Shown here: one piece after another, positions 1 through 64,000 of the stretch
How the letters are laid out: every line of letters begins with the position of its first letter
How positions within the stretch are numbered: position 1 is the stretch's first letter
NCBI GenBank assembly: GCA_965207455.1
Contig: CBDBMJ010000001.1
Coordinates: forward strand, 448,001-512,000
From: Bdellovibrionota bacterium
Lineage (GTDB): Bacteria > Bdellovibrionota > UBA1018 > CAIPTA01 > JAALKR01
Reading direction: 5' to 3'
DNA length: 64,000 bases
Made by a program: the position numbers and the translations under genes
Notes under the pieces: generated by a model
Seen by the model: the letters and a program-made list of their open reading frames with translations, nothing else
The model's database searches: none
Told to the model about the DNA's origin: nothing

Positions 1-186
1 AGTGGGGGAGGCGTTCCAATCAACACGGTTAAGCACGGTGGCGAGGCAACTTTAAAAGTGCTGGACTCTTCCCTAACGGGTACCTATTTTTTTGAGGATC
101 AACCCACAGAGGCCCATAAAGATGCGTACTGTGAGGAACTTCGCGCTCGACTACGAGATTTGACGAACAAAATTCTGGAGAGCTGA
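1..186 (+). CDS. 3' end of a probable SDR-family oxidoreductase (partial)
   Basis: Frame 1 is open from the window edge (…GGEATLKVLDSSLTGTYFFEDQPTEAHKDAYCEELRARLRDLTNKILES*) and resembles the C-terminus of retinol-dehydrogenase-like SDRs. Its TGA overlaps the next ATG. Confidence 0.5.
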   Translation, partial: SGGGVPINTVKHGGEATLKVLDSSLTGTYFFEDQPTEAHKDAYCEELRARLRDLTNKILES

Positions 187-1331
187 TGAAAAAACTTATT
201 TTTTTATCAGCGGGTATGTTTACGATGGGCTGTAGTAGCTATATTATTGCAGGGCTTTTGCCAGGAATTGGTTCCACCCTTAATACATCTATCGCGGCAA
301 CGGGACAAGGTATCACTGCCTTTGGTGCCACGTACGTTGTTTGTGCTCCAATCTTTGCGGTTCTCTTAGCCAAGCAACCAGCTCGTCTTATTCTTCTTAT
401 CTCGTTGACTATTTTTGCCATTGGCAACGTTCTCACTCTCCTATCGACAAATTTTTCGCTTTATCTTTTCAGTCGTGCAATTGCTGGAGCTGGTGCGGGA
501 CTGTATTCTCCTATTTGTGTAGCGGTTGCGGTTCAACTGGTAGGGTCGGAAGCGAGGGGGCGCGCACTCAGTATGGTTTGGGGAGCAAACAGTGCAGGTG
601 CAGTGATTGGAGTTCCCTTAGGTCTTTGGCTTTCGGAAAAATACGGATGGCAGGCGTCTATTGGTTTAATTTTGGCTTTTGCTTTGTTCTCTTTCTTAGG
701 CATTGCGATTAAAAAAGTGGAACTCAATGTGAAGGCGCTACCATCGCTGAGAGAGCGACTGCGACTACTTATTGATCATCGAGTATTGTCAGTTATAGGT
801 ATCACCTGTATCACTGCCACAGGAAGTTTGGGTCTTTATTCGTATGTGTCGGCGATGCATTTTGGAGTTACAAATTCATTGATGTCTGTATTGTTTGTGT
901 GGAGCCTCGGTGGCCTGATCGGTAGCAACCTTGTTGGTTATGTTGTCGATAGTACTAGACAACCTCGTCAGGTGATGGCAGTGATTCTAGCGATTCTTAT
1001 GGTTTCAATATTTTTGCTTCCTATTCTTCACTCTCTTCCGATTATAGGTCTTTTGCCATTTTTTATTTGGGGAGCTATGGGTTGGGCAACCGTTACTCCC
1101 CAACAACACATATTGATTGGACTTCAACCCACACAGGGTGCAACACTTGCAGCTTTAAACGGTTCAGCACTCAGTCTTGGTGGCGTCCTTGGAGCAGCCT
1201 TCGGCGGCCTACTCATAGCAAGTGAATTTGATGCGAGAAACCTGCCCTATATGGCAGCTACTTTACTGTTATTTGCGTTTTTATGGCAATTGCTTTTAAT
1301 TAAGCAGTCTCCCAAGGAGGTAGCAGTATGA
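186..1331 (+). CDS. MFS efflux transporter (DHA1-like)
   Basis: 381 aa with about 12 hydrophobic segments and MFS motifs (SRAIAGAGAG, RGRALS, G..LG.WL...YGWQ). Confidence 0.9.
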   Translation: MKKLIFLSAGMFTMGCSSYIIAGLLPGIGSTLNTSIAATGQGITAFGATYVVCAPIFAVLLAKQPARLILLISLTIFAIGNVLTLLSTNFSLYLFSRAIAGAGAGLYSPICVAVAVQLVGSEARGRALSMVWGANSAGAVIGVPLGLWLSEKYGWQASIGLILAFALFSFLGIAIKKVELNVKALPSLRERLRLLIDHRVLSVIGITCITATGSLGLYSYVSAMHFGVTNSLMSVLFVWSLGGLIGSNLVGYVVDSTRQPRQVMAVILAILMVSIFLLPILHSLPIIGLLPFFIWGAMGWATVTPQQHILIGLQPTQGATLAALNGSALSLGGVLGAAFGGLLIASEFDARNLPYMAATLLLFAFLWQLLLIKQSPKEVAV

Positions 1332-2563
1332 ATCGTCCTGTAATTATTGTGAATCCTATCTCTTCAGGCTCGGAACTCGCACCAGCGTTTGCAAAAAGAA
1401 ATGTTCCATCGATTGCTGTGCGACCAATGCCATTGAGTAAACAAGGTTATATCGGCTTTGCAAGTCAGATTCAAAACGAGAACTTTCTCGAGGTGTATGA
1501 AAATGATCCTGGTTTGGTGGATCGATTGCGAAAGTTAAACCCGCTTGCCATTATAGCCGGTACTGAGATGGGAGTTCCGTTGGCAGATCAACTGGCTGCT
1601 ACTCTTATACCAAAGTTAGCCAATGTTCTTGAGCTTTCGCAGGCTAGGACTCACAAGGGCTTAATGCAGGAGGCATTGGAAAAAGCTGGTCTTCCGGTAA
1701 TACGCACTTTGAATACGGCAAGTGTCGATGAGGTTACAACTTGGCTGCTCGACCATAATCTGACAAATGCTGCCCTCGTGATTAAACCACCCGTTTCGGC
1801 TGGATCGGATAAAGTATTTTATATTTCACCTGGTGGGGATTGGAAAAAGATGTTCGATTATATTCTTGCCACGCCATCATTACTTGGGGGGCGAGTGAAC
1901 GAAACGGTGATCGTACAAGAGCATGTCACCGGTGTGGAGTATGCTGTTGATACTGTCAGTGCTGCGGGAAAACATGTGCTCGCACTCTTGAACCGCTATC
2001 AAAAAGTCTCGACAGGCAAGCACATGACAGTTTTCGATTATGTTGAGTTTGTGCCATTCGATTCCCAAGAGCACGGCAAGTTACTTGAATATACTGAGCG
2101 AGCCTTGGACGCTCTAGGGATTCGTTGGGGAGCTGCACATAGCGAGGTTATGCTCACATCGAAAGGCCCTCGACTGATTGAAACTGGAGCACGAATGTGC
2201 GGAGGCCCAGTGATTGGATTTTCACGAGCAGCCACGGGCAGCAGTCAGGTTGAACGAATTGTGGAAGCGTACTTGGACGGAAAAATTAGTACACAGAACT
2301 ATGACGTTAAACAAACTGTTGTTCCCGTCTTTTTAGCCTCACCAGTATCAGGCACATTACGCAATGTGGAGATACTCGATCGACTACAAAAACTGCCCAC
2401 TCACCTAGCCACGCACATGTGGCTAAGCAATGGTGACCATGTTCGGCGCACAGTAAACTTCGACACTGTTCTGGGTATCGTTGCACTAGCCGGAGATCGA
2501 AAATCCGTTTTCAGAGACTACAACCATGTTCGTGCAGTTGAAGCTAAGTTAATTATTGACTAA
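1328..2563 (+). CDS. ATP-grasp domain protein (L-amino acid ligase / NikS-DdaF-like)
   Basis: Motifs VIKPPVSAGSDKV, VQEHVTGVEYAVD and AHSEVMLT..GPRLIETGARMCG. ATGA-coupled to the MFS gene. Confidence 0.85.
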   Translation: MNRPVIIVNPISSGSELAPAFAKRNVPSIAVRPMPLSKQGYIGFASQIQNENFLEVYENDPGLVDRLRKLNPLAIIAGTEMGVPLADQLAATLIPKLANVLELSQARTHKGLMQEALEKAGLPVIRTLNTASVDEVTTWLLDHNLTNAALVIKPPVSAGSDKVFYISPGGDWKKMFDYILATPSLLGGRVNETVIVQEHVTGVEYAVDTVSAAGKHVLALLNRYQKVSTGKHMTVFDYVEFVPFDSQEHGKLLEYTERALDALGIRWGAAHSEVMLTSKGPRLIETGARMCGGPVIGFSRAATGSSQVERIVEAYLDGKISTQNYDVKQTVVPVFLASPVSGTLRNVEILDRLQKLPTHLATHMWLSNGDHVRRTVNFDTVLGIVALAGDRKSVFRDYNHVRAVEAKLIID

Positions 2564-2572
2564 GAATAAGAG

Positions 2573-3222
2573 TGATCTTTCCCGAAAAAACGGACACTTT
2601 TACACAACGCAGTGTTTTGTTTTTCTAACATAATCCATTGGACTCAAATATCCAATCGAAGAATGTAGCCTTTCTCGATTATACCAATTTATATATTCAA
2701 AAACCGCTCTCCTTGCCTCTGATACATCCTTAAACTTTGTCTTTCCTAACTCATTTTTAATCGTATGAAAAAAACTCTCTGCGTAAGCATTATCATAGCA
2801 ATTTCCCTTTCTCGACATTGATTGAGTAATCTTCAGTAAATTAAGTCTCTCTCGCACTTGTGTAGAACAGTACTGGCTCCCTTGGTCTGAGTGGAATACT
2901 AGCTTCTCAAGAGAGCCTGGAGCCTCGCTGATAGCATCAGTTATGGCTTTCTTCGTGTTTTCTGCTTCCATCGTATCGCTTACATTCCAACCTTTAATTT
3001 CTCGGCTAAATACGTCCATCACCATTACTAGGTAACAATGTCCCTTCTCTTTTGGCAAATAAGTAATATCAGATACCCAAACCTTATTTTCCTTTTCAGG
3101 TCGACATTCTTCAACCTTAACGATTCTTGCAGATTTCCTGTCGTTTGGATTACTAATTGTCGTTTTTGGACGAAACGCCTTCTTCTTATTCGCACACAAT
3201 TTCTCTTCGCTCATGATCCTTG
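2573..3222 (-). mobile_element. Truncated IS3-family element (right end plus OrfB integrase core)
   Basis: rve motifs WVSDITY, HSDQGSQY and SRKGNCYDNAYAESFF. An IS3-type terminus TGATCTTTCCCGAAAAAACGGACAC starts at 2573. The 5' part is cut off at the IS1634 end. Confidence 0.85.
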
Positions 3223-5131
3223 CTCCTGAGTTCATGCGTTCGGAGCATTGCGAAACTTCCGAGTAGCTGAAAATAAACACTTTATGCATTACATTATTTC
3301 GGAGGACACTTAACTTTTTCTGCCTTATTCTGATGTGTTGGATGTGGCTCTAGGAAAGATCGATAGGGTCCAATAGCAGGCGCGCTATCTCGTTGCGTTT
3401 TACTCCAAATGCCTTGTAAATCTTTTGTCCCTCTTCAGACATTTCCTCAGGAATAGCATATTGCTTTTTACTTTTAGATTCTTGTACTATCAATGTTTTT
3501 ATATCAGAAAGAGTATTTAAAAAACTTCGAGGACCAAAGGAAAACCTCCTAGATTTCAGGAAAATTTCTGTGTATCTTAAAATGATATAGGAGAGAAAAC
3601 ATATCATTATATGAGATTTTATTCTCTTAGAAAGCCGATGGAAGATTGGGCGCATTTTTAATGTATGTTTGTTGATTCTAAAAGACTCTTCTATTTTCCA
3701 CAATCTTTTATAGGAATACATTAAATCACGAGGAGATGCATTTTTTATATTAGTGCAAAGACCAGCAATGCCGTCCCATTGAGCGTCCTCTATCACAGCT
3801 TCTTTATTTACTGTTACACTTTCTTTTGATTTTTTAAGGAATCTACTAACCCCCCTATTACGAGTAAGTTTTTCTACTGCAATTTCTCCATTTTTTCCTT
3901 CTAGCTTCTTTATCATATCCAGCAACTTTTCTCTTCTATGCCTATCTAATTCGGCTCTTTTCCTGGAGTGAATAGCCACTACTCTTCTGCCATCATTGAG
4001 AAATTCAAATGCACTTCTATCCTCATCTATCAGGGTATAGTTATCTAAGTTTAAAACTTCTTCCTGTAATTTCTTTGCTATTTTCTTTAACGGACAGGAG
4101 ATAATATACTCCATAGAGCTATTACCATGGATTTCTTTATCCTCAAAATAAGAGAAATTCTTTTTTGAGAACATTGCTTTATCCGCAGTTACTCGAATCT
4201 TATTTAATTTATATTTCTTCTTGAGATCTTCCATGCAATGAATAAATGTTTTTGTTTCTGCTGTATTGCCTGGGAATACTTCGTATGTAATTGGCAGACC
4301 TTCGGAATCTGTGAGTAAGGCAAGCACCACCTGTACCTCTTTAAATTTACTGTCCTTACTGAAACCAAAATTTTTTAAATCTGTAACATTTATATTCTCA
4401 AAATATAACGTTGTTACATCGAAGAGCATGAGATCAAGAGTCTTGCTTTCTTCTATCATTTTTTTTGATAGATATGTTTTTATCTTTTCCTCCCTCTTAG
4501 AAAGGTGATCCATCATCTTCAATACCTGATCATGGCTGATTTTTTTTTCAAATTGATCTAAAATCACCTCAATTGATCTTAATTTGCTAGATGGTTCTAA
4601 GAGTCGAGAGAAAACGCAGTATTTTAAAATTTCATTCCATTCTTTATCCTTTCTTGTATCCGAAATTATTTTGTCGAAACCTAGCCTATCGTATACACTG
4701 CCTAAAATATCTGGAACACCGTTGTTTACGGAGACCTTCCCCTTCAGGTTATATAGATTCATGGCAATTGGCGCATGAAAGTTGATATTTTGTTTCTCTC
4801 CAGATTCTATGCTTCTCTTCATTTCCTTTGCGGCATTTTTCATGTATTCAATCCGAGCCGGATCCCTTGATTGCCCTATAGTTTTTACTACCTTTTGTTT
4901 GAGTTTGCCGTTCTCTCTGTATCCATGCATTAAGCGCACGACTGTAATTCCACCTTTTCTTTTTGGCGTTGTTATATACATATTGTTTCCTCCTTACCTT
5001 AATTTCTCTTTACATTGTATCGGAAAAATTTTCAGAAGACAACTAAAAGAGACACTTAACAATAAAAAAATAAATGCTAATTATATCGAGAGGTTAGAAA
5101 GAAAAGGCAATCCTACGCATGAACTCAGGAG
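3223..5131 (-). mobile_element. IS1634-family insertion sequence
   Basis: Perfect 17-bp inverted repeats CTCCTGAGTTCATGCGT (3223-3239) and ACGCATGAACTCAGGAG (5115-5131). The true ends may lie 2 bp further in (CCTGAG…CTCAGG). Confidence 0.85.
3350..4981 (-). CDS. IS1634-family DDE transposase
   Basis: Motifs FDVTTLYFE, GFSKD, VFPGNTAE, TADKAM and Y..LWKIEESFR..K..L.MRPIFH. Confidence 0.9.
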   Translation of the reverse strand: MYITTPKRKGGITVVRLMHGYRENGKLKQKVVKTIGQSRDPARIEYMKNAAKEMKRSIESGEKQNINFHAPIAMNLYNLKGKVSVNNGVPDILGSVYDRLGFDKIISDTRKDKEWNEILKYCVFSRLLEPSSKLRSIEVILDQFEKKISHDQVLKMMDHLSKREEKIKTYLSKKMIEESKTLDLMLFDVTTLYFENINVTDLKNFGFSKDSKFKEVQVVLALLTDSEGLPITYEVFPGNTAETKTFIHCMEDLKKKYKLNKIRVTADKAMFSKKNFSYFEDKEIHGNSSMEYIISCPLKKIAKKLQEEVLNLDNYTLIDEDRSAFEFLNDGRRVVAIHSRKRAELDRHRREKLLDMIKKLEGKNGEIAVEKLTRNRGVSRFLKKSKESVTVNKEAVIEDAQWDGIAGLCTNIKNASPRDLMYSYKRLWKIEESFRINKHTLKMRPIFHRLSKRIKSHIMICFLSYIILRYTEIFLKSRRFSFGPRSFLNTLSDIKTLIVQESKSKKQYAIPEEMSEEGQKIYKAFGVKRNEIARLLLDPIDLS

Positions 5132-5219
5132 AAAGAATAAGTGGAGAGTCGGATACTTTTTAATAAGTTTGGCAGTCGCAGTGATATTCATATTATTTTC
5201 TGCGGCTACAACTTGGAAA

Positions 5220-5268
5220 GTAAGCGGTCGGTGATCGGCAGTCTCTGATCTAGAGAAATTCTGTTATA
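5220..5268 (+). repeat. 49-bp direct repeat, left copy
   Basis: GTAAGCGGTCGGTGATCGGCAGTCTCTGATCTAGAGAAATTCTGTTATA is identical to 11610-11658. Confidence 0.95.
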
Positions 5269-5273
5269 ATGCC

Positions 5274-7007
5274 AGACCTTGGTCGGTTATACTATAAGCT
5301 TCCTCGCTCCATTCGAGCTTTAGTTGTGATTTGCAGATAGACCTTGGTCGGTTATACTGAAAACTAAAAAGTACAAAGGGAAAGAGTAGTTGTGATTTGC
5401 AGATAGACCTTGGTCGGTTATACTGAAATAGTTCATTATAAGCTATGGTTAGCGTTGTGATTTGCAGATAGACCTTGGTCGGTTATACTAAGAAAGAGGT
5501 TAAGTAATGATGGAACTTGTTGTGATTTGCAGATAGACCTTGGTCGGTTATACTTCTATATTGATGCCTCTTAGTTCGGTCGGTGTTGTGATTTGCAGAT
5601 AGACCTTGGTCGGTTATACTAATTTGTTTATGTGATAGTGTTGGGCGTGCTAGTTGTGATTTGCAGATAGACCTTGGTCGGTTATACTCAAGGTAATGCG
5701 TCGGTTGTGTGCACCACGGTTGTGATTTGCAGATAGACCTTGGTCGGTTATACTACAAGCTGCTAATGAAATTATAAAATTAAAGTTGTGATTTGCAGAT
5801 AGACCTTGGTCGGTTATACTCATTGTAATGCGTGCACATGTGGAATATCTGTTGTGATTTGCAGATAGACCTTGGTCGGTTATACTATATGCATACATGC
5901 CTACTAAATTGATTCCGTTGTGATTTGCAGATAGACCTTGGTCGGTTATACTTTAATTTCATGGGCAACCCTTTGGGCTACTTGTTGTGATTTGCAGATA
6001 GACCTTGGTCGGTTATACTGACTTAATTGTTGGCACGGAGTTTCCATCAGTTGTGATTTGCAGATAGACCTTGGTCGGTTATACTGGAAGAGATAAGGGA
6101 AGCAATGACTCTGGTGTTGTGATTTGCAGATAGACCTTGGTCGGTTATACTTATAGTGTCTTGTATAACACCGATATCTAGTTGTGATTTGCAGATAGAC
6201 CTTGGTCGGTTATACTCATCACATGGAATAGAGCAGGTGAAACAGCGTTGTGATTTGCAGATAGACCTTGGTCGGTTATACTGTAAGCCTAAGCCCTACG
6301 GCTGGGTTACTAGTTGTGATTTGCAGATAGACCTTGGTCGGTTATACTTGTAGAAGTATGCAATGCAAGCGGTCATAAGTTGTGATTTGCAGATAGACCT
6401 TGGTCGGTTATACTTAAAAGGCAAAAACGTGGAAGGCAAGAAGCGTTGTGATTTGCAGATAGACCTTGGTCGGTTATACTTTCTTGCAAGATGAGCATTT
6501 AGTGTCTTTAGTTGTGATTTGCAGATAGACCTTGGTCGGTTATACTTGGAACCCCAAAACCAGAGGGTGGAGTAAGTTGTGATTTGCAGATAGACCTTGG
6601 TCGGTTATACTCAGTTTAAATTAGTAGACGCTAAGCATGAGTTGTGATTTGCAGATAGACCTTGGTCGGTTATACTGGAAACAGTAGGCAAGCTCATCGG
6701 CTCATAGTTGTGATTTGCAGATAGACCTTGGTCGGTTATACTAAGTATCATGGTATGGGGGATCGAGGTATAGTTGTGATTTGCAGATAGACCTTGGTCG
6801 GTTATACTTAAGCCCCTCGCACCAGCAGGTATCTTTTTAGTTGTGATTTGCAGATAGACCTTGGTCGGTTATACTTCTATCTAATGTAATTGGAGATTAT
6901 CTTTAGTTGTGATTTGCAGATAGACCTTGGTCGGTTATACTTCAGATTCTCTTACATAATATGCATCTTTTGTTGTGATTTGCAGATAGACCTTGGTCGG
7001 TTATACT
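5274..7007 (+). CRISPR. Type II-C CRISPR array: 26 full 36-bp repeats, 1 truncated repeat and 26 spacers of 29-32 nt
   Basis: Repeat GTTGTGATTTGCAGATAGACCTTGGTCGGTTATACT. The first full copy is 5323-5358, the last is 6972-7007, and the 5'-truncated copy is 5274-5293. Strand is inferred from the 5' GTT and the 3' TATACT -10-like box. Confidence 0.97.
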
Positions 7008-7055
7008 AGCTGTGATGTAACTGTATGATTTTTTTGGATATACTGGCAATGCCAT

Positions 7056-7391
7056 TCAAAAAAATTCGATTTGAGACGGTGTTTTCTCAGTTCGTTTTTG
7101 CTCTTTTCCATAGTAAATTTGGATTTTTCCGAATTGCTTGTCGGTTATTTTGATAATTCGTACCTCGCCCTCTCGTGGTAAGGTTGATTTTACTCGTTTT
7201 GAATGGACAAGGGCATTCTCATCGCTGGCACAGTGTCGATAATACACTGAATATTGCATCATTCCAAATCCATCATTTAGAAGATTTTTCCTAAATAGGG
7301 TATACTGCCTACGATCTTGCTTGGTATCTGTTGGCAAATCAAACAAAACAATTAACCACATATTTTTCAAGCCTCCGAATACCAGGTTCAT
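7056..7391 (-). CDS. cas2: CRISPR-associated Cas2
   Basis: Motifs MWLIVLFDLP, GFGMMQYSVY and ITDKQF. Lies next to cas1 and the array. Confidence 0.95.
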   Translation of the reverse strand: MNLVFGGLKNMWLIVLFDLPTDTKQDRRQYTLFRKNLLNDGFGMMQYSVYYRHCASDENALVHSKRVKSTLPREGEVRIIKITDKQFGKIQIYYGKEQKRTEKTPSQIEFF

Positions 7392-8284
7392 GGTTTGCTC
7401 ACCAATGCTGGGTATTTAATATTTTTCAAAGACCCGTCTAGGCATCGCTTGAAATCGGCAACAAGATAGTGACAAGCTATCATCATTGGCATTGTTTTTT
7501 TGTTCATATACACTGTTTTACTCAAAAGTCCCAATATAGTTTGTTTTGTATCCTTGTCAATTTTCGCTTCTTTATCTTCCATCCAGATCTGATAAACTAG
7601 CCGATCCACCCATGGGCGAAATGGCTCCATTAAATCGTCAGCAAGGCAGAGTGAATTGTATTGGTTATGGTGATGGATACCGATCGCAGGGTGGAGTCCA
7701 CTTGCAACAATAGCGCGAGCGATTAAGGCGCGTATAATGGCATATCCATAGTTTAGCAGCGTATTTACTCCGGCTGCTTCATAGTTTCTTCTGAACGACT
7801 TTCCAAATAAACGAGGCCAGTAATGTTGTGCTGCCTGTGCTTCATAATTTTCTGCATCTCCAGATTTAACTTTTGAAGCCAGTTGTCCAAGAAGTGCTGT
7901 TTTCACACCCATCAGCGACAGTGTCCTCTCCTGCTCAGTGATTTTTTGCTGAACAATTTGCTTCCAAATTCGTTTTGTTGTGGGTTTATTTACATCAATT
8001 TGCATTTGCATCACCTTTTGGTGCAGAGTATGACCATCACTAACTGGAAGTATTACTGAATAAGGTAAATGTCTTTTATCGCAAAATACCATGGCAACAT
8101 TATTCTGCTGGCATAAGATAACTACTGCTTGGGTGATAACAATGGCGGGGTGCTGTAAAATTAATACGCCTAAATCTTCAATGGGAATTTGTCCTACCGT
8201 TTCTCCCTCTTTGTCAATTAATAATTGTTGGTGCTTGGCGCGGATATAGGCTTGTTGGGATATGTCCACAATACGTTTAATCAT
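7388..8284 (-). CDS. cas1: Type II CRISPR-associated Cas1
   Basis: Motifs EAQAAQHYW..LFG, LNYGYAIIR, GIHH and LADDLMEPFRP. Confidence 0.95.
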   Translation of the reverse strand: MIKRIVDISQQAYIRAKHQQLLIDKEGETVGQIPIEDLGVLILQHPAIVITQAVVILCQQNNVAMVFCDKRHLPYSVILPVSDGHTLHQKVMQMQIDVNKPTTKRIWKQIVQQKITEQERTLSLMGVKTALLGQLASKVKSGDAENYEAQAAQHYWPRLFGKSFRRNYEAAGVNTLLNYGYAIIRALIARAIVASGLHPAIGIHHHNQYNSLCLADDLMEPFRPWVDRLVYQIWMEDKEAKIDKDTKQTILGLLSKTVYMNKKTMPMMIACHYLVADFKRCLDGSLKNIKYPALVSKP

Positions 8285-11200
8285 TGATTAGAAATCCGAT
8301 AGCATTTATGCGGCGTAATTGGATTTTATATTTATCAAAATTTTCTTTGTTAATATTGAGATGGAGCTTCTCATCCTCTTTGCTCAAGGTAGTTGCTGTA
8401 GCAAGCCTTAACATAATTTTATTTGAGCTTGAGTCCAGTTTTTGTATACGATAAAAGATGCATTCGCCATTTTCATTTTCAATACTAACCGTATCGTTAA
8501 TATGCATTGCCATTATAAACTCATAATCTGCACCATGATCAACTTTAATTATGGGTTGTTTAGGTATGTTAATACCTCTCGCGCGATGTGATGCGTGCAT
8601 CATTGTTACAAATTCACCTTTGATTTTCTCTGTTTGTTTATTTCGAATAATCTCCACATGGTGGTTGTTGCCATAAGCCATCCATTTGAAAATATTCCCT
8701 TGTTTGTCTTTGACACCAAATTTAGTTTGCTCTAGTTTCTTTTTGTTGGTAGATGACTGTAGGATCCGAACACGCTTAATAGGGGTTTTACCATCTTCAT
8801 GATAAACTACACTATTAGAAAATGCCTCCTTGATAGATTTGAATTTTGAAATATGCCTTTTAACATTTTTCTTGACTATTTCATCGATAATTTTATCAAT
8901 AGTTTTAGTATTTAGATCAGTAAGAGCCTTTCTATAAACTAGACCGCCATGTTTTTTGACATAACCTGCTCCTGTTTCTTCGTGTAAGCCACCGGAAATT
9001 TTGCGTTGTGGTGCGTGTGAAACAATGGTATGTTTGAGTTTTTCAGCTAATTCCTCTCTGATATTTTTATACGGCGGTTCGATTTTAAGCTTATCTTGTT
9101 GAATCTGATCAACCGCTTTTTGATACAAACTTCTTGAAGTGGCAGCAATTACCACAGCATCAATGGCATGGTGGCGATGGTCGGTACGTTCTTTTGTGTC
9201 TGTCTCACCGATAAGGGTATTAAATCCCCATTGATGGCGAATTTCTGAAACAACAAAACCTTTAGTAACAGATATATCACAGCCTAGTTGTTCGACATAT
9301 TTCCGGGCTACTTTTGAAATGTAGCGAGTATCATTGAGCTGATTACTGATGAAGTCTCGTTTTTGCAAGTCATCTTCTGTTTGGTAAAAACGTGATTTTT
9401 TAGTTTCTAATGATTTATCCCACTTGCTAATCGCTCTTTTGATTTTACTCCACTTATCACTATCAGTTCCCCATTTATCTATTGGTGTCCGATTTGATTT
9501 TTCACGATTCTCACGGGCAAAGCAAAGTACTTTGTTCATATAAGAATCATCTAATGACTTCGTATATGGTAAGATATGGTCTATTTCAGTATCGGCAGAA
9601 AAAACTTGTTGTAGAGCAATATATTCTGTGCTGTATGCACAAAGTTCCTTTTGATCCTTCCACAGTCGGTATTTAATTTTATCATCTCTGGAAGCGTACC
9701 TCTTACCTAAATTCAATTCTGCAAATGCTTCTTGTGCCTCTTCATTGGCCTTTTGGTTCTCTTTTTGTTTTTTCTGATTTTCTTGGTAGCGCTTGGTATT
9801 CATCTCCAAATCTCGTGCCATTTCAATACGGATAGCATCTGGCTTGCCATATTTTTTGATGATAGCATTTACTACTCGCTTTAACTCATGCAAACCTTTA
9901 TTAACGATTGGGTTGGAAGTTTCAGGTGGTGCAGATAATTTTTCTTCGCCTATTTCTAGTGAAGTAGCGCTATCATTTCCATCAAATTTATAGCCGGCTG
10001 CTTGTCGTGCATCGCTGTAAATCATGCCATTTTCTAAATAAGGCAGTATTTTTTTTATAGCTTTAAGAGAATGATTAGAGTGAGATGGCTCAAACTCTAG
10101 CAAACACAGCTTGGTTGCTATTTTTTTATCAAAACTCCAATGGTTAATCAGCCGATTTTTGAGAACAGATTTTTTTTTGATGGTGAGTAAGTCTTCAAAC
10201 AAATCCCTTTGTTTATCGTCGCTCATTTTATCCCATTTTTCGTTTAGGACAGTTCGAATTTCACAGGCGGTGATATTGCCTTTTAAATTTTTTTCTTCTA
10301 AATTTATCTTGTTCGACTTGTTCAGACATAATTCTTTTTTAAGCTTTGCTGTTGTGATTTTTGGATGATTCTCAAAATAGGAAATGAGTTTTATTTTTTG
10401 CTTGTCGTCTAGTGAAAACCATTTCTCAGAATATTTATCAGAATAAGCTAGATTATTAATATCTTGCAAATAGCGAAAACGCTGCACTTCTAATCGTGCT
10501 ATATTAGCGCGATATTTTTTAGGCTCCAATGAACATCTTCCCACAAGGTTTTTTTTGAGTTTGAGAGGGCGTTGGTAAAAAATGATTTGCTTCACACCCT
10601 TTTTATCCTCCATAAAGTTATCTGGCAAATGGCCGAAATATTTCTTCTGCTTTTTCCAGATCAGTTGTAGCTCATCTTGGTACATTTTTCTATCGGTGCG
10701 AAGATGACCACCATCATGACTACGGTTTCGTTTGCATTCTCCCTGCTTTAATTTGTGTAGATACTCACCAAGAGTTCTTGCTTTAGATTTCTTTATGGCT
10801 TCTCTAAGTTCAGTAATATCTGCTTTAAATGCTGTTTCTTCTTTATCTTCATTTGATCCACTGTCTAATTCAGCTAAATATTCTATAGTATCTGGATCAT
10901 CAACTAAATCACCTGCTATTTGTTTTTTGCTACTCAGAAATCCACGGCGAGCAACAAAATGCAGTAAAACCCGTCCTAATTCATTCGGCGATAATTTTTT
11001 ATCTAATCCTTTAGCACGCAGTTTATAAGGACTCCCAATTTCATTTAATAATACTTCCGGCTGGAAACTATCTTGTAATTCTTTAGGAAGCAAATTAAGC
11101 GATACTAGATAATTGAGCATTCTTTGTTTACGTCTTGCACGTCTTTGAATTATGCGTCGACCTGATCGCATATTTCGCCTTTTTACATTTTTGGGTGTTG

Positions 11201-11339
11201 GGATCTTTGCTTCCACCGCTTTAGTGAAAATACGGCATCCCAAGCCAGCAATACTACTTGGAGTCTTGCTTTTTCCTTCCAGCAATGCCCAACCAATGGA
11301 GTTGCTGCCCAAATCTAGACCTAATATTTTCTTGCTCAT
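8277..11339 (-). CDS. cas9: Compact type II-C Cas9 (1020 aa)
   Basis: RuvC-I GLDLGSNSIG, an Arg-rich bridge helix, RuvC-II IEMARD, HNH EIDHILPY…NKVLC…N, and RuvC-III HHAIDA. No csn2 or cas4 in the locus. Confidence 0.97.
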   Translation of the reverse strand: MSKKILGLDLGSNSIGWALLEGKSKTPSSIAGLGCRIFTKAVEAKIPTPKNVKRRNMRSGRRIIQRRARRKQRMLNYLVSLNLLPKELQDSFQPEVLLNEIGSPYKLRAKGLDKKLSPNELGRVLLHFVARRGFLSSKKQIAGDLVDDPDTIEYLAELDSGSNEDKEETAFKADITELREAIKKSKARTLGEYLHKLKQGECKRNRSHDGGHLRTDRKMYQDELQLIWKKQKKYFGHLPDNFMEDKKGVKQIIFYQRPLKLKKNLVGRCSLEPKKYRANIARLEVQRFRYLQDINNLAYSDKYSEKWFSLDDKQKIKLISYFENHPKITTAKLKKELCLNKSNKINLEEKNLKGNITACEIRTVLNEKWDKMSDDKQRDLFEDLLTIKKKSVLKNRLINHWSFDKKIATKLCLLEFEPSHSNHSLKAIKKILPYLENGMIYSDARQAAGYKFDGNDSATSLEIGEEKLSAPPETSNPIVNKGLHELKRVVNAIIKKYGKPDAIRIEMARDLEMNTKRYQENQKKQKENQKANEEAQEAFAELNLGKRYASRDDKIKYRLWKDQKELCAYSTEYIALQQVFSADTEIDHILPYTKSLDDSYMNKVLCFARENREKSNRTPIDKWGTDSDKWSKIKRAISKWDKSLETKKSRFYQTEDDLQKRDFISNQLNDTRYISKVARKYVEQLGCDISVTKGFVVSEIRHQWGFNTLIGETDTKERTDHRHHAIDAVVIAATSRSLYQKAVDQIQQDKLKIEPPYKNIREELAEKLKHTIVSHAPQRKISGGLHEETGAGYVKKHGGLVYRKALTDLNTKTIDKIIDEIVKKNVKRHISKFKSIKEAFSNSVVYHEDGKTPIKRVRILQSSTNKKKLEQTKFGVKDKQGNIFKWMAYGNNHHVEIIRNKQTEKIKGEFVTMMHASHRARGINIPKQPIIKVDHGADYEFIMAMHINDTVSIENENGECIFYRIQKLDSSSNKIMLRLATATTLSKEDEKLHLNINKENFDKYKIQLRRINAIGFLIND

Positions 11340-11369
11340 TCTTTACCTTCAGTGTATCGTTTATATATT

Positions 11370-11480
11370 AGCATAATCGACCAAGGCCTATCAATTTGCT
11401 TTTCATACCAATGAAAATTATTTTTCGTAGGCGCCGCTTTCAAGCGACCTGCAGCCCTCCCAGTGGGGGCTGCTTTTTTT
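11370..11480 (+). ncRNA. Putative tracrRNA
   Basis: 11370-11392 AGCATAATCGACCAAGGCCTATC matches the reverse complement of repeat positions 14-36 at 20 of 23 bases. It is followed by short stem-loops and an intrinsic terminator. Boundaries are approximate. Confidence 0.7.
11451..11480 (+). terminator. Intrinsic terminator at the putative tracrRNA 3' end
   Basis: GCAGCCCTC-CCAGT-GGGGGCTGC hairpin followed by T7. Confidence 0.75.
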
Positions 11481-11609
11481 CATACTGAACTAAAAAAGAA
11501 AAAAATATAAATGGAACAATTCAGTTTGGGTTGCGGCACTTAATATCGTGACCTGTCGCATAAACTCTTAATATCAAGCGCTTTCACTGTCGCAGTTAGT
11601 AACTTAGTC

Positions 11610-11658
11610 GTAAGCGGTCGGTGATCGGCAGTCTCTGATCTAGAGAAATTCTGTTATA
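11610..11658 (+). repeat. 49-bp direct repeat, right copy
   Basis: Identical to 5220-5268. Its terminal TATA is the IS630 insertion point. Confidence 0.95.
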
Positions 11659-13002
11659 CCAATTACAGAAAATAACTACGGTTTTCTGACGCACTGGGAC
11701 CGGTGTTTTTGATAAAATGGGGTTATTCTTTTTGAGTGCTAAAAATAAAGGAACTAACCAGTAAAATTCATGATTATAATTTCTTAGCTACCTACAAGGT
11801 GGAAAGAAATGCGTCAATAAAAGTCAAGTTGCTGGCTCTATTAAATTTTCAAGAAGGGAAAACAGTCGAGGAAGTTGCATGTATTGTTCGGTATAGTGAC
11901 AAATCTGTGAAATCTTGGCTAGAGCGTTTTGCAGCCTATGACTATGAGGGTCTTATATGTAGAGAAGGTCGTGGCAGAAAGCCTCGCTTACCCCCTGATG
12001 CAGAGGAATCATTTAAATTAGAGCTGGATAAGCTCCAAGAATCTAAGGATGGTGGAAGGATAACAGCTTGGGAGATTCGGGATTTATTAGCGAATAAATT
12101 CGACTCCTGTTATTCGTTATCGGGAGTGTATGCTCTCCTAGATAGGCTTAATATTGTTTGGATATCCGGACGTTCCAAGCACCCTAAGTGTTCTCAAGAA
12201 GCAATTGAACAGTTTAAGGCAAATTTCCCAGAGGCAACGGAGAAAATAAAAGAAAAGCTGGATTCTGAAAAAATAGAGATTTGGTGGCAAGATGAATGCC
12301 GGGTAGGGCAACAGGGAAGTCTTTCTAGAATTTGGGCTGCGAAGGGAACAAGACCAAGGGTCGTGCGCCAGAGACAATTTTTATCGACCTATATTTTTGG
12401 AGCAGTTTGCCCAGACAGAGATGTTGGCTGTGCACTTATTTTGCCGGAATGTAATTCTGGAATGATGCAAATTCACTTGGGTCAAATTTCCGAAGAAGTT
12501 CAAGAGGGGTACCATGGGATTATTCTAATGGATAGGGCAAGCTGGCATACAACAGAAGCATTGATTATTCCTAAAAATATTTCCTTAATGCCACTACCTC
12601 CATATTCCCCAGAACTCAATCCTATGGAACAAGTATGGCAACAGCTCCGGAAAATAAAATTATCTAATACTTGTTTTAAAAACTATGAGCATATTGTGAA
12701 TACCTGTTGTGAAGCATGGAATACATTCTGTGATAGTGACGGCAATATTAAGAAGCTCTGCACTCGGTCGTGGGCAAATCTTTAGAAACTCTCATATTTT
12801 AAGATCCATTCCGCAAAAAGACGTGGCTTGAGTCTATTACAGGCAGTTCATATCTATGAGGTCAGATGAAAAATGACTTAATTTTATCCAGATGGTGAGC
12901 CATCCGGGGAATCTGCCAGTACACTTTCGTATTATCGAACGGATATATCAAGTTCTACGGATCGTCACACCGTAAAGCCGTAGTTATTTTCTGTAATTGG
13001 TA
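11657..13002 (+). mobile_element. IS630-family insertion sequence
   Basis: 27-bp perfect inverted repeat TATACCAATTACAGAAAATAACTACGG (11655-11681 and 12978-13004), which includes the TA target duplication. Confidence 0.9.
11736..12785 (+). CDS. IS630-family transposase
   Basis: N-terminal HTH plus WQDECRVG, MDRASWH and LPPYSPELNPMEQVW. Confidence 0.92.
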   Translation: MLKIKELTSKIHDYNFLATYKVERNASIKVKLLALLNFQEGKTVEEVACIVRYSDKSVKSWLERFAAYDYEGLICREGRGRKPRLPPDAEESFKLELDKLQESKDGGRITAWEIRDLLANKFDSCYSLSGVYALLDRLNIVWISGRSKHPKCSQEAIEQFKANFPEATEKIKEKLDSEKIEIWWQDECRVGQQGSLSRIWAAKGTRPRVVRQRQFLSTYIFGAVCPDRDVGCALILPECNSGMMQIHLGQISEEVQEGYHGIILMDRASWHTTEALIIPKNISLMPLPPYSPELNPMEQVWQQLRKIKLSNTCFKNYEHIVNTCCEAWNTFCDSDGNIKKLCTRSWANL

Positions 13003-13085
13003 TAAAGCTGTAGATGTGCATTTTGCATGTTATTATCAAAATTAGAAGATTTTTTTTAAACACAACATAATGAAGGGAAATATAC

Positions 13086-13691
13086 ATGAAAAGAATATTA
13101 TTGTTATTAATTATTACTATGGTTCCTATTACAGCCTTTTGTGCTGGTTCAATACAGAGGGTGAGCGCAACAGGAACCAGCATGGATGTAATTTTATCAT
13201 CAACTTTAAGTAGCTATGAGGATCAATCTACAAAACAAACAGTAGGGAATGAATCAGATTTTAGACAATCTTTCTTTGAAAATGGACACTCCTGCGTAAT
13301 TTTAATAGATAGAACTGTAAAATGCTGGGGAGATAATACATATGGGCAATTGGGTGATGGTACTGTAAAGAGTAGCTTAACACCAGTTACAGTTCTTGAT
13401 TTAACGAATGTACGTCAAATTGCCTTGGGAGGTTTTCATACCTGTGCACTTTTAATTGACAACACTGTAAAATGCTGGGGAGGTAATTGGTTTGGGCAGT
13501 TGGGTAATGATAAGGTCAGCTATAGTTCAATACCAGTTGTGATTTCTGCTTTAACGAATCTGCAAGTAGTTGAAATTTATTTAGGAGACCTTTATACTTG
13601 TGTGGTTTTAGATTCCGATGATGCTTTCCTTCCTCCTCGTGAGGTTACTCTTTCTTCCAATGAAATGTGCTGGGGAGTTACACTAGATTAG
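13086..13691 (+). CDS. Secreted RCC1-repeat protein (short, about 2-3 repeats)
   Basis: Signal peptide plus HSC…TVKCWGDNTYGQLGDG-type repeats. Confidence 0.8.
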   Translation: MKRILLLLIITMVPITAFCAGSIQRVSATGTSMDVILSSTLSSYEDQSTKQTVGNESDFRQSFFENGHSCVILIDRTVKCWGDNTYGQLGDGTVKSSLTPVTVLDLTNVRQIALGGFHTCALLIDNTVKCWGGNWFGQLGNDKVSYSSIPVVISALTNLQVVEIYLGDLYTCVVLDSDDAFLPPREVTLSSNEMCWGVTLD

Positions 13692-13771
13692 GGAAGATTT
13701 GAGAAAAACTAACTTATTATAAAGATGTATTTATAATGTTTTTCTTGGTTCTGATTGGCAAAACATGAAAC

Positions 13772-13813
13772 AAAAAATCCTCTGTGCTATTGCTAAACAG
13801 AGGATTTATTTTT
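13772..13813. terminator. Probable bidirectional terminator between convergent genes
   Basis: AAATCCTCTG/CAGAGGATTT stem with A- and T-rich flanks. Confidence 0.5.
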
Positions 13814-13947
13814 GACCTAGTGGGAAGTTTCCCCCCTCTAGTTCCTATTACTGAGATCTAACAGTAAGCCCTGGCATTCTAGTCTAAATCGATCTCGTTT
13901 TTATTACTCATCTCATTTTTCCTTTCGTTATGAGTCTAATATAGCGT

Positions 13948-14553
13948 TTAATGTTGCTGGATTCTTTTTCGTCTTTCGTCTAAGGTTTCGCCTTTATACA
14001 TCCAATAAGCTGGTCCTTGTACGCCATGTTTAGCATCCAACAATTCTGTAGCTATGGCGCTTAAGCTTCCCATCTTCCCGTTACACTCAATATTTCTGTT
14101 ATCTATGACTTTGGCTTTTATACCTTCATCACGAGAAAAGTATATTTCAGAATCTATGGGGATTTCGGCTAATTGAAAATTGAATGCTGACCGTCTTTCC
14201 TTAACTGAAACTAATGATCTCTCAATTTCTTCTATATTTTCTTTTTGGTTATCTAATACAATTTTTTTAGGGGTGACATCTTCAATAGATAGCATTTTTA
14301 AGATGGCATAAACTTGTTCGGGAAGAATTTCAAAAAATTCGCGATTTTTTTGAACTCTATATTTTGAAAAGGCATTATGAAGATTTTTTTCTACTTCATT
14401 GGCATTTTTCACTCGACAAGCAAAAAAGCACTCAAAGGGAAAAGGAATGTTTGTGCTGTATAGTTGCTTGAGTCGGTTTTCTAAGTTTTGGGTTTGACCA
14501 ATTTTTACATAATCAGGCATAGACTCATTGGTTAGAACATAAACGATATCCAT
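13948..14553 (-). CDS. GIY-YIG nuclease family protein (T5orf172-like)
   Basis: Motifs VYVLTNESMP.YVKIG.T…RLKQL, PFPFEC, EKNLHNAF and REFF. Confidence 0.8.
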   Translation of the reverse strand: MDIVYVLTNESMPDYVKIGQTQNLENRLKQLYSTNIPFPFECFFACRVKNANEVEKNLHNAFSKYRVQKNREFFEILPEQVYAILKMLSIEDVTPKKIVLDNQKENIEEIERSLVSVKERRSAFNFQLAEIPIDSEIYFSRDEGIKAKVIDNRNIECNGKMGSLSAIATELLDAKHGVQGPAYWMYKGETLDERRKRIQQH

Positions 14554-14611
14554 CTAAAATTTCTCCTTTAATTTCCCAGCTTATCACAGCTAAACCACAG
14601 TCGAAAAAATA

Positions 14612-15274
14612 CTACATGATTTCATTCATTGTAATATTAAACGTTCCCACCTTTATACCGGACCCGGTGTTATTAGCTTGGAAATCTACGATCACATTCT
14701 CTCTTTGCGTTGCTGTTAGTCCTTGGAGAATTCTGTCATCTTTGTTGAGATTATTTCCCTTAAAGTACACTTGGGTTGTTAGTTCTCTAAAACCTCTGAG
14801 ATGGGCTTTTAGGTGGATATGGGGCGGACGTGTCCAATCACGCGTGGCCTTATATTCTCCAGGTATAATTGTTTTAAAGCTATATTCACCCTTCTCATTG
14901 GTAGTGGCTCGACCCCAATATTGAAAGTTACGATCAAGTTCTGCTGTGTTGGGGTCGCCGCTATGGTTGTATTTCCCTGTTTTACAGGCTTGCCATATTT
15001 CCACTAAAGCACCTTTAATTGGCGTGCAACTTTCATTTTGTACAACACCCTTAAGAATAACCACTTCTCCTAAAGCTTTTTCTGTTGAGCCTTGGATATT
15101 TGTCAAATCTCTATCTTTATCTTTTTGATCTACTTCTGGATAAAATGGTCCTGAAGTTTGTTGAGGTGTTAAAAAGCAGCTCTCTGCTTTGCTGATACCG
15201 CTTGTAATAGCAAGTATGGAACCTGCCGACAAGGCTGTCTTTTTTATATAATTTCTTCTGCTTAGTTTTTTCAT
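14612..15274 (-). CDS. Intradiol ring-cleavage dioxygenase (protocatechuate 3,4-dioxygenase beta-like), probably Tat-exported
   Basis: Motifs GPFYP, VEIWQAC..GKY, TIIPGEY and RPPHIH. N-terminal twin-arginine motif SRRNYIK. Confidence 0.85.
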   Translation of the reverse strand: MKKLSRRNYIKKTALSAGSILAITSGISKAESCFLTPQQTSGPFYPEVDQKDKDRDLTNIQGSTEKALGEVVILKGVVQNESCTPIKGALVEIWQACKTGKYNHSGDPNTAELDRNFQYWGRATTNEKGEYSFKTIIPGEYKATRDWTRPPHIHLKAHLRGFRELTTQVYFKGNNLNKDDRILQGLTATQRENVIVDFQANNTGSGIKVGTFNITMNEIM

Positions 15275-15534
15275 AATTTCTCCTATTTATTTATAAAAAG
15301 ATACACTGCGCATCTCTTTTATTAGGAGCACCATAATCCTACTTATTACTTTGTGTCAATGATTTTTAACTGACTCGACGCGCCTTTACTAACAGAAGGC
15401 TCTATGCAATAAGCGCATAGTATCAGATGGGTTGTCGAGTCAAGTCGCTTGCTCATATCGGAAGTGACGCTAGGTATTCTGACAATTTAGCTTCCTTCAA
15501 ATAAATTAACTGTCAGAAAGAAAGGGAAATAGAA

Positions 15535-16014
15535 ATGATAAAAACTAATAATATGGGAACGTTACTTTTAACAACATTGGTCGGGGTAGTTTTTGCTACG
15601 TCAACCGCATCTTTTGCACAAGGTGATCCAAGGGCGGATTATGTTTCTTGTGTTGGGAAAGGTCTTAAGGCAGGGGGGTATAAACTTACTCTTGAGATGG
15701 CTGATCCTCGCACTACCAAATACCCCAATGTAAAGACGTTTACTCTTGCAGAGGATGGCAGCGTTACTTATATGCTTTGGGGTCAGGAATGTAAAGGGGA
15801 GTGTACTAGAAAGAAGGGTCTAAGCTTACACTACGATGTATATTTTGATTTCGAGGCACTCCCAGGTACTGGTGGTGGATGCAGCAATGCAAGTTTCCAG
15901 CTCAATGTGGCAGACCTTCCGAGAGAGCAAGATGGAAATGCGTATACAGTAATGATGGAAGGAGTAAGTAACTTCGGGCGACATATCGGTGGATTACTTG
16001 AAAAAGTAGAATAG
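15535..16014 (+). CDS. Secreted hypothetical protein
   Basis: 159-aa ORF with a signal peptide ending in ASFA and an upstream purine-rich RBS. Confidence 0.65.
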   Translation: MIKTNNMGTLLLTTLVGVVFATSTASFAQGDPRADYVSCVGKGLKAGGYKLTLEMADPRTTKYPNVKTFTLAEDGSVTYMLWGQECKGECTRKKGLSLHYDVYFDFEALPGTGGGCSNASFQLNVADLPREQDGNAYTVMMEGVSNFGRHIGGLLEKVE

Positions 16015-16161
16015 TGGAAATACGGTTATGGGGGGAGCGTACTCCCCTCAAACTGTATGTCGACCAAGCACTCAATTTTTTTATTCTTCGTGCGATAATT
16101 TTAAATATCTTGAAAGTTTCCGTTTTTTCGGGAAAGATCATTTGGAGTATAAGCATAGAGG

Positions 16162-17919
16162 GTGAAAATAATGAGTCGTATTATTTGGATCTTAGTTTTA
16201 TTTATTGAATTTGCTTATTTTTCAAGTGGGTTATTATTAGCCAAAGCCTCAGAACCCAAAAGTTCTGGTTTATTAATAGAATTTGCTGATGATACTGTAA
16301 GCAGTCAAAGAAATCAAATTCATTCAAAATATCAAATGAAACTGGTCTATAGGTCGGAGACCCTGCCGGTAGACTCCATAGTGCCTATTAAATCTTACCA
16401 TATCAGTGACACGAAATATTTAAATAAATTATGCGAAAAGTATCGAATAGAGATAGGTGTTTTAACTTGTGAAATAAATAGGATTTATCCTCTTATCAAA
16501 GAAAAAGTTCTAGATAGGCGTTCAATTTTTGATCACACAGGTCGCTCATATATGCGATCACTAAGTGAAGGTTTACTCAATCTCTCCCGGTTGATTTTTT
16601 CACCTGGGTCTAGAAAATGTGAATTAGTAAGAGTTACAGGTCTTCCGCAAGTTCATGAGGGATTGTCGCCGTTATGGTCACAAGAATATATCGGAGCCGG
16701 ACTTGCTCGCAAACTTGTCAGACAAACAGTAGGCACCAGTGAGATAAGGATAGCTAATGTTGATGCTGGTGTTTCTCGAAGCCATCTTACTGGAAAAATC
16801 TCAGATGATATTGATTGGGATAAGCTAAAAAACGGAATATTTAAGTACCATGGGACTTCTGTTGCAAACCTAATCAACGGAAGAGAGCCTATCGGTGTGG
16901 CTGAAAAAGGACTCCTATCAGATATAATTGATGTATACACTCACTTGACACTTCTTCCTGCTGTAGATCAAATTAGCAGGAGTAAACCAAGTCTAGTGAA
17001 TCTTGAAATACATACGTTATGTGAATTGACTGCATGTCATTTTCCTAGCTTTGAGGCGCCAACTATTCTTAAACGTCTTATAAAGCAAATGACTGAAAAT
17101 AGTATAGTTGTTGCTGCTGCTGGAAATCACCATCCATACGGTTCAATTACGGATGCTTCAGATGGACTCGACTTAATACTAGTGGGAAATCTAAACTCTT
17201 ATGGGATTGTTGATGGTGATTCAGATGAGTCTGAAAATGTTGTAATCACAGGACCGGCAGGGGGACGCCAGATGACAGAGAATGCTAAAGGTTTATACCC
17301 AAGGTTTGGAGGAACAAGTGGAGCTACTCCATTAGTTACAGGAGCAATAGCAAATGTCAAAGCCATCCTTTCTGATTTATCGTTTGATGAAGTGAAAGTT
17401 CTTTTACAAAAGACTGCAATTCCCACATCAAATATTTATCAACAACCACTCAAAAATGGAGCTGGTATGCTGAATGCTTTCAAACTTGTAAGGGTGGCAT
17501 TAAGACTTAAAGAATTGGGATGGCCAGAATTCAGAAGTGAACTATTAGCAGCAGACTCGAGTTTTGATTTTCGTGAAGATGCCACCAACTTGCGGCGGGA
17601 AGCAAGAAGCTTAATTGAAAGTGAGAATTGCAACGATCAACAACGTGCTTTGGAAATGCTTAGAAAATCATTTTTATTGATGCCTGATGAAACAACAGGG
17701 AATTTATTAGCAGAAATTTATGAACAAGAGGGATTTCTAATAAATGCACAGTTTTATTGGAATTTTAATGAAGGTACGCTTAAACAATTTCTTGACATAG
17801 TTACAGACTCCTCGGACGATCCGACATTACCTCTAACTTTGGAAGACAGAAGAGCAATTAAACGTGCAAAAAATAGTCTTTCTTTCCAACTGGCAATAGA
17901 TAGGGGTTGTCTAACTTGA
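16162..17919 (+). CDS. Secreted S8 (subtilisin-like) serine peptidase
   Basis: Catalytic motifs VDAG, HGTSVA, AAGN and GTSGATPLVTG. Confidence 0.85.
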   Translation: MKIMSRIIWILVLFIEFAYFSSGLLLAKASEPKSSGLLIEFADDTVSSQRNQIHSKYQMKLVYRSETLPVDSIVPIKSYHISDTKYLNKLCEKYRIEIGVLTCEINRIYPLIKEKVLDRRSIFDHTGRSYMRSLSEGLLNLSRLIFSPGSRKCELVRVTGLPQVHEGLSPLWSQEYIGAGLARKLVRQTVGTSEIRIANVDAGVSRSHLTGKISDDIDWDKLKNGIFKYHGTSVANLINGREPIGVAEKGLLSDIIDVYTHLTLLPAVDQISRSKPSLVNLEIHTLCELTACHFPSFEAPTILKRLIKQMTENSIVVAAAGNHHPYGSITDASDGLDLILVGNLNSYGIVDGDSDESENVVITGPAGGRQMTENAKGLYPRFGGTSGATPLVTGAIANVKAILSDLSFDEVKVLLQKTAIPTSNIYQQPLKNGAGMLNAFKLVRVALRLKELGWPEFRSELLAADSSFDFREDATNLRREARSLIESENCNDQQRALEMLRKSFLLMPDETTGNLLAEIYEQEGFLINAQFYWNFNEGTLKQFLDIVTDSSDDPTLPLTLEDRRAIKRAKNSLSFQLAIDRGCLT

Positions 17920-17974
17920 TGGTGTGCGCGCTGTTCCTCGACTGCTTTGCTTAGAGATTCCTTAGTGCCAAGAG
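17911..17974. repeat. Degenerate copy of the tRNA-Phe 3' end and downstream flank
   Basis: 56 of 64 bases identical to 21762-21825 without gaps. Confidence 0.85.
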
Positions 17975-18091
17975 CAAAAGGACCGCATTTTTTTTGTGCA
18001 GTCCTTTTTCTGTACGTCTGAAATTTTTACCTTCTAGTCCAAAGGGATCTCTAAAAAGTTAAAGCCTGGGATTTATCTACTCACTAGAACC

Positions 18092-18790
18092 TTAAATGTC
18101 CCTCTCTCCCCCATCACGAAAAGCAACTGACCTTAACTCTCTCTCTGAATATGAGCCACGTCTACGAAGTTTTTTAAGAAGTCTTAATTCTCTTTTTGTA
18201 TTGATAAAGGTTGACCACCTTAGCTCCCATTCATAGTAGCTATCATCAGAGACTATTAAAAAGGCTTTGCGTGCAAAACGATTATTAACTCTTGTTGCCC
18301 ACCTCAGTTCCCACTCGTGATAACTAGCATCAGTTACGTCTTGAAACGCTAATAACGCATCAGGATTATTGACTCTTGTTGCCCACTGCATTTCCCACTC
18401 GTAATAGCTTATATCTCGAATATCCTTGAACGCTTCGAGAGCATAGTAGGAACAAATTTGGTTAGCTAAGTATATTTCCCAGTTTTGAGAATTACCATCC
18501 ATGACAAGTTCTAGTGCCCGATTAGAATAGTACTCGCATGAGTACCTTCTTTCGGCTTGAGTATTATCATCACTGTCTTGTCGGTTAGGCTCATATTTAT
18601 CCTCATCAAGAGGAACATGGACATTAAGCGTTACTCCACCTGTTCCCACTTGAATATTTTGCTCTAAATCACTGGGATTAATATTTACGCTTGTATCTTT
18701 ACTTGCCGCACCATTACCATAGCCTGTTGTTGGTAATGCCACAGCAAATGCGATTAGCATCATTATTGTTAGTATATTTCTGTTTTTCAT
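18092..18790 (-). CDS. Secreted protein with 28-aa tandem repeats
   Basis: Signal peptide plus SY(Y/H)EWE(L/M)xWxTx(V/I)N repeated three times, with degenerate flanking copies. Confidence 0.75.
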   Translation of the reverse strand: MKNRNILTIMMLIAFAVALPTTGYGNGAASKDTSVNINPSDLEQNIQVGTGGVTLNVHVPLDEDKYEPNRQDSDDNTQAERRYSCEYYSNRALELVMDGNSQNWEIYLANQICSYYALEAFKDIRDISYYEWEMQWATRVNNPDALLAFQDVTDASYHEWELRWATRVNNRFARKAFLIVSDDSYYEWELRWSTFINTKRELRLLKKLRRRGSYSERELRSVAFRDGGERDI

Positions 18791-18910
18791 AATTTTCTCT
18801 CCTTCATTAAGTTGTTGTTAGTTGTTATTTTAAAAAATGCACTACACATTCCTTTTGTTGAGTTACTTAATAATTGAAGTTTTTATATGTGTCAACACTT
18901 TTTTGATTGA

Positions 18911-20563
18911 TGTAAGCGCAAAACTAAAACTTCACACCTCCGAGCAAAACTAAAAGATCACACCACGGTGTAGCATTTTTTGAAGTCAAAATCCAGTTTC
19001 CGACTTGTTTTCTTTTATATTTTCCCTTATTCAACTCCTTGCGACATAGAGGTATTCCCTCGCTTTATGAAGGATGTCCGTTGAACGATCTCCGTGGGTC
19101 CAATCGACTTTTCGTGATAGTTCTGATTTCAGTGAGGCATAGGTGTCTGTGAGGCATCCGCTCCCAATGATGATAGTGAGGCGAGGTCTGTGGTGTATCC
19201 ACCCCTAAATGATATTAGTGAAGCATGGGTTTGTGGGGCAACTCTGGTTTTAACAGCCGGTCTACTTCCTGGTTTATGGTTTTATCACTACTTAGAGCTG
19301 GTCTTGGCTTCCTATTAATAATCTCATAGTCTAATGGCTTGCCTTTAAAATCTAATTCTACTCTACCATCACGATAGGTGAGGACAGTTATTCTTTGACC
19401 CTTGAGGTGATGACCTCCACCATTACTTTTAATTTGGTATAAACAACTTTTATGTTGGATCGAAAGATTTTTACTTATAACTCTTTCCTCCTTCCATGTA
19501 AGGAGTCTATCCAGTCCTCTGTTTACCCAGCCTCTTGCATCTCTATGAACATCTTCCGTGACCTCATGACCCCAACGCCTATTGTATCCCTCTATGAATT
19601 CTGGAAGATAAGCATTGGCCTCCTCGATAGTACTAATCTGTTGTAAGCGCATAGCTTTTAGCAAGCGATCCTGTAGGGTTCTATTCACTCTCTCCACTCG
19701 ACCCTTAGCTTGAGGAGAATAGGCATTAATAGACTTAATACCTAGCTCATGTAAAACAGAACCAAACTGAGTGTACTTAACACCTTGGTTCCTTTTTTCA
19801 GAGGTAGCTACCGAGAATATTCCATGTCTATCGTGGTAAAAAGCTCTGGGAATCCCATATTTTTTTATATATTTTTCCAAACACTCCATGTATGCAAAGG
19901 CTGTTTCAGCAGGAGAAAAATGGCATATTATCTTGCTGCTAGCATCGTCTACAAAAACAATCAAACAGCACTTAGGACCTCTTTTCTCAAACCAAGCATG
20001 ATGGGTTCCATCTATTTGCACCAATTCACCACTCCCTTCTCTCCGTTCACGATAAGAGTGTATTCGTTTTGATTTCGATTTACGAGGTTCCCATAAACCC
20101 CAATCCGTCATCCATTCTCTTAAAGTTTCCTTGGAAATTTTAATTCCAAATTTCTCTAACAAAGTCTCCGACATCAAAGTGGGTCCAAAGCCTTCATAAA
20201 TTTTTTCACTAACAACCTTATTTATACAATCCTTAAAATCATCCGTGAACTTTCTCGTATTTGACTTTCCAACCCGCTTAGAAACTAAAGCCCTAGCACC
20301 ATCCCTGCGATATATCTTGAAGAGGTAATTCACCCATTTTCGGCTTAAACCAAGCCTTCTAGCAGCCTCTGATTGTGTTATCAGACCTGACGCAATGTCC
20401 CACATCGCCTTCTCCCTATCCCTGATCTTTTTCATCATCTTAATCTCCATTTCCATTTCCATTGATGCGTCCTCCCTTAAATTGTTGATAATAAAGAAGA
20501 TTATACACCGTGGTGTGAAGTTTTAGTTTTGCAGAGGTGTGAAGTTTTAGTTTTGCGCCTACA
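18911..20563 (-). mobile_element. IS1202-type (ISNCY / IS481-related) insertion sequence
   Basis: TGT…ACA ends. Each inverted repeat has two sub-repeats (GCAAAACTAAAACTTCACACC-like). No target duplication is visible. Confidence 0.85.
19215..20462 (-). CDS. IS1202/ISNCY-family DDE transposase
   Basis: HTH plus GELVQIDG.HH.WFE.RG, YHDRHGIF and SPQAKGRVER..RTLQDRL. Confidence 0.9.
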   Translation of the reverse strand: MEMEMEIKMMKKIRDREKAMWDIASGLITQSEAARRLGLSRKWVNYLFKIYRRDGARALVSKRVGKSNTRKFTDDFKDCINKVVSEKIYEGFGPTLMSETLLEKFGIKISKETLREWMTDWGLWEPRKSKSKRIHSYRERREGSGELVQIDGTHHAWFEKRGPKCCLIVFVDDASSKIICHFSPAETAFAYMECLEKYIKKYGIPRAFYHDRHGIFSVATSEKRNQGVKYTQFGSVLHELGIKSINAYSPQAKGRVERVNRTLQDRLLKAMRLQQISTIEEANAYLPEFIEGYNRRWGHEVTEDVHRDARGWVNRGLDRLLTWKEERVISKNLSIQHKSCLYQIKSNGGGHHLKGQRITVLTYRDGRVELDFKGKPLDYEIINRKPRPALSSDKTINQEVDRLLKPELPHKPMLH

Positions 20564-20636
20564 GGCTTTAATTTTAAGTGTAGGGGCACGAATTGACTCA
20601 CAAAAAACGTCACCAAAATGGCTTTGAGAACAGTGA

Positions 20637-20882
20637 GTCTCCTAACTTGATAGTGTGATTAGAAAAAAATAAATCAATAATTTAGAAGTTTTTTGGTGTC
20701 CAGAGACGGCAGCAAGCAGCATTAAGTGTAAATTATTGAAATTATTAAAAACACAATAAAAACAAAAATATACATTTCCCGAACGGTTCTGCGGGTTCCC
20801 ACTGGAATCTGATAATTCCTCTACTTTCCCAGCTAATCACACCGAAATCACACCAAAATCGATTTTTATTTTGGTGCCCAGA
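20637..20882. repeat. att-like remnant containing tRNA-Phe 3'-end copies
   Basis: 20682-20709 matches 21802-21829 at 26/28. 20637-20657 matches 21757-21777 at 20/21. 20871-20882 is TTGGTGCCCAGA. An IHF consensus AATCAATAATTTA sits at 20672-20684. Confidence 0.75.
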
Positions 20883-21072
20883 ATCCTGTAACAGAAAAAT
20901 CCATACTAGAAAAAACTCCAGCAGAAGGGCGTCGGTGCGACTAGCTGGAAATATAAGATGCAGTATATTGTTGGCTTAGGAGATTTTAAGCGCAAAAAAA
21001 GCCCTCTTCATTTCTAAAGAAGGCTTTTATATTCGGAATAACTTGTAGCCAGTTATTGTATTTACACTTTTT

Positions 21073-21561
21073 TTATTGCTGATACCACCGATTGAATATA
21101 GGCGACCATATTCCACTTTCCACAGCACAACTCAATTGCGAAAAATTGAGAGAAGTCCTAATATTAGCAGTTATTCGACCCGCCACTCCTATTGCATATG
21201 TTCCACCTGAAGTTGCAAAGGCAGTGGAAATGTAACTAAGCGTTGCGGCAGAAGCTTTAGCAATCGCTCCAACAATAATACCCGTCCCTGTTACTGCAAA
21301 TACTACTAGCCCCCCCACACTTAATGCTTCTGAAGCGTCATATAGTCTAAAGAATTTTCTCCAAACCTCTTGCTCTCCACCGCACCTTTCCACCAATTCG
21401 TCCAGTACTTCTGCAGGGTACCTTTCCCTCATAAACTCTGCTCCCCTAGAGTCTCCAGTAAACCCAGCAGGTGGTGAGGGTTCATTAGCATATCCAACTG
21501 TCGGTAATGCTATGGCAAGCACCATTGCTATTATTGTTGTTATATTATTTTTCTTCTTCAT
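21073..21561 (-). CDS. Secreted hypothetical protein with a Gly/Ala-rich hydrophobic segment
   Basis: Signal peptide similar to that of 18092..18790, preceded by an AAGGAG RBS. Confidence 0.7.
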   Translation of the reverse strand: MKKKNNITTIIAMVLAIALPTVGYANEPSPPAGFTGDSRGAEFMRERYPAEVLDELVERCGGEQEVWRKFFRLYDASEALSVGGLVVFAVTGTGIIVGAIAKASAATLSYISTAFATSGGTYAIGVAGRITANIRTSLNFSQLSCAVESGIWSPIFNRWYQQ

Positions 21562-21674
21562 TATATTGCTCCTTTATTATTTGTTAATTTTCATTGCCAA
21601 AACAGCGCATTGCGCTAATTCAGTGGACCCATCATTCCACAATGCGATGCATTAGTCAAGAATTGTTTTGATTT

Positions 21675-21753
21675 TGTAGGGGCAAAAGGAAAGATCACAC
21701 CACGGTGTATAATCCTCTTTATTATTAACAACTTAATAGGGAGGGCGCATTAA
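21675..21753 (+). mobile_element. Isolated left-end remnant of an IS1202-type element
   Basis: TGTAGGGGCAAAAGGAAAGATCACACCACGGTGTATAATCCTCTTTATTATTAACAAC…GGGAGGGCGCAT aligns with the reverse complement of about 20464-20563. Confidence 0.75.
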
Positions 21754-21813
21754 AGGGTCTCCTAACTTGATGGTGTGCGCGCCGTTTCTCGGCTGCTTTG
21801 CTTAGAAGTTTCT

Positions 21814-21889
21814 TGGTGCCCAGAGACGGAATCGAACCGCCGACACAAGCCTTTTCAGGGCTCTGCTCTACCGACTGAGCTATCTGGGC
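21814..21889 (-). tRNA. tRNA-Phe (GAA)
   Basis: GCCCAGATAGCTCAGTCGGTAGAGCAGAGCCCTGAAAAGGCTTGTGTCGGCGGTTCGATTCCGTCTCTGGGCACCA is a 76-nt cloverleaf with encoded CCA. Confidence 0.97.
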
Positions 21890-21933
21890 GTTTGTCGCTG
21901 TTTTAGTTAGAATGAACAAAAGTGTTAAAGAAA

Positions 21934-22824
21934 TCAATTTTTTTTCTGCTTTTTCCTTTTCTTGGGTTTTGCTTTCTTTTTTGTCGTTGCTTTCTTACTT
22001 CGCAACGCATCACTCCTTTGGTTATATTCGTTATTTTCTAGTTCTATGGGTTTGCGAGAGTGGATCCAGCAGAAGGCTCCAACGCCGAGGGAAAACAACG
22101 CGACGCTCATCAACTGCCCCATAGTCCAGCCTCCTATAACGAAACCCAGTTGCTTGTCTGGCTCTCGAAATAGTTCTCCAATGGAGCGGAGTATTCCATA
22201 GCTTATGCAAAAGCTTGCTCCGATGGTGCCTGGTCGTAAGTGGCGTCGCCATAAAAATTGCATAAGAAGGAATAGGAGAAAACCTTCGAGAAAGGCTTCA
22301 TAAAATTGGGAGGGGTGACGAGGGTTGGGTCCTCCTCCGGGAAAAACCATACCCCAGGACACTGTTGTTTCCCGTCCCCACAGTTCTCCGTTGATAAAGT
22401 TTGCAATGCGACCTAAGCCAAGAACTAAGGGAGTGGGTACGAGTAGCACGTCCCATAGGCGAGGTAAGGAAATGGAATATTTCCTAGAGACGTAGAGGGT
22501 GGCAAAGAAGGCACCGAAGAAGCCTCCATGAAAGGAGAGACCTCCATGCCAAACAGCAAATATTTCCCACCAGGGCCCTTGTATATAGCTGTCGAAATTA
22601 TAGAAGAGTACATAGGTGAAGCGGGCGCCGAGAATCATTCCTAGGACGAGTATGCCAAGGATGGAGTCTACTTCTTCCTTGTTGCGCATGCCTAGCCAGC
22701 GCCATTCCTTGCGCAGCCAATAATGGACGTAGAGAAAGCCTAGTAAGTATACAACTCCGTACCAGCGAATTGCTAATGGACCGAATGAAATAATAACAGG
22801 ATCGATGTTTGGGTATGTGAGCAT
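21934..22824 (-). CDS. lgt: Prolipoprotein diacylglyceryl transferase
   Basis: Motifs IRWYG, GGLSFHGG, GRIANFINGELWGR and RHPSQFYEA. Confidence 0.96.
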   Translation of the reverse strand: MLTYPNIDPVIISFGPLAIRWYGVVYLLGFLYVHYWLRKEWRWLGMRNKEEVDSILGILVLGMILGARFTYVLFYNFDSYIQGPWWEIFAVWHGGLSFHGGFFGAFFATLYVSRKYSISLPRLWDVLLVPTPLVLGLGRIANFINGELWGRETTVSWGMVFPGGGPNPRHPSQFYEAFLEGFLLFLLMQFLWRRHLRPGTIGASFCISYGILRSIGELFREPDKQLGFVIGGWTMGQLMSVALFSLGVGAFCWIHSRKPIELENNEYNQRSDALRSKKATTKKKAKPKKRKKQKKN

Positions 22825-22879
22825 GATTTTCTATCCAGTCTGTTTAAGTATGTGTATACTGCTATTTGTGCTTATATTT

Positions 22880-25861
22880 ATGCGACTTATGCGACTACCT
22901 GTTTTGTTCATTTTTCTTTTGTCCCTTAGTTTCGTACAAAAAAGTTTGGCTAGGGTACAGCCTTCTTTACCATGGCTCACCCTCAAAACGGACCACTTTC
23001 ACGTTCATCATACCAAAGAACAGACAGTATTTGCACAGTCTTTTGGGTTTTATTTAGAAAAACATTTACTTAGTCTTACAGTGGACCTTGCATGGACTCC
23101 TTCTACGCCCATTGATATTATTGTAAATGACAATACAGATAAATCTAACGGGTTGGCCCGTTCTTTTCCCATAAACAGTATAGAGGTATTTCCTGTGCCG
23201 TTTAGTGGAGAGTCTTCTTTGATGGAATATCATAATTGGGTGGAGGAGTTAGCGGTACATGAGCTTACCCATATTGTGGCTAACGACACTGTAAACGGGT
23301 TTTATAACGTTCTGAAAAGTATTTTTGGTACAGCTATTCGTCCCAATGGGGTTCAGCCGGGTTGGTTGACTGAGGGGTTGGCTGTTTATGAAGAAAGTCA
23401 GCTTACTTTAGGAGGGCGGGGCAGATCTGTTTTTACTGAGGCTCTTTTACGAACGATTGTTCGTTATAACAAGTTATATAGCAAAGATTATATACGACTG
23501 GATAGGCTCAACGATGGTGTATTGTGGTGGCCCGCTTCCAATACTCCCTATATTATGGGTTATGCTCTTCAGGCCTCTCTTATGCGATACTCTAAGGTTG
23601 GGCAAAGTATTCCTGGTCTTATTAGTAGTGGCAATTCTTCTCGTATTCCGTTTACGTTAAATGAAAATTTAGAAAATATTTTGGGTATGGATTGGGAGCA
23701 AGCGCTGGGTTCTTTTCAAAAAATAATAGAGCGTCGTTATAAAAAGCAAGAGATAACAAATGAAATTTGCCAACTTACTCAGGCGGGGAAATTCACGGGT
23801 GGAATGTCTCTTCACAAGAGTGGTTGGATTTATTTCATGGCCGACCATCCTGAAACAGGCACGGTATTGGCAAGAATACATAAAGATAGTCCTTGTTTAT
23901 CTAAGAAAGAGGTCGACGATCTTCGTCCTCAAAAGCAAAAGAAGCGTTTTGAAGTGTTGGTAAAAAGAATTGGGAGTAGGTCTGCAAGGGTAAGTGTTTC
24001 TCCCGACGAAAATTGGGTGGCTTATGCCAATATTGTTCGTACAGACTATACCAGTTTTAATGATATTTTTCTTTATGACATGAAAAAGAAAGAAAGTTTA
24101 CGTTTGACGTTTGAGAAACGAGCCCATTCTCCGTCATTTACTCCAGATGGTAGCCATGTTCTTTATGTGCGTAATTTGGGTGGTTATCAGAAAATAGAAA
24201 TGATGAATGTAGAGACAAAGGAAGTGCGGGATGTTTTCAAGGGAAAGGCTTTTGAGCGACTGGATACTCCTGTGCTACAGGGTGGATCTGTTTATTTTTC
24301 TCGTCACAACAACCAAGGTCAGGATGAAATTATAAAAGTCACTCAAAAAGATAAAATATTTGGCTCTCCTGTGCCAGCTATTTCTTACTCACGAAAAGGA
24401 AAACAATTTTCAGAGCGTCACCCCCATATTACACCCCAGGGGGTTATTTATTATACGGGAACGTATGGGGAAAAAACAAACGACGGTGTTCGTTGGGAAA
24501 TCTATCGTTGGCAAGCAGGCACCAAACCTCAGCGCCTTACTTGGACAATTTCGGGTCTAAGCCTCTGGCCCATACCGATTGAAACGTCCCGACAGTCTAA
24601 AGATAAACAGTCTAACGATGATTTGCTTGTAGCTGGCTACACTTTAAATGGATTTAATATTATGCGATTGTCCACCAAGAAAACCATGGGTGTGCGCCAA
24701 GCACGCAAGGGGGAAGAACCCATGCATGAATATCTTGTGGGGAAAAAAGTAGATTTGCCACCGCCCGTAGAATATAAAAATCCCTCTAAGGGCAAAACAT
24801 ATTCTTTCACACCAGCGGCTTCCTTTTGGCCAAAATATATAGTGCCCATAGGAACACTCGTAACGGACGGATTTGTGGTGGGAGGAATAACCTCTTTCCA
24901 AGACCCTTTTGATCACAAAGCCATTCTAGCTTTGGGAATGTATGATTCACGGGCAGATTTCCCCACCTATTCTCTAAGCTACATACATGCATTTGATAGT
25001 ATCGTTCCTCGTATAACTATTGCCCAAAGCAATAACTATATCAGTAGCTTTCAAAGTAGTAATCGTTATAATTCATACGGAATTAACTTTCTTATTCCAC
25101 GTGGATTTTTTTCCTTCAGCAGTGGTTTTGATTATGAGGTGAGTGAATACTTGGGTGTTACTCGAAAAACTCCTTCTGCTTTTTTTAATTTTCGTATGGG
25201 TTTTGTGAGGGCGAAATCCTCCCTTTCCAATAGGGGCTTTAAGATGGGGAGTTCTCTTGTGTACTATCCACCGAGTAATGAGGAGGAGTCGTTTTGGAGG
25301 ATATCTCCTGGCGTTGAGTTATATTTTTCTGGCTTGAGTAAAAGCCATAATTTGGGTTTGCAGGCAAATGTTGGATTTTTTTCTAACGATGCTCCCCCTA
25401 ATAAATTTTTTCTAGGTGGTGGTGAATCCACTGAACTCTCTTTTGGCAGTAAAAGTTCATCTTATGAAGTGCGAGGCTATCCCATTGGAACTTTATTTGG
25501 AAAAAAAATCGTTACATTGAACTTAAACTATACCGTTCCCTTGGGTTATCCGCAGTTGGGTTGGGATGTGCACCCCATATTTTTTGAGCAAACGGGTGTT
25601 CGTCTTTTACTGGATGCGGGGTCAGCCAGTGAGATGGGGAAGTATTCTAACGATGGTGAAAGCTTCTTAGGTTACAAAACCAACTCTTTTGGAAAGAATT
25701 TTATTTTTAGCAGTAGTTTGGAATTTTTACTTGGCACAAAGGTTGCTTATTCTTTGCCTCTGTTATTTCGTTTGGGGTTGCACCGGGGATGGAATAAGAG
25801 TTTTGGTGGAGAGACTCGCGTATTTTTCGGGGTCAAGGTGAAATTGCCGGGTCGATTGTAA
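22880..25861 (+). CDS. Large outer-membrane protein: zincin-like N-domain, TolB-like propeller and Omp85-type barrel
   Basis: HELTH…WLTEGLAVY, PD40-like SPSFTPDG, and VRGYP in a beta-rich C-terminus. The start is placed at 22880 to avoid overlap with lgt and is uncertain. Confidence 0.7.
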   Translation: MRLMRLPVLFIFLLSLSFVQKSLARVQPSLPWLTLKTDHFHVHHTKEQTVFAQSFGFYLEKHLLSLTVDLAWTPSTPIDIIVNDNTDKSNGLARSFPINSIEVFPVPFSGESSLMEYHNWVEELAVHELTHIVANDTVNGFYNVLKSIFGTAIRPNGVQPGWLTEGLAVYEESQLTLGGRGRSVFTEALLRTIVRYNKLYSKDYIRLDRLNDGVLWWPASNTPYIMGYALQASLMRYSKVGQSIPGLISSGNSSRIPFTLNENLENILGMDWEQALGSFQKIIERRYKKQEITNEICQLTQAGKFTGGMSLHKSGWIYFMADHPETGTVLARIHKDSPCLSKKEVDDLRPQKQKKRFEVLVKRIGSRSARVSVSPDENWVAYANIVRTDYTSFNDIFLYDMKKKESLRLTFEKRAHSPSFTPDGSHVLYVRNLGGYQKIEMMNVETKEVRDVFKGKAFERLDTPVLQGGSVYFSRHNNQGQDEIIKVTQKDKIFGSPVPAISYSRKGKQFSERHPHITPQGVIYYTGTYGEKTNDGVRWEIYRWQAGTKPQRLTWTISGLSLWPIPIETSRQSKDKQSNDDLLVAGYTLNGFNIMRLSTKKTMGVRQARKGEEPMHEYLVGKKVDLPPPVEYKNPSKGKTYSFTPAASFWPKYIVPIGTLVTDGFVVGGITSFQDPFDHKAILALGMYDSRADFPTYSLSYIHAFDSIVPRITIAQSNNYISSFQSSNRYNSYGINFLIPRGFFSFSSGFDYEVSEYLGVTRKTPSAFFNFRMGFVRAKSSLSNRGFKMGSSLVYYPPSNEEESFWRISPGVELYFSGLSKSHNLGLQANVGFFSNDAPPNKFFLGGGESTELSFGSKSSSYEVRGYPIGTLFGKKIVTLNLNYTVPLGYPQLGWDVHPIFFEQTGVRLLLDAGSASEMGKYSNDGESFLGYKTNSFGKNFIFSSSLEFLLGTKVAYSLPLLFRLGLHRGWNKSFGGETRVFFGVKVKLPGRL

Positions 25862-25890
25862 GTATTTATTTTTTCATAGTTCCCGTACTT

Positions 25891-25906
25891 TGGCACGTTT
25901 TTTGCT
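25891..25906 (+). promoter_or_regulatory. Putative sigma-54 promoter
   Basis: TGGCACG-TTTT-TTGCT fits the -24/-12 consensus exactly. Confidence 0.55.
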
Positions 25907-25919
25907 ATACAGGATTGGT

Positions 25920-26300
25920 ATGAAACATAGTGGACTCAACTCACGTCAAGTTCGCGGATCCAAAAGCGAGATCTTTGTATCCCATTGGTTAGAAGCCCAT
26001 GGCTGGAGGGTTCATTTCCGAAACTACTGGAGTGCTTGGGGGGAGATTGATTTGATTGCTCGTGAGAAAGATTGTCTTGTATTTTTGGAGGTTCGTTACC
26101 GTAGTTCTTCCACTCCATTTTCTTCTGCCATAGAAAGCGTGGATTGGAAAAAACAGCGACGAATTATCCGCACTGCCCATGCTTTTTTACGCAACCATAA
26201 GGTACATTTTTGGGAAAAGCAGGGCATCCAAGAATTTCGTTTTGACATAGTGGGTTTAGACGGCAGGAATCTGGAGCATTTGCGCAACGCTTTCTCTTAA
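25920..26300 (+). CDS. yraN: YraN-family (UPF0102) protein
   Basis: Motifs G..SE, RNY…GEIDLIA…LVFLEVRYR, KQRRI and RFDIV. Confidence 0.88.
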   Translation: MKHSGLNSRQVRGSKSEIFVSHWLEAHGWRVHFRNYWSAWGEIDLIAREKDCLVFLEVRYRSSSTPFSSAIESVDWKKQRRIIRTAHAFLRNHKVHFWEKQGIQEFRFDIVGLDGRNLEHLRNAFS

Positions 26301-26454
26301 ATGCCACGTCCCATCCTCAGTACTCATTGTTCTGCATTAGAGAAATTTTTACTTTTTTATTGAATATTTTTTTATACATAATAACGTTTTACCTGTAAGG
26401 TGTGGCAATGGGCTTCGCTAACAAAACTTAACTAAAGAAAGAGGAGAAATAATT

Positions 26455-26880
26455 ATGAAAAAGAAAAATAATATGAAAAAGTATCTAACGCTAACTGCTG
26501 TAGCTCTTGCTTGTTTTGGAGTAGCATCTGTATCATTCGCAAAAGATGAATGCTCTCTAAAACTAGATTGGACCTGCAAATCACTTACGCCGAGTCATAA
26601 AGCACACGATCAATACTCTGGTTGCTTTGCTTCTGCAGGAGTATGTGAAACTGGTGAAGTTTTATCTTGTAGTTTGGATCCAAATCAGATGGATAGTGCC
26701 AAGTATCGGAATGAATGCGCTGCGTGCGTTGATACAAACAATAGTGTTTTGGAAGTTACTTGTTCTGATGGTGACCACTCGCGTAGGCAGATTGTCAAGA
26801 GGTGTCCTGCTAAAAGTAACTTCTTGAACTTGGAAGTTTATTCAATAATTCCTGAAGCTCCTGAAGATCCGGCTAACTAA
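26455..26880 (+). CDS. Small secreted Cys-rich protein
   Basis: GAGGAG RBS, signal peptide and multiple Cys residues. Confidence 0.7.
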   Translation: MKKKNNMKKYLTLTAVALACFGVASVSFAKDECSLKLDWTCKSLTPSHKAHDQYSGCFASAGVCETGEVLSCSLDPNQMDSAKYRNECAACVDTNNSVLEVTCSDGDHSRRQIVKRCPAKSNFLNLEVYSIIPEAPEDPAN

Positions 26881-26907
26881 TTCAACAAAATTAATTAATA
26901 AGGATGG

Positions 26908-26932
26908 GCACAGTACAGATGTACTGTGCTTT
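26908..26932. terminator. Hairpin between convergent genes
   Basis: GCACAGTAC-AGAT-GTACTGTGC perfect 9-bp stem. Confidence 0.5.
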
Positions 26933-26975
26933 AGGACTCCATGGAAAAAGCTGACTGGCTGTAAGCTGACTAGTT

Positions 26976-27206
26976 TTAAGCTGCTTGGTCTGCTTTGTGT
27001 CTTTGCAGGTCAAAGAAGTCGCTCATGTCGGGAAAGTCTTCTTCCGATATGTTTGCTTTTTCTTCAGCTTTCATTCGAGAGGTATATATCTCTCCTTCCA
27101 GTTCAGTGAACATATATATGTCTGCACCTAAGCGTTGGTAGAGAACCTTGGCTAGCTGGGATTTTTCTTGGTTACACGGTCTTTTGTTACTTTGTTTTTT
27201 AGTCAT
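26976..27206 (-). CDS. Hypothetical protein (76 aa) downstream of ssb
   Basis: AGGAGGAG RBS before the ATG at 27206. Confidence 0.55.
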   Translation of the reverse strand: MTKKQSNKRPCNQEKSQLAKVLYQRLGADIYMFTELEGEIYTSRMKAEEKANISEEDFPDMSDFFDLQRHKADQAA

Positions 27207-27311
27207 GATGAAACTCCTCCTAAGTTTGATGTATTCTGTGAGAGAATTCCTTCCTCTCACAGTGCTTACATGTCTTTTCGACGGTTTGCTTAAAAGCTTA
27301 AGTATTATTTT

Positions 27312-27695
27312 TTATTTTTTTTCTTCAGTGCTTTCAACATCTTCCGACCCTTTTTTATTTTGACTGAGGAATTTAACATCATCGGCGTGGATTTCAGTTT
27401 TCCAATGGGTGTTATTATCGGAGTCCTGCCAGCTAGATTTTTGTAGCTGACCTTCTATATATACACGGTCTCCTTTGTTGAGGAATTTTGCGCAGTTTTC
27501 TGCTCGCTTTCCCCAGGTGACTGTGTGGTGCCATTCGGTATGTTCTTCCCACTCTCCGTTGTTGTTTTTTGTATTACGGCTAGTGGCAATTGCTAAATTT
27601 ACTACAGCAGTGCCTTTCCCTGTATAGCGAAGTTCGGGATTGGTTCCCAAATTTCCGATTAGTATTACTTTATTTAGGTTATTTTGCGTACTCAT
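27312..27695 (-). CDS. ssb: Single-stranded DNA-binding protein (short form)
   Basis: Motifs LNKVILIGNLG..PELRYT, TEWH…WGKRAE and KGDRVYIEG.L. Confidence 0.92.
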   Translation of the reverse strand: MSTQNNLNKVILIGNLGTNPELRYTGKGTAVVNLAIATSRNTKNNNGEWEEHTEWHHTVTWGKRAENCAKFLNKGDRVYIEGQLQKSSWQDSDNNTHWKTEIHADDVKFLSQNKKGSEDVESTEEKK

Positions 27696-27827
27696 ATTTT
27701 TCTCCTATAGTTAGTTATGGTTTATTTTCATAGGAAACGAGTTCTGCAAGATGTGTACTATGGTGCCAGTAGGGGGAAGGGTGCTGGAGTGGGTTGGTGT
27801 ATGTACGGTGTAGGAAATTCCTACATG

Positions 27828-28712
27828 TTAGTGTGTTCTTTTTTGGTTGTATAGGGCAATTTCTCGCAGGTGCTTAGCGGAGCTTCCCCATGTGTCTAAA
27901 CTTTTAATGGCTTTTTCCGTAGTAGTCACTAAGTACATAGCTGCTTCCTCTTTGCCTAAAATAGCTGGAAAGCCAGTGGACTCTGGAGATTTGGGATCAT
28001 AGTCGAGCAAGTCGTCTTTGATTTGAAAGGCAAGTCCTAGATTTTCTCCGTATGTCGCAAGATTTTTTTGCTCTTGTTCAGAGGATTGTATTAAGTGGGC
28101 TGCTCCCATGATGGACACTTTTATAAGGTCTCCTGTTTTTCGGTTGTGTAATTCTTTTACTTCTTCCATGGTCAAGGTTTGAGAGAGATCTTTTTGTATT
28201 TTTAAATCCATGGCTTGCCCACGAACCATGCCTCGTAGGCCAATGGCAAAGGCTAGGTTTTCTATGAGGAGTCTTGCTTTATCGGGAATATGGGAATATT
28301 CCTTGGACAAGATATAAAAGGCTTCTGTGAGTAGGGCGTCTCCCGCAAGGAGTGCAATATCTTCCCCGAATACGGTGTGGTTACTGGGTTTACCTCTACG
28401 TTGGGAATCGTTGTCGAGTGCGGGTAAATCGTCGTGAATTAAGGAATAGGTATGTGCCATTTCCACGCTTGTGGCAAATGCCAGTACGTCTTTGGCTTCT
28501 CCACCCAGTGCTTCTGCGGTAAGTATGGTAAGCACAGGACGAAAGCATTTTCCTGGATTGAGGGCAGAATAACAGATGGAGTCCTCTAAATCTTTTGCGC
28601 CACTTAGGGAGGAGGGTATTTGTATATTTTTCAAGTAAGATGAGAAATATTCTTTCACCACTGTGGCTTTATTTTGAATAACCGTATCAATGGACATTTT
28701 CTGTTCCTCCAC
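27828..28712 (-). CDS. ispA: Polyprenyl (farnesyl/geranyl) diphosphate synthase
   Basis: FARM SLIHDDLPALDND..RRG, LAGDALL, KTG and SARM AFQIKDDLLD. Confidence 0.9.
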   Translation of the reverse strand: MEEQKMSIDTVIQNKATVVKEYFSSYLKNIQIPSSLSGAKDLEDSICYSALNPGKCFRPVLTILTAEALGGEAKDVLAFATSVEMAHTYSLIHDDLPALDNDSQRRGKPSNHTVFGEDIALLAGDALLTEAFYILSKEYSHIPDKARLLIENLAFAIGLRGMVRGQAMDLKIQKDLSQTLTMEEVKELHNRKTGDLIKVSIMGAAHLIQSSEQEQKNLATYGENLGLAFQIKDDLLDYDPKSPESTGFPAILGKEEAAMYLVTTTEKAIKSLDTWGSSAKHLREIALYNQKRTH

Positions 28713-29592
28713 AAGGAATCAATTGGGAGTGAAGGGATTGGGGAGGTTCCTCTTGCCAAAGGGTTAATAAATGACCTCCGCCACCTGAACCAGTGGGCTT
28801 TACCGCTGCACAACCTTGGGTGAATAAATAATCCATTTTCTCTTTATCTTGAGTACTGATTAAGTCCCATTGCTCAAAGCAAGAAGCAGCTCTATTGGTT
28901 GCTTCCACAAGAAGGGGGAAGCCTTCCTCAGCATTGGTTTTTTGTAAAGATTGTTGGGCAAGCTCCACGCTTTTTGCCATACTTTCGTCAATTTTTTTCC
29001 CCAAGACTTTATCTTTTTCCCATAGGCGTGCCACCTTTTGTACCGACTCAGACGTAATAGCCTGCCTACCAGAATAATATAAATACCATTTTGGCTGCCA
29101 GTTTTTTTCAATCAATTGGTATTTTTTATTCTCAAAGAGAATTCCCTCTCCCGTACAAGCCGCAGCTATATCCACACCGCTACTTGTTCCATGGAAAATA
29201 TTTTCTAGCTTACGGGCAAAGCTCCATATTTCACTTTCTGCCAGGTATCCCTTCCACTGAAAAAATCTTGCCATACTTACACAAAGAGCAGCCGATGCAC
29301 CTAGGCCAGCACCTAGGGGAATGGTAGACGAGAGACTACATTTTCCCTTAAAATCCTTATTTTCCATACCCAAGGTTTTCTTGGCTTGGTAAAAAGCCTT
29401 ATTCCATAGGAGAGGCCAGATGGAATATTCTCCATCTAGGTGCTCGATGGAAAAAATATCGTCTGTATCTTGATAGGAAAACGTTAAGGAACGATTTTTC
29501 ACGGGAAACACTAGGGCTGGATACCCTCGAATAACAGAGTGTTCTCCAGCTAAAATCCATTTTCCATAGACGGTGGTATTAAAAGTCATCAT
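28687..29592 (-). CDS. mvk: Mevalonate kinase (GHMP)
   Basis: Motifs GKWILAGEHSV..G, P.GAGLGASAA, FHG.SSGVD and KPTGSGGGG. Confidence 0.85.
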   Translation of the reverse strand: MMTFNTTVYGKWILAGEHSVIRGYPALVFPVKNRSLTFSYQDTDDIFSIEHLDGEYSIWPLLWNKAFYQAKKTLGMENKDFKGKCSLSSTIPLGAGLGASAALCVSMARFFQWKGYLAESEIWSFARKLENIFHGTSSGVDIAAACTGEGILFENKKYQLIEKNWQPKWYLYYSGRQAITSESVQKVARLWEKDKVLGKKIDESMAKSVELAQQSLQKTNAEEGFPLLVEATNRAASCFEQWDLISTQDKEKMDYLFTQGCAAVKPTGSGGGGHLLTLWQEEPPQSLHSQLIPCGGTENVH

Positions 29593-30560
29593 TTCATCTC
29601 TATGTTTGAAAAACAAAGGTATCGAGTTCCAAACAATCCTCTAATAGCCTCCATGACATGTTTTTGATCGGGTCGGTAGAGGAGGTGAACGTTGGGTCCA
29701 GCGTCCATAGTTATTAGTGGTCCATCATTTTCCTTTATCCAATAGGAATATACTTCTTTTAGTACTATTTTAGAGTCTGGGGTAATATAGGAAAAAGATG
29801 GATTGCTGGATCGAAAGAGAGCATGCATATCCCAAAATTCCTCCCAGCAAATTTCAAAAGCTCTTTGCCAGTTATACGATTGGAAATTATTTATCAATTC
29901 TTCCTTACGATTTTGTGCACGCTCGGCACGACCAGCAAACAAAGCACTGCTGCTTACCCGTTGGTGAGCCACTCCTGAAGAAACTTTCTTTTCTTTTTCG
30001 TCGGTAATTACCACTTGGTGGTATAAATTCTTATAGGGCAAATCCAGGGCACTGGCTCCCGTAGAGGACCACACAGACCAGGGTCGGAAAAAAGATCGAC
30101 AGGAGGATCCAGAACCCCTTTGACTAAGAAGGCTCAACTGCTTTCTTGAATAGGGTTTAGCTTTCTCTCCCACACAACCACGAATGGCTTTTTCTGCTGC
30201 ATACGTGAGGGCAGCAAAACTAGAAGCTGAACTGGCAAGACCACAACCAAAAGGGAAATTGTTTTTAGAGCGAACAATAAAGTTTCCTTGAAATCCTAAT
30301 TCACCCTTCAAAAAATGTAAGTGCTTTAAAAATCTGTCTTGCGACTTTTGGGGAAGAAGGAATTTGCTTTCAGAGTCTAGGGGTTTCCATATATCATGGG
30401 GTCCGTTGTATAGCTCCAACTCCACATGGCTTTTTAAATTGTCCAAAGTATAGGAAAGGGAATCATTGATGGGTTGATTTTGAGTATGGTCGGTTTTTCC
30501 CATATACTTAATTAAAGCAATATTGGAGGGCGCCCATGCTGTCCAAGTCGATGGCTTCAT
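29589..30560 (-). CDS. mvaD: Diphosphomevalonate decarboxylase
   Basis: Motifs SNIALIKY.GK, GLASSASSFAAL, GSGSSCRS and TMDAGPNVH. Confidence 0.92.
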   Translation of the reverse strand: MKPSTWTAWAPSNIALIKYMGKTDHTQNQPINDSLSYTLDNLKSHVELELYNGPHDIWKPLDSESKFLLPQKSQDRFLKHLHFLKGELGFQGNFIVRSKNNFPFGCGLASSASSFAALTYAAEKAIRGCVGEKAKPYSRKQLSLLSQRGSGSSCRSFFRPWSVWSSTGASALDLPYKNLYHQVVITDEKEKKVSSGVAHQRVSSSALFAGRAERAQNRKEELINNFQSYNWQRAFEICWEEFWDMHALFRSSNPSFSYITPDSKIVLKEVYSYWIKENDGPLITMDAGPNVHLLYRPDQKHVMEAIRGLFGTRYLCFSNIEMK

Positions 30561-31477
30561 GCACTCCCCAACAATCCAGGCACAAGTTCCAGGGAAGTGG
30601 CAAAAGGAGAAAGACCTAAATTTTCTGCCCTTCTGTGAATTTCTTTTTCTTCATTTGTTGTATATAGAACACACACCACGTCCATTCCTAGAGCTCCACA
30701 GCCTTTTATCAAACGAACACAGGGCCATGCACTTATGGTTTCTGCCAACCGACGAGTTTCCTCACAAATTAATTTTTTTTCTCCCAATTTTTCCATAAAA
30801 ATTCTCATATTTTCTAGGAAAGATTCTTCATCCTTCCTTTTCATATTGTCCCAAATACTCTCCACCAACTGATCTAAAAAGTCATCTGGTTTCAACTCCA
30901 GTGTACTTAAATGCTCATGGGTCGCAACCTTATGACCTGTATGAAAAAGGCTAAAACTAATGCCAGAGAAGGGCCATGCCATCTGCTCCAGACGAGCAGC
31001 CTCTTTGTGGTAAAAGGTGATGGGTCCGCCTAGGAGTTGAGCTATTACGTCGGCTCCACTGGGAGGAGTGCCGAGGCCGTTCCAGGCTGCTGCGAGATAT
31101 TCTTGGTGGAGGTTGGAGTAGGGGCTGTTTTCTTTGGGGCTGTTTTTTAGATTTTCTTTCAGGTTGTTTTTTTGATTTTCTTTCAGAAAATAACAAAATG
31201 CAAACTGAGCGCTCGATGCGCCCAAGCCTCCCTTGCCCCCATGGGGGTCTTTAAACCGAATCACCATGTTTTGAAAAAAATCCTTGTACTTGTCCATAAA
31301 TTTTCCCGCAGGGCTAGCAGCAGAAATACCATCTTTCCTTTTCTCTTGAACCTCTTTAGAGGAGCCTACCTCTAGGGTAAACTTAGGGGCTGTATTGATC
31401 ACAATGGCCGGACCTCCAAAGGGAGCCACATACTCACCCGCAAGAAATGTTTTACTGGGAATAGCGAAGGTTTCCAT
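30557..31477 (-). CDS. Divergent GHMP kinase, probable phosphomevalonate kinase
   Basis: Motifs PSKTFLAGEY, GLGASSA, SGADV and KGCGALG.D. Function is inferred from its position between fni and mvaD. Confidence 0.7.
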   Translation of the reverse strand: METFAIPSKTFLAGEYVAPFGGPAIVINTAPKFTLEVGSSKEVQEKRKDGISAASPAGKFMDKYKDFFQNMVIRFKDPHGGKGGLGASSAQFAFCYFLKENQKNNLKENLKNSPKENSPYSNLHQEYLAAAWNGLGTPPSGADVIAQLLGGPITFYHKEAARLEQMAWPFSGISFSLFHTGHKVATHEHLSTLELKPDDFLDQLVESIWDNMKRKDEESFLENMRIFMEKLGEKKLICEETRRLAETISAWPCVRLIKGCGALGMDVVCVLYTTNEEKEIHRRAENLGLSPFATSLELVPGLLGSA

Positions 31478-31478
31478 T

Positions 31479-32516
31479 TTATGTTTTCCTATAGGAATAT
31501 TTGCCGTCTTTTTGTAAATCATTAAGAACTTGGCTGCCTGTACAAAACATGGCCACCTTTAATTCAAACTCCAAAAGCTCCATTCGTCGGAGTAATTGTT
31601 CTTTGTCGACCAAAGCTGCCTCCATTATTGGCTTTGCAAAACCCACCATTGTTGATCCAAGGGCAAGCAATTTGGCTGCATCCAATCCCGTCCTTACACC
31701 GCCAGAAGCCCAAACTTCATAGGAGGGTTGGAGAGATAGGGCCTCCATAATAGAATCCACTGTGCTAATTCCCCAGTTCTTAAATGTTTGGGCTGCCATA
31801 TTGTATTTGCTGCCTCTAGTGGAACGTTTTCCTTCCACTCGTCCCCAATGGGTGCCACCCAAACCACTGATATCCACTGCATAGACTCCCGTATTGTTTA
31901 GACTCTTCAGAGTGGAACGGGAGAACCCACAACCCGTTTCCTTGAGAATCACCGGCACAGGTAAGTCTTTTACTAATTTTTCTAGAGCATGCAGTCCACC
32001 TCGAAAATGGGGCGTTCCCTCGGGTTGTATGCATTCCTGCATGGGGTTGGTGTGGATAATCATGGCCTTGGCTTCGAGGGACTCCACTAGTTCCACGATA
32101 CGCGAGGTGGGTAGGTGGATTACTTGGGATAGTCCTAGGTTTCCTAAAAGTTGCACGGCTGGAGCAGAACGTCGAATATGGCGCCACTCCTGTTGAGCCG
32201 TTTTATCTTCCAATTGACGACGTTGGGATCCCACTCCCATAAGCCACCCCCTCTCTTCCGAGGCTAGGGCCAGGGTCTGGTTGATGGAGAGGCTGTCTTT
32301 ATGCCCTGCGGTCATGGAGCTAATAAACAGAGGGGTAGAGAGGATCTCGCCCTGAAATGTTGTTCGTATATCCACGTCTGTAAAATTTAAGTCGGGCAGG
32401 GCGTTGTGGATCAGGGTGATACGATGGAGGTCGGAAAAGTTCTCAGTTTGAGAGCCGTCCTCCAAGGCGATCCGTATATGATCTCGCTTTCTTTTTTCAA
32501 ATTGCTCTTCTAACAT
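31479..32516 (-). CDS. fni: Type 2 isopentenyl-diphosphate delta-isomerase
   Basis: Motifs RKRDHI, SSMTAG, GVGSQR, QE.IQPEG, KETGCG, GGTHW and SGGVR. Confidence 0.95.
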   Translation of the reverse strand: MLEEQFEKRKRDHIRIALEDGSQTENFSDLHRITLIHNALPDLNFTDVDIRTTFQGEILSTPLFISSMTAGHKDSLSINQTLALASEERGWLMGVGSQRRQLEDKTAQQEWRHIRRSAPAVQLLGNLGLSQVIHLPTSRIVELVESLEAKAMIIHTNPMQECIQPEGTPHFRGGLHALEKLVKDLPVPVILKETGCGFSRSTLKSLNNTGVYAVDISGLGGTHWGRVEGKRSTRGSKYNMAAQTFKNWGISTVDSIMEALSLQPSYEVWASGGVRTGLDAAKLLALGSTMVGFAKPIMEAALVDKEQLLRRMELLEFELKVAMFCTGSQVLNDLQKDGKYSYRKT

Positions 32517-32697
32517 TAGATTCCTCTCTCTTCTTATAAACGCGGCTTACGAGGAATCAAAGGATAATCACGGGAATTTCTTTATAATGGGGAAAAACAC
32601 TCAAGAAAGAATGAAGAAGAAAATTTTTTGGAGAACCCCTATAACCTAGGGGTTCCTTTTCTCTTATACGCTTAAAGATTTAATCCTTTGAATCTTC

Positions 32698-33156
32698 TTA
32701 GCGGCTGTATATTTCTGGGAACAAACATTGCTTCAGTACTACTCCACGCATGTTTTCGCTCTCTCTCTCGTGAACTGTAAATCCATCTACAGGTCTTCCA
32801 TTCGCATCGACTACTACCACAACTAATACCATACTGACAGAACCTTCCTGATCAGACACAGCATGATAATATGCCAGCCCCTCAATCGTTTCGTAGAATT
32901 CTAGCGTAAACACTGGACCCGGTTTCAAAAGATTTGTGGTTAACGTAGTAGTTCCATCCTCACTTTTAACAACAGTCATCGTACAGTCTCCAGCATCCAT
33001 ATGTCCTTCGCCCGTATATTTTCCTAGTGCCACTCCTGGTTCCACTCCTGGTGTCACTCTGGGTACTTCCTCTTCTGTTTTTCCTAAGCTAGAAAGAGCA
33101 AGACTTGCTATCATTACCGTACTTAAAAGAACGGCTTTTATGTATTTTTTGTTCAT
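32698..33156 (-). CDS. Secreted hypothetical protein
   Basis: AAGGAG RBS and a signal peptide. Confidence 0.65.
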   Translation of the reverse strand: MNKKYIKAVLLSTVMIASLALSSLGKTEEEVPRVTPGVEPGVALGKYTGEGHMDAGDCTMTVVKSEDGTTTLTTNLLKPGPVFTLEFYETIEGLAYYHAVSDQEGSVSMVLVVVVVDANGRPVDGFTVHERESENMRGVVLKQCLFPEIYSR

Positions 33157-33273
33157 TTTATTTCTCCTTTAATATTGCTGCCCATCATTGTTGATGGATA
33201 GCAATAAAATATAGGAAGTATTGCGACAGGTCAAGCTTATTTTTCCCAAATAAAGAGAAATTCAGCGCATTGC

Positions 33274-33906
33274 TTAAAATACAAGTGAGACTGGTTTCCT
33301 GCTGCAAGGATATTTTTCAGCACATATTTCCTTAGCATTAATGCCTATGTGCCCACCAGGGTTCAGTCCCCAACATTTTGTATCACTCTCATTGACGTCA
33401 GTAGTGCTAGGATCATCTCTTACAGTTGCACACATACTGTTTCCCCACACTACCCAAGCTCTAACAACATTTTTTAAGTTCAAAACCGAAACGCCTGTGG
33501 TTGGACTATTCATTTTAGTATTATTACCCAACTGACCAAAAAAATTCTCCCCCCAACACTTCATAGTGCCGCCCTCATTGAACGTAGAAGTACTTTTATC
33601 ATCTGCTAAAAGTGCGCATGCGTGGGAAAGTCCAACAAAAACTTCGGTTGCACTTGTTATACCAGAAATCCAAGTTACTTTAGTGTCTGTAGATTGATTC
33701 CAACATCCAACTCTACCTTGTTCATTGACTTCAGGAGTATTGGCATAGTCGGCTGAAACAACACAGAGTCGATTATTATTATTATGACCTATATAGGTTG
33801 CTTTTACATCTTTGGCATATTCTGGAAGATTTCCCTCAGGTCCAACTGTTGCCAATGCCAAATTTGAATATAGAGCAAGAAAACTTATTATTACTATACT
33901 TTTCAT
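33274..33906 (-). CDS. Secreted RCC1-repeat protein
   Basis: Signal peptide plus HACALL…MKCWGENFFGQLG and TKCWGLN. Confidence 0.75.
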   Translation of the reverse strand: MKSIVIISFLALYSNLALATVGPEGNLPEYAKDVKATYIGHNNNNRLCVVSADYANTPEVNEQGRVGCWNQSTDTKVTWISGITSATEVFVGLSHACALLADDKSTSTFNEGGTMKCWGENFFGQLGNNTKMNSPTTGVSVLNLKNVVRAWVVWGNSMCATVRDDPSTTDVNESDTKCWGLNPGGHIGINAKEICAEKYPCSRKPVSLVF

Positions 33907-34059
33907 ACTGGTACCTCCTTCTTATTATCACGTTAGGCTTTATATCCTACCATAAAAAATGCAATGCGTCAAACTCTTTTATTATGAGTCAATACGTACG
34001 ACAGCGCAGGACAGGACGGAATTCAGTTTTGGAGGTCACAGCAGTATTTCAATTTTTTT

Positions 34060-34839
34060 CTACTTCTTTTGTGTTGCTTGCGCTAAACTTTGAAGTTCTT
34101 TGAGCCATTCCTCAATATCTGCAGCGACATTATGGTCGCCATCGTTCTTATCTGCAGCTTGCTCAAGCACTGCTACCTTTGTTGCCACAGATGTGTTTAA
34201 TTCCATAATAGCACTGGCATACTTATATACTTCTGAAGGATATGCATTATGAGTTTCTAATGCGCTCTGGATCAGTTTTACGGCTCTTTCAGTTAGTGTG
34301 CTTTGTTCTGAAGTTATTTTTTCTAATCTGGGAATTATAAAGGCCACATCAGTTAATGCGTCGATTGTTAGGAGTAAGGCATAAGGAGTAGATCCATAAT
34401 CAGTGCCGTCCTTGCTTAAAGTTTCCTGATGATTCTCAAGATATGCTACAGTTTCTTCCACAAAAGCTAAAACTTTTTCGAGAGGATTTAATATTTTTTG
34501 CTCCATTTCCATGGCATTTTTGGGAGACACCTTTAGCTGGGAAGTGACAGAGAGCATTTTCCTCATTCCACCGGAAAGAGTTGCTTGATAAAATCTTTCT
34601 GTATAGGAATTTAAGACGGTGTTATGATGTTTTGATTTTTCTTCATCAGACAGGTCTGACTGATCGATTATTTGGAGTAGACTGGTTCGTAGTTCTTCCA
34701 CACCTTTTCGGTTATCATTTTCCATTTGAGAAAATCTAGATAGTACTTCTTTTTCAACTTCTGGATATGTTGTGTTGGCAAAAGATTGGGTGCTGATTGT
34801 GAGTAGGAAAATAATAAATAGATTTTTGATAGTTTTCAT
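34060..34839 (-). CDS. Secreted alpha-helical hypothetical protein
   Basis: AAGGAG RBS and a signal peptide ending in SFA. Confidence 0.7.
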   Translation of the reverse strand: MKTIKNLFIIFLLTISTQSFANTTYPEVEKEVLSRFSQMENDNRKGVEELRTSLLQIIDQSDLSDEEKSKHHNTVLNSYTERFYQATLSGGMRKMLSVTSQLKVSPKNAMEMEQKILNPLEKVLAFVEETVAYLENHQETLSKDGTDYGSTPYALLLTIDALTDVAFIIPRLEKITSEQSTLTERAVKLIQSALETHNAYPSEVYKYASAIMELNTSVATKVAVLEQAADKNDGDHNVAADIEEWLKELQSLAQATQKK

Positions 34840-34937
34840 TGGGTTCTCCTTATTTAATTTGTGTTAAGCATTATTGCTTAACTCTGTAGTTCTTTTAAAA
34901 GGAAAGGCTCAGAGATGTCAATAGTTTTTGTAGGGGG

Positions 34938-34999
34938 TGTAGGAGCAAAAGGAAAGATCATGCCACGGTGTATAATATTTTTTATTATTAACAATTTAA
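34938..34999 (+). mobile_element. Second isolated left-end remnant of an IS1202-type element
   Basis: TGTAGGAGCAAAAGGAAAGATCATGCCACGGTGTATAATATTTTTTATTATTAACAATTTAA is close to 21675-21736. Confidence 0.75.
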
Positions 35000-35049
35000 T
35001 GTAACCCCAGCGGAGGAGTTAAGGCGCTTAGGGTAAGAATCACAGCTTA

Positions 35050-35252
35050 ACTGGGATTTATTCTTCGCATCAGCTCTTACCCATGAACTCAGGATCATCG
35101 CTGCTGTTTTTTCTGCTGTGTCGGAGCTTAATAGTGCCAGCGACTTTGCATACTTTTGGGTGATCTTTAATATCCGTATGACCAGGAGCTGCTTGCATCG
35201 CAGATAGGTCACGAATTGTCATAAGTGCCATCGTAGCGTATGTGCTCCGCAA
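35050..35252 (-). pseudogene. C-terminal remnant of a tyrosine recombinase/integrase (frameshifted)
   Basis: Two overlapping ORFs join as LRSTYATMAL…DLSAMQAAPGHTDIK and ITQKYA. This matches the (H)xLRHT.AT…LGH…T..Y catalytic region in degraded form. Confidence 0.7.
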
Positions 35253-35253
35253 C

Positions 35254-37035
35254 TTAATGTAGAGATTTTCTAGCAATATCTAAGGCTTTTTCCTCATTTG
35301 CGACACCGCCATATTTTACTTTAAATCGTAATGAATCAATCGGCGTTACTGAATCACGAATTATAGATATAATTTGTCTAGGTGAAAGAGAAGGATTGAT
35401 GAATTTAATCTTGGCAGCAATTCTTGTGACATAAGGAGCGGCCATTGAGGTGCCAGATTTTTTGCCTATTGCATTTTCTGGTTCAAGAGAGCTGATATTT
35501 TCTCCGGGAGCGGCTACATCTACTGCTATTTTACTATAATTTGAAGAACGAGATAGTTTATTATTCTCATCGACAGAGGCAACAACTAACATATTAGCAT
35601 GCTCATACACAGCAGGGTATTGAGGTGATTTACTCAAATTCGAGCCTGTATTTCCAGCGGCAACAACAAATAATATATCTGGATATTTTTGCATAGCTTT
35701 GCTGAAGAGCTTCCAAGCACCTTCAGATTTAGCACCACCCAGGCTCATATTTATAATTCTTGATCCTTTCTTATGGGCAAGGGCAACTGCATCGGATAAA
35801 AAATTATGCATAATTTTTGAGGTTCTTATAGGGAATATGGCAATTTCGTCACTTCCCTGAGATGCTATACCTGCAACGTGGGTTCCATGATTTGATGAAT
35901 CATCGGAGATAGTAAATTGATTATAGTCATACGGCTGCGCATCATTATCTCGGTAGTCCCAACCGATATTAAGAGTTCCGTTGGGGCGTGGAATTTTGTA
36001 AGCTAAGTATGGGTGATTATAATCCACTCCGCTGTCCAGTATAGTGACTAAAACTCTATCAACTCTATTTACTGCAATTTCAAGCAATTCAGAAATTTGT
36101 TGTGGGTGATTGCAGTGGGAATAAATCTCTTCAAAAGTTTTCACAGCTCTGTTTACATATACAGTCCTTTTCACTTCTCCATCTGCTGTAAGCCATTGCT
36201 TTTTTTTAAGATGATTCTCACTATTATATTCCCATGTTTGTCCACCAATAAAATTACAATTTGAGTCATAACCTGCTTCGATTAATCCATTATCACTCTC
36301 ATCCCGGTCTTTTTTGTTATTAACGTTGATATATGATCCCTCTTTACTCTTTTTGTAATCATAGATAGTTATTTTAATGCTTGATGGTGGCGGAGAGCCA
36401 AACAATATCTCAACCCTTCTATTGTCACTGTCATGATTAGAATCAGGATATTTAATTTTTTTGACAACTTTCCCAGATAATTGTTCCACAATTTTTTTTA
36501 TTTTTTCCTCATCGAAGATTTCGTCATGATGCTCACATAGAATTTTTTCTCCAATTTTATGAAATTTAAACCAATTACCAAACTGCTCTTTAATAGCTTT
36601 GTTAACTTTTTTACGCCTATCTTTTAAATATTTTTTGTATTCAGGTTCTTTATCAGGATTGCTTGAAATTAATTTAATAAAAGATTCTGCAGGATTATTT
36701 GCTGGAAAATAGAGATCAATTTTCTTATCTCTTCCAATCGATCCATTATGCGTGGCAACATCTCCTTTATCTGATATCCACAAAGAATCTATATCTTTGA
36801 AACTGCGAATATTTTTTGTCTTATTCAAGGCATCTTTGAATTTTTTTAAACCCTCCAGATATATTTTTTCATTAACTCCAAAAAATCTTGGATTACCAAA
36901 TCCGCTTCCTTTGTATCCATGATTTTCCTTTAATATTTTATATATTTCACTTTCTAATTCATTGACGTCTTGAGCAAAGGATGTGCTCGATAGTAAAAGA
37001 AAAATGGAAAGTATTGTTAGTAAAGCTTTCCTCAT
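35254..37035 (-). CDS. Secreted S8 peptidase with a long unrecognised N-terminal region
   Basis: Motifs ILDSGVDYNHP, HGTHVAGI, AAGN and SGTSMAAP. Confidence 0.9.
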   Translation of the reverse strand: MRKALLTILSIFLLLSSTSFAQDVNELESEIYKILKENHGYKGSGFGNPRFFGVNEKIYLEGLKKFKDALNKTKNIRSFKDIDSLWISDKGDVATHNGSIGRDKKIDLYFPANNPAESFIKLISSNPDKEPEYKKYLKDRRKKVNKAIKEQFGNWFKFHKIGEKILCEHHDEIFDEEKIKKIVEQLSGKVVKKIKYPDSNHDSDNRRVEILFGSPPPSSIKITIYDYKKSKEGSYINVNNKKDRDESDNGLIEAGYDSNCNFIGGQTWEYNSENHLKKKQWLTADGEVKRTVYVNRAVKTFEEIYSHCNHPQQISELLEIAVNRVDRVLVTILDSGVDYNHPYLAYKIPRPNGTLNIGWDYRDNDAQPYDYNQFTISDDSSNHGTHVAGIASQGSDEIAIFPIRTSKIMHNFLSDAVALAHKKGSRIINMSLGGAKSEGAWKLFSKAMQKYPDILFVVAAGNTGSNLSKSPQYPAVYEHANMLVVASVDENNKLSRSSNYSKIAVDVAAPGENISSLEPENAIGKKSGTSMAAPYVTRIAAKIKFINPSLSPRQIISIIRDSVTPIDSLRFKVKYGGVANEEKALDIARKSLH

Positions 37036-37775
37036 TTTTTATTCATATCCTCATAAAGCTTATTAAGATGAAATTTGGCAGCTCTAATCTGTTTAAGCCA
37101 TGCGCTAGGTTCAAGATGTTCCGCATTTTCAATAAAAGCGTTGAAATGTTGAATGGCCTTCTTTTTATTATTTAAAATTTCATAACATTGCCCTATCCTG
37201 AAATGGGCTAAAAGAGCATGCTTTTTAAGTTTAAGTACTTCAAAATATTTATCAATAGCTTTTTTGCAATTGTTCTCTTCTTTATAAATTTCTCCTATTG
37301 CAAATAGAGCGGAAATATTCTTATTATTTATATTAATTGCTTTTTTGAAATATTTTTTTGCTTCTTTTAGATTTCCTTGATCAAGGGATAGCGCTCCAAG
37401 ATTATAATAGATAATATCATCTTTTTTTTCAAATTTAAGAGAATTTATATACATTTCTTTTGCTTTTTTAAATTTCTTTAAACGGTGATATGAGTACCCA
37501 AGACCTTTGATTGCAGTTACTGATTGAGATGATAGCTTCAAAGCTTTTTTATAATATTTAATAGCATCGTGATGTCGATTTTTTTGTGAAAATATTTGTC
37601 CAAGTTCTAAGTAAGAATTTAAATCATTAGGATCTTTTTTGATTTTGTTAAGGCGGTCATCAATTAAAATATCTTTATAGGAATTATTTTCTCTCCATAT
37701 TGGTTTGTCTTTTATTTTTATTTCAGCAAATGCTAAATTATGCAAGATACCTATTATCAAAAATGCCGCCTTCAT
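37032..37775 (-). CDS. Secreted tetratricopeptide-repeat protein
   Basis: About five TPR motifs (LG..Y…A..YY.KAL). ATGA-coupled to the S8 gene. Confidence 0.85.
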   Translation of the reverse strand: MKAAFLIIGILHNLAFAEIKIKDKPIWRENNSYKDILIDDRLNKIKKDPNDLNSYLELGQIFSQKNRHHDAIKYYKKALKLSSQSVTAIKGLGYSYHRLKKFKKAKEMYINSLKFEKKDDIIYYNLGALSLDQGNLKEAKKYFKKAININNKNISALFAIGEIYKEENNCKKAIDKYFEVLKLKKHALLAHFRIGQCYEILNNKKKAIQHFNAFIENAEHLEPSAWLKQIRAAKFHLNKLYEDMNKK

Positions 37776-38081
37776 AATACCTCTAGGCTCATTTTATCAT
37801 AATTATTTTGGACCCTGTTACATAAATATGTTCGTTCGCACGATAGTATACCAAGGAATTCGCACTTTAATGAACCGGGTCAAAACCCCAATTTGAATGT
37901 GATTAAATACCTGTTGTTCTTATTATGGAAATAAAAGGCATTGCTACCTGCCCCAGCAGACATATTAAGGCATCTAAGGTAAGAATCACAATTTAAGAAG
38001 GGGAGTAACGAGTTGAAATACGCACTATTTTTCAGAGAATAGCGGAGTCACAGAAATGACACTATGAGTTATCTCCAGTCT

Positions 38082-38097
38082 TGGCACTCCTTTTGCA
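38082..38097 (+). promoter_or_regulatory. Putative sigma-54 promoter
   Basis: TGGCAC-TCCTT-TTGCA has exact GG-N10-GC spacing, about 65 bp before the lipoprotein start. Confidence 0.6.
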
Positions 38098-38162
38098 TTA
38101 TGGTGCTTAGCCTGTGATGGGCTTTAAAAAAATAAATGAAAATAAATGAAAGGAAATATATA

Positions 38163-40961
38163 ATGGAAATCAAAAAACTTAGTATAATCATTGCCTGTAT
38201 CAGTATTGCGGCCTGTTCCTCTGATCCTTCTGGAGATGTATCGGAGTCTAAGCGGGATAATAATCTAACCACAGGTGATACAGAAACAAAACCACCTATT
38301 CTAAAAAGGAAGACTCAGGCGCAGGAGAGGGCATTTTCTCTATACCGGACGGTGTACAGTCAGTCTCAGTCTCAAGTATTGCAAGAGTCTCAATTTTTAG
38401 AGACTTTGCCCTGTTTTCTCATAGCTATGCAAAATAGCCATAACGCCGATGTTTCTGAAGTACTGCCTCAGATTGAGTCCTGTATGAATAGTGCTTTTGC
38501 TTGGCGACGAATACGTCAGCAGGAGTTTAAAAATGATCCATATTCCACGGTATATGATGAATTTCGGTCGGAAAATAAAAAATGGATCCCTTTACTTTTA
38601 TCCCGGGGTTTACCTAAGGGTGTTCCTTCTCGTAGTGTATTAGAAATATTGGGCATGTTGTATGAGGCACAGAGGTCTGCTTTCCATAGGGAAGCAATCT
38701 TCCTATCCAAGGTGTTTGAGAATCAAGGAATGAAATTGTCTGCATTAGCGCCATCCATACTATCCTTTGTTTTTTATCATGGGAATCGAGAGGATACAGT
38801 TTTGGAGTATGGAGAGTTATACTTAGGTACTATTTTTTCTAGAATCAATGAGTTGAGCAATTATGTGACGATTAAAAGCCCGGAGTCCTCTCCCAGTCAG
38901 TGGATGCCGTTTCAGAATAAAATTGTACTTTCTCCTGCATTTGATGCGCTTTTTAAGTATTTGCAAAAGGATAAACCAGTTGACGTAAAGGTAAATTTAT
39001 TGATTCAAAAACTGACATTGAAAAAAGACAGTATTGAAGAGTATTTTGAAGATGCTATTTATGAAATTTCTTCTCTACAGGAGCGATTGAAATCGGAAGA
39101 TAATACTTCGTTGGAAGCAAGAGAAATTCTCTATAGAAAAATAAGGAAGAAAGAAGAGGAAACGGGAAAAGCTATTCGCACATATATGGTGTTTTTAGAG
39201 GATAAAGATCCAAAAAAATCGAAAGAATTAAAAACAAGACTTGAAGGGTTGCTTACGATCTATAAAAATATATCTGATTTATTTGCAGAAAAGAAAAGTC
39301 CAGAGGAAGTTGTGAGTGGTATTGCCCACGCTGCCTTAAGTATTATTTCTCTTATCAAGGGAGACTCCTACCTTGGATTTTTTGGGAATAGAGCCATTTT
39401 GGATAATCTTATGAAGATACAGGAAAAAATAAAGGAATTAAGGGAAGAAATACATGAGAGATTTAATTTAATAAGTGATCAGTTGGATGAGATTAATGAA
39501 TTGATTTTAAAAAGTATTGATGTAAATCAAGAAAATTTTTCAGATATCAAGATAGCTTTAAACAAGATTATAAAAGAGAACAGATCTATTAAATTTATTG
39601 GAATGGAGGGTTTTAAGCATACCCTTACTCAGCCGTACGATAATAAGGAAGAGGTTTGTTTTGTTGCTCTTTCCGCATCTAAAGAGGAATCGCAAGAACT
39701 TCCACGGAATATATTATATGAATGTCTTGGAAGCTTCTCGAGCCGTGCCACCCATTTATCGAAAAATCCGCTTATATCAGGAAAAACTTATGAAGAAAAC
39801 TGGGATAACTTGTTTTACAAAAAGCCTGAGGAAATATTCGGACTTCTGCCCACTTTAATACGAAAATATAATTCCAATTTTCATATAAAGGATCTGCCTC
39901 ATCCAGGAGAATGGGCTAAAGGAGTTCAAAATTACCTAAGTTTTGCTTTAGAGACTAAAACTAGGATCAATAGTGAGGTTCTAGGAAGCATGAAAGAAGA
40001 AGGTAAAAAATTAATAGACACTTTAGGAGAATTAAGGAATGAAAATTTTCTGAATATGATTATTTCAGATACTAAATGGAATATGAAAGAAATACTGGAA
40101 AATATAAAATCAGAAATCACTCTTTTTGAGTCGAAGAATTTAAAAGGAAATGAATTTCTTTTATTGAAAAATCAAGACTTGAAAAAAATAGATACCGTTA
40201 GACTGGCTTTGGCACTGGGTCTTGTAAAAGAGAAGATTTCTGTGGATGTTTGGTTTACTGTTGAGGGGATGGGGAATAAACGTTATTATGCCAATAGCGC
40301 TAATCATATTTCAGGACGTCACTATCTCCAATGGCATGCCGTAAGAGCAATTCATATTATGGACAAGGATGGATCATCTTTGGGCGTGCACAGAAAACGC
40401 TATTATACTGGTAGAAAATATGGAACTTCAATCGGAGTTTCTTCCTCACGTAATGAAGATGTTGAGAGAACTAGCTGGTCAAGGTGGAATTTCCGCAAAG
40501 AGGCTGGGAGAGTAAGAGAATATGTTAAAAATTATTCATCGAATGGAAAAATTACTCCTGTGGATACAGCAGAATTGGAAGAGCTAGTGTATGCAATGGT
40601 TATTATGGAAAAAGAAAGGATGCATAGGAAAATAGCACTGGATTTTACAAGAAAGTTTTCCATGGAAGAGGGCAAGAAAATAAAAATGATCCAAAATCGC
40701 TTGCTGGCTAAGTTTATTGTCTCTTCCACATACCCACAAAACAAACAGGGATTGATGGAGGCAAAGGAAGTATTTCAAGTTCTTATGAGTCCCTTAGAGT
40801 TACAGGAGAAACTTCTGGAGTCTAAGGATTACCATGATCTAGAAAGTAAAATGCATATACCTACGGAAGTTTTAAAACTGCCTAAGGATACATTAAATTT
40901 GGATTCCTTTCTCTACACTGTACAGAATCAAATAGAAGCCATGGAATACTGGATTCCATAG
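38163..40961 (+). CDS. Large helical/coiled-coil lipoprotein of unknown function
   Basis: AAGGA RBS, lipobox IAAC and a heptad-like stretch ILDNLMKIQEKIKELREEIHERFNLISDQLDEIN. Confidence 0.75.
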   Translation: MEIKKLSIIIACISIAACSSDPSGDVSESKRDNNLTTGDTETKPPILKRKTQAQERAFSLYRTVYSQSQSQVLQESQFLETLPCFLIAMQNSHNADVSEVLPQIESCMNSAFAWRRIRQQEFKNDPYSTVYDEFRSENKKWIPLLLSRGLPKGVPSRSVLEILGMLYEAQRSAFHREAIFLSKVFENQGMKLSALAPSILSFVFYHGNREDTVLEYGELYLGTIFSRINELSNYVTIKSPESSPSQWMPFQNKIVLSPAFDALFKYLQKDKPVDVKVNLLIQKLTLKKDSIEEYFEDAIYEISSLQERLKSEDNTSLEAREILYRKIRKKEEETGKAIRTYMVFLEDKDPKKSKELKTRLEGLLTIYKNISDLFAEKKSPEEVVSGIAHAALSIISLIKGDSYLGFFGNRAILDNLMKIQEKIKELREEIHERFNLISDQLDEINELILKSIDVNQENFSDIKIALNKIIKENRSIKFIGMEGFKHTLTQPYDNKEEVCFVALSASKEESQELPRNILYECLGSFSSRATHLSKNPLISGKTYEENWDNLFYKKPEEIFGLLPTLIRKYNSNFHIKDLPHPGEWAKGVQNYLSFALETKTRINSEVLGSMKEEGKKLIDTLGELRNENFLNMIISDTKWNMKEILENIKSEITLFESKNLKGNEFLLLKNQDLKKIDTVRLALALGLVKEKISVDVWFTVEGMGNKRYYANSANHISGRHYLQWHAVRAIHIMDKDGSSLGVHRKRYYTGRKYGTSIGVSSSRNEDVERTSWSRWNFRKEAGRVREYVKNYSSNGKITPVDTAELEELVYAMVIMEKERMHRKIALDFTRKFSMEEGKKIKMIQNRLLAKFIVSSTYPQNKQGLMEAKEVFQVLMSPLELQEKLLESKDYHDLESKMHIPTEVLKLPKDTLNLDSFLYTVQNQIEAMEYWIP

Positions 40962-40964
40962 AAG

Positions 40965-40984
40965 TTTTGTATTACTGATAACGT
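40965..40984 (+). repeat. 20-bp direct repeat, copy 1
   Basis: TTTTGTATTACTGATAACGT is identical to 42704-42723. Confidence 0.85.
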
Positions 40985-41166
40985 GATTCAACCTAGCCGC
41001 ATTGCAATTCTCACCTGAAAACAGGTAAAAATTAGCCTAAACTCTCCTACGAAGAGATCAGCATAAAAATAATTAATTGAAATTATTAAAATTAATGATA
41101 TACTGTAATTGTCGGGTATTCTTAACAAAAGATGGATATTTTTAACACAATGAATGGGGGCATTCT

Positions 41167-42678
41167 ATGATGAGGAATAATTATTCTCTACAGCTATTCT
41201 CTATATTTTACGCTGTACTAACTTTATCCAGTGTGACTGCACTAATTGGGTGTATTAAAGAAACTGGAACCCAAGCTTCCGAAGGAGCAATCGCTACACA
41301 AATTGTCTCTGGAGGACAACATACTTGCGCACTTTTAGCTACTGGATCAGTAAAATGTTGGGGGTCCAATAGCTATGGGCAGTTGGGTGTTGAGACAAAT
41401 GAAGTATGTATCGAGAAGATCTATGATGGATCAGCGGTAGCATATGAAACTTCATTTCAGTGCAGTACAAGGCCAGTTGATGTTTCAGGTTTAAGTAATG
41501 TACGTCAAATTGCCTTAGGAAAAAACCACTCCTGCGCACTTATCAATGATGGATCAGTAAAATGCTGGGGAGACAGTTCTTCTGGGAGGTTGGGGTTCGA
41601 GGCGAATGAGGTATGTGGTGAAAATCCAAGGACCAACCCATGTAGTAAAAAACCAGTTACCATTTCTGACTTAAACAATGTTATTCAAATTGCTTTGGGA
41701 GATAACCACTCTTGCGCAGTTTTAAGTGATAAAACAGTAAAATGCTGGGGGTATAACTATTACGGTCAGTTGGGCAATAGCAGTGGTAGCAGTAACCTTA
41801 ATAAGCAAAATTCTGTATCCATGGGATCCTCAGTCAATGCAGGTGAGCAGTCCAATGTAAGTCTAACAGATTCTTCTCAAGGTTCTCCTCCATATCCTTC
41901 AATGGATTCTTCTCAAGGTTCAACTACTGGCGAGGGGAGTGCCGAAAGCTCTGTCTCAAGTGTAACGCCAGTTTTAGTTTCTAGCTTAAGCAATGTACGT
42001 CAAATTTCTTTAGGGCAGGATCACTCTTGCGCACTTTTAGATGATGATACCAGCACTACTGATAATGAGGCAGGCACAGTGAAATGTTGGGGAAATAGTT
42101 ACTTGGATAATGACAGTTCTGGCGAAGAAAGTTCAACACCAATTTTAGTTCCCAATCTAAGTAATGTAAGTCAAATCTCCTTAGCTTATCTTCGATCCTG
42201 CGCACTTATTAATGATGGATCAGTAAAATGTTGGGGGTATAATCTCGACGGATGGTTCGGTGGTAGTAGTACAACAAATAGAAACATACCAGTTAATTCT
42301 TTTGGTTTAACTAATGTACGTCAATTTTCCTTGGGAGCTTCCCACGTTTGCGCAATCTTAAATGATGATACCAGCACCACTGCTAATGAGGCAGGCACAG
42401 TAAAATGTTGGGGAGATAATAGCATTGGGCGATTAGGCGATGGTACTACTTCAGAAAAAAGCGTGCCAGTTAAAGCTATTGGTTTAAGCGATGTGAAGCA
42501 AATTTCTTCAGGGGGATACCATACCTGTGCACTTTCAGGTAATAGATCAGTACATTGTTGGGGACGTAATGTCGAGGGGCAGTTGGGTGTTTCTACCAAA
42601 ATCCTGTGCACTGATAATGATATCAAATGTAGTCCCGTGCCAGCTTTAAATCCAGTTTTTCAAGCAAGAAACCAATAA
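41167..42678 (+). CDS. RCC1-repeat beta-propeller lipoprotein
   Basis: Lipobox LIGC, seven VKCWG/VHCWG repeats and a Ser-rich insertion. Confidence 0.88.
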   Translation: MMRNNYSLQLFSIFYAVLTLSSVTALIGCIKETGTQASEGAIATQIVSGGQHTCALLATGSVKCWGSNSYGQLGVETNEVCIEKIYDGSAVAYETSFQCSTRPVDVSGLSNVRQIALGKNHSCALINDGSVKCWGDSSSGRLGFEANEVCGENPRTNPCSKKPVTISDLNNVIQIALGDNHSCAVLSDKTVKCWGYNYYGQLGNSSGSSNLNKQNSVSMGSSVNAGEQSNVSLTDSSQGSPPYPSMDSSQGSTTGEGSAESSVSSVTPVLVSSLSNVRQISLGQDHSCALLDDDTSTTDNEAGTVKCWGNSYLDNDSSGEESSTPILVPNLSNVSQISLAYLRSCALINDGSVKCWGYNLDGWFGGSSTTNRNIPVNSFGLTNVRQFSLGASHVCAILNDDTSTTANEAGTVKCWGDNSIGRLGDGTTSEKSVPVKAIGLSDVKQISSGGYHTCALSGNRSVHCWGRNVEGQLGVSTKILCTDNDIKCSPVPALNPVFQARNQ

Positions 42679-42703
42679 AGCTTTATAGGGCAGATAGTAT
42701 GGA

Positions 42704-42723
42704 TTTTGTATTACTGATAACGT
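42704..42723 (+). repeat. 20-bp direct repeat, copy 2
   Basis: Identical to 40965-40984. Both copies continue with nAnTCAAC. Confidence 0.85.
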
Positions 42724-42816
42724 AACTCAACTTTGATATGGTCAGGGTCTTCAAAGAAAACAACATAGTTGCTTGGTCCACCGGCATGTGTGATTAATTT
42801 GATCTTGTCAACTTTC

Positions 42817-43692
42817 TTACACAAAGGGGCGAAAAAAGATGGCATCTACGAGTAGGAAGATAAATAGCCAAGTGATATAGAGAAGGCTTACAAAGAACAG
42901 GTGTTTGCAGTATGCGTGGGTCTTTTTTTGTAGCATTTCTACGGTTTTCCAGATGTAGACTGAATTTAAAACAATGGCACAGCAAAGATAGAAAGCGCTT
43001 ACGCCGCCGATGAAATAGGGGCTAAGGCTAACGGCAGCCAGTACTAGTGTGTACCAAAAAATAGCTTTTCTTGTTTTCGCTTCTCCAAATTTTACGGGTA
43101 GCATGGGAATATTTGCTCGTCCATAATCTTCTTTGAGGGTAATGGCTAATGCCCAGAAATGGGGAGGGCTCCAAAACAAAATAATGGCAAACAGGGACCA
43201 GGCTAGGGGAGAGATTTCTCCTGAGGCGGCAGCCCAGCCCATTAAAGGAGCCGTGGCTCCAGCAATACCGCCGAGGAAAGTATTGTGGTGTGTGGTGCGT
43301 TTGAGCCATCGGGTATAAATAAAAACATAAAACATAATGGTAAATAGACTCAGAAAGGCTGTCATTGGATTCAGGTACAGAGATAACAGAAAAGCTATGG
43401 TACCTGTAATGATTCCAAATAAGAGTGCTTCCTCTTTTTTTAATAGGCCTAGGGGAAGGGGGCGTTTGTGTCGAGTGCGTTCCATGATAGCATCTATATC
43501 TCTATCGCAATACATATTGAGAGCGTTGGCAGAAGCTGCGGTCAGGGTCATGGCAAGCAAGACCAATACGATTGCTTGGGGTTGGTCCAAGAGGCTTCCC
43601 TCTAAAACAAGGGAGGCAAAACCAGTGATTGTGAATAGGATCACAATTTTAGGTTTGGTGAGGTTAATGTAATGACTTACGGTAGAATACAT
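42817..43692 (-). CDS. cyoE: Heme O synthase (protoheme IX farnesyltransferase)
   Basis: Motifs LTKP, NMYCDRDID..MERT..RPL and W.PPHFWAL…DY. Confidence 0.95.
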   Translation of the reverse strand: MYSTVSHYINLTKPKIVILFTITGFASLVLEGSLLDQPQAIVLVLLAMTLTAASANALNMYCDRDIDAIMERTRHKRPLPLGLLKKEEALLFGIITGTIAFLLSLYLNPMTAFLSLFTIMFYVFIYTRWLKRTTHHNTFLGGIAGATAPLMGWAAASGEISPLAWSLFAIILFWSPPHFWALAITLKEDYGRANIPMLPVKFGEAKTRKAIFWYTLVLAAVSLSPYFIGGVSAFYLCCAIVLNSVYIWKTVEMLQKKTHAYCKHLFFVSLLYITWLFIFLLVDAIFFRPFV

Positions 43693-44578
43693 AATGGGAT
43701 ATCAGTATAAGGCTAAGAAGCAAAATAGCAATACCTAAATGGGCTACGCTTATCCATGCTGGGATTGTCGACGTGCTGCTTTTTACTCCAGCAACAATCA
43801 TTCCCACCCCTAGGGACCATTGGGTGAAGAGTAGAGTGGCAATAGACCAAGGGACAAAGCAGCGTAGGGATAGTTTCGTTTTTGGTAGTTTGCGCCATTG
43901 CCATAAAAAATAGATCGTAGCTAGGGTGAAGAGCAGGGCCATCAAGCGGTGGGTGAATTGTAGTCCGACCAAACCAGAAAATCCTGGAAACCACTCTCCA
44001 TGACAGGTGGGAAAATCGGGACAGGCTAGGCCCCCATAGTTAGAGCTCACGCTTCCGCCCAAAAGAATTTGTAGGAATAAAAGCACTAGGGCTATGCGAG
44101 CGCCATAGAAAAACGTAGGGGGTATTGAAACACTGGGGGAGTTTGGTGGATAGGCAATAAAAAAAGTTCTCAGGGTCATCCAGAGCAGTATGGAGTAGAA
44201 GAGTACAGCGACGCCTAAATGTAGGGCGACTATTTCCCATTGCAAAAGTTTTGCCACTGTGAGGTAGCCCATAAAAATTTGAACAAAGAGTAGGAGTAGG
44301 GCAACGCCAAAAAGTTTTTTTAATTGTTTTTGATCTTTAAGGAAGATAAAAAATCCTGCAATAAGAAGAAGAATACTCACTAGAGTGGCAGCTAATCGAT
44401 GACCATACTCCAGCATAATTCGATATTCCATGGGAGGAATGATTTGACCGTGGCAAAGAGGCCAGTCAGGACAAGAAAGACCTGCGCCTTCATTACGAAC
44501 CCAGCCACCTAGAACCATGGTGCAAAAGGTGAAGAAGACTAAGGATAGGAAAATATAAAATAGGGTTTTTGTATTCAT
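43664..44578 (-). CDS. ctaA: Heme A synthase
   Basis: Motifs GLSCPDWPLC, EYGHR, GLACPDFPTC and HL. Confidence 0.9.
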   Translation of the reverse strand: MNTKTLFYIFLSLVFFTFCTMVLGGWVRNEGAGLSCPDWPLCHGQIIPPMEYRIMLEYGHRLAATLVSILLLIAGFFIFLKDQKQLKKLFGVALLLLFVQIFMGYLTVAKLLQWEIVALHLGVAVLFYSILLWMTLRTFFIAYPPNSPSVSIPPTFFYGARIALVLLFLQILLGGSVSSNYGGLACPDFPTCHGEWFPGFSGLVGLQFTHRLMALLFTLATIYFLWQWRKLPKTKLSLRCFVPWSIATLLFTQWSLGVGMIVAGVKSSTSTIPAWISVAHLGIAILLLSLILISHYVFYRKSLH

Positions 44579-45372
44579 TTTTTGTTTTCCTCTACCATTG
44601 TGTCGATTATCAAATCTATAGGAACGGTGGTTTTTTTAACGGAGCCCTTGCCGATTCCTTCGCTACTTAATTGTAAGATGTATTTTCCGTCGGCCTTGCT
44701 TGTGGTTTGGGGGTTGGGCGCTTTGCTGCGAATATAATGTGTTAAGGCCCAGCGGTCTTGAATGGAAAGTACGGTAAAACTGGCCATACCTGTGTTGGGT
44801 ATGCCTTGGCTGATGGAAACAAAAATAGATTTGGCAGATGTTCCGTTTGTCCATGTATTTGAGGGAGCATAAAAATTTCTAGGTTGTGGTTTTAGGGCAG
44901 CACCGGCAACGCCATCTCCCCGTCCTTTCGTGCCATGGCAGGCAGTGCAATTCGTATTATACAGTGCCTTTCCCTGGGTTATTTGTTGGGGAGAGGATAT
45001 CTCCATTTTTTTTACATCTGCTAAAGAAAGGGTGGGGGCAACTTTTTTTATGGTAATAAATTTTTCTTGGCGACGAGCCCAGAGGTCACTAGCGGTTAGC
45101 CAAACAAAAACAGCTAGTGTTAGGATTGAGCTCAAGATGGCAATTCGATTGGCGTTGCTGTCCCATTTTAGTCCCATAAAAAATAGGAGTACGAGGGAAG
45201 CTTTAGCGGATGCAATGGCCATGGCTACGGCTGCATTCATGGCAGTACTGCCAAAGTTAAGATAGGAAACGGCCACGGTTAGAGCGGTAAGGGCAAGCAG
45301 GGCAGTGATGGTAATAACATATATTTTTAAGGGAATAATATGATGTTCGTTATGATTTTTTTTATTGTTCAT
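44575..45372 (-). CDS. Cytochrome c oxidase subunit IV fused to a cytochrome c domain
   Basis: LL.LT.LTV and KA.LV..FFM.LKWD in the N-terminus, CTACH and distal GMASF in the C-terminus. Confidence 0.85.
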   Translation of the reverse strand: MNNKKNHNEHHIIPLKIYVITITALLALTALTVAVSYLNFGSTAMNAAVAMAIASAKASLVLLFFMGLKWDSNANRIAILSSILTLAVFVWLTASDLWARRQEKFITIKKVAPTLSLADVKKMEISSPQQITQGKALYNTNCTACHGTKGRGDGVAGAALKPQPRNFYAPSNTWTNGTSAKSIFVSISQGIPNTGMASFTVLSIQDRWALTHYIRSKAPNPQTTSKADGKYILQLSSEGIGKGSVKKTTVPIDLIIDTMVEENKK

Positions 45373-45375
45373 CGT

Positions 45376-46023
45376 TTATACCACCAAATAAAATAAGGGA
45401 AAAAGGAATATCCAGATTAAGTCCACTAGGTGCCAATATAGTCCCACAAATTCTACAGCAGTAAAGTTTTCAGAGTTGAAATCGCCTCGTCTGAGTCGCC
45501 ACATTAACCATAGTAGGCAAATCATTCCTCCTATAACGTGGATGCCATGGAGTCCTGTCATCATAAAATATAGGGAGAAAAACAGGGAGGCGTTTTCCAC
45601 ATGTTCCATGGCAGGGAAGTTAAAATACTTGCCTGGTAGAAGTCCTTCATGGATTTTATGGCTGTACTCAAAATATTTAATGACCATAAAGACACCAGCA
45701 CAAAGAAAGGTGAGTATTAAATTTATCATGGCTTTGCCGAGTTGGTTGCGTTGAACATAAGCAATAGCAAGGGCCATTGTTAGTGAGCTGACCAGCAAAA
45801 CTACGGTATTTATGGATCCCATAACTTTATCTAAGTGGTGATGGGCTTCCTTGAATGTTTCTGGGTAGAGGTAATTAAAGAGAATAAAAGCGACGAAGAG
45901 TCCTCCAAAGAGCATCACCTCTTGGACTAGGAAGAGCCACATGCCAAATTTGCTGGACTCAAACTCATGCTCCTTACTTTTAAACCAAGGAGCGAAATCT
46001 TGTGTTCTTTCTTTACTACTCAT
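45376..46023 (-). CDS. ctaE: Cytochrome c oxidase subunit III
   Basis: Motifs GMWLFL..E..LFGGLF, TGLHG.HV and LYWHLVDLIWIFLFP. Confidence 0.93.
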   Translation of the reverse strand: MSSKERTQDFAPWFKSKEHEFESSKFGMWLFLVQEVMLFGGLFVAFILFNYLYPETFKEAHHHLDKVMGSINTVVLLVSSLTMALAIAYVQRNQLGKAMINLILTFLCAGVFMVIKYFEYSHKIHEGLLPGKYFNFPAMEHVENASLFFSLYFMMTGLHGIHVIGGMICLLWLMWRLRRGDFNSENFTAVEFVGLYWHLVDLIWIFLFPLFYLVV

Positions 46024-46026
46024 AGT

Positions 46027-47616
46027 TTATGTTCGTCCATACTCATACGGTCCTGTGTTCACAGAGGGGTCTTTTTCAAAGTTATGGGTAATGGGAGGGG
46101 AGGAGGCAGCCGTCCACTCCAAAGTGGTACTTCCCCAAGGATTAGAGGGAGCTTTTTTTCCATAGAATAGGCAGAAGATCCAATTGAAGAAAGCAATAAA
46201 TATGCCCGCAGCAATGAGGAACGCGCCTACTGTGGAGACTTGGTTAAGGAATTGAAATTTTTCTATATAGGAAAAATATCGACGGGGCATTCCGTTAGCA
46301 CCTAAGAAAAACTGGGTGAAAAAAGTGATGTTAAAGCCCACAAAGAAAAGTACAAAGCTTACTTTTCCCCAGAATTCATGGAACATTCTTCCCGTAATTT
46401 TCGGATACCAATGGAAAATTCCCGATAGTAATGCGGTTACGGTGCCTCCTACCATCACATAGTGAAAGTGGGCAACAACGAAATACGTGTCATGGTAGTG
46501 TTGATCCAAGGACAGCGCTCCGAGGAAAATTCCCGTTAGTCCTCCAATGGCAAGAGTAAAGAGAAAACCCAGGGTATAGAGCATGGGTGTTTGTAAACTA
46601 ATGGAGCCCTTATATAGTGTGGCTGTCCAGTTAAAGATTTTAATGCCAGTGGGAATAGCTGTGAGCATAGTCATTGCGGAAAATAGTATATTAGCTAGAG
46701 GACTTTCTCCGCTGGTAAACATATGGTGACCCCAAACAAAGAAACTTACCAAGGCTAGGCCTATGGAGGAGTAGGCAATCATCTTATAGCCAAAGATTAC
46801 TTTACGAGCAAACGTGGTAATGACTTCACTGATAATGCCAAAGGCGGGAAGGATCATAATATAAACGGCAGGATGGGAATAAAACCAAAAGAAGTGTTGA
46901 AAGAGGACGGGATCTCCTCCGAGGGCAGGGTCAAAGAATCCGATGCCTAATAGTCGTTCCATCATAAGAAGCACTAGTGTGATGGCAAGTACGGGAGTGG
47001 CTACTAATTGGAGAAGGCTGGTGGCGTAGATGGCCCAGACAAATAGGGGCATGCGCATCCAAGTCATACCAGGGCAGCGTAATTTATGGACAGTGACCAT
47101 AAAATTAAGACCGGTAAATATGGATGCGAATCCCATGATAAATACACCACCCACCATGCTTAGAACAGCAGTATTGGTTTGCATACTATAGGGGGCATAG
47201 AAGGTCCAGCCCGTGTCTGCCCCTGCGCCACTTATTAAGCCGTAGAGATTCAAACCCATGCCCGCTAATAGAATATAATAACTGGCTAGGTTTAATTTTG
47301 GAAAGGCCACATCCTTTGCTCCAATCATAAGGGGCAAAAAGAAATTACCCAATGCTCCTGGAATGGCAGGAATGATAAACCAAAAAACCATGATAGCTCC
47401 ATGGAGAGTAAATGTCCGGTTATAAGCGTTTGCGCTTAAAAAATCTTGAGCGGGAGTCCAGAGTTCTGCACGTATTACAAGGGCTAAGATGCCGCCAACA
47501 AGAAAAGATAACAGAGTGGTGGATAGGTAGAGGATACCAATACGTTTATGATCAAAGGTATAGATCCAACTCAACAGCCCCTTTTTTTCTTCTATATAAC
47601 TCAAATGACCAGACAT
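46027..47616 (-). CDS. ctaD: Cytochrome c oxidase subunit I (type A2)
   Basis: Motifs [15 protein letters not shown] (the YS motif of type A2), VWGHHM, AHFHY and GMPRRY. Confidence 0.97.
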
Positions 47617-47637
47617 CTTTTTCCTTTCTAAAAATAG

Positions 47638-48633
47638 CTACTTTAACGTTTTTATATAAGCAATGAGTTCATTCACTTCTTCATCTGTAAGTGTCCCACG
47701 AAACGTGGGCATACTGGCAGGGTATCCTTTTACTACTTCTTTCATGGGGTCCATTAAAGACCTGCGAATATAATTTTCATCTACGGTTACTTTCTTTCCA
47801 TTGGATAATTCTGTGATGCGATTAAAAGCGCCCTTAAAGGTGGGACCCACAAGGCGACTGCCGTTTATGGAGTGGCATACATTACAAGTTTTTGTTTTAT
47901 ATAGGATTGCACCTCGTTGGGCTATGGTTAGGACGTTGGGGGGCTTTGTTTTTGCTGCTGTTGTTGGGGTTTTTGAATTTTCTGATGTTTTTGGAGCATA
48001 TAGGTTTTGCTCCCATCGTCGGAAATTTTCCGGTTCTAGCACATGCACTTTGCCTAACATCATAGAGTGGGAAGTGCCACAATATTCTGCGCAATAGATG
48101 ATATATTCCCCTATCCTAGTTGGGCGAAACCGAAGAGTTGTGAATAGACCGGGCACCACATCTTGTTTAATACGGAAGGCAGGAACAAAAAAACTATGCA
48201 ATACATCTTTAGATGTCATGATGAGTTTAATATCCTTTCCTTTCGGCACATAGAGTGTGTTGGCAAGGATTTTACCATTCGCATATTGCATTTCCCATGA
48301 CCATTGACGGGCCAAAATGTTTATTTCATACTCGTTCATTTTGGGAGTAATATTTTTTATATAATCTCGGAGGCCCCAGAAGAAAGTAATAGCAGCAATC
48401 AAGCCGATAACAAACATGCTTCCCCACTCTAACCAATGATTGTTTGGAATATAGGCAACTGTATCGGACTCTGATCGCCTGCGGTATTTCACCACAAAGA
48501 AGAGGCCCGATCCGAGGACAGCAAGGAATAGAACTAGGCTTACAGCTAATAAAAAGACGAAGAAATCCTGATAGTTTTGAGCACTATCGGAAGCGATGGG
48601 TAGGGTAGAAAAAAACGAAGACAGAATGGTCAA
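47638..48633 (-). CDS. ctaC: Cytochrome c oxidase subunit II with a C-terminal cytochrome c (caa3 type)
   Basis: DVLHSF, CuA motif CAEYCGTSHSMM and CNVCH. Confidence 0.95.
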   Translation of the reverse strand: MTILSSFFSTLPIASDSAQNYQDFFVFLLAVSLVLFLAVLGSGLFFVVKYRRRSESDTVAYIPNNHWLEWGSMFVIGLIAAITFFWGLRDYIKNITPKMNEYEINILARQWSWEMQYANGKILANTLYVPKGKDIKLIMTSKDVLHSFFVPAFRIKQDVVPGLFTTLRFRPTRIGEYIIYCAEYCGTSHSMMLGKVHVLEPENFRRWEQNLYAPKTSENSKTPTTAAKTKPPNVLTIAQRGAILYKTKTCNVCHSINGSRLVGPTFKGAFNRITELSNGKKVTVDENYIRRSLMDPMKEVVKGYPASMPTFRGTLTDEEVNELIAYIKTLK

Positions 48634-49445
48634 GGCTTGCCTCTCTTTAAAAAATACCTGCGACGAATGAATAATGTTATATAAGTAAGCAATATTAGAA
48701 CAACGGTTACGCCTCCCCCAGCCTTCATCAAGCGACTAGCCAAGAGAACGTAACGATTTTCCTTTGGAGAATAATTATAACAAAAAAGAAGGATTCTTTC
48801 AGTGATTGTCCCCACTTTTCCCTTCGACGCTTCGAGTAAGGCTAATTTTAAATTTTGTCCACCATAATTGCTTCCATAGAGTACCCGGCTTAGCTTTCCT
48901 TTGGGGGAAAGAATAAAGATGCCTGCTCCGTGGGCGAAATCATTTTGTTCGGGGTTGAATCGATAGCCAAAGCCCAATTCTGAGGCGGTTTTTTTCGCTC
49001 CTTTTCCTGTGAGAAAGTGCCAATGTTTCGTGCTTTCCTTTTCTTCCCAGGATTCAAAGAATTTTTTTTTGCTACTAGCGGCCAATTGGAAGTCCTCCCG
49101 GGGGTCGATACTGATGGCAAGGACTTGGTACTTTTCCCCCAGCTTCCAGGAGAGTTGCTCTACGGATTCACGCAGCGCATTTAGTAAAATACCACACAGC
49201 ATTGGACACCCATAATAAGTCATTACTATAACGACGGGTCGGGTGCCGTCAAAATATTTTTTTAGTGGAACGGTTTTGCCTTGTTCATCTTGGAATGTGG
49301 TGGAAAGGCTAAGGGAGATTCCTAAGGAAGGGCGGATGCCTATATTTTCCAGTTCCTTGGGGATGGGTTCGGCAGATTGTACCAATTGAACGGGAAGAAT
49401 AATAAAAACGAGAGGAATGAGAAGAATTTTTTGACGTATTGTCAT
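48630..49445 (-). CDS. SCO-family protein
   Basis: Motifs Y..CPMLC, SIDPRE, WHFLTG and FAH. The start is placed at the ATG at 49445, after AAGGAG. Confidence 0.88.
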   Translation of the reverse strand: MTIRQKILLIPLVFIILPVQLVQSAEPIPKELENIGIRPSLGISLSLSTTFQDEQGKTVPLKKYFDGTRPVVIVMTYYGCPMLCGILLNALRESVEQLSWKLGEKYQVLAISIDPREDFQLAASSKKKFFESWEEKESTKHWHFLTGKGAKKTASELGFGYRFNPEQNDFAHGAGIFILSPKGKLSRVLYGSNYGGQNLKLALLEASKGKVGTITERILLFCYNYSPKENRYVLLASRLMKAGGGVTVVLILLTYITLFIRRRYFLKRGKP

Positions 49446-49548
49446 AGCTTTGCTCCTTGACTTTTGTAACAAGTATACACAGGAAAAGCAATAAACAGAA
49501 AGATAAAAGGAGGGTGTGAATATGGAAAAAATCGCTGTATAAGAAGGC

Positions 49549-50304
49549 ATGGTAAAAGTCCGAGATGATGGGATTCTTTATAGATATAAAGAAAAAGATA
49601 AGGAAAAGGAAGTTCTTCTGGATTGGAAGAATGTAAAGGGACTCCACTGTTCTATTTGGACGGGTCTCATTTCCATTCGAGGAAAGCACACCATTCCTCT
49701 GCGACTACCTGAGAATGAGCTGGTGCCCCTTGTTATAGAGTTCTACACGCGATGGTCCAGAAAGTTTCCCAGCCAAGCCAAAAAGAATGCCTTCGACTAT
49801 TCAGAGCCACCGAAAAGTGCTGCGATTCTTATGATATTTATTAGTTTATTCCTGTGTTGTCTACTTTCTACTTTGCTATTTGTGGAGAGTTATACACAAA
49901 ATTTTTGCTCTCAAGCTTTAAAGAGAACTCCTGTGCGGATAGCGCCTCAGGTATTAAAAGCAAAAAAGAAAAAGAAGGGGAATTTCGCTCTCACCCTACA
50001 ATTCACTACCCTCAGTGGTCAAGTACTGAAGGGAAAGCGCTATACGGTCAAGACCTATGCGCCGGGAGAAGACCCCACTGAGTTTTCCATTATCTATGCC
50101 AGTGAGGAACCCAATTGTTGGGTTTTAAGTCAAAGTCCGGGAAAGACAGATATAAACTGGGCGAAACGTCGTTATATGGTGTGGTTTAATACCTTAGTGG
50201 GGATTGTTTTCCTTTTAACAGGTATTGCGGGGATTTTTATTGCCATACGCCGACTCACAGAAAAACGTCCTGGCCGGGATTTAATTGCCACAAATTACCC
50301 GTAG
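49549..50304 (+). CDS. Hypothetical membrane protein (two TM segments)
   Basis: 251-aa ORF with two hydrophobic stretches. Confidence 0.65.
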   Translation: MVKVRDDGILYRYKEKDKEKEVLLDWKNVKGLHCSIWTGLISIRGKHTIPLRLPENELVPLVIEFYTRWSRKFPSQAKKNAFDYSEPPKSAAILMIFISLFLCCLLSTLLFVESYTQNFCSQALKRTPVRIAPQVLKAKKKKKGNFALTLQFTTLSGQVLKGKRYTVKTYAPGEDPTEFSIIYASEEPNCWVLSQSPGKTDINWAKRRYMVWFNTLVGIVFLLTGIAGIFIAIRRLTEKRPGRDLIATNYP

Positions 50305-50305
50305 C

Positions 50306-51133
50306 TTAGGGGTTAACAAATGTGGTGGTTTTAATTGGCAGGAACCTGTCTCCTATAACAAAGTGCTTTCGTACTTTCTGGACTGCGGTTTCTTGAAAGA
50401 AATAACGAATCACACATTTTTTAGGTGGGTCTTGACCTTGTGGCCAGTCTATTTGTATATTACCCGAAGTTAATTCGCTTGAATTAAATGCTTGGTCTGT
50501 TCGGTACATTTCCTTCCCGTCACATTCCAATAGTATCGTTACTCTTGGAATGGCATTTTGCTGGTAGGTTTGGCCATCCCGAGAGTTTAGTAGAAAAATA
50601 TTGGCTTGAAAAACATCACTAAAATTCTTTACCAAACTTTCTGACTGGAATCCATTGTCGTAGCAAATATCAATAAAGAAACTGGAATCATAGTGCTCCG
50701 ATCCTATATCAAATAATACTTTCGTAAGTCTTGTTTTAAGAGAAACCCTTTGTAGGTCATCATCAAGTCTGCTTCCAAGATTATAGTTTGGTTTATCAGA
50801 GTGCAGATCTGTGGTGTTATGAACAGCTAAATAAGGAACTTGATTTAAAGTAATTTCACCATAGGTGCTACTATACAGGGTTTTAGCTTCAGCAGTGCCG
50901 TTAGAATCGCTGGATGAGTATCTCGAGGTGTATTGAATACCATTTTTCCCATCAGCCTTAGAAATCCCCGCATTACAAGCATAGAGGTCTTGTCCTGAAC
51001 TACGAACATCAAAGGTAAATTCTAATCTGGATTCCACCATTGATCTTTCTTCTTGAGGAGTTATTTCACACCAAGCTGTAGTGGTATAGAATATATTAAA
51101 TAATAGTATTTTTATTATTTTATTTTTGAACAT
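50306..51133 (-). CDS. Secreted four-Cys family paralogue 6
   Basis: Signal peptide plus ACNAGI, SSFFIDICY, LECDG and CVIRYFFQE. Confidence 0.8.
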   Translation of the reverse strand: MFKNKIIKILLFNIFYTTTAWCEITPQEERSMVESRLEFTFDVRSSGQDLYACNAGISKADGKNGIQYTSRYSSSDSNGTAEAKTLYSSTYGEITLNQVPYLAVHNTTDLHSDKPNYNLGSRLDDDLQRVSLKTRLTKVLFDIGSEHYDSSFFIDICYDNGFQSESLVKNFSDVFQANIFLLNSRDGQTYQQNAIPRVTILLECDGKEMYRTDQAFNSSELTSGNIQIDWPQGQDPPKKCVIRYFFQETAVQKVRKHFVIGDRFLPIKTTTFVNP

Positions 51134-51897
51134 TATTCATATCTCCTTATTACACTTAATTTAAGTACTGTTTTTATTTCGTTTGTTAGAGTTCGATTAT
51201 GACCACGGGGACCAGCGCTTTTTTCTTGAAAAATATAGCGGAAGCGGCAAATTCTTTCTTGACTGGAACCAATGAGTATTTTTTTTTGGCTTGCCAAATC
51301 TATTATCTCAGCATTCGCAACTATCCAGTCTTCGCTGTTTGAGACTGGTATTTGCGTCCAGCTATTACTGTCCTTTATTTTACAGAATAACTGGTATTTC
51401 ACCTCCAAACCAGAAATGATATTATATGCTTGTTGACCGCTGGTGCGGTAGTTATTGAATAGAAAACTTAATTTTGAATCTATATAAAAGTATTCATTTT
51501 TTACACCTTGAGCAGCTACAGATCGATTGTCTATACAAAAATCAATAAAATATTTTGCTCCGTAGTTATCTGAGAATAAAGCTATATTTAAGCCAGTGCC
51601 ATCTGACCCAATTTTTTTTGAAGTATCGTTTTCTGTTGTGATAGCTTCAGTAGTGTTTTCTGCACTTGGTGTTATACTTTTGTATTCTGATATTGATTCA
51701 CCCTCAAATTTGTAAAGAATGGCATCTCTTGAGGGTATACCGCGCATTATGCCAGCATTACAAATACTTAATTCTACTGTATTAAAATGAAGAAGCATCT
51801 TGAGTTGATGCTTAATAGGAAAGGCATTGATGCTTGGATAGAATAGCGCAGTTATTAATAGTAGTGAGCATAGTTTTATTTTTAAATTTTTCATCAT
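51133..51897 (-). CDS. Secreted four-Cys family paralogue 5
   Basis: Signal peptide plus ICNAGI, YGAKYFIDFC, LFCK and CRFRYIFQE. Confidence 0.8.
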   Translation of the reverse strand: MMKNLKIKLCSLLLITALFYPSINAFPIKHQLKMLLHFNTVELSICNAGIMRGIPSRDAILYKFEGESISEYKSITPSAENTTEAITTENDTSKKIGSDGTGLNIALFSDNYGAKYFIDFCIDNRSVAAQGVKNEYFYIDSKLSFLFNNYRTSGQQAYNIISGLEVKYQLFCKIKDSNSWTQIPVSNSEDWIVANAEIIDLASQKKILIGSSQERICRFRYIFQEKSAGPRGHNRTLTNEIKTVLKLSVIRRYE

Positions 51898-52734
51898 TTA
51901 ACTGCCTTCAATTATTTTTACTGCCTCTGTTCTAGTGTTAATTTTCACTTTGTCCGTTAACCCATTTTTTCTAGGCAGTCGTATTCCTCTAGAAGCCTCT
52001 CTGAATTCGTACCGGACTCTGCATGAGGTAACTGTAGCAGATTGAAGCTTTACGGAGAAGTTCTCAAATAAGATAGTGGTTCCAGTATTAAGACGTGTGT
52101 ATTCTCCCGATGATATTGTTTTGAAAGTATTTCTCCACACATTTCCACCATTTCTATCAGTTGATCGTTCTGTGCAAACTATTAAAGCTCGTGCTTCAAG
52201 AGCAGATTTCACCCTATATTGTGAATCATCATATACATTGTCAAAATCAATTGTAGCTGAGAGTTCGGTCCTTGGTATTCCAGTGTTAGTGGCAAAATTA
52301 CTTATGTTGGCGTAGCATATATCCACAAAATAGCTAGCACCATAATTCTTAGATTGTAAAATAAAAACTAGCTTTGACAATTTGCGCGTATTAAGGGCTC
52401 TATCTACATCCCAGTTTAGGTTGAGTTTTCTTGTAATGTCGTTTGAAGCAATCAATTCACCAGATATTGGAGCAGCTAGTTCTTTCTTATAACTAAGAAT
52501 TCCGATGTGGTCATCAGGAAGGTATTGATCAGTAGACACTGAAAAGAGCATTTTATCTAATTCGCCGGCATTTTCATGCCGCAGACCAGCATCGCAAGCA
52601 TGCAGAAAAACGCCTGTTCCGGAAGTAATAATGAAAGACAATTCTTTATCAACAGCCAAGGAGATCTTGGAGAATAGGAAAAAAGCGAGTGTTGGTAATA
52701 AAAAGATATGTTTTTTTATTGATTTTTTTCTCAC
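51898..52734 (-). CDS. Secreted four-Cys family paralogue 4
   Basis: AAGGAGG RBS with a GTG start, plus ACDAGL, YGASYFVDICY, IVCT and CRVRYEFRE. Confidence 0.82.
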   Translation of the reverse strand: MRKKSIKKHIFLLPTLAFFLFSKISLAVDKELSFIITSGTGVFLHACDAGLRHENAGELDKMLFSVSTDQYLPDDHIGILSYKKELAAPISGELIASNDITRKLNLNWDVDRALNTRKLSKLVFILQSKNYGASYFVDICYANISNFATNTGIPRTELSATIDFDNVYDDSQYRVKSALEARALIVCTERSTDRNGGNVWRNTFKTISSGEYTRLNTGTTILFENFSVKLQSATVTSCRVRYEFREASRGIRLPRKNGLTDKVKINTRTEAVKIIEGS

Positions 52735-52768
52735 TTTTTTCCTCCTTCTTCTTTATAAGGTTATTGTT

Positions 52769-53461
52769 TTATTCTGCAGTAACAATACCGTGTACTCTTA
52801 CTGTCATCCTAACTAATTCGCCCTCTCGCACACTTGTAGAATTTTCTCTGAATTCATACCGAACTCTACAACCTGTGGATTGTAGTCCTACCACAGTTGG
52901 AGCACTTGTGTAGGCAATCAAATCACTGCTTCCCACATTCGTCCAGTCTAGATTCAGATAAGTAACAGTATCTGATGATTCACCATCTGAGCAGACAGTT
53001 GCAACTCGTGTTTGCAGGCTTGATCTAGTTCTATAGTCATTATTATATATTGTAAAAGTAGCATTAGCTTCTAGTTTATATGTTCTTTCTGCGCTATATT
53101 CTCCTGCCACATCATCCACATAACAGAGATCCACATAGTAGACTGCTCCGTAATTAGTAGAATCCATCAAATATACAAGTTTCTCAAGCAGACCTCCTTC
53201 TCCTCCTGGAGTTACGGAACTGTTAGCAGATGCCACAAGTGTTCCAGATGATGGTGCATTTTGAGTAACCTCGGCTGTTTGACCACTGAATTTATAAATC
53301 ATAGAGTCTGCTTCTGATTGATTCTCATGAGTTAAACCAGCATCACATACCCTCAGTCGGTCTCCTTTACCGGACAGCACTGTGAAATCAAATTCTTCTA
53401 CCGCAGCAAAAGCCTGAGTAGAAAAAAGAGCCATAATTAGACACGTTGTTATTTTTTTCAT
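52769..53461 (-). CDS. Secreted four-Cys family paralogue 3 (candidate major subunit)
   Basis: Signal peptide ending in AFA plus VCDAGL, YGAVYYVDLCY, TVCS and CRVRYEFRE. Alternative in-frame ATGs at 53497 and 53533. Confidence 0.82.
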   Translation of the reverse strand: MKKITTCLIMALFSTQAFAAVEEFDFTVLSGKGDRLRVCDAGLTHENQSEADSMIYKFSGQTAEVTQNAPSSGTLVASANSSVTPGGEGGLLEKLVYLMDSTNYGAVYYVDLCYVDDVAGEYSAERTYKLEANATFTIYNNDYRTRSSLQTRVATVCSDGESSDTVTYLNLDWTNVGSSDLIAYTSAPTVVGLQSTGCRVRYEFRENSTSVREGELVRMTVRVHGIVTAE

Positions 53462-53565
53462 TGTTGTTTCCTTTCTGTTTATTATTGTTGTTTTCATTGT
53501 TGTTTCCTTTCTGTTTATTATTGTTGTTTTCATTGTTGTTTCCTTTCTGTTTATTGTTGTTGTTT
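53455..53565 (-). repeat. 36-bp tandem repeat (about 3 copies), each carrying an RBS and ATG
   Basis: Unit AACAACAATAATAAACAGAAAGGAAACAACAATGAA on the minus strand. Confidence 0.9.
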
Positions 53566-53591
53566 ATGTACATAATCAAAATCATTCTAGT

Positions 53592-54482
53592 TCAGAGTTT
53601 AAACTCAGTATTGTATTTATTTTCATTGATGGATTTTATTTCTGTAAATGTGGATATTTCAATATTTATATTTCTGTCATTCCTTTTCTTATCAATATTA
53701 TTCTCCCTGAATTTATATCTGGTTACACATTTATTTCTAACGATATCGTTGTCTTTACTAATTTTAAATTCCTTGTTTTCAAAAGAAGTTTTTCCGGTGG
53801 CATGGATCCATTCTGATTCCAACAATTTTTCTCCATTGCACCAAAGTTCATACTTGAAGGATAGATATGAATCTTTTATATAATCTGCATTATTGGGAAG
53901 AGTTACTTCAGATCTGAAATACATTGTATTATTTTCTTTCTCCAAACCATCAGTGTTTGGGTCATTAGGGGTAGCTACAATTGTTCCTCCAGCACCATTA
54001 TAATGACAGATATCCACAAAATATTCTGATCCAGAGAAATCTGATTGAAGGTAGTATTTTAGGTTTTTCAAGACAATTAAACGATCAATTCCGTTTGCAT
54101 TTTTTACTCTATGTTTTGTTGTGTCACTGGAATATGTTCTATCATCTCCAGTCTCATTATTTGCAACAACCCATTTTTCATCATTTTTAGAACGCTTACT
54201 AGATGGAGGTCTAGTGAAATAGGAAGAGTTATCATTTAGGTCATTTCTCATAAATTTTCTAGGTTCATATTCAGCAAATTGATAATGTATTTCATCTCCT
54301 GATAAATCTCCAAGACTGTTAGGTGGCTCAACTGTTTCAGTAGAACTTATTCGCCTTAGACCAGCATTGCATGGGTAAAGATTATTTCCAGTGGTAATAA
54401 CTCGAAATGAGAAATTATTCGAAGCTCCCATTGCGCTAAATAAGATAAGAAATGAAGTTAAGATAGAAAGTATACTCTTCAT
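53592..54482 (-). CDS. Secreted four-Cys family paralogue 2
   Basis: Signal peptide plus PCNAGL, GSEYFVDICH, LWCNG and CVTRYKFRE. Confidence 0.8.
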   Translation of the reverse strand: MKSILSILTSFLILFSAMGASNNFSFRVITTGNNLYPCNAGLRRISSTETVEPPNSLGDLSGDEIHYQFAEYEPRKFMRNDLNDNSSYFTRPPSSKRSKNDEKWVVANNETGDDRTYSSDTTKHRVKNANGIDRLIVLKNLKYYLQSDFSGSEYFVDICHYNGAGGTIVATPNDPNTDGLEKENNTMYFRSEVTLPNNADYIKDSYLSFKYELWCNGEKLLESEWIHATGKTSFENKEFKISKDNDIVRNKCVTRYKFRENNIDKKRNDRNINIEISTFTEIKSINENKYNTEFKL

Positions 54483-55078
54483 GGTAATTGCCTTATTTGG
54501 GTTGTTATATTTAGTTCAATATTAAATACTTCTCCATTACAATAAGCGTACTTGGCTAAATTTGTTCTTCTAAATTTTGTTGTGCTGAAAAATACTATTT
54601 TTTGTGTTTTCTTCTCATTTTCATTCATTTTGCATAGATTTAAATACTTTTCTTCTCTGGCTGGGTCTGAATATCTTTCAAATTGATTAAAAATATTTTT
54701 AGGATGAAGTGTTACAAAATCTCCTGTTTTTAAGAGTTCCCTTAGTCCTTCGGTTGCTGAATTATCTTGGTATGATACTCTAAAAAAAGAATCCATTTGA
54801 TTAAAAATCAAGTGCATTGTAAGGCTGTTGCTTGCACAATTACGGCAGTATTTTTCATTTATATCGCAGGATAGCTGGTCTCCGCAAAGTTCAGCACAAA
54901 ATGTGCTTTCTGAGTTGCAGGAAATGGAGACATATTTTTGATACTTCATGCCATTATCTGTGAAATTTACTTCAATTTTTAAATCACTAAATTCTTCCAT
55001 TGCTTGTGCTGTATGTTGGAAGCATACGGATAGGAGTAGAAAATAAATAGGAATTATTTTTTTTGTATTATTTTTCAT
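54479..55078 (-). CDS. Secreted Cys-rich hypothetical protein
   Basis: Signal peptide plus C-x6-C-x3-C-x5-C-x6-C-x2-C. ATGA-coupled to the next gene. Confidence 0.75.
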   Translation of the reverse strand: MKNNTKKIIPIYFLLLSVCFQHTAQAMEEFSDLKIEVNFTDNGMKYQKYVSISCNSESTFCAELCGDQLSCDINEKYCRNCASNSLTMHLIFNQMDSFFRVSYQDNSATEGLRELLKTGDFVTLHPKNIFNQFERYSDPAREEKYLNLCKMNENEKKTQKIVFFSTTKFRRTNLAKYAYCNGEVFNIELNITTQIRQLP

Positions 55079-55090
55079 ATTTCCAACCGA

Positions 55091-57892
55091 TCACCTAAAG
55101 TATTCTTTAGGTAGCCTACTTTTCCTTATTGTGCAATTTCCATCTGATTTTTGTTTTCCAAGACTAGACGCTCCTTGATAATCTAATGTTGCATAAATTT
55201 TTATAGAGTTTTTTGATTCGTTAAGTTTAACTTTTGCATAACCAAACTTGGCGAATTCTTTCATATCAATGTTTGATATAAAATTACTATTTTTTAAATA
55301 TTTCTGTGTTTGGTAATAAATGTTTTTCATGCATTTTGGATATGGATAGGGCCAGCATTTTCTGCCATTTTTTATTTGATTCAAGCAAATTTTAGGTATG
55401 GACTCATCATCGCCAAACTCTGAGCTAACAAGCTGTAGATTATCTAAATCTATTGTGCGAGAGTCTGGAATATTGTATGGGTCGTTTTCTTTTCTATAAG
55501 AGTAAGACAAAAGGCTTTCAATGAAAAATAGAGGATTGAAGTAATCTTGAATAATAGGGAGGGAACTGAGACTTATATAACAAGCGCCACAGCCGGCGAA
55601 GTTAGAGCTTTTCTTACTTAATTTACCATCATTGCCAATAATATGATCTATATTTTGACTGCTACCACAATATTGTGTAGTGATTCCAATGGACACGGGA
55701 GGCATAATAGTAGCATATTTTAATTTTTCATCGATGGATATGGTGCACGGTATATTGAATAAAGGTCCAAGATTTGCTATTAATCCAACCTTGATCGTTT
55801 GTTTTTCTTTATTGGTTTTAAATTTAATTTTTCCATCTTCAATCAATCTCTCTAAGCTAATCACTTCCCCCGGGTCTAAACGGACATTCAAAATGGCTAG
55901 CCAAGGATTTACAGCGAATAAAGCACCTCTAAAGATTGAAGCAATAATATTAAATATTCTTTCATTTGTTGCTGCCCAAGGATCGTATAATTCGCAAGCA
56001 ACTCTCTCTGAATAAGGATTGAACATGGCTGGTGAACGAATTTCACCCGACAAAGCAAGAAGTGGCTCCATATTATTCATGCTTGAGTATGTATTCATTA
56101 TAGAATCTTGAAGCAGAAGTGTGCAATCAAGTAGAGTACCGCATAATATATTTTTTGAATTTTTATTTTTACTGTATCCAGGTAAAACAGCAAATGGCTC
56201 TCTTAATGAGTCTCTACCATAGTTTCTTTTGCTAATTATATTTTCATTTTCTATCATTCCAACTTTCTTTAATTCATCTAAAAACCATTGACTGTGACCG
56301 CGTTTAGTGCCTTTATTTCTGTTGAATCTGAGGTCTCTTTTCTCACAGAAACGTACAACCTCATCTCTTATTTCTTGATAGTAACTTAAACTCTCTCGTA
56401 TAGTTGAAGCTGGAATAAAACCAGATAAATTATTTAATTGACCTATCTTCTCCATGGAATCAATCTTTGATTTCATTCCATTGATAAAATTATTATTAGT
56501 GAAAGTATATTCGGAGCACATAAAGTAAAGTCTATTGTCTTTTGAACTATCTTTGACCCAAGCATCATTATTGAAATTTATTAATAGTTTTTCTTTAGTG
56601 AGTTGACTTTTTATGAAAGATAGAACTTTTAGGGCAGAAGCCAGTTTTCTTTTAGTGTATATACCGGCCTTTGATACTTTAGAAAATAGATCGCTTGTCC
56701 ATTTCGATGCACTTGGTGATTGGTCAATATTATCCTCATAGTATATTCTGAGTGAATTATTGTTTACCGCAGGAAGAGGATTTTTCAATAGACTTTTTTC
56801 CAATTCCTCCGGCAGTGATGTGAAGTAATCATCATAAAGTTTCTGAATTTTTTGATTGGGATCTGCTAGCCTTCGCATGGAGTTCAAATATATGTGATTG
56901 CTGCTGCATGAAGGAACATTAATTGAAGCACACCCATTTGGCACAAATATAATCGATTCTTCTAAATTTATGCTTCTAAGTAAATAACTGTATTTGTTTT
57001 TTTTGGACTCATCTGAGTTTCTCCATGCCCAAGATAAATAAATCTTTAAACTATTCCAGTAATCGAATCCATTTTTTTCCCATGAATCCGTATTTGTATT
57101 TAAAATATCTAATTGATAAGTTCCATTTTTTTCTGAAGATGGATTATCACAGGAGCTTATATATTTACCCTTTTCCTTTAATGTTTTATTTAACTTAAAG
57201 ATCGAATCATCATCTGGGCGTGGTTTCACTAGATGGCTTTGTAGAGGAGAAAATTTCTTTATATAATGACAAGAAAGGTTTCCCAATACGCTAGGATTAT
57301 TTTTATTATTGTTACCCCATATTTTTTCAATATAATTGTCCATATTGGAACAATTCCACTCATTCCCTTGGCATGATTGCACCACTTTCCAATATTCGGC
57401 ATTATTTTTTAAGGACTTTTCATTGGAAGATGAAGGCAGGAGAGGTAATGAGCCAGAACTTAGTCTTTCATGGATATTGCGGATCAATAACAATAAGGTA
57501 TTTTTATACTCAATAATAGCTTCATTTATTCTGGAATTTGTATCTGATCCCGTTTCTTTACTTAACTGGTAGGCTGCCTTTCCCACATTTGTGGAATCGA
57601 GAAGGATAAAAATAGTATTTGTTGGGTATTGGGATGCATCTGCACAAGCTGCTCTGTTTTTAAATTGTAGTGGATTTAATGAAATAGGCTTTTGGAAGTC
57701 TACTGATTTTTTCCTACCTACTATCATACTTTGGCTAAAATCAATACTACTATCATTGCCTTCTACTCTTGGGGGAAAGTTATTTGCAAATGCATTCAGA
57801 TCGAAAAAAGAAATTACTACAATAATAGGAACAGAAATATACAGAGGTAATTTCCTATTTTTAACTAGTATTTTATTTTCAAATTGAAACAT
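55091..57892 (-). CDS. Large (933 aa) secreted Cys-containing hypothetical protein
   Basis: Long ORF with an N-terminal hydrophobic segment ending in AFA and many Cys. No recognisable motif. Confidence 0.75.
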   Translation of the reverse strand: MFQFENKILVKNRKLPLYISVPIIVVISFFDLNAFANNFPPRVEGNDSSIDFSQSMIVGRKKSVDFQKPISLNPLQFKNRAACADASQYPTNTIFILLDSTNVGKAAYQLSKETGSDTNSRINEAIIEYKNTLLLLIRNIHERLSSGSLPLLPSSSNEKSLKNNAEYWKVVQSCQGNEWNCSNMDNYIEKIWGNNNKNNPSVLGNLSCHYIKKFSPLQSHLVKPRPDDDSIFKLNKTLKEKGKYISSCDNPSSEKNGTYQLDILNTNTDSWEKNGFDYWNSLKIYLSWAWRNSDESKKNKYSYLLRSINLEESIIFVPNGCASINVPSCSSNHIYLNSMRRLADPNQKIQKLYDDYFTSLPEELEKSLLKNPLPAVNNNSLRIYYEDNIDQSPSASKWTSDLFSKVSKAGIYTKRKLASALKVLSFIKSQLTKEKLLINFNNDAWVKDSSKDNRLYFMCSEYTFTNNNFINGMKSKIDSMEKIGQLNNLSGFIPASTIRESLSYYQEIRDEVVRFCEKRDLRFNRNKGTKRGHSQWFLDELKKVGMIENENIISKRNYGRDSLREPFAVLPGYSKNKNSKNILCGTLLDCTLLLQDSIMNTYSSMNNMEPLLALSGEIRSPAMFNPYSERVACELYDPWAATNERIFNIIASIFRGALFAVNPWLAILNVRLDPGEVISLERLIEDGKIKFKTNKEKQTIKVGLIANLGPLFNIPCTISIDEKLKYATIMPPVSIGITTQYCGSSQNIDHIIGNDGKLSKKSSNFAGCGACYISLSSLPIIQDYFNPLFFIESLLSYSYRKENDPYNIPDSRTIDLDNLQLVSSEFGDDESIPKICLNQIKNGRKCWPYPYPKCMKNIYYQTQKYLKNSNFISNIDMKEFAKFGYAKVKLNESKNSIKIYATLDYQGASSLGKQKSDGNCTIRKSRLPKEYFR

Positions 57893-57923
57893 ACTTTCGC
57901 TTTCCCATAAATGAAGAGATAAC

Positions 57924-58520
57924 CTACTGAATCATTCCAGAGCAGCTAGCTCCACTGTCACCTGATATAGTAATGAAAAGTGACATTATCTGTTGTTCTG
58001 AATGCGTTAACGATTCCTGTACTTCGCGATTTTCACCGTGCATGTTGGCGAGAGTTCCTGTAATTGATTTATATACTTGTCGTGTTACCCTAACTTTTAC
58101 AGTTGCGCGTCCTTGGGTGATCTTATGCTGGGCCTGTAGACTATAGTTGAGCTTTCTATCGCTGTTGGTCCCATTACTTGGGTTTGATCCGAAAAAATAA
58201 GAGTTATTACCGCCGTTATTGTAATTGCCCTTTCCTACTGATGCGCCGAAGGTGGTTTCAGTTTTGTCTCTCAGTTCACAGTCATAGGTAATTAATGTAC
58301 AACCACCCCCGTCACAGTCACGGCTTTCATCTTCTTCCAGTTCCTTTAATCTATCAAGCACCCCTTTACTAAGGGTTTTCTCATTATTTTCAGCTTCACC
58401 ATATTGCGTGGTTTGATCTGTTGCTACGCCAAGGTTGCTGATACTTATCCCTAAGAGCAAAACTCCTAGAAAAAATATGGGTTTCATTATTTTTGTTTTT
58501 TTGTTTTTTGTCATTTTCAT
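57924..58520 (-). CDS. Secreted hypothetical protein
   Basis: AAGGAG RBS, signal peptide, CDGGGC and a G/N-rich loop. Confidence 0.72.
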   Translation of the reverse strand: MKMTKNKKTKIMKPIFFLGVLLLGISISNLGVATDQTTQYGEAENNEKTLSKGVLDRLKELEEDESRDCDGGGCTLITYDCELRDKTETTFGASVGKGNYNNGGNNSYFFGSNPSNGTNSDRKLNYSLQAQHKITQGRATVKVRVTRQVYKSITGTLANMHGENREVQESLTHSEQQIMSLFITISGDSGASCSGMIQ

Positions 58521-58535
58521 CTCCTTTTTTTGTTT

Positions 58536-60275
58536 TTATTTAGTATTTTTCTCACAAATTTGTTTTTCATTGTTAGAAAAGAATAAATAATCGTAGAATT
58601 CTGTTCGATTTTTTCTAGGCAAATCACATACGGATTGAATGCTTCTTTCATAATCTTCCAATAGCCTTGACTCTCTTCTCACTGTTAAAAAATCCAGTTC
58701 CCAAAGTATATCTTGTTCAGTAAATTCCCTTTTCTTCAAAGCCTTTAATTCAACTAATAATCTTATGTAGGGATGATATCTTTGGACTGAGGTGCAGGAT
58801 TTATTATTTTTATAACAAACTTTTTTGTAATTTGGCCAAATATAATTTCTATTTGCCCCTAAGCTTGATCCATTTTTAAAGGATGAAGGGATAGTATAAG
58901 AAGCGCCTACTTTAAATCTATTTATTTTTTGTATTTCTTCTATTTTATTTGTTTCTGGAACTGTTGGAATCTCCTGCAGTCCATCCTCCATCAGACTGTT
59001 AAATGATCTGTTCTTGTCGATGAGATTGACTGGTATTATGATGTTATTTTGTTTGAATCTCCAATAGTCTGTTTTTGGATTCCTGAATGATATTGCTAGA
59101 CCGTATTTTTGTTCTTTTTCAATCTTTAAATCTTTAAATATTTTAGATATTTTGATTATGCCTTGCCATTGAGGTGATAAAATTCTTCCCATTCGCCAAG
59201 TCCATGGACTCTTGCTGGGAATTTTTTCTCCTAGTTCGCTAATTTTGTAAAATATAATTTCTGCCGCTAGGGGCTTTAAGAATGAGCAATTACTTGTGCA
59301 TATGCCATTGCGGCACACCTTTGGACATACATTATTCACAGCAATGGATGCTTTTACTTTTGTTCCTTTTTCTCCAAGATCTTGTATTTCTAAAACGCCC
59401 ATTTCAACTTCAGGCGTATAATACTCTTTAATATAAATGGGGCGATTTCTTATCTCACGAGCTAAAATTTCAGGTTTTTGTGATGATTCTAAGTGCAATC
59501 GACCTGGAATACTTCCCATTAGTATAGTTTCTTGTCCTATTTCCCCGGGGGTTGCTACATTTTTTGGATTATTTATTATTCGAACAGAGGTATAGAAAAT
59601 AAACTCAATTGGAGCAAAATTATTTTTACTAAGGAATTTCTCATTTAAACAAGACTTTTTAAATTTAGATTTTATCTGAAATTTAGCACCTTTTCCAATA
59701 TGGAAAAAACAGTCTGCTGTGGTGTTCATGATAACCTCTCGGTCCGATATAATTTCCAATTCACATTGGGGAAGATTAAAATCACTGGGTGGCTTATCTA
59801 ATATTAAGGGTAGATTGGATGTGATTTTTCTTTCTAAACAATGGGTCAAAAATTTGTGTTGTTGCACAATATTTTCTTTTCTGGCATTGAAACTTTGTAC
59901 TGGAAATCTAGCGTTCAGCAATTTTTCTTCATCCTCAGTCTCACGCATGTCTTTCGATGGATCTATATATGTTTTTACTGCATCTAAAACTATGGGGGAG
60001 GAGGCAACAGTAAATGTGATATAAAGAGAATTATTATTTGCAGCACGCTTGTCGCAGTCATCTATAGTTATTCCATTATAGTCTAAACCTGTATAGCTTT
60101 TGGCAATAGTTCTAAAGGTATCTTTTGTAACCAGTGAACCACCATAGATCACTGTTCCTCCTTTTAGCCTATTTAAAGAACATAACCCACCAGTATTTAC
60201 ACGATTTCCATCAATTCCCAGAGAGTGTGCGGAAGAAAAAAATAGTATTAGGGATAAATAAATTTTTAATTTCAT
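58536..60275 (-). CDS. Secreted beta-rich, Cys-containing hypothetical protein (579 aa)
   Basis: Signal peptide and CPKVCRNGICTSNC. Overlaps the upstream gene's stop codon. Confidence 0.75.
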   Translation of the reverse strand: MKLKIYLSLILFFSSAHSLGIDGNRVNTGGLCSLNRLKGGTVIYGGSLVTKDTFRTIAKSYTGLDYNGITIDDCDKRAANNNSLYITFTVASSPIVLDAVKTYIDPSKDMRETEDEEKLLNARFPVQSFNARKENIVQQHKFLTHCLERKITSNLPLILDKPPSDFNLPQCELEIISDREVIMNTTADCFFHIGKGAKFQIKSKFKKSCLNEKFLSKNNFAPIEFIFYTSVRIINNPKNVATPGEIGQETILMGSIPGRLHLESSQKPEILAREIRNRPIYIKEYYTPEVEMGVLEIQDLGEKGTKVKASIAVNNVCPKVCRNGICTSNCSFLKPLAAEIIFYKISELGEKIPSKSPWTWRMGRILSPQWQGIIKISKIFKDLKIEKEQKYGLAISFRNPKTDYWRFKQNNIIIPVNLIDKNRSFNSLMEDGLQEIPTVPETNKIEEIQKINRFKVGASYTIPSSFKNGSSLGANRNYIWPNYKKVCYKNNKSCTSVQRYHPYIRLLVELKALKKREFTEQDILWELDFLTVRRESRLLEDYERSIQSVCDLPRKNRTEFYDYLFFSNNEKQICEKNTK

Positions 60276-61123
60276 TTTAATTCTCCCCCAGTTAATGTGT
60301 TAATTTTCATTGTAAGTTTGGTTGAGGGGCTTTCTCGAGCTTTCAGATTGCTCTCGGAAAACGTATGTCTCATTACACACTTTTTAGGCAAATAACTAGA
60401 AATAGAATAATCACTTAATATCGTTGAATTTGTGTTAGAAATTATTGAATCCTCTTTTGAATAAACCTCTTGTCCATCACATTTTATTATCAAAGAATGT
60501 GTAAGCTTAGCTGAAATGGCATAGTTAGCCACTGTCCTTGATAGATCATCCATTGTTATGGTTAAATATAATGGCTTATTTAAATAATCATTATTTTTAA
60601 GCCTATCGCTTGCGAATGGATTTGTCCTTCCGCTGAAATAGCAAATATCTATAAAGTACTGGAAACCATAGCTCTCAGAATTGAACTCGAATGTGATATC
60701 CTTTATAGCGACTACTGCATCCTGGCTGGTATTTTTATGGACGCTAAGATTACCAGAATAAAAATATCTTAGGGAGTGAAGCACAAAGACCTTCCATTGT
60801 TGAGGATCGCTTGAAATTTTTTGCATAGAGGATACAGTTTCTTGAGATCCATTCGGATTCAAGGATATTTCCTCTGTAGTATAAATAATATGATTCCGTT
60901 TATTCTCCCCGTTAACCGTGCTGGTGGTAACCACATCATCACTAGTATACAATGAGTTTCCCTCTCCATAATTGGGAGCAGGAGAAATTCCAACGTTGCA
61001 GGGATACAGCAATGTGTATAAGGGAAGACTTTGGGCAAAAGCACTTAGATTAGCAGTGAAGTAGAATAGGAAGAAACTACCAATTAGCCTTGTAAATATT
61101 TTTTTTATTTTTACATGTCTCAC
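60272..61123 (-). CDS. Secreted four-Cys family paralogue 1
   Basis: GAGGA RBS with a GTG at 61123, signal peptide ending in AFA, plus PCNVGI, YGFQYFIDICY, IKCDG and CVMRHTFSE. Confidence 0.8.
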   Translation of the reverse strand: MRHVKIKKIFTRLIGSFFLFYFTANLSAFAQSLPLYTLLYPCNVGISPAPNYGEGNSLYTSDDVVTTSTVNGENKRNHIIYTTEEISLNPNGSQETVSSMQKISSDPQQWKVFVLHSLRYFYSGNLSVHKNTSQDAVVAIKDITFEFNSESYGFQYFIDICYFSGRTNPFASDRLKNNDYLNKPLYLTITMDDLSRTVANYAISAKLTHSLIIKCDGQEVYSKEDSIISNTNSTILSDYSISSYLPKKCVMRHTFSESNLKARESPSTKLTMKINTLTGGELK

Positions 61124-61212
61124 TTTCAAAATCCTCAATAATGACAAGAGTCAATGCCTCGCACCCTCATCCCCAACAGTGATGACTCACAATATAACTT
61201 AAGTCTGTGTGC

Positions 61213-61241
61213 AATATATTGAAGCAGATGTGATGTGTCAA
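61213..61241 (-). promoter_or_regulatory. Sigma-70-type promoter of the 10-gene operon
   Basis: TTGACA-N17-TATATT on the minus strand. Confidence 0.65.
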
Positions 61242-61531
61242 TAGTTTATTTTTAATTTTTGTTAAAATGCATTGCGTTATAAAATTAAGGTTAGAAACTT
61301 ACTAAATGAACTAAATCAATTATTATTTTTTTATAGATGGACAATGCAAAATTCTCTTTAAATACAGATCTTACTACTGTACTTTGCAGTGAATGGTTTA
61401 TGTTTAAAACAATTAGTCTTGATGCGTTATTTTTGTTGGTAATAGTATTGTTTTTTACTAAAGAAAAAATAATGGAATATGTTTGAGTGTATTGATACGT
61501 TAACGTAGAGTTTTTCTTAAAAATAAAAAAG

Positions 61532-62230
61532 ATGGCAGATAAAAAAGAAACGAGAATTTTTACAGATGGGGCTTGTTCGGGAAACCCGGGTCCTGGCGGT
61601 TGGGGAGCTATTGTACTCTTTTCAGATGGTCGGGTTTTAGAAATGGGAGGAAGCCACCCAGAAACAACGAATAATCGCATGGAGCTCACTGCAGCCCTCC
61701 TGGCCTTAGAAAAATTGAGAGAATTTCCAACAGAACTCCCGTTGATCACTCTCTATACGGACTCCAAGTACCTTATCCAAGGCATGGAACAATGGACATA
61801 CCTATGGCAACGAAACCAATGGCAAACCAGTCAAGGCAAACCAGTGCTCAATATGGGTTTATGGAAAAAACTCATCCAAGCAGCCAGCAAACTACGCATA
61901 CAATGGAAGCATATCCCGGCTCACTCCAACTACCCTGGAAATGAACGTTGCGACGAGATTGCTGTAGCCTTTAGCCGAAACACCCATCCAAAATTGTATA
62001 CTGGATCCCAGGTCAACTATGGTGTGGATCTCACAGTGCTGCCCAGAGCCTCTAGTAAAGGATCCTCCAAGCCCTATTATATGAGCTATGTCGACGGGGT
62101 TCTTTTTCGGGACAGCACCTGGAATGCCTGTCAAGAGCGGGTGAAGGGGGTATCGAGAGCTAGGTTTAAAAAATGTCGGGACGAAGAGGAGGAGAGGCGT
62201 ACCCTTGAAAAGTGGGGGATTTCCCCATAA
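61532..62230 (+). CDS. rnhA: Ribonuclease HI with a C-terminal extension resembling a viroplasmin/hybrid-binding domain
   Basis: Motifs FTDGACSGNPGPGGW, TNNRMEL, TDSKY and NERCD. C-terminal TWNACQERVKG..ARFKK. Confidence 0.92.
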   Translation: MADKKETRIFTDGACSGNPGPGGWGAIVLFSDGRVLEMGGSHPETTNNRMELTAALLALEKLREFPTELPLITLYTDSKYLIQGMEQWTYLWQRNQWQTSQGKPVLNMGLWKKLIQAASKLRIQWKHIPAHSNYPGNERCDEIAVAFSRNTHPKLYTGSQVNYGVDLTVLPRASSKGSSKPYYMSYVDGVLFRDSTWNACQERVKGVSRARFKKCRDEEEERRTLEKWGISP

Positions 62231-62348
62231 TTTCTAGCTCCATGGAGCGAGTGGATCAATAGTGCTAGAAATTCCAGCTAGGTTCGTATACAGTTTTTTC
62301 ATGTTAACAAAGAAGGAAAATTCTTATGAAATCCAACAAGGAGCTATT

Positions 62349-63677
62349 ATGAAAGATTATCGTGTTTGTCCCAAGGCAATGGAAAACCCCGACTTTTTTA
62401 AGGAGTTAGCCCGTTGGGGGCGCATGGAAATTACCATTGCAGAGTCAGAAATGCCGGGTTTAATGGCGTTACGAAAAGAGTTTGGTCCTCGGCAAATTCT
62501 TAAAGGAGCGCACATTACTGGGTGTCTTCATATGACCATACAAACTGCGGTTCTTATAGAAACGTTAATCGCCTTAGGAGCCAAAATTCGTTGGTCCTCG
62601 TGTAATATTTTTTCCACTCAGGATCATGCAGCCGTAGCAATGGCAGCAGCAGGGGTGCCTATTTTTGCGTGGAAAGGAGAGACGGAAGAGGAGTTCAATT
62701 GGTGTATTGAACAAACCATCACGGGCTGGGGTGATCAGGGTTATAATTTAATTTTAGACGACGGTGGGGATTTAACCAATATGATGTGTGAAGAGCGTTT
62801 CGCAAAAGAAATGGATCGGGTTATTGGTCTATCTGAGGAAACCACCACAGGTGTGCATAACTTGGAGTGCTTAGCTCAGAATGGAAAGCTTCCCGTGCCA
62901 GCGATTAATGTGAATGACTCTGTTACAAAATCTAAATTTGATAATCTTTATGGTTGTCGTGAGTCCCTTGCCGACGGAATTAAGCGAGCCACAGATGTGA
63001 TGCTTGCGGGAAAGACGGTAGTTGTTGCGGGTTATGGTGACGTGGGTAAGGGCTGTGCAAAGTCCTTACAGTCCTATGGTTCCAGGGTATTGATTACTGA
63101 GATTGACCCTATTTGTGCTCTCCAAGCATCTATGGAGGGTTTCGAGGTAACGACTATGGAAAAAGCAGCTCCTCAGGCAGATATTTTTGTGACCGCTACT
63201 GGTTGTTGCGACATTCTCACGTCCACCCATTTTGATCAGATGAAAGGTGGAGCTATTGTTTGCAATATTGGTCACTTTGATATTGAAATTGATATGGATT
63301 GGCTCAATGGACACTCCAAACTAGAGGAAATAAAGCCCCAAGTGGACAAGCATACTCTAAAAAATGGTCGAATTATTATTGTATTGGCAAAAGGTCGATT
63401 GGTGAATTTAGGCTGTGCCACAGGTCATCCTTCTTTTGTAATGAGTAACTCTTTTACTAATCAGGTGTTGGCACAAATAGAGTTATATACCAATAAAGGG
63501 TCCAGTAAATATGGGGAGAGAAAAGTATATAGATTACCTAAAGAATTAGATGAGAAGGTGGCATTTCTTCACCTAGAAAAAGTGGGTGCTCAGCTTTCGA
63601 AGCTTTCTTCTAAGCAAGCGAAGTATTTGGGTCTTCCAGAACAGGGACCCTTTAAGCCTGATTATTATCGTTATTAG
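62349..63677 (+). CDS. ahcY: Adenosylhomocysteinase
   Basis: Motifs [39 protein letters not shown] and [10 protein letters not shown]. The start is placed after AAGGAG. Confidence 0.97.
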
Positions 63678-64000
63678 TTTTTGTTTCTTCTTTTATCCAA
63701 CGTCCATTGGAGAAAATAAATGTGGAGACTTTGCGGAAAGAAGGATTTTCAATGGTGGAAATATTCTCATCGCTATACCAAGTTGGAGAGCGAGTGTCAG
63801 AAGGGGCGCTGGAAGGGGTGCTAGAATTGGTGCGAGAGCTGGAGCTAGCATGCGAAGTATACTTTCCTACCCGTAGTTTATGAACTCGCCAAACAACTAG
63901 GGCATACAGAAGACCAAAAACAAAAGCAAAACCGCTGACGAAAAATACAGCGATAAAAGGATAGGAGAGGCACAAAAATCCAAAGGTAATAGAGACAATG
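63652..64000 (-). CDS. 3' part of a hypothetical membrane protein (partial)
   Basis: The frame stays open to the window edge, with hydrophobic segments followed by a Ser-rich tail. Confidence 0.45.

Follow-up and report, generated by a model that had tools for sequence, protein, structure and literature searches.

The ten-gene operon described here lies on the minus strand of the window, a 64,000-nucleotide stretch of Bdellovibrionota DNA, and is an enlarged version of a cassette, A-B-C-D-E, that is conserved in Bdellovibrionota. On balance, we consider it probable that this cassette builds a chaperone-assisted donor-strand surface fibre, which would be exported by a non-usher route. Its subunits are predicted to polymerise head to tail via a free N-terminal strand.

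Operon layout and open reading frames

The earlier note on this DNA had described ten co-oriented, tightly coupled open reading frames (ORFs) with signal-like starts, and their coordinates, gaps, and N-termini are as claimed. All ten are secreted-type and lie in the same orientation, and the intergenic gaps from A1 to A6 are, in order, -4, 15, 31, 12, -4, 58, 34, 0, and -1 bases. A basic-hydrophobic, signal-like segment begins each of the ten; past residue 45, the 19-residue hydropathy maximum is 1.63 for D and at most 1.2 for the other nine. The proposed promoter, TTGACA-N17-TATATT (61213..61241, minus strand), ranks best among 63 sigma-70-like matches, agreeing at 11 of 12 positions. Since the total of 63 is close to the number expected by chance (51.3 ± 6.8), this site is only a plausible candidate for the operon promoter. 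In addition, the coordinates of the ORF at 52769 (A3) were correctly given, but its start probably was not: a 36-bp tandem repeat (3.1 copies, 53455..53565) triplicates the A3 ribosome-binding site and ATG, and the true start is probably 53461, past the repeat, giving 230 aa rather than the 254 aa counted from the first ATG.

None of the ten proteins reaches the cut-off of a Pfam or NCBIfam family, in line with the initial view that paralogues and partners belong to no recognised family, and among the 150 A, 71 C, 68 B, and 46 D homologues any one family is matched by at most 3, even at E 0.05. PDB sequence searches with all five family profiles gave nothing meaningful, profile-profile comparisons of A with B, A with D, and C with D gave no homology, and we found no study of these genes in the open-access literature. 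The source databases name A and C “protease” and E “cation-transporting ATPase”. Taken at face value, these names would make the cassette a set of secreted enzymes, which the family searches render highly improbable. The names are also at odds with the residues conserved in A, which are cysteines, glycines, and a structurally covarying Asp/Arg/Glu set, and with E itself (199 aa, Cys-rich; 54479..55078, minus strand), a secreted-type protein of no known family, encoded 3′ of D at most loci, in which a transmembrane helix is absent.

Six paralogues of family A

Six genes, all on the minus strand, belong to family A: A1 (291 aa, 60272..61147), A2 (296 aa, 53592..54482), A3 (52769..53533), A4 (278 aa, 51898..52734), A5 (254 aa, 51133..51897), and A6 (275 aa, 50306..51133). 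A profile built from relatives retrieves exactly these six from this genome, each at E < 1e-29, and BLASTP between paralogue pairs gives E values from 3e-29 (34% identity) to 0.027, with A3 the nearest paralogue of A4 (34%). The ordered motifs that had been attributed to all six are shared in part: four cysteines are invariant in the alignment, and C[ND][AV]G[IL] and CxxR[YH]xFxE are each found in 6/6 paralogues, but SxxYGxxY[FY][VI]D[ILF]C is exact in only four, the ORFs at 53592 and 50306 deviating. Across the family, length ranges from 210 to 400 aa, and in the consensus an AxA cleavage site can be read by eye just ahead of the strand discussed below, while position +1 is not a Cys.

The six copies are a local expansion, as relatives have one or two A genes at each locus; the six-paralogue operon is confirmed, as an enlarged version of a smaller cassette found elsewhere. 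A FastTree phylogeny of 125 A sequences neither supports nor contradicts a single origin of the six (four changes, long branches). With HMMER at E 0.05, none of the 150 family members matches TasA/CalY (PF12389), which is also without a match in this genome, and none of the 150 matches the WxL-domain pilin (PF13731). In the atlas, an A homologue had no feature match and its structure matches were all at TM < 0.5, one coming from a cluster with 32% PF12389. Viral contigs gave 114 pattern matches, none of them confirmed, and the sequencing-run search listed no RNA run.

Conservation of the cassette

Among 401 genomes of the phylum, in which kin are not independent, A was found in 72, B in 70, and D in 71, with A and B together in 69 and A and D together in 70. 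A lies directly upstream of 65 of the 67 full-length B genes (loci retrieved through A). The partners are not scattered, as all four (B, C, D, and E) accompany A in 29 of 38 loci of at least 20 kb. Bdellovibrio bacteriovorus HD100 carries two cassettes, Bd0749-0754 and Bd2925-2930.

Predicted fold of A and its free N-terminal strand

The AF2 monomer model of A3, the paralogue chosen for modelling (150 sequences; pLDDT 81.4, pTM 0.79), is an all-beta sandwich in which residues 11-21 lie outside any sheet, and covariation pairs C30 with C104 and C148 with C189. As a prediction, this upholds the disulfide-stapled beta-sandwich subunits of the earlier note; the C-terminal beta tail that it had singled out is, in the model, part of a sheet, and the free strand is N-terminal instead. 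A is predicted to be a two-disulfide jelly-roll with its N-terminal strand free, comparable to the donor-strand subunits of TasA and cannulae.

The free strand has the pattern xFxFxVxSSG at the mature N-terminus. Five of the paralogues here carry it, with the most canonical motif in A6 and a divergent one in A5, and it is absent from A1, a candidate tip or end subunit; the same split into strand-bearing and strand-less members occurs among relatives. Of the A genes immediately upstream of B, 61 of 64 have the pattern, versus 1 of 20 of those immediately downstream; the upstream count is biased because the loci were retrieved with strand-bearing patterns.

Among the matches listed in the structure comparison of A3, archaeal cannula subunits are the only ones that cover the free strand: 9bac (Z 5.7, rmsd 5.4, 143/147 aligned), 7uii (Z 5.5, 141/182), and 9h8b (Z 5.3, 144/149). 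These fold scores are weak, with Z about 5.5 for cannulae falling in the range typical of unrelated beta-sandwiches. TasA (8aur) and AbpA (7ueg) are absent from the 50 matches listed, and Foldseek with the A3 model gives E values of 0.012 and 0.021 for them. Lectin and carbohydrate-binding jelly-rolls score above the cannulae, and the best folds are glycan-binding modules (Fbs1/Fbs2 with Z 7.0-7.4, CBM27, SGBP-B).

This ranking would suit a non-polymeric lectin or adhesin display, in which self-complemented A jelly-rolls form a binding repertoire on a B-C-D-E scaffold. In favour of the donor-strand fibre, covariation ranks two strands, 83-92 and the C-terminal 205-220, high as partners of the N-terminal strand; this signal is weak, is not confined to these two strands, and is ambiguous in orientation, and one register would let the strand fold back onto its own chain, as the display would require. 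The branches of the six paralogues are long (1.07-2.57 versus a median of 0.38), as expected of diversifying binders. We nevertheless find such a display rather unlikely: AF2 leaves the strand free with 150 sequences, one positional class of A retains it at the mature N-terminus whereas the other lacks it, and A alone among the cassette proteins is detected in the HD100 proteome.

Partner B, predicted to resemble pilus chaperones

Partner B (579 aa, 14 Cys; 58536..60275, minus strand) is predicted to be soluble and shaped like a pilus chaperone, with two Ig domains. The AF2 model (pLDDT 80.5, pTM 0.82) includes a disordered, Pro-rich insert (residues 413-477) and a conserved strand that closes domain 1 (250-263). 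Its best structural match is the WxLIP chain 9i25_C (Z 9.5, rmsd 6.8, 239/251 aligned), and 9i1y, also WxLIP, was the sole chain with Z of at least 8 (9.4) among 48,161. CfaA follows with Z 7.4 (196/211 aligned), and CsuC, FimC, YadV, PapD, and Caf1M match across both domains with Z 6-6.8; rmsd values are 5-7 Å at 7-13% identity, and single Ig domains of glycosidases reach the same Z as these PapD-type chaperones. The partners had been called unrecognised, and this holds at the level of families; B can now be refined to a predicted two-Ig protein closest to WxLIP and then to PapD-type chaperones, which is new here. B has no PDB sequence or Pfam match, none of 68 B sequences matches PF00345 or, by Pfam, DUF916+DUF3324, and B has no hydrophobic helix. 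Modelling B (28-579) and A3 (11-221) as a complex gave an ipSAE of 0.00 twice and is uninformative either way.

The same protein could be read as a two-Ig structural base, nucleator, or adhesin of a chaperone-free, TasA-like matrix fibre. Cannulae, the best strand-spanning matches of A, are donor-strand jelly-roll fibres assembled without chaperones, according to PMC12518558. Proteins of family B (510-580 aa, about 12-15 Cys) are over twice as large as PapD-type chaperones, Foldseek also matches tandem Ig adhesin domains, and B is undetected in the HD100 proteome. We judge this reading unlikely, since the best whole-protein matches of B are pilus chaperones from two unrelated systems and B sits directly behind A with the regularity described above.

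Partners C, D, and E and the export route

C (198 aa, 4 Cys; 57924..58520, minus strand) combines an alternating beta-hairpin with a Gly/Asn loop and a conserved amphipathic helix pair, and might, as a guess, be an oligomeric membrane or anchor part; a search with its profile found 45 proteins, all of them lacking Pfam domains. D (933 aa, 20 Cys; 55091..57892, minus strand), for which we similarly guess a role as assembly or export platform, has conserved, mildly hydrophobic segments near 649-667, 702-720, and 778-792, and the atlas gave neither a match nor a model for the HD100 D protein. At some loci, including L083, L088, and L092, D and E are absent within 10 kb, which excludes them as an export pore common to all loci. 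None of the cassette proteins is recognisable as an outer-membrane pore.

The search for the usher family (PF00577), positive in the E. coli control, gave no match in this genome (94.7% complete) or in the ten ORFs, and the PapD family (PF00345, PapD_N) has none in the genome, which extends the earlier observation of a missing usher genome-wide. A marginal CsgG match (E 2.5e-4) lies elsewhere in the genome, away from the operon.

Expression in B. bacteriovorus HD100

The HD100 proteome table (2,196 rows; PMC12546842 file 3) contains 1 of 12 cassette genes, the strand-bearing A gene Bd2927, detected with 11 peptides and at every time point; B from either cassette is not among the proteins detected. 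In RNA-seq of attack and growth phases (PMC3627812 file 2), both copies are scored silent (at most 37 RPKM), the top transcript of each is the strand-bearing A, and growth phase shows higher transcript levels than attack phase. The supplements of PMC11323537 gave no match to cassette genes. Thin polar fimbriae have been observed by tomography, as reported in bioRxiv 10.1101/2022.06.13.496000; a link between them and the cassette is unsupported because both HD100 copies are near-silent in attack-phase RNA.

The growth-phase bias and the lack of a recognisable pore would fit a product other than a projecting pilus, with A forming a sheet, tube, periplasmic lattice, or particle secreted into prey, and cannula subunits of the same topology do form tubes (PMC12518558). 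Tip-like, strand-less variants and a chaperone-shaped B better suit a linear polar fibre, and we hold these other architectures to be quite improbable.

Comparison with known fibre systems

Chaperone-usher pili share with the cassette Sec substrates with periplasmic disulfides, strand-bearing and strand-less (tip-like) subunit classes, and chaperones that B matches over both domains. They differ in that the cassette has no usher or PapD_N, a predicted jelly-roll subunit, a far larger B, and, in C, D, and E, proteins without counterpart. Type V pili of Bacteroidota are made from lipoprotein precursors with a C-terminal donor strand, whereas A lacks Cys at +1 and its C-terminal strand lies, in the model, within the sheet. 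To our knowledge, Gram-negative donor-strand fibres need either an usher, as in chaperone-usher pili, or the lipoprotein route of type V pili.

The WxL/Elr pilus of Enterococcus (ElrE/WxLIP, DUF916+DUF3324; PDB 9i1y, 9i25) combines a two-Ig-domain chaperone-like protein with multiple paralogous subunits that carry an N-terminal strand, includes tip-like variants, and lacks an usher, and ElrE, of WxLIP type, has been demonstrated as a donor-strand pilus chaperone (bioRxiv 10.64898/2026.10.17.759780). In contrast to the cassette, the Elr system is reported from Bacillota only, its chaperone is held in the membrane by a C-terminal anchor, and its fibre is sortase-anchored (bioRxiv 10.64898/2026.10.17.759780). 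B has no anchor helix, A is predicted to be disulfide-bonded and is without a WxL match, and the host has an outer membrane to cross.

The TasA superfamily (TasA/CalY PF12389, AbpA, AbpX, cannula CanA/CanX) shares with A, as predicted, the jelly-roll core and the free strand at the mature N-terminus, a strand that only cannula subunits span among the matches listed. It differs in that HMMER-level homology is absent, the cassette has no signal peptidase gene, A has two conserved disulfides, and its partner B is chaperone-shaped. The accessible literature rests kinship within this superfamily on HHsearch and names as hosts Bacillota, Actinomycetota, Chloroflexota, and archaea, with Bdellovibrionota not among them.

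Proposed assembly and implications

In the fibre that we favor, A would be exported by Sec, as its signal-like N-terminus suggests, and signal cleavage and periplasmic disulfide formation would leave xFxFxVxSSG exposed at the mature N-terminus. By fold likeness to ElrE/WxLIP and PapD, B may cover the open groove of A, from which the strand of an incoming A would then displace it at the next subunit. The gene pattern suggests that one end of the fibre is capped by strand-less A, acting as its tip or as a minor subunit, and the five strand-bearing paralogues here could yield mixed or alternative fibres. The anchor or export platform might be C, D, and E together or a secretin encoded elsewhere in the genome, which is a guess. 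The fuller version, a new Gram-negative pilus class with TasA-like subunits, a PapD/WxLIP-shaped chaperone, and a C-D-E outer-membrane exporter, HD100 included and with six subunits here, is possible but doubtful.

Because HD100, a harmless model predator, has two cassette copies, one subunit of which is already in the proteome, the reading is directly testable in that organism, where current annotation wrongly labels the genes proteases and an ATPase. If true, the combination of a TasA-like subunit, a chaperone-shaped partner, and three families unlike any known would represent an additional assembly route for Gram-negative donor-strand fibres, and perhaps novel machinery for export across the outer membrane.

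An operon of ten secreted-type proteins

As the earlier note had read them, ten closely spaced minus-strand open reading frames occupy 61147 to 50306, and all ten products begin with a signal-like segment. Six (A1 to A6, from 60272 to 50306) form the single four-cysteine family that it proposed, and the four cysteines are invariant in an alignment of all six; the partners B, C, D and E (579, 198, 933 and 199 aa), encoded between A1 and A2, have one copy each in the genome. None of the ten reached a Pfam or NCBIfam cut-off. The promoter proposed for the operon stands in part: a TTGACA-N17-TATATT-type site scores best in the region, but the number of sites of this kind is not clearly above chance.

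The G+C content of the operon is 34.3%, versus 40.2% genome-wide, and this lower value suggests an insertion between the flanking genes. On one side lies what we take from motifs to be a cytochrome c oxidase cluster (42817-49550), and on the other (61532-63677) are RNase H and adenosylhomocysteinase, assigned by Pfam. Within the operon, a 36-bp tandem repeat at 53455-53565 (3.1 copies, 98% match) leaves A3 with three in-frame copies of its ribosome-binding site and ATG; it could be genuine or an assembly artefact.

Elsewhere in the window, 7388-11339 holds cas1 and a compact, 1020-aa cas9 (HNH_4, RuvC_III and Cas9_a matches), beside ORFs that we presume from motifs to be transposase-like. A cluster at 27828-32516 is presumably mevalonate-pathway-like, to judge from prenyltransferase, kinase, decarboxylase and type 2 isomerase motifs. 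Three secreted-type ORFs (13086-13691, 33274-33906 and 41167-42678) carry repeated 'CWG.N..GQLG' motifs, which we regard as reminiscent of RCC1-like propellers.

Family A comprises strand-bearing and strand-less forms

The AlphaFold2 model of A3, built with 150 sequences, is an all-beta sandwich (pLDDT 81.4, pTM 0.79) that leaves mature residues 11-21 outside the sheets. Covariation among 254 A sequences recovered the sheet pairings and predicts cysteine pairs 30-104 and 148-189. A fold search with this model returned generic jelly-rolls at an unremarkable level (Z up to 7.4); among the matches listed, only cannula subunits (9bac, Z 5.7; 9h8b, Z 5.3; 7uii, Z 5.5) also cover the N-terminal strand, and Foldseek found TasA (8aur, E 0.012) and AbpA (7ueg, E 0.021). 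According to three reports, cannula subunits, TasA and AbpA belong to the TasA superfamily, whose members polymerise via N-terminal donor-strand complementation (PMC12518558; bioRxiv 10.64898/2026.01.04.697558; bioRxiv 10.1101/2022.03.14.484220). The A subunit is similar to this superfamily in predicted fold. In HMMER searches, the genome (94.7% complete) has no match to PF12389.

The A consensus has an alternating xFxFxVxSSG strand immediately after the AxA cleavage site. By position, this pattern occurs in 61 of 64 A proteins whose gene lies just upstream of B; the search patterns used to fetch the loci enriched for these. Just downstream of B it occurs in 1 of 20, and at other positions in 6 of 18. 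In the window, A2 to A6 match and A1 does not. Many strand-less forms carry an extra, Cys-rich N-terminal part. The strongest covariation partners of the N-terminal strand are the C-terminal strand and strand 83-92. We treat this as a hint, because further strands rise above the shuffle control as well and the scores do not separate a parallel from an antiparallel register.

B resembles two-domain pilus chaperones in predicted fold

The model of B (pLDDT 80.5, pTM 0.82) consists of two Ig-like domains, at about 30-265 and 284-550, with a disordered Pro-rich insert at 413-477. Compared with 48,161 chains, its sole match at Z of at least 8 was Enterococcus WxLIP (Z 9.4, rmsd 7.1, 246 of 267 residues). 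Among the rest, those spanning both domains were mostly periplasmic pilus chaperones (CfaA, CsuC, FimC, YadV, SafB and CupB2), and a second fold search included PapD and Caf1M. Single-domain matches to the Ig folds of glycosidases reach similar Z; therefore, what argues for a chaperone is that the matches cover both domains and that chaperones recur among them. A 2026 preprint demonstrates that ElrE, a protein of the WxLIP type, uses donor-strand complementation to prime WxL pilins, and that the ElrE/WxL system is restricted to Bacillota (bioRxiv 10.64898/2026.10.17.759780). ElrE has a membrane anchor, whereas B has none, and no sequence match links B to a WxLIP-type or PapD-type chaperone family.

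The earlier note saw no usher in the locus, and this holds genome-wide, where neither usher nor PapD_N has a match. All four secretins, and one marginal CsgG match, lie outside the operon. C combines an alternating beta-hairpin with a pair of conserved amphipathic helices, D shows three conserved, mildly hydrophobic segments, and neither has the look of a long barrel in its sequence features; a role for C and D in export is a guess.

The gene set is conserved in relatives

A profile from the six A paralogues matched 250 proteins among 1.84 billion representatives (E <= 0.001). Of 401 genomes of the window's phylum, 72 have A, 70 have B and 71 have D; A and B co-occur in 69, and A and D in 70. 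The cassette (the A-B-C-D-E gene set) is absent from all nine same-family or same-order genomes in this sample and is thus patchy close to this genome. A pattern scan over 185,579 genomes gave 79 loci, titled mostly Bdellovibrio, Bacteriovorax, Halobacteriovorax, Oligoflexia or Silvanigrellaceae, with a few vague or other titles. Many loci are incomplete; B is found in 71, C in 62, D in 53 and E in 46, and 29 of the 38 loci that reach at least 20 kb contain all four, so the partners accompany the paralogues in other genomes, as in the operon described by the earlier note. One A gene is present in 43 loci, two in 36 and six in none.

In one group, to which several loci with the title Silvanigrellaceae belong, A-B-A is accompanied by two C genes, with D and E absent within 10 kb. 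A variant cassette (loci L083, L091, L092, L094 and L079) has A-B-A, two opposite-strand Cys-rich genes and two short C genes missing most of the hairpin, with D and E absent nearby.

A sixth family of about 400 aa occurs in 19 loci and adjoins a cassette gene in 18 (L017:13466-14662, L039:4205-5446 and L051:7259-8491, among others). It reached no Pfam cut-off and was not found in the window's genome; its conserved TDCADA and G...H motifs are reminiscent of a Cys-His enzyme. We found no published work on these genes in the open-access literature.

Expression in B. bacteriovorus HD100 and overall reading

HD100 carries two copies of the cassette. The proteins of records CAE78707-78710 belong to families A, E, D and C, and their names and lengths agree with Bd0751-Bd0754 in a published gene table. 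To judge from its size and place, Bd0750 is B, and the table labels Bd0749 'pilus assembly protein' (PMC3627812 file 2). The second copy (Bd2925-Bd2930) has the same order and similar sizes; CAE80705 (369 aa), a strand-bearing A, was equated with Bd2927 via length and accession offset. That table scores all 12 cassette genes as silent in attack and growth phase, and the top transcript of each copy is its strand-bearing A (37 and 18 RPKM, growth phase; PMC3627812 file 2). A quantitative proteome table lists one of the 12, Bd2927, with 11 peptides and at every time point (PMC12546842 file 3). This is what a stable major subunit with scarce assembly factors would give, and it is compatible with a fibre rather than proof of one.

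Alongside the gene content, conservation, two A classes and lack of an usher match established here, and the predicted folds and disulfides, we consider it probable that A forms a polymer of some kind, and we lean modestly towards a chaperone-assisted donor-strand fibre as the best reading. Such a fibre would resemble chaperone-usher or WxL pili in its mode of action, but sequence-level tests placed the operon in neither class. In such a fibre, B would prime the A subunits, which would exchange strands with one another, strand-less A may sit at the tip, and the fibre would be displayed at the surface.
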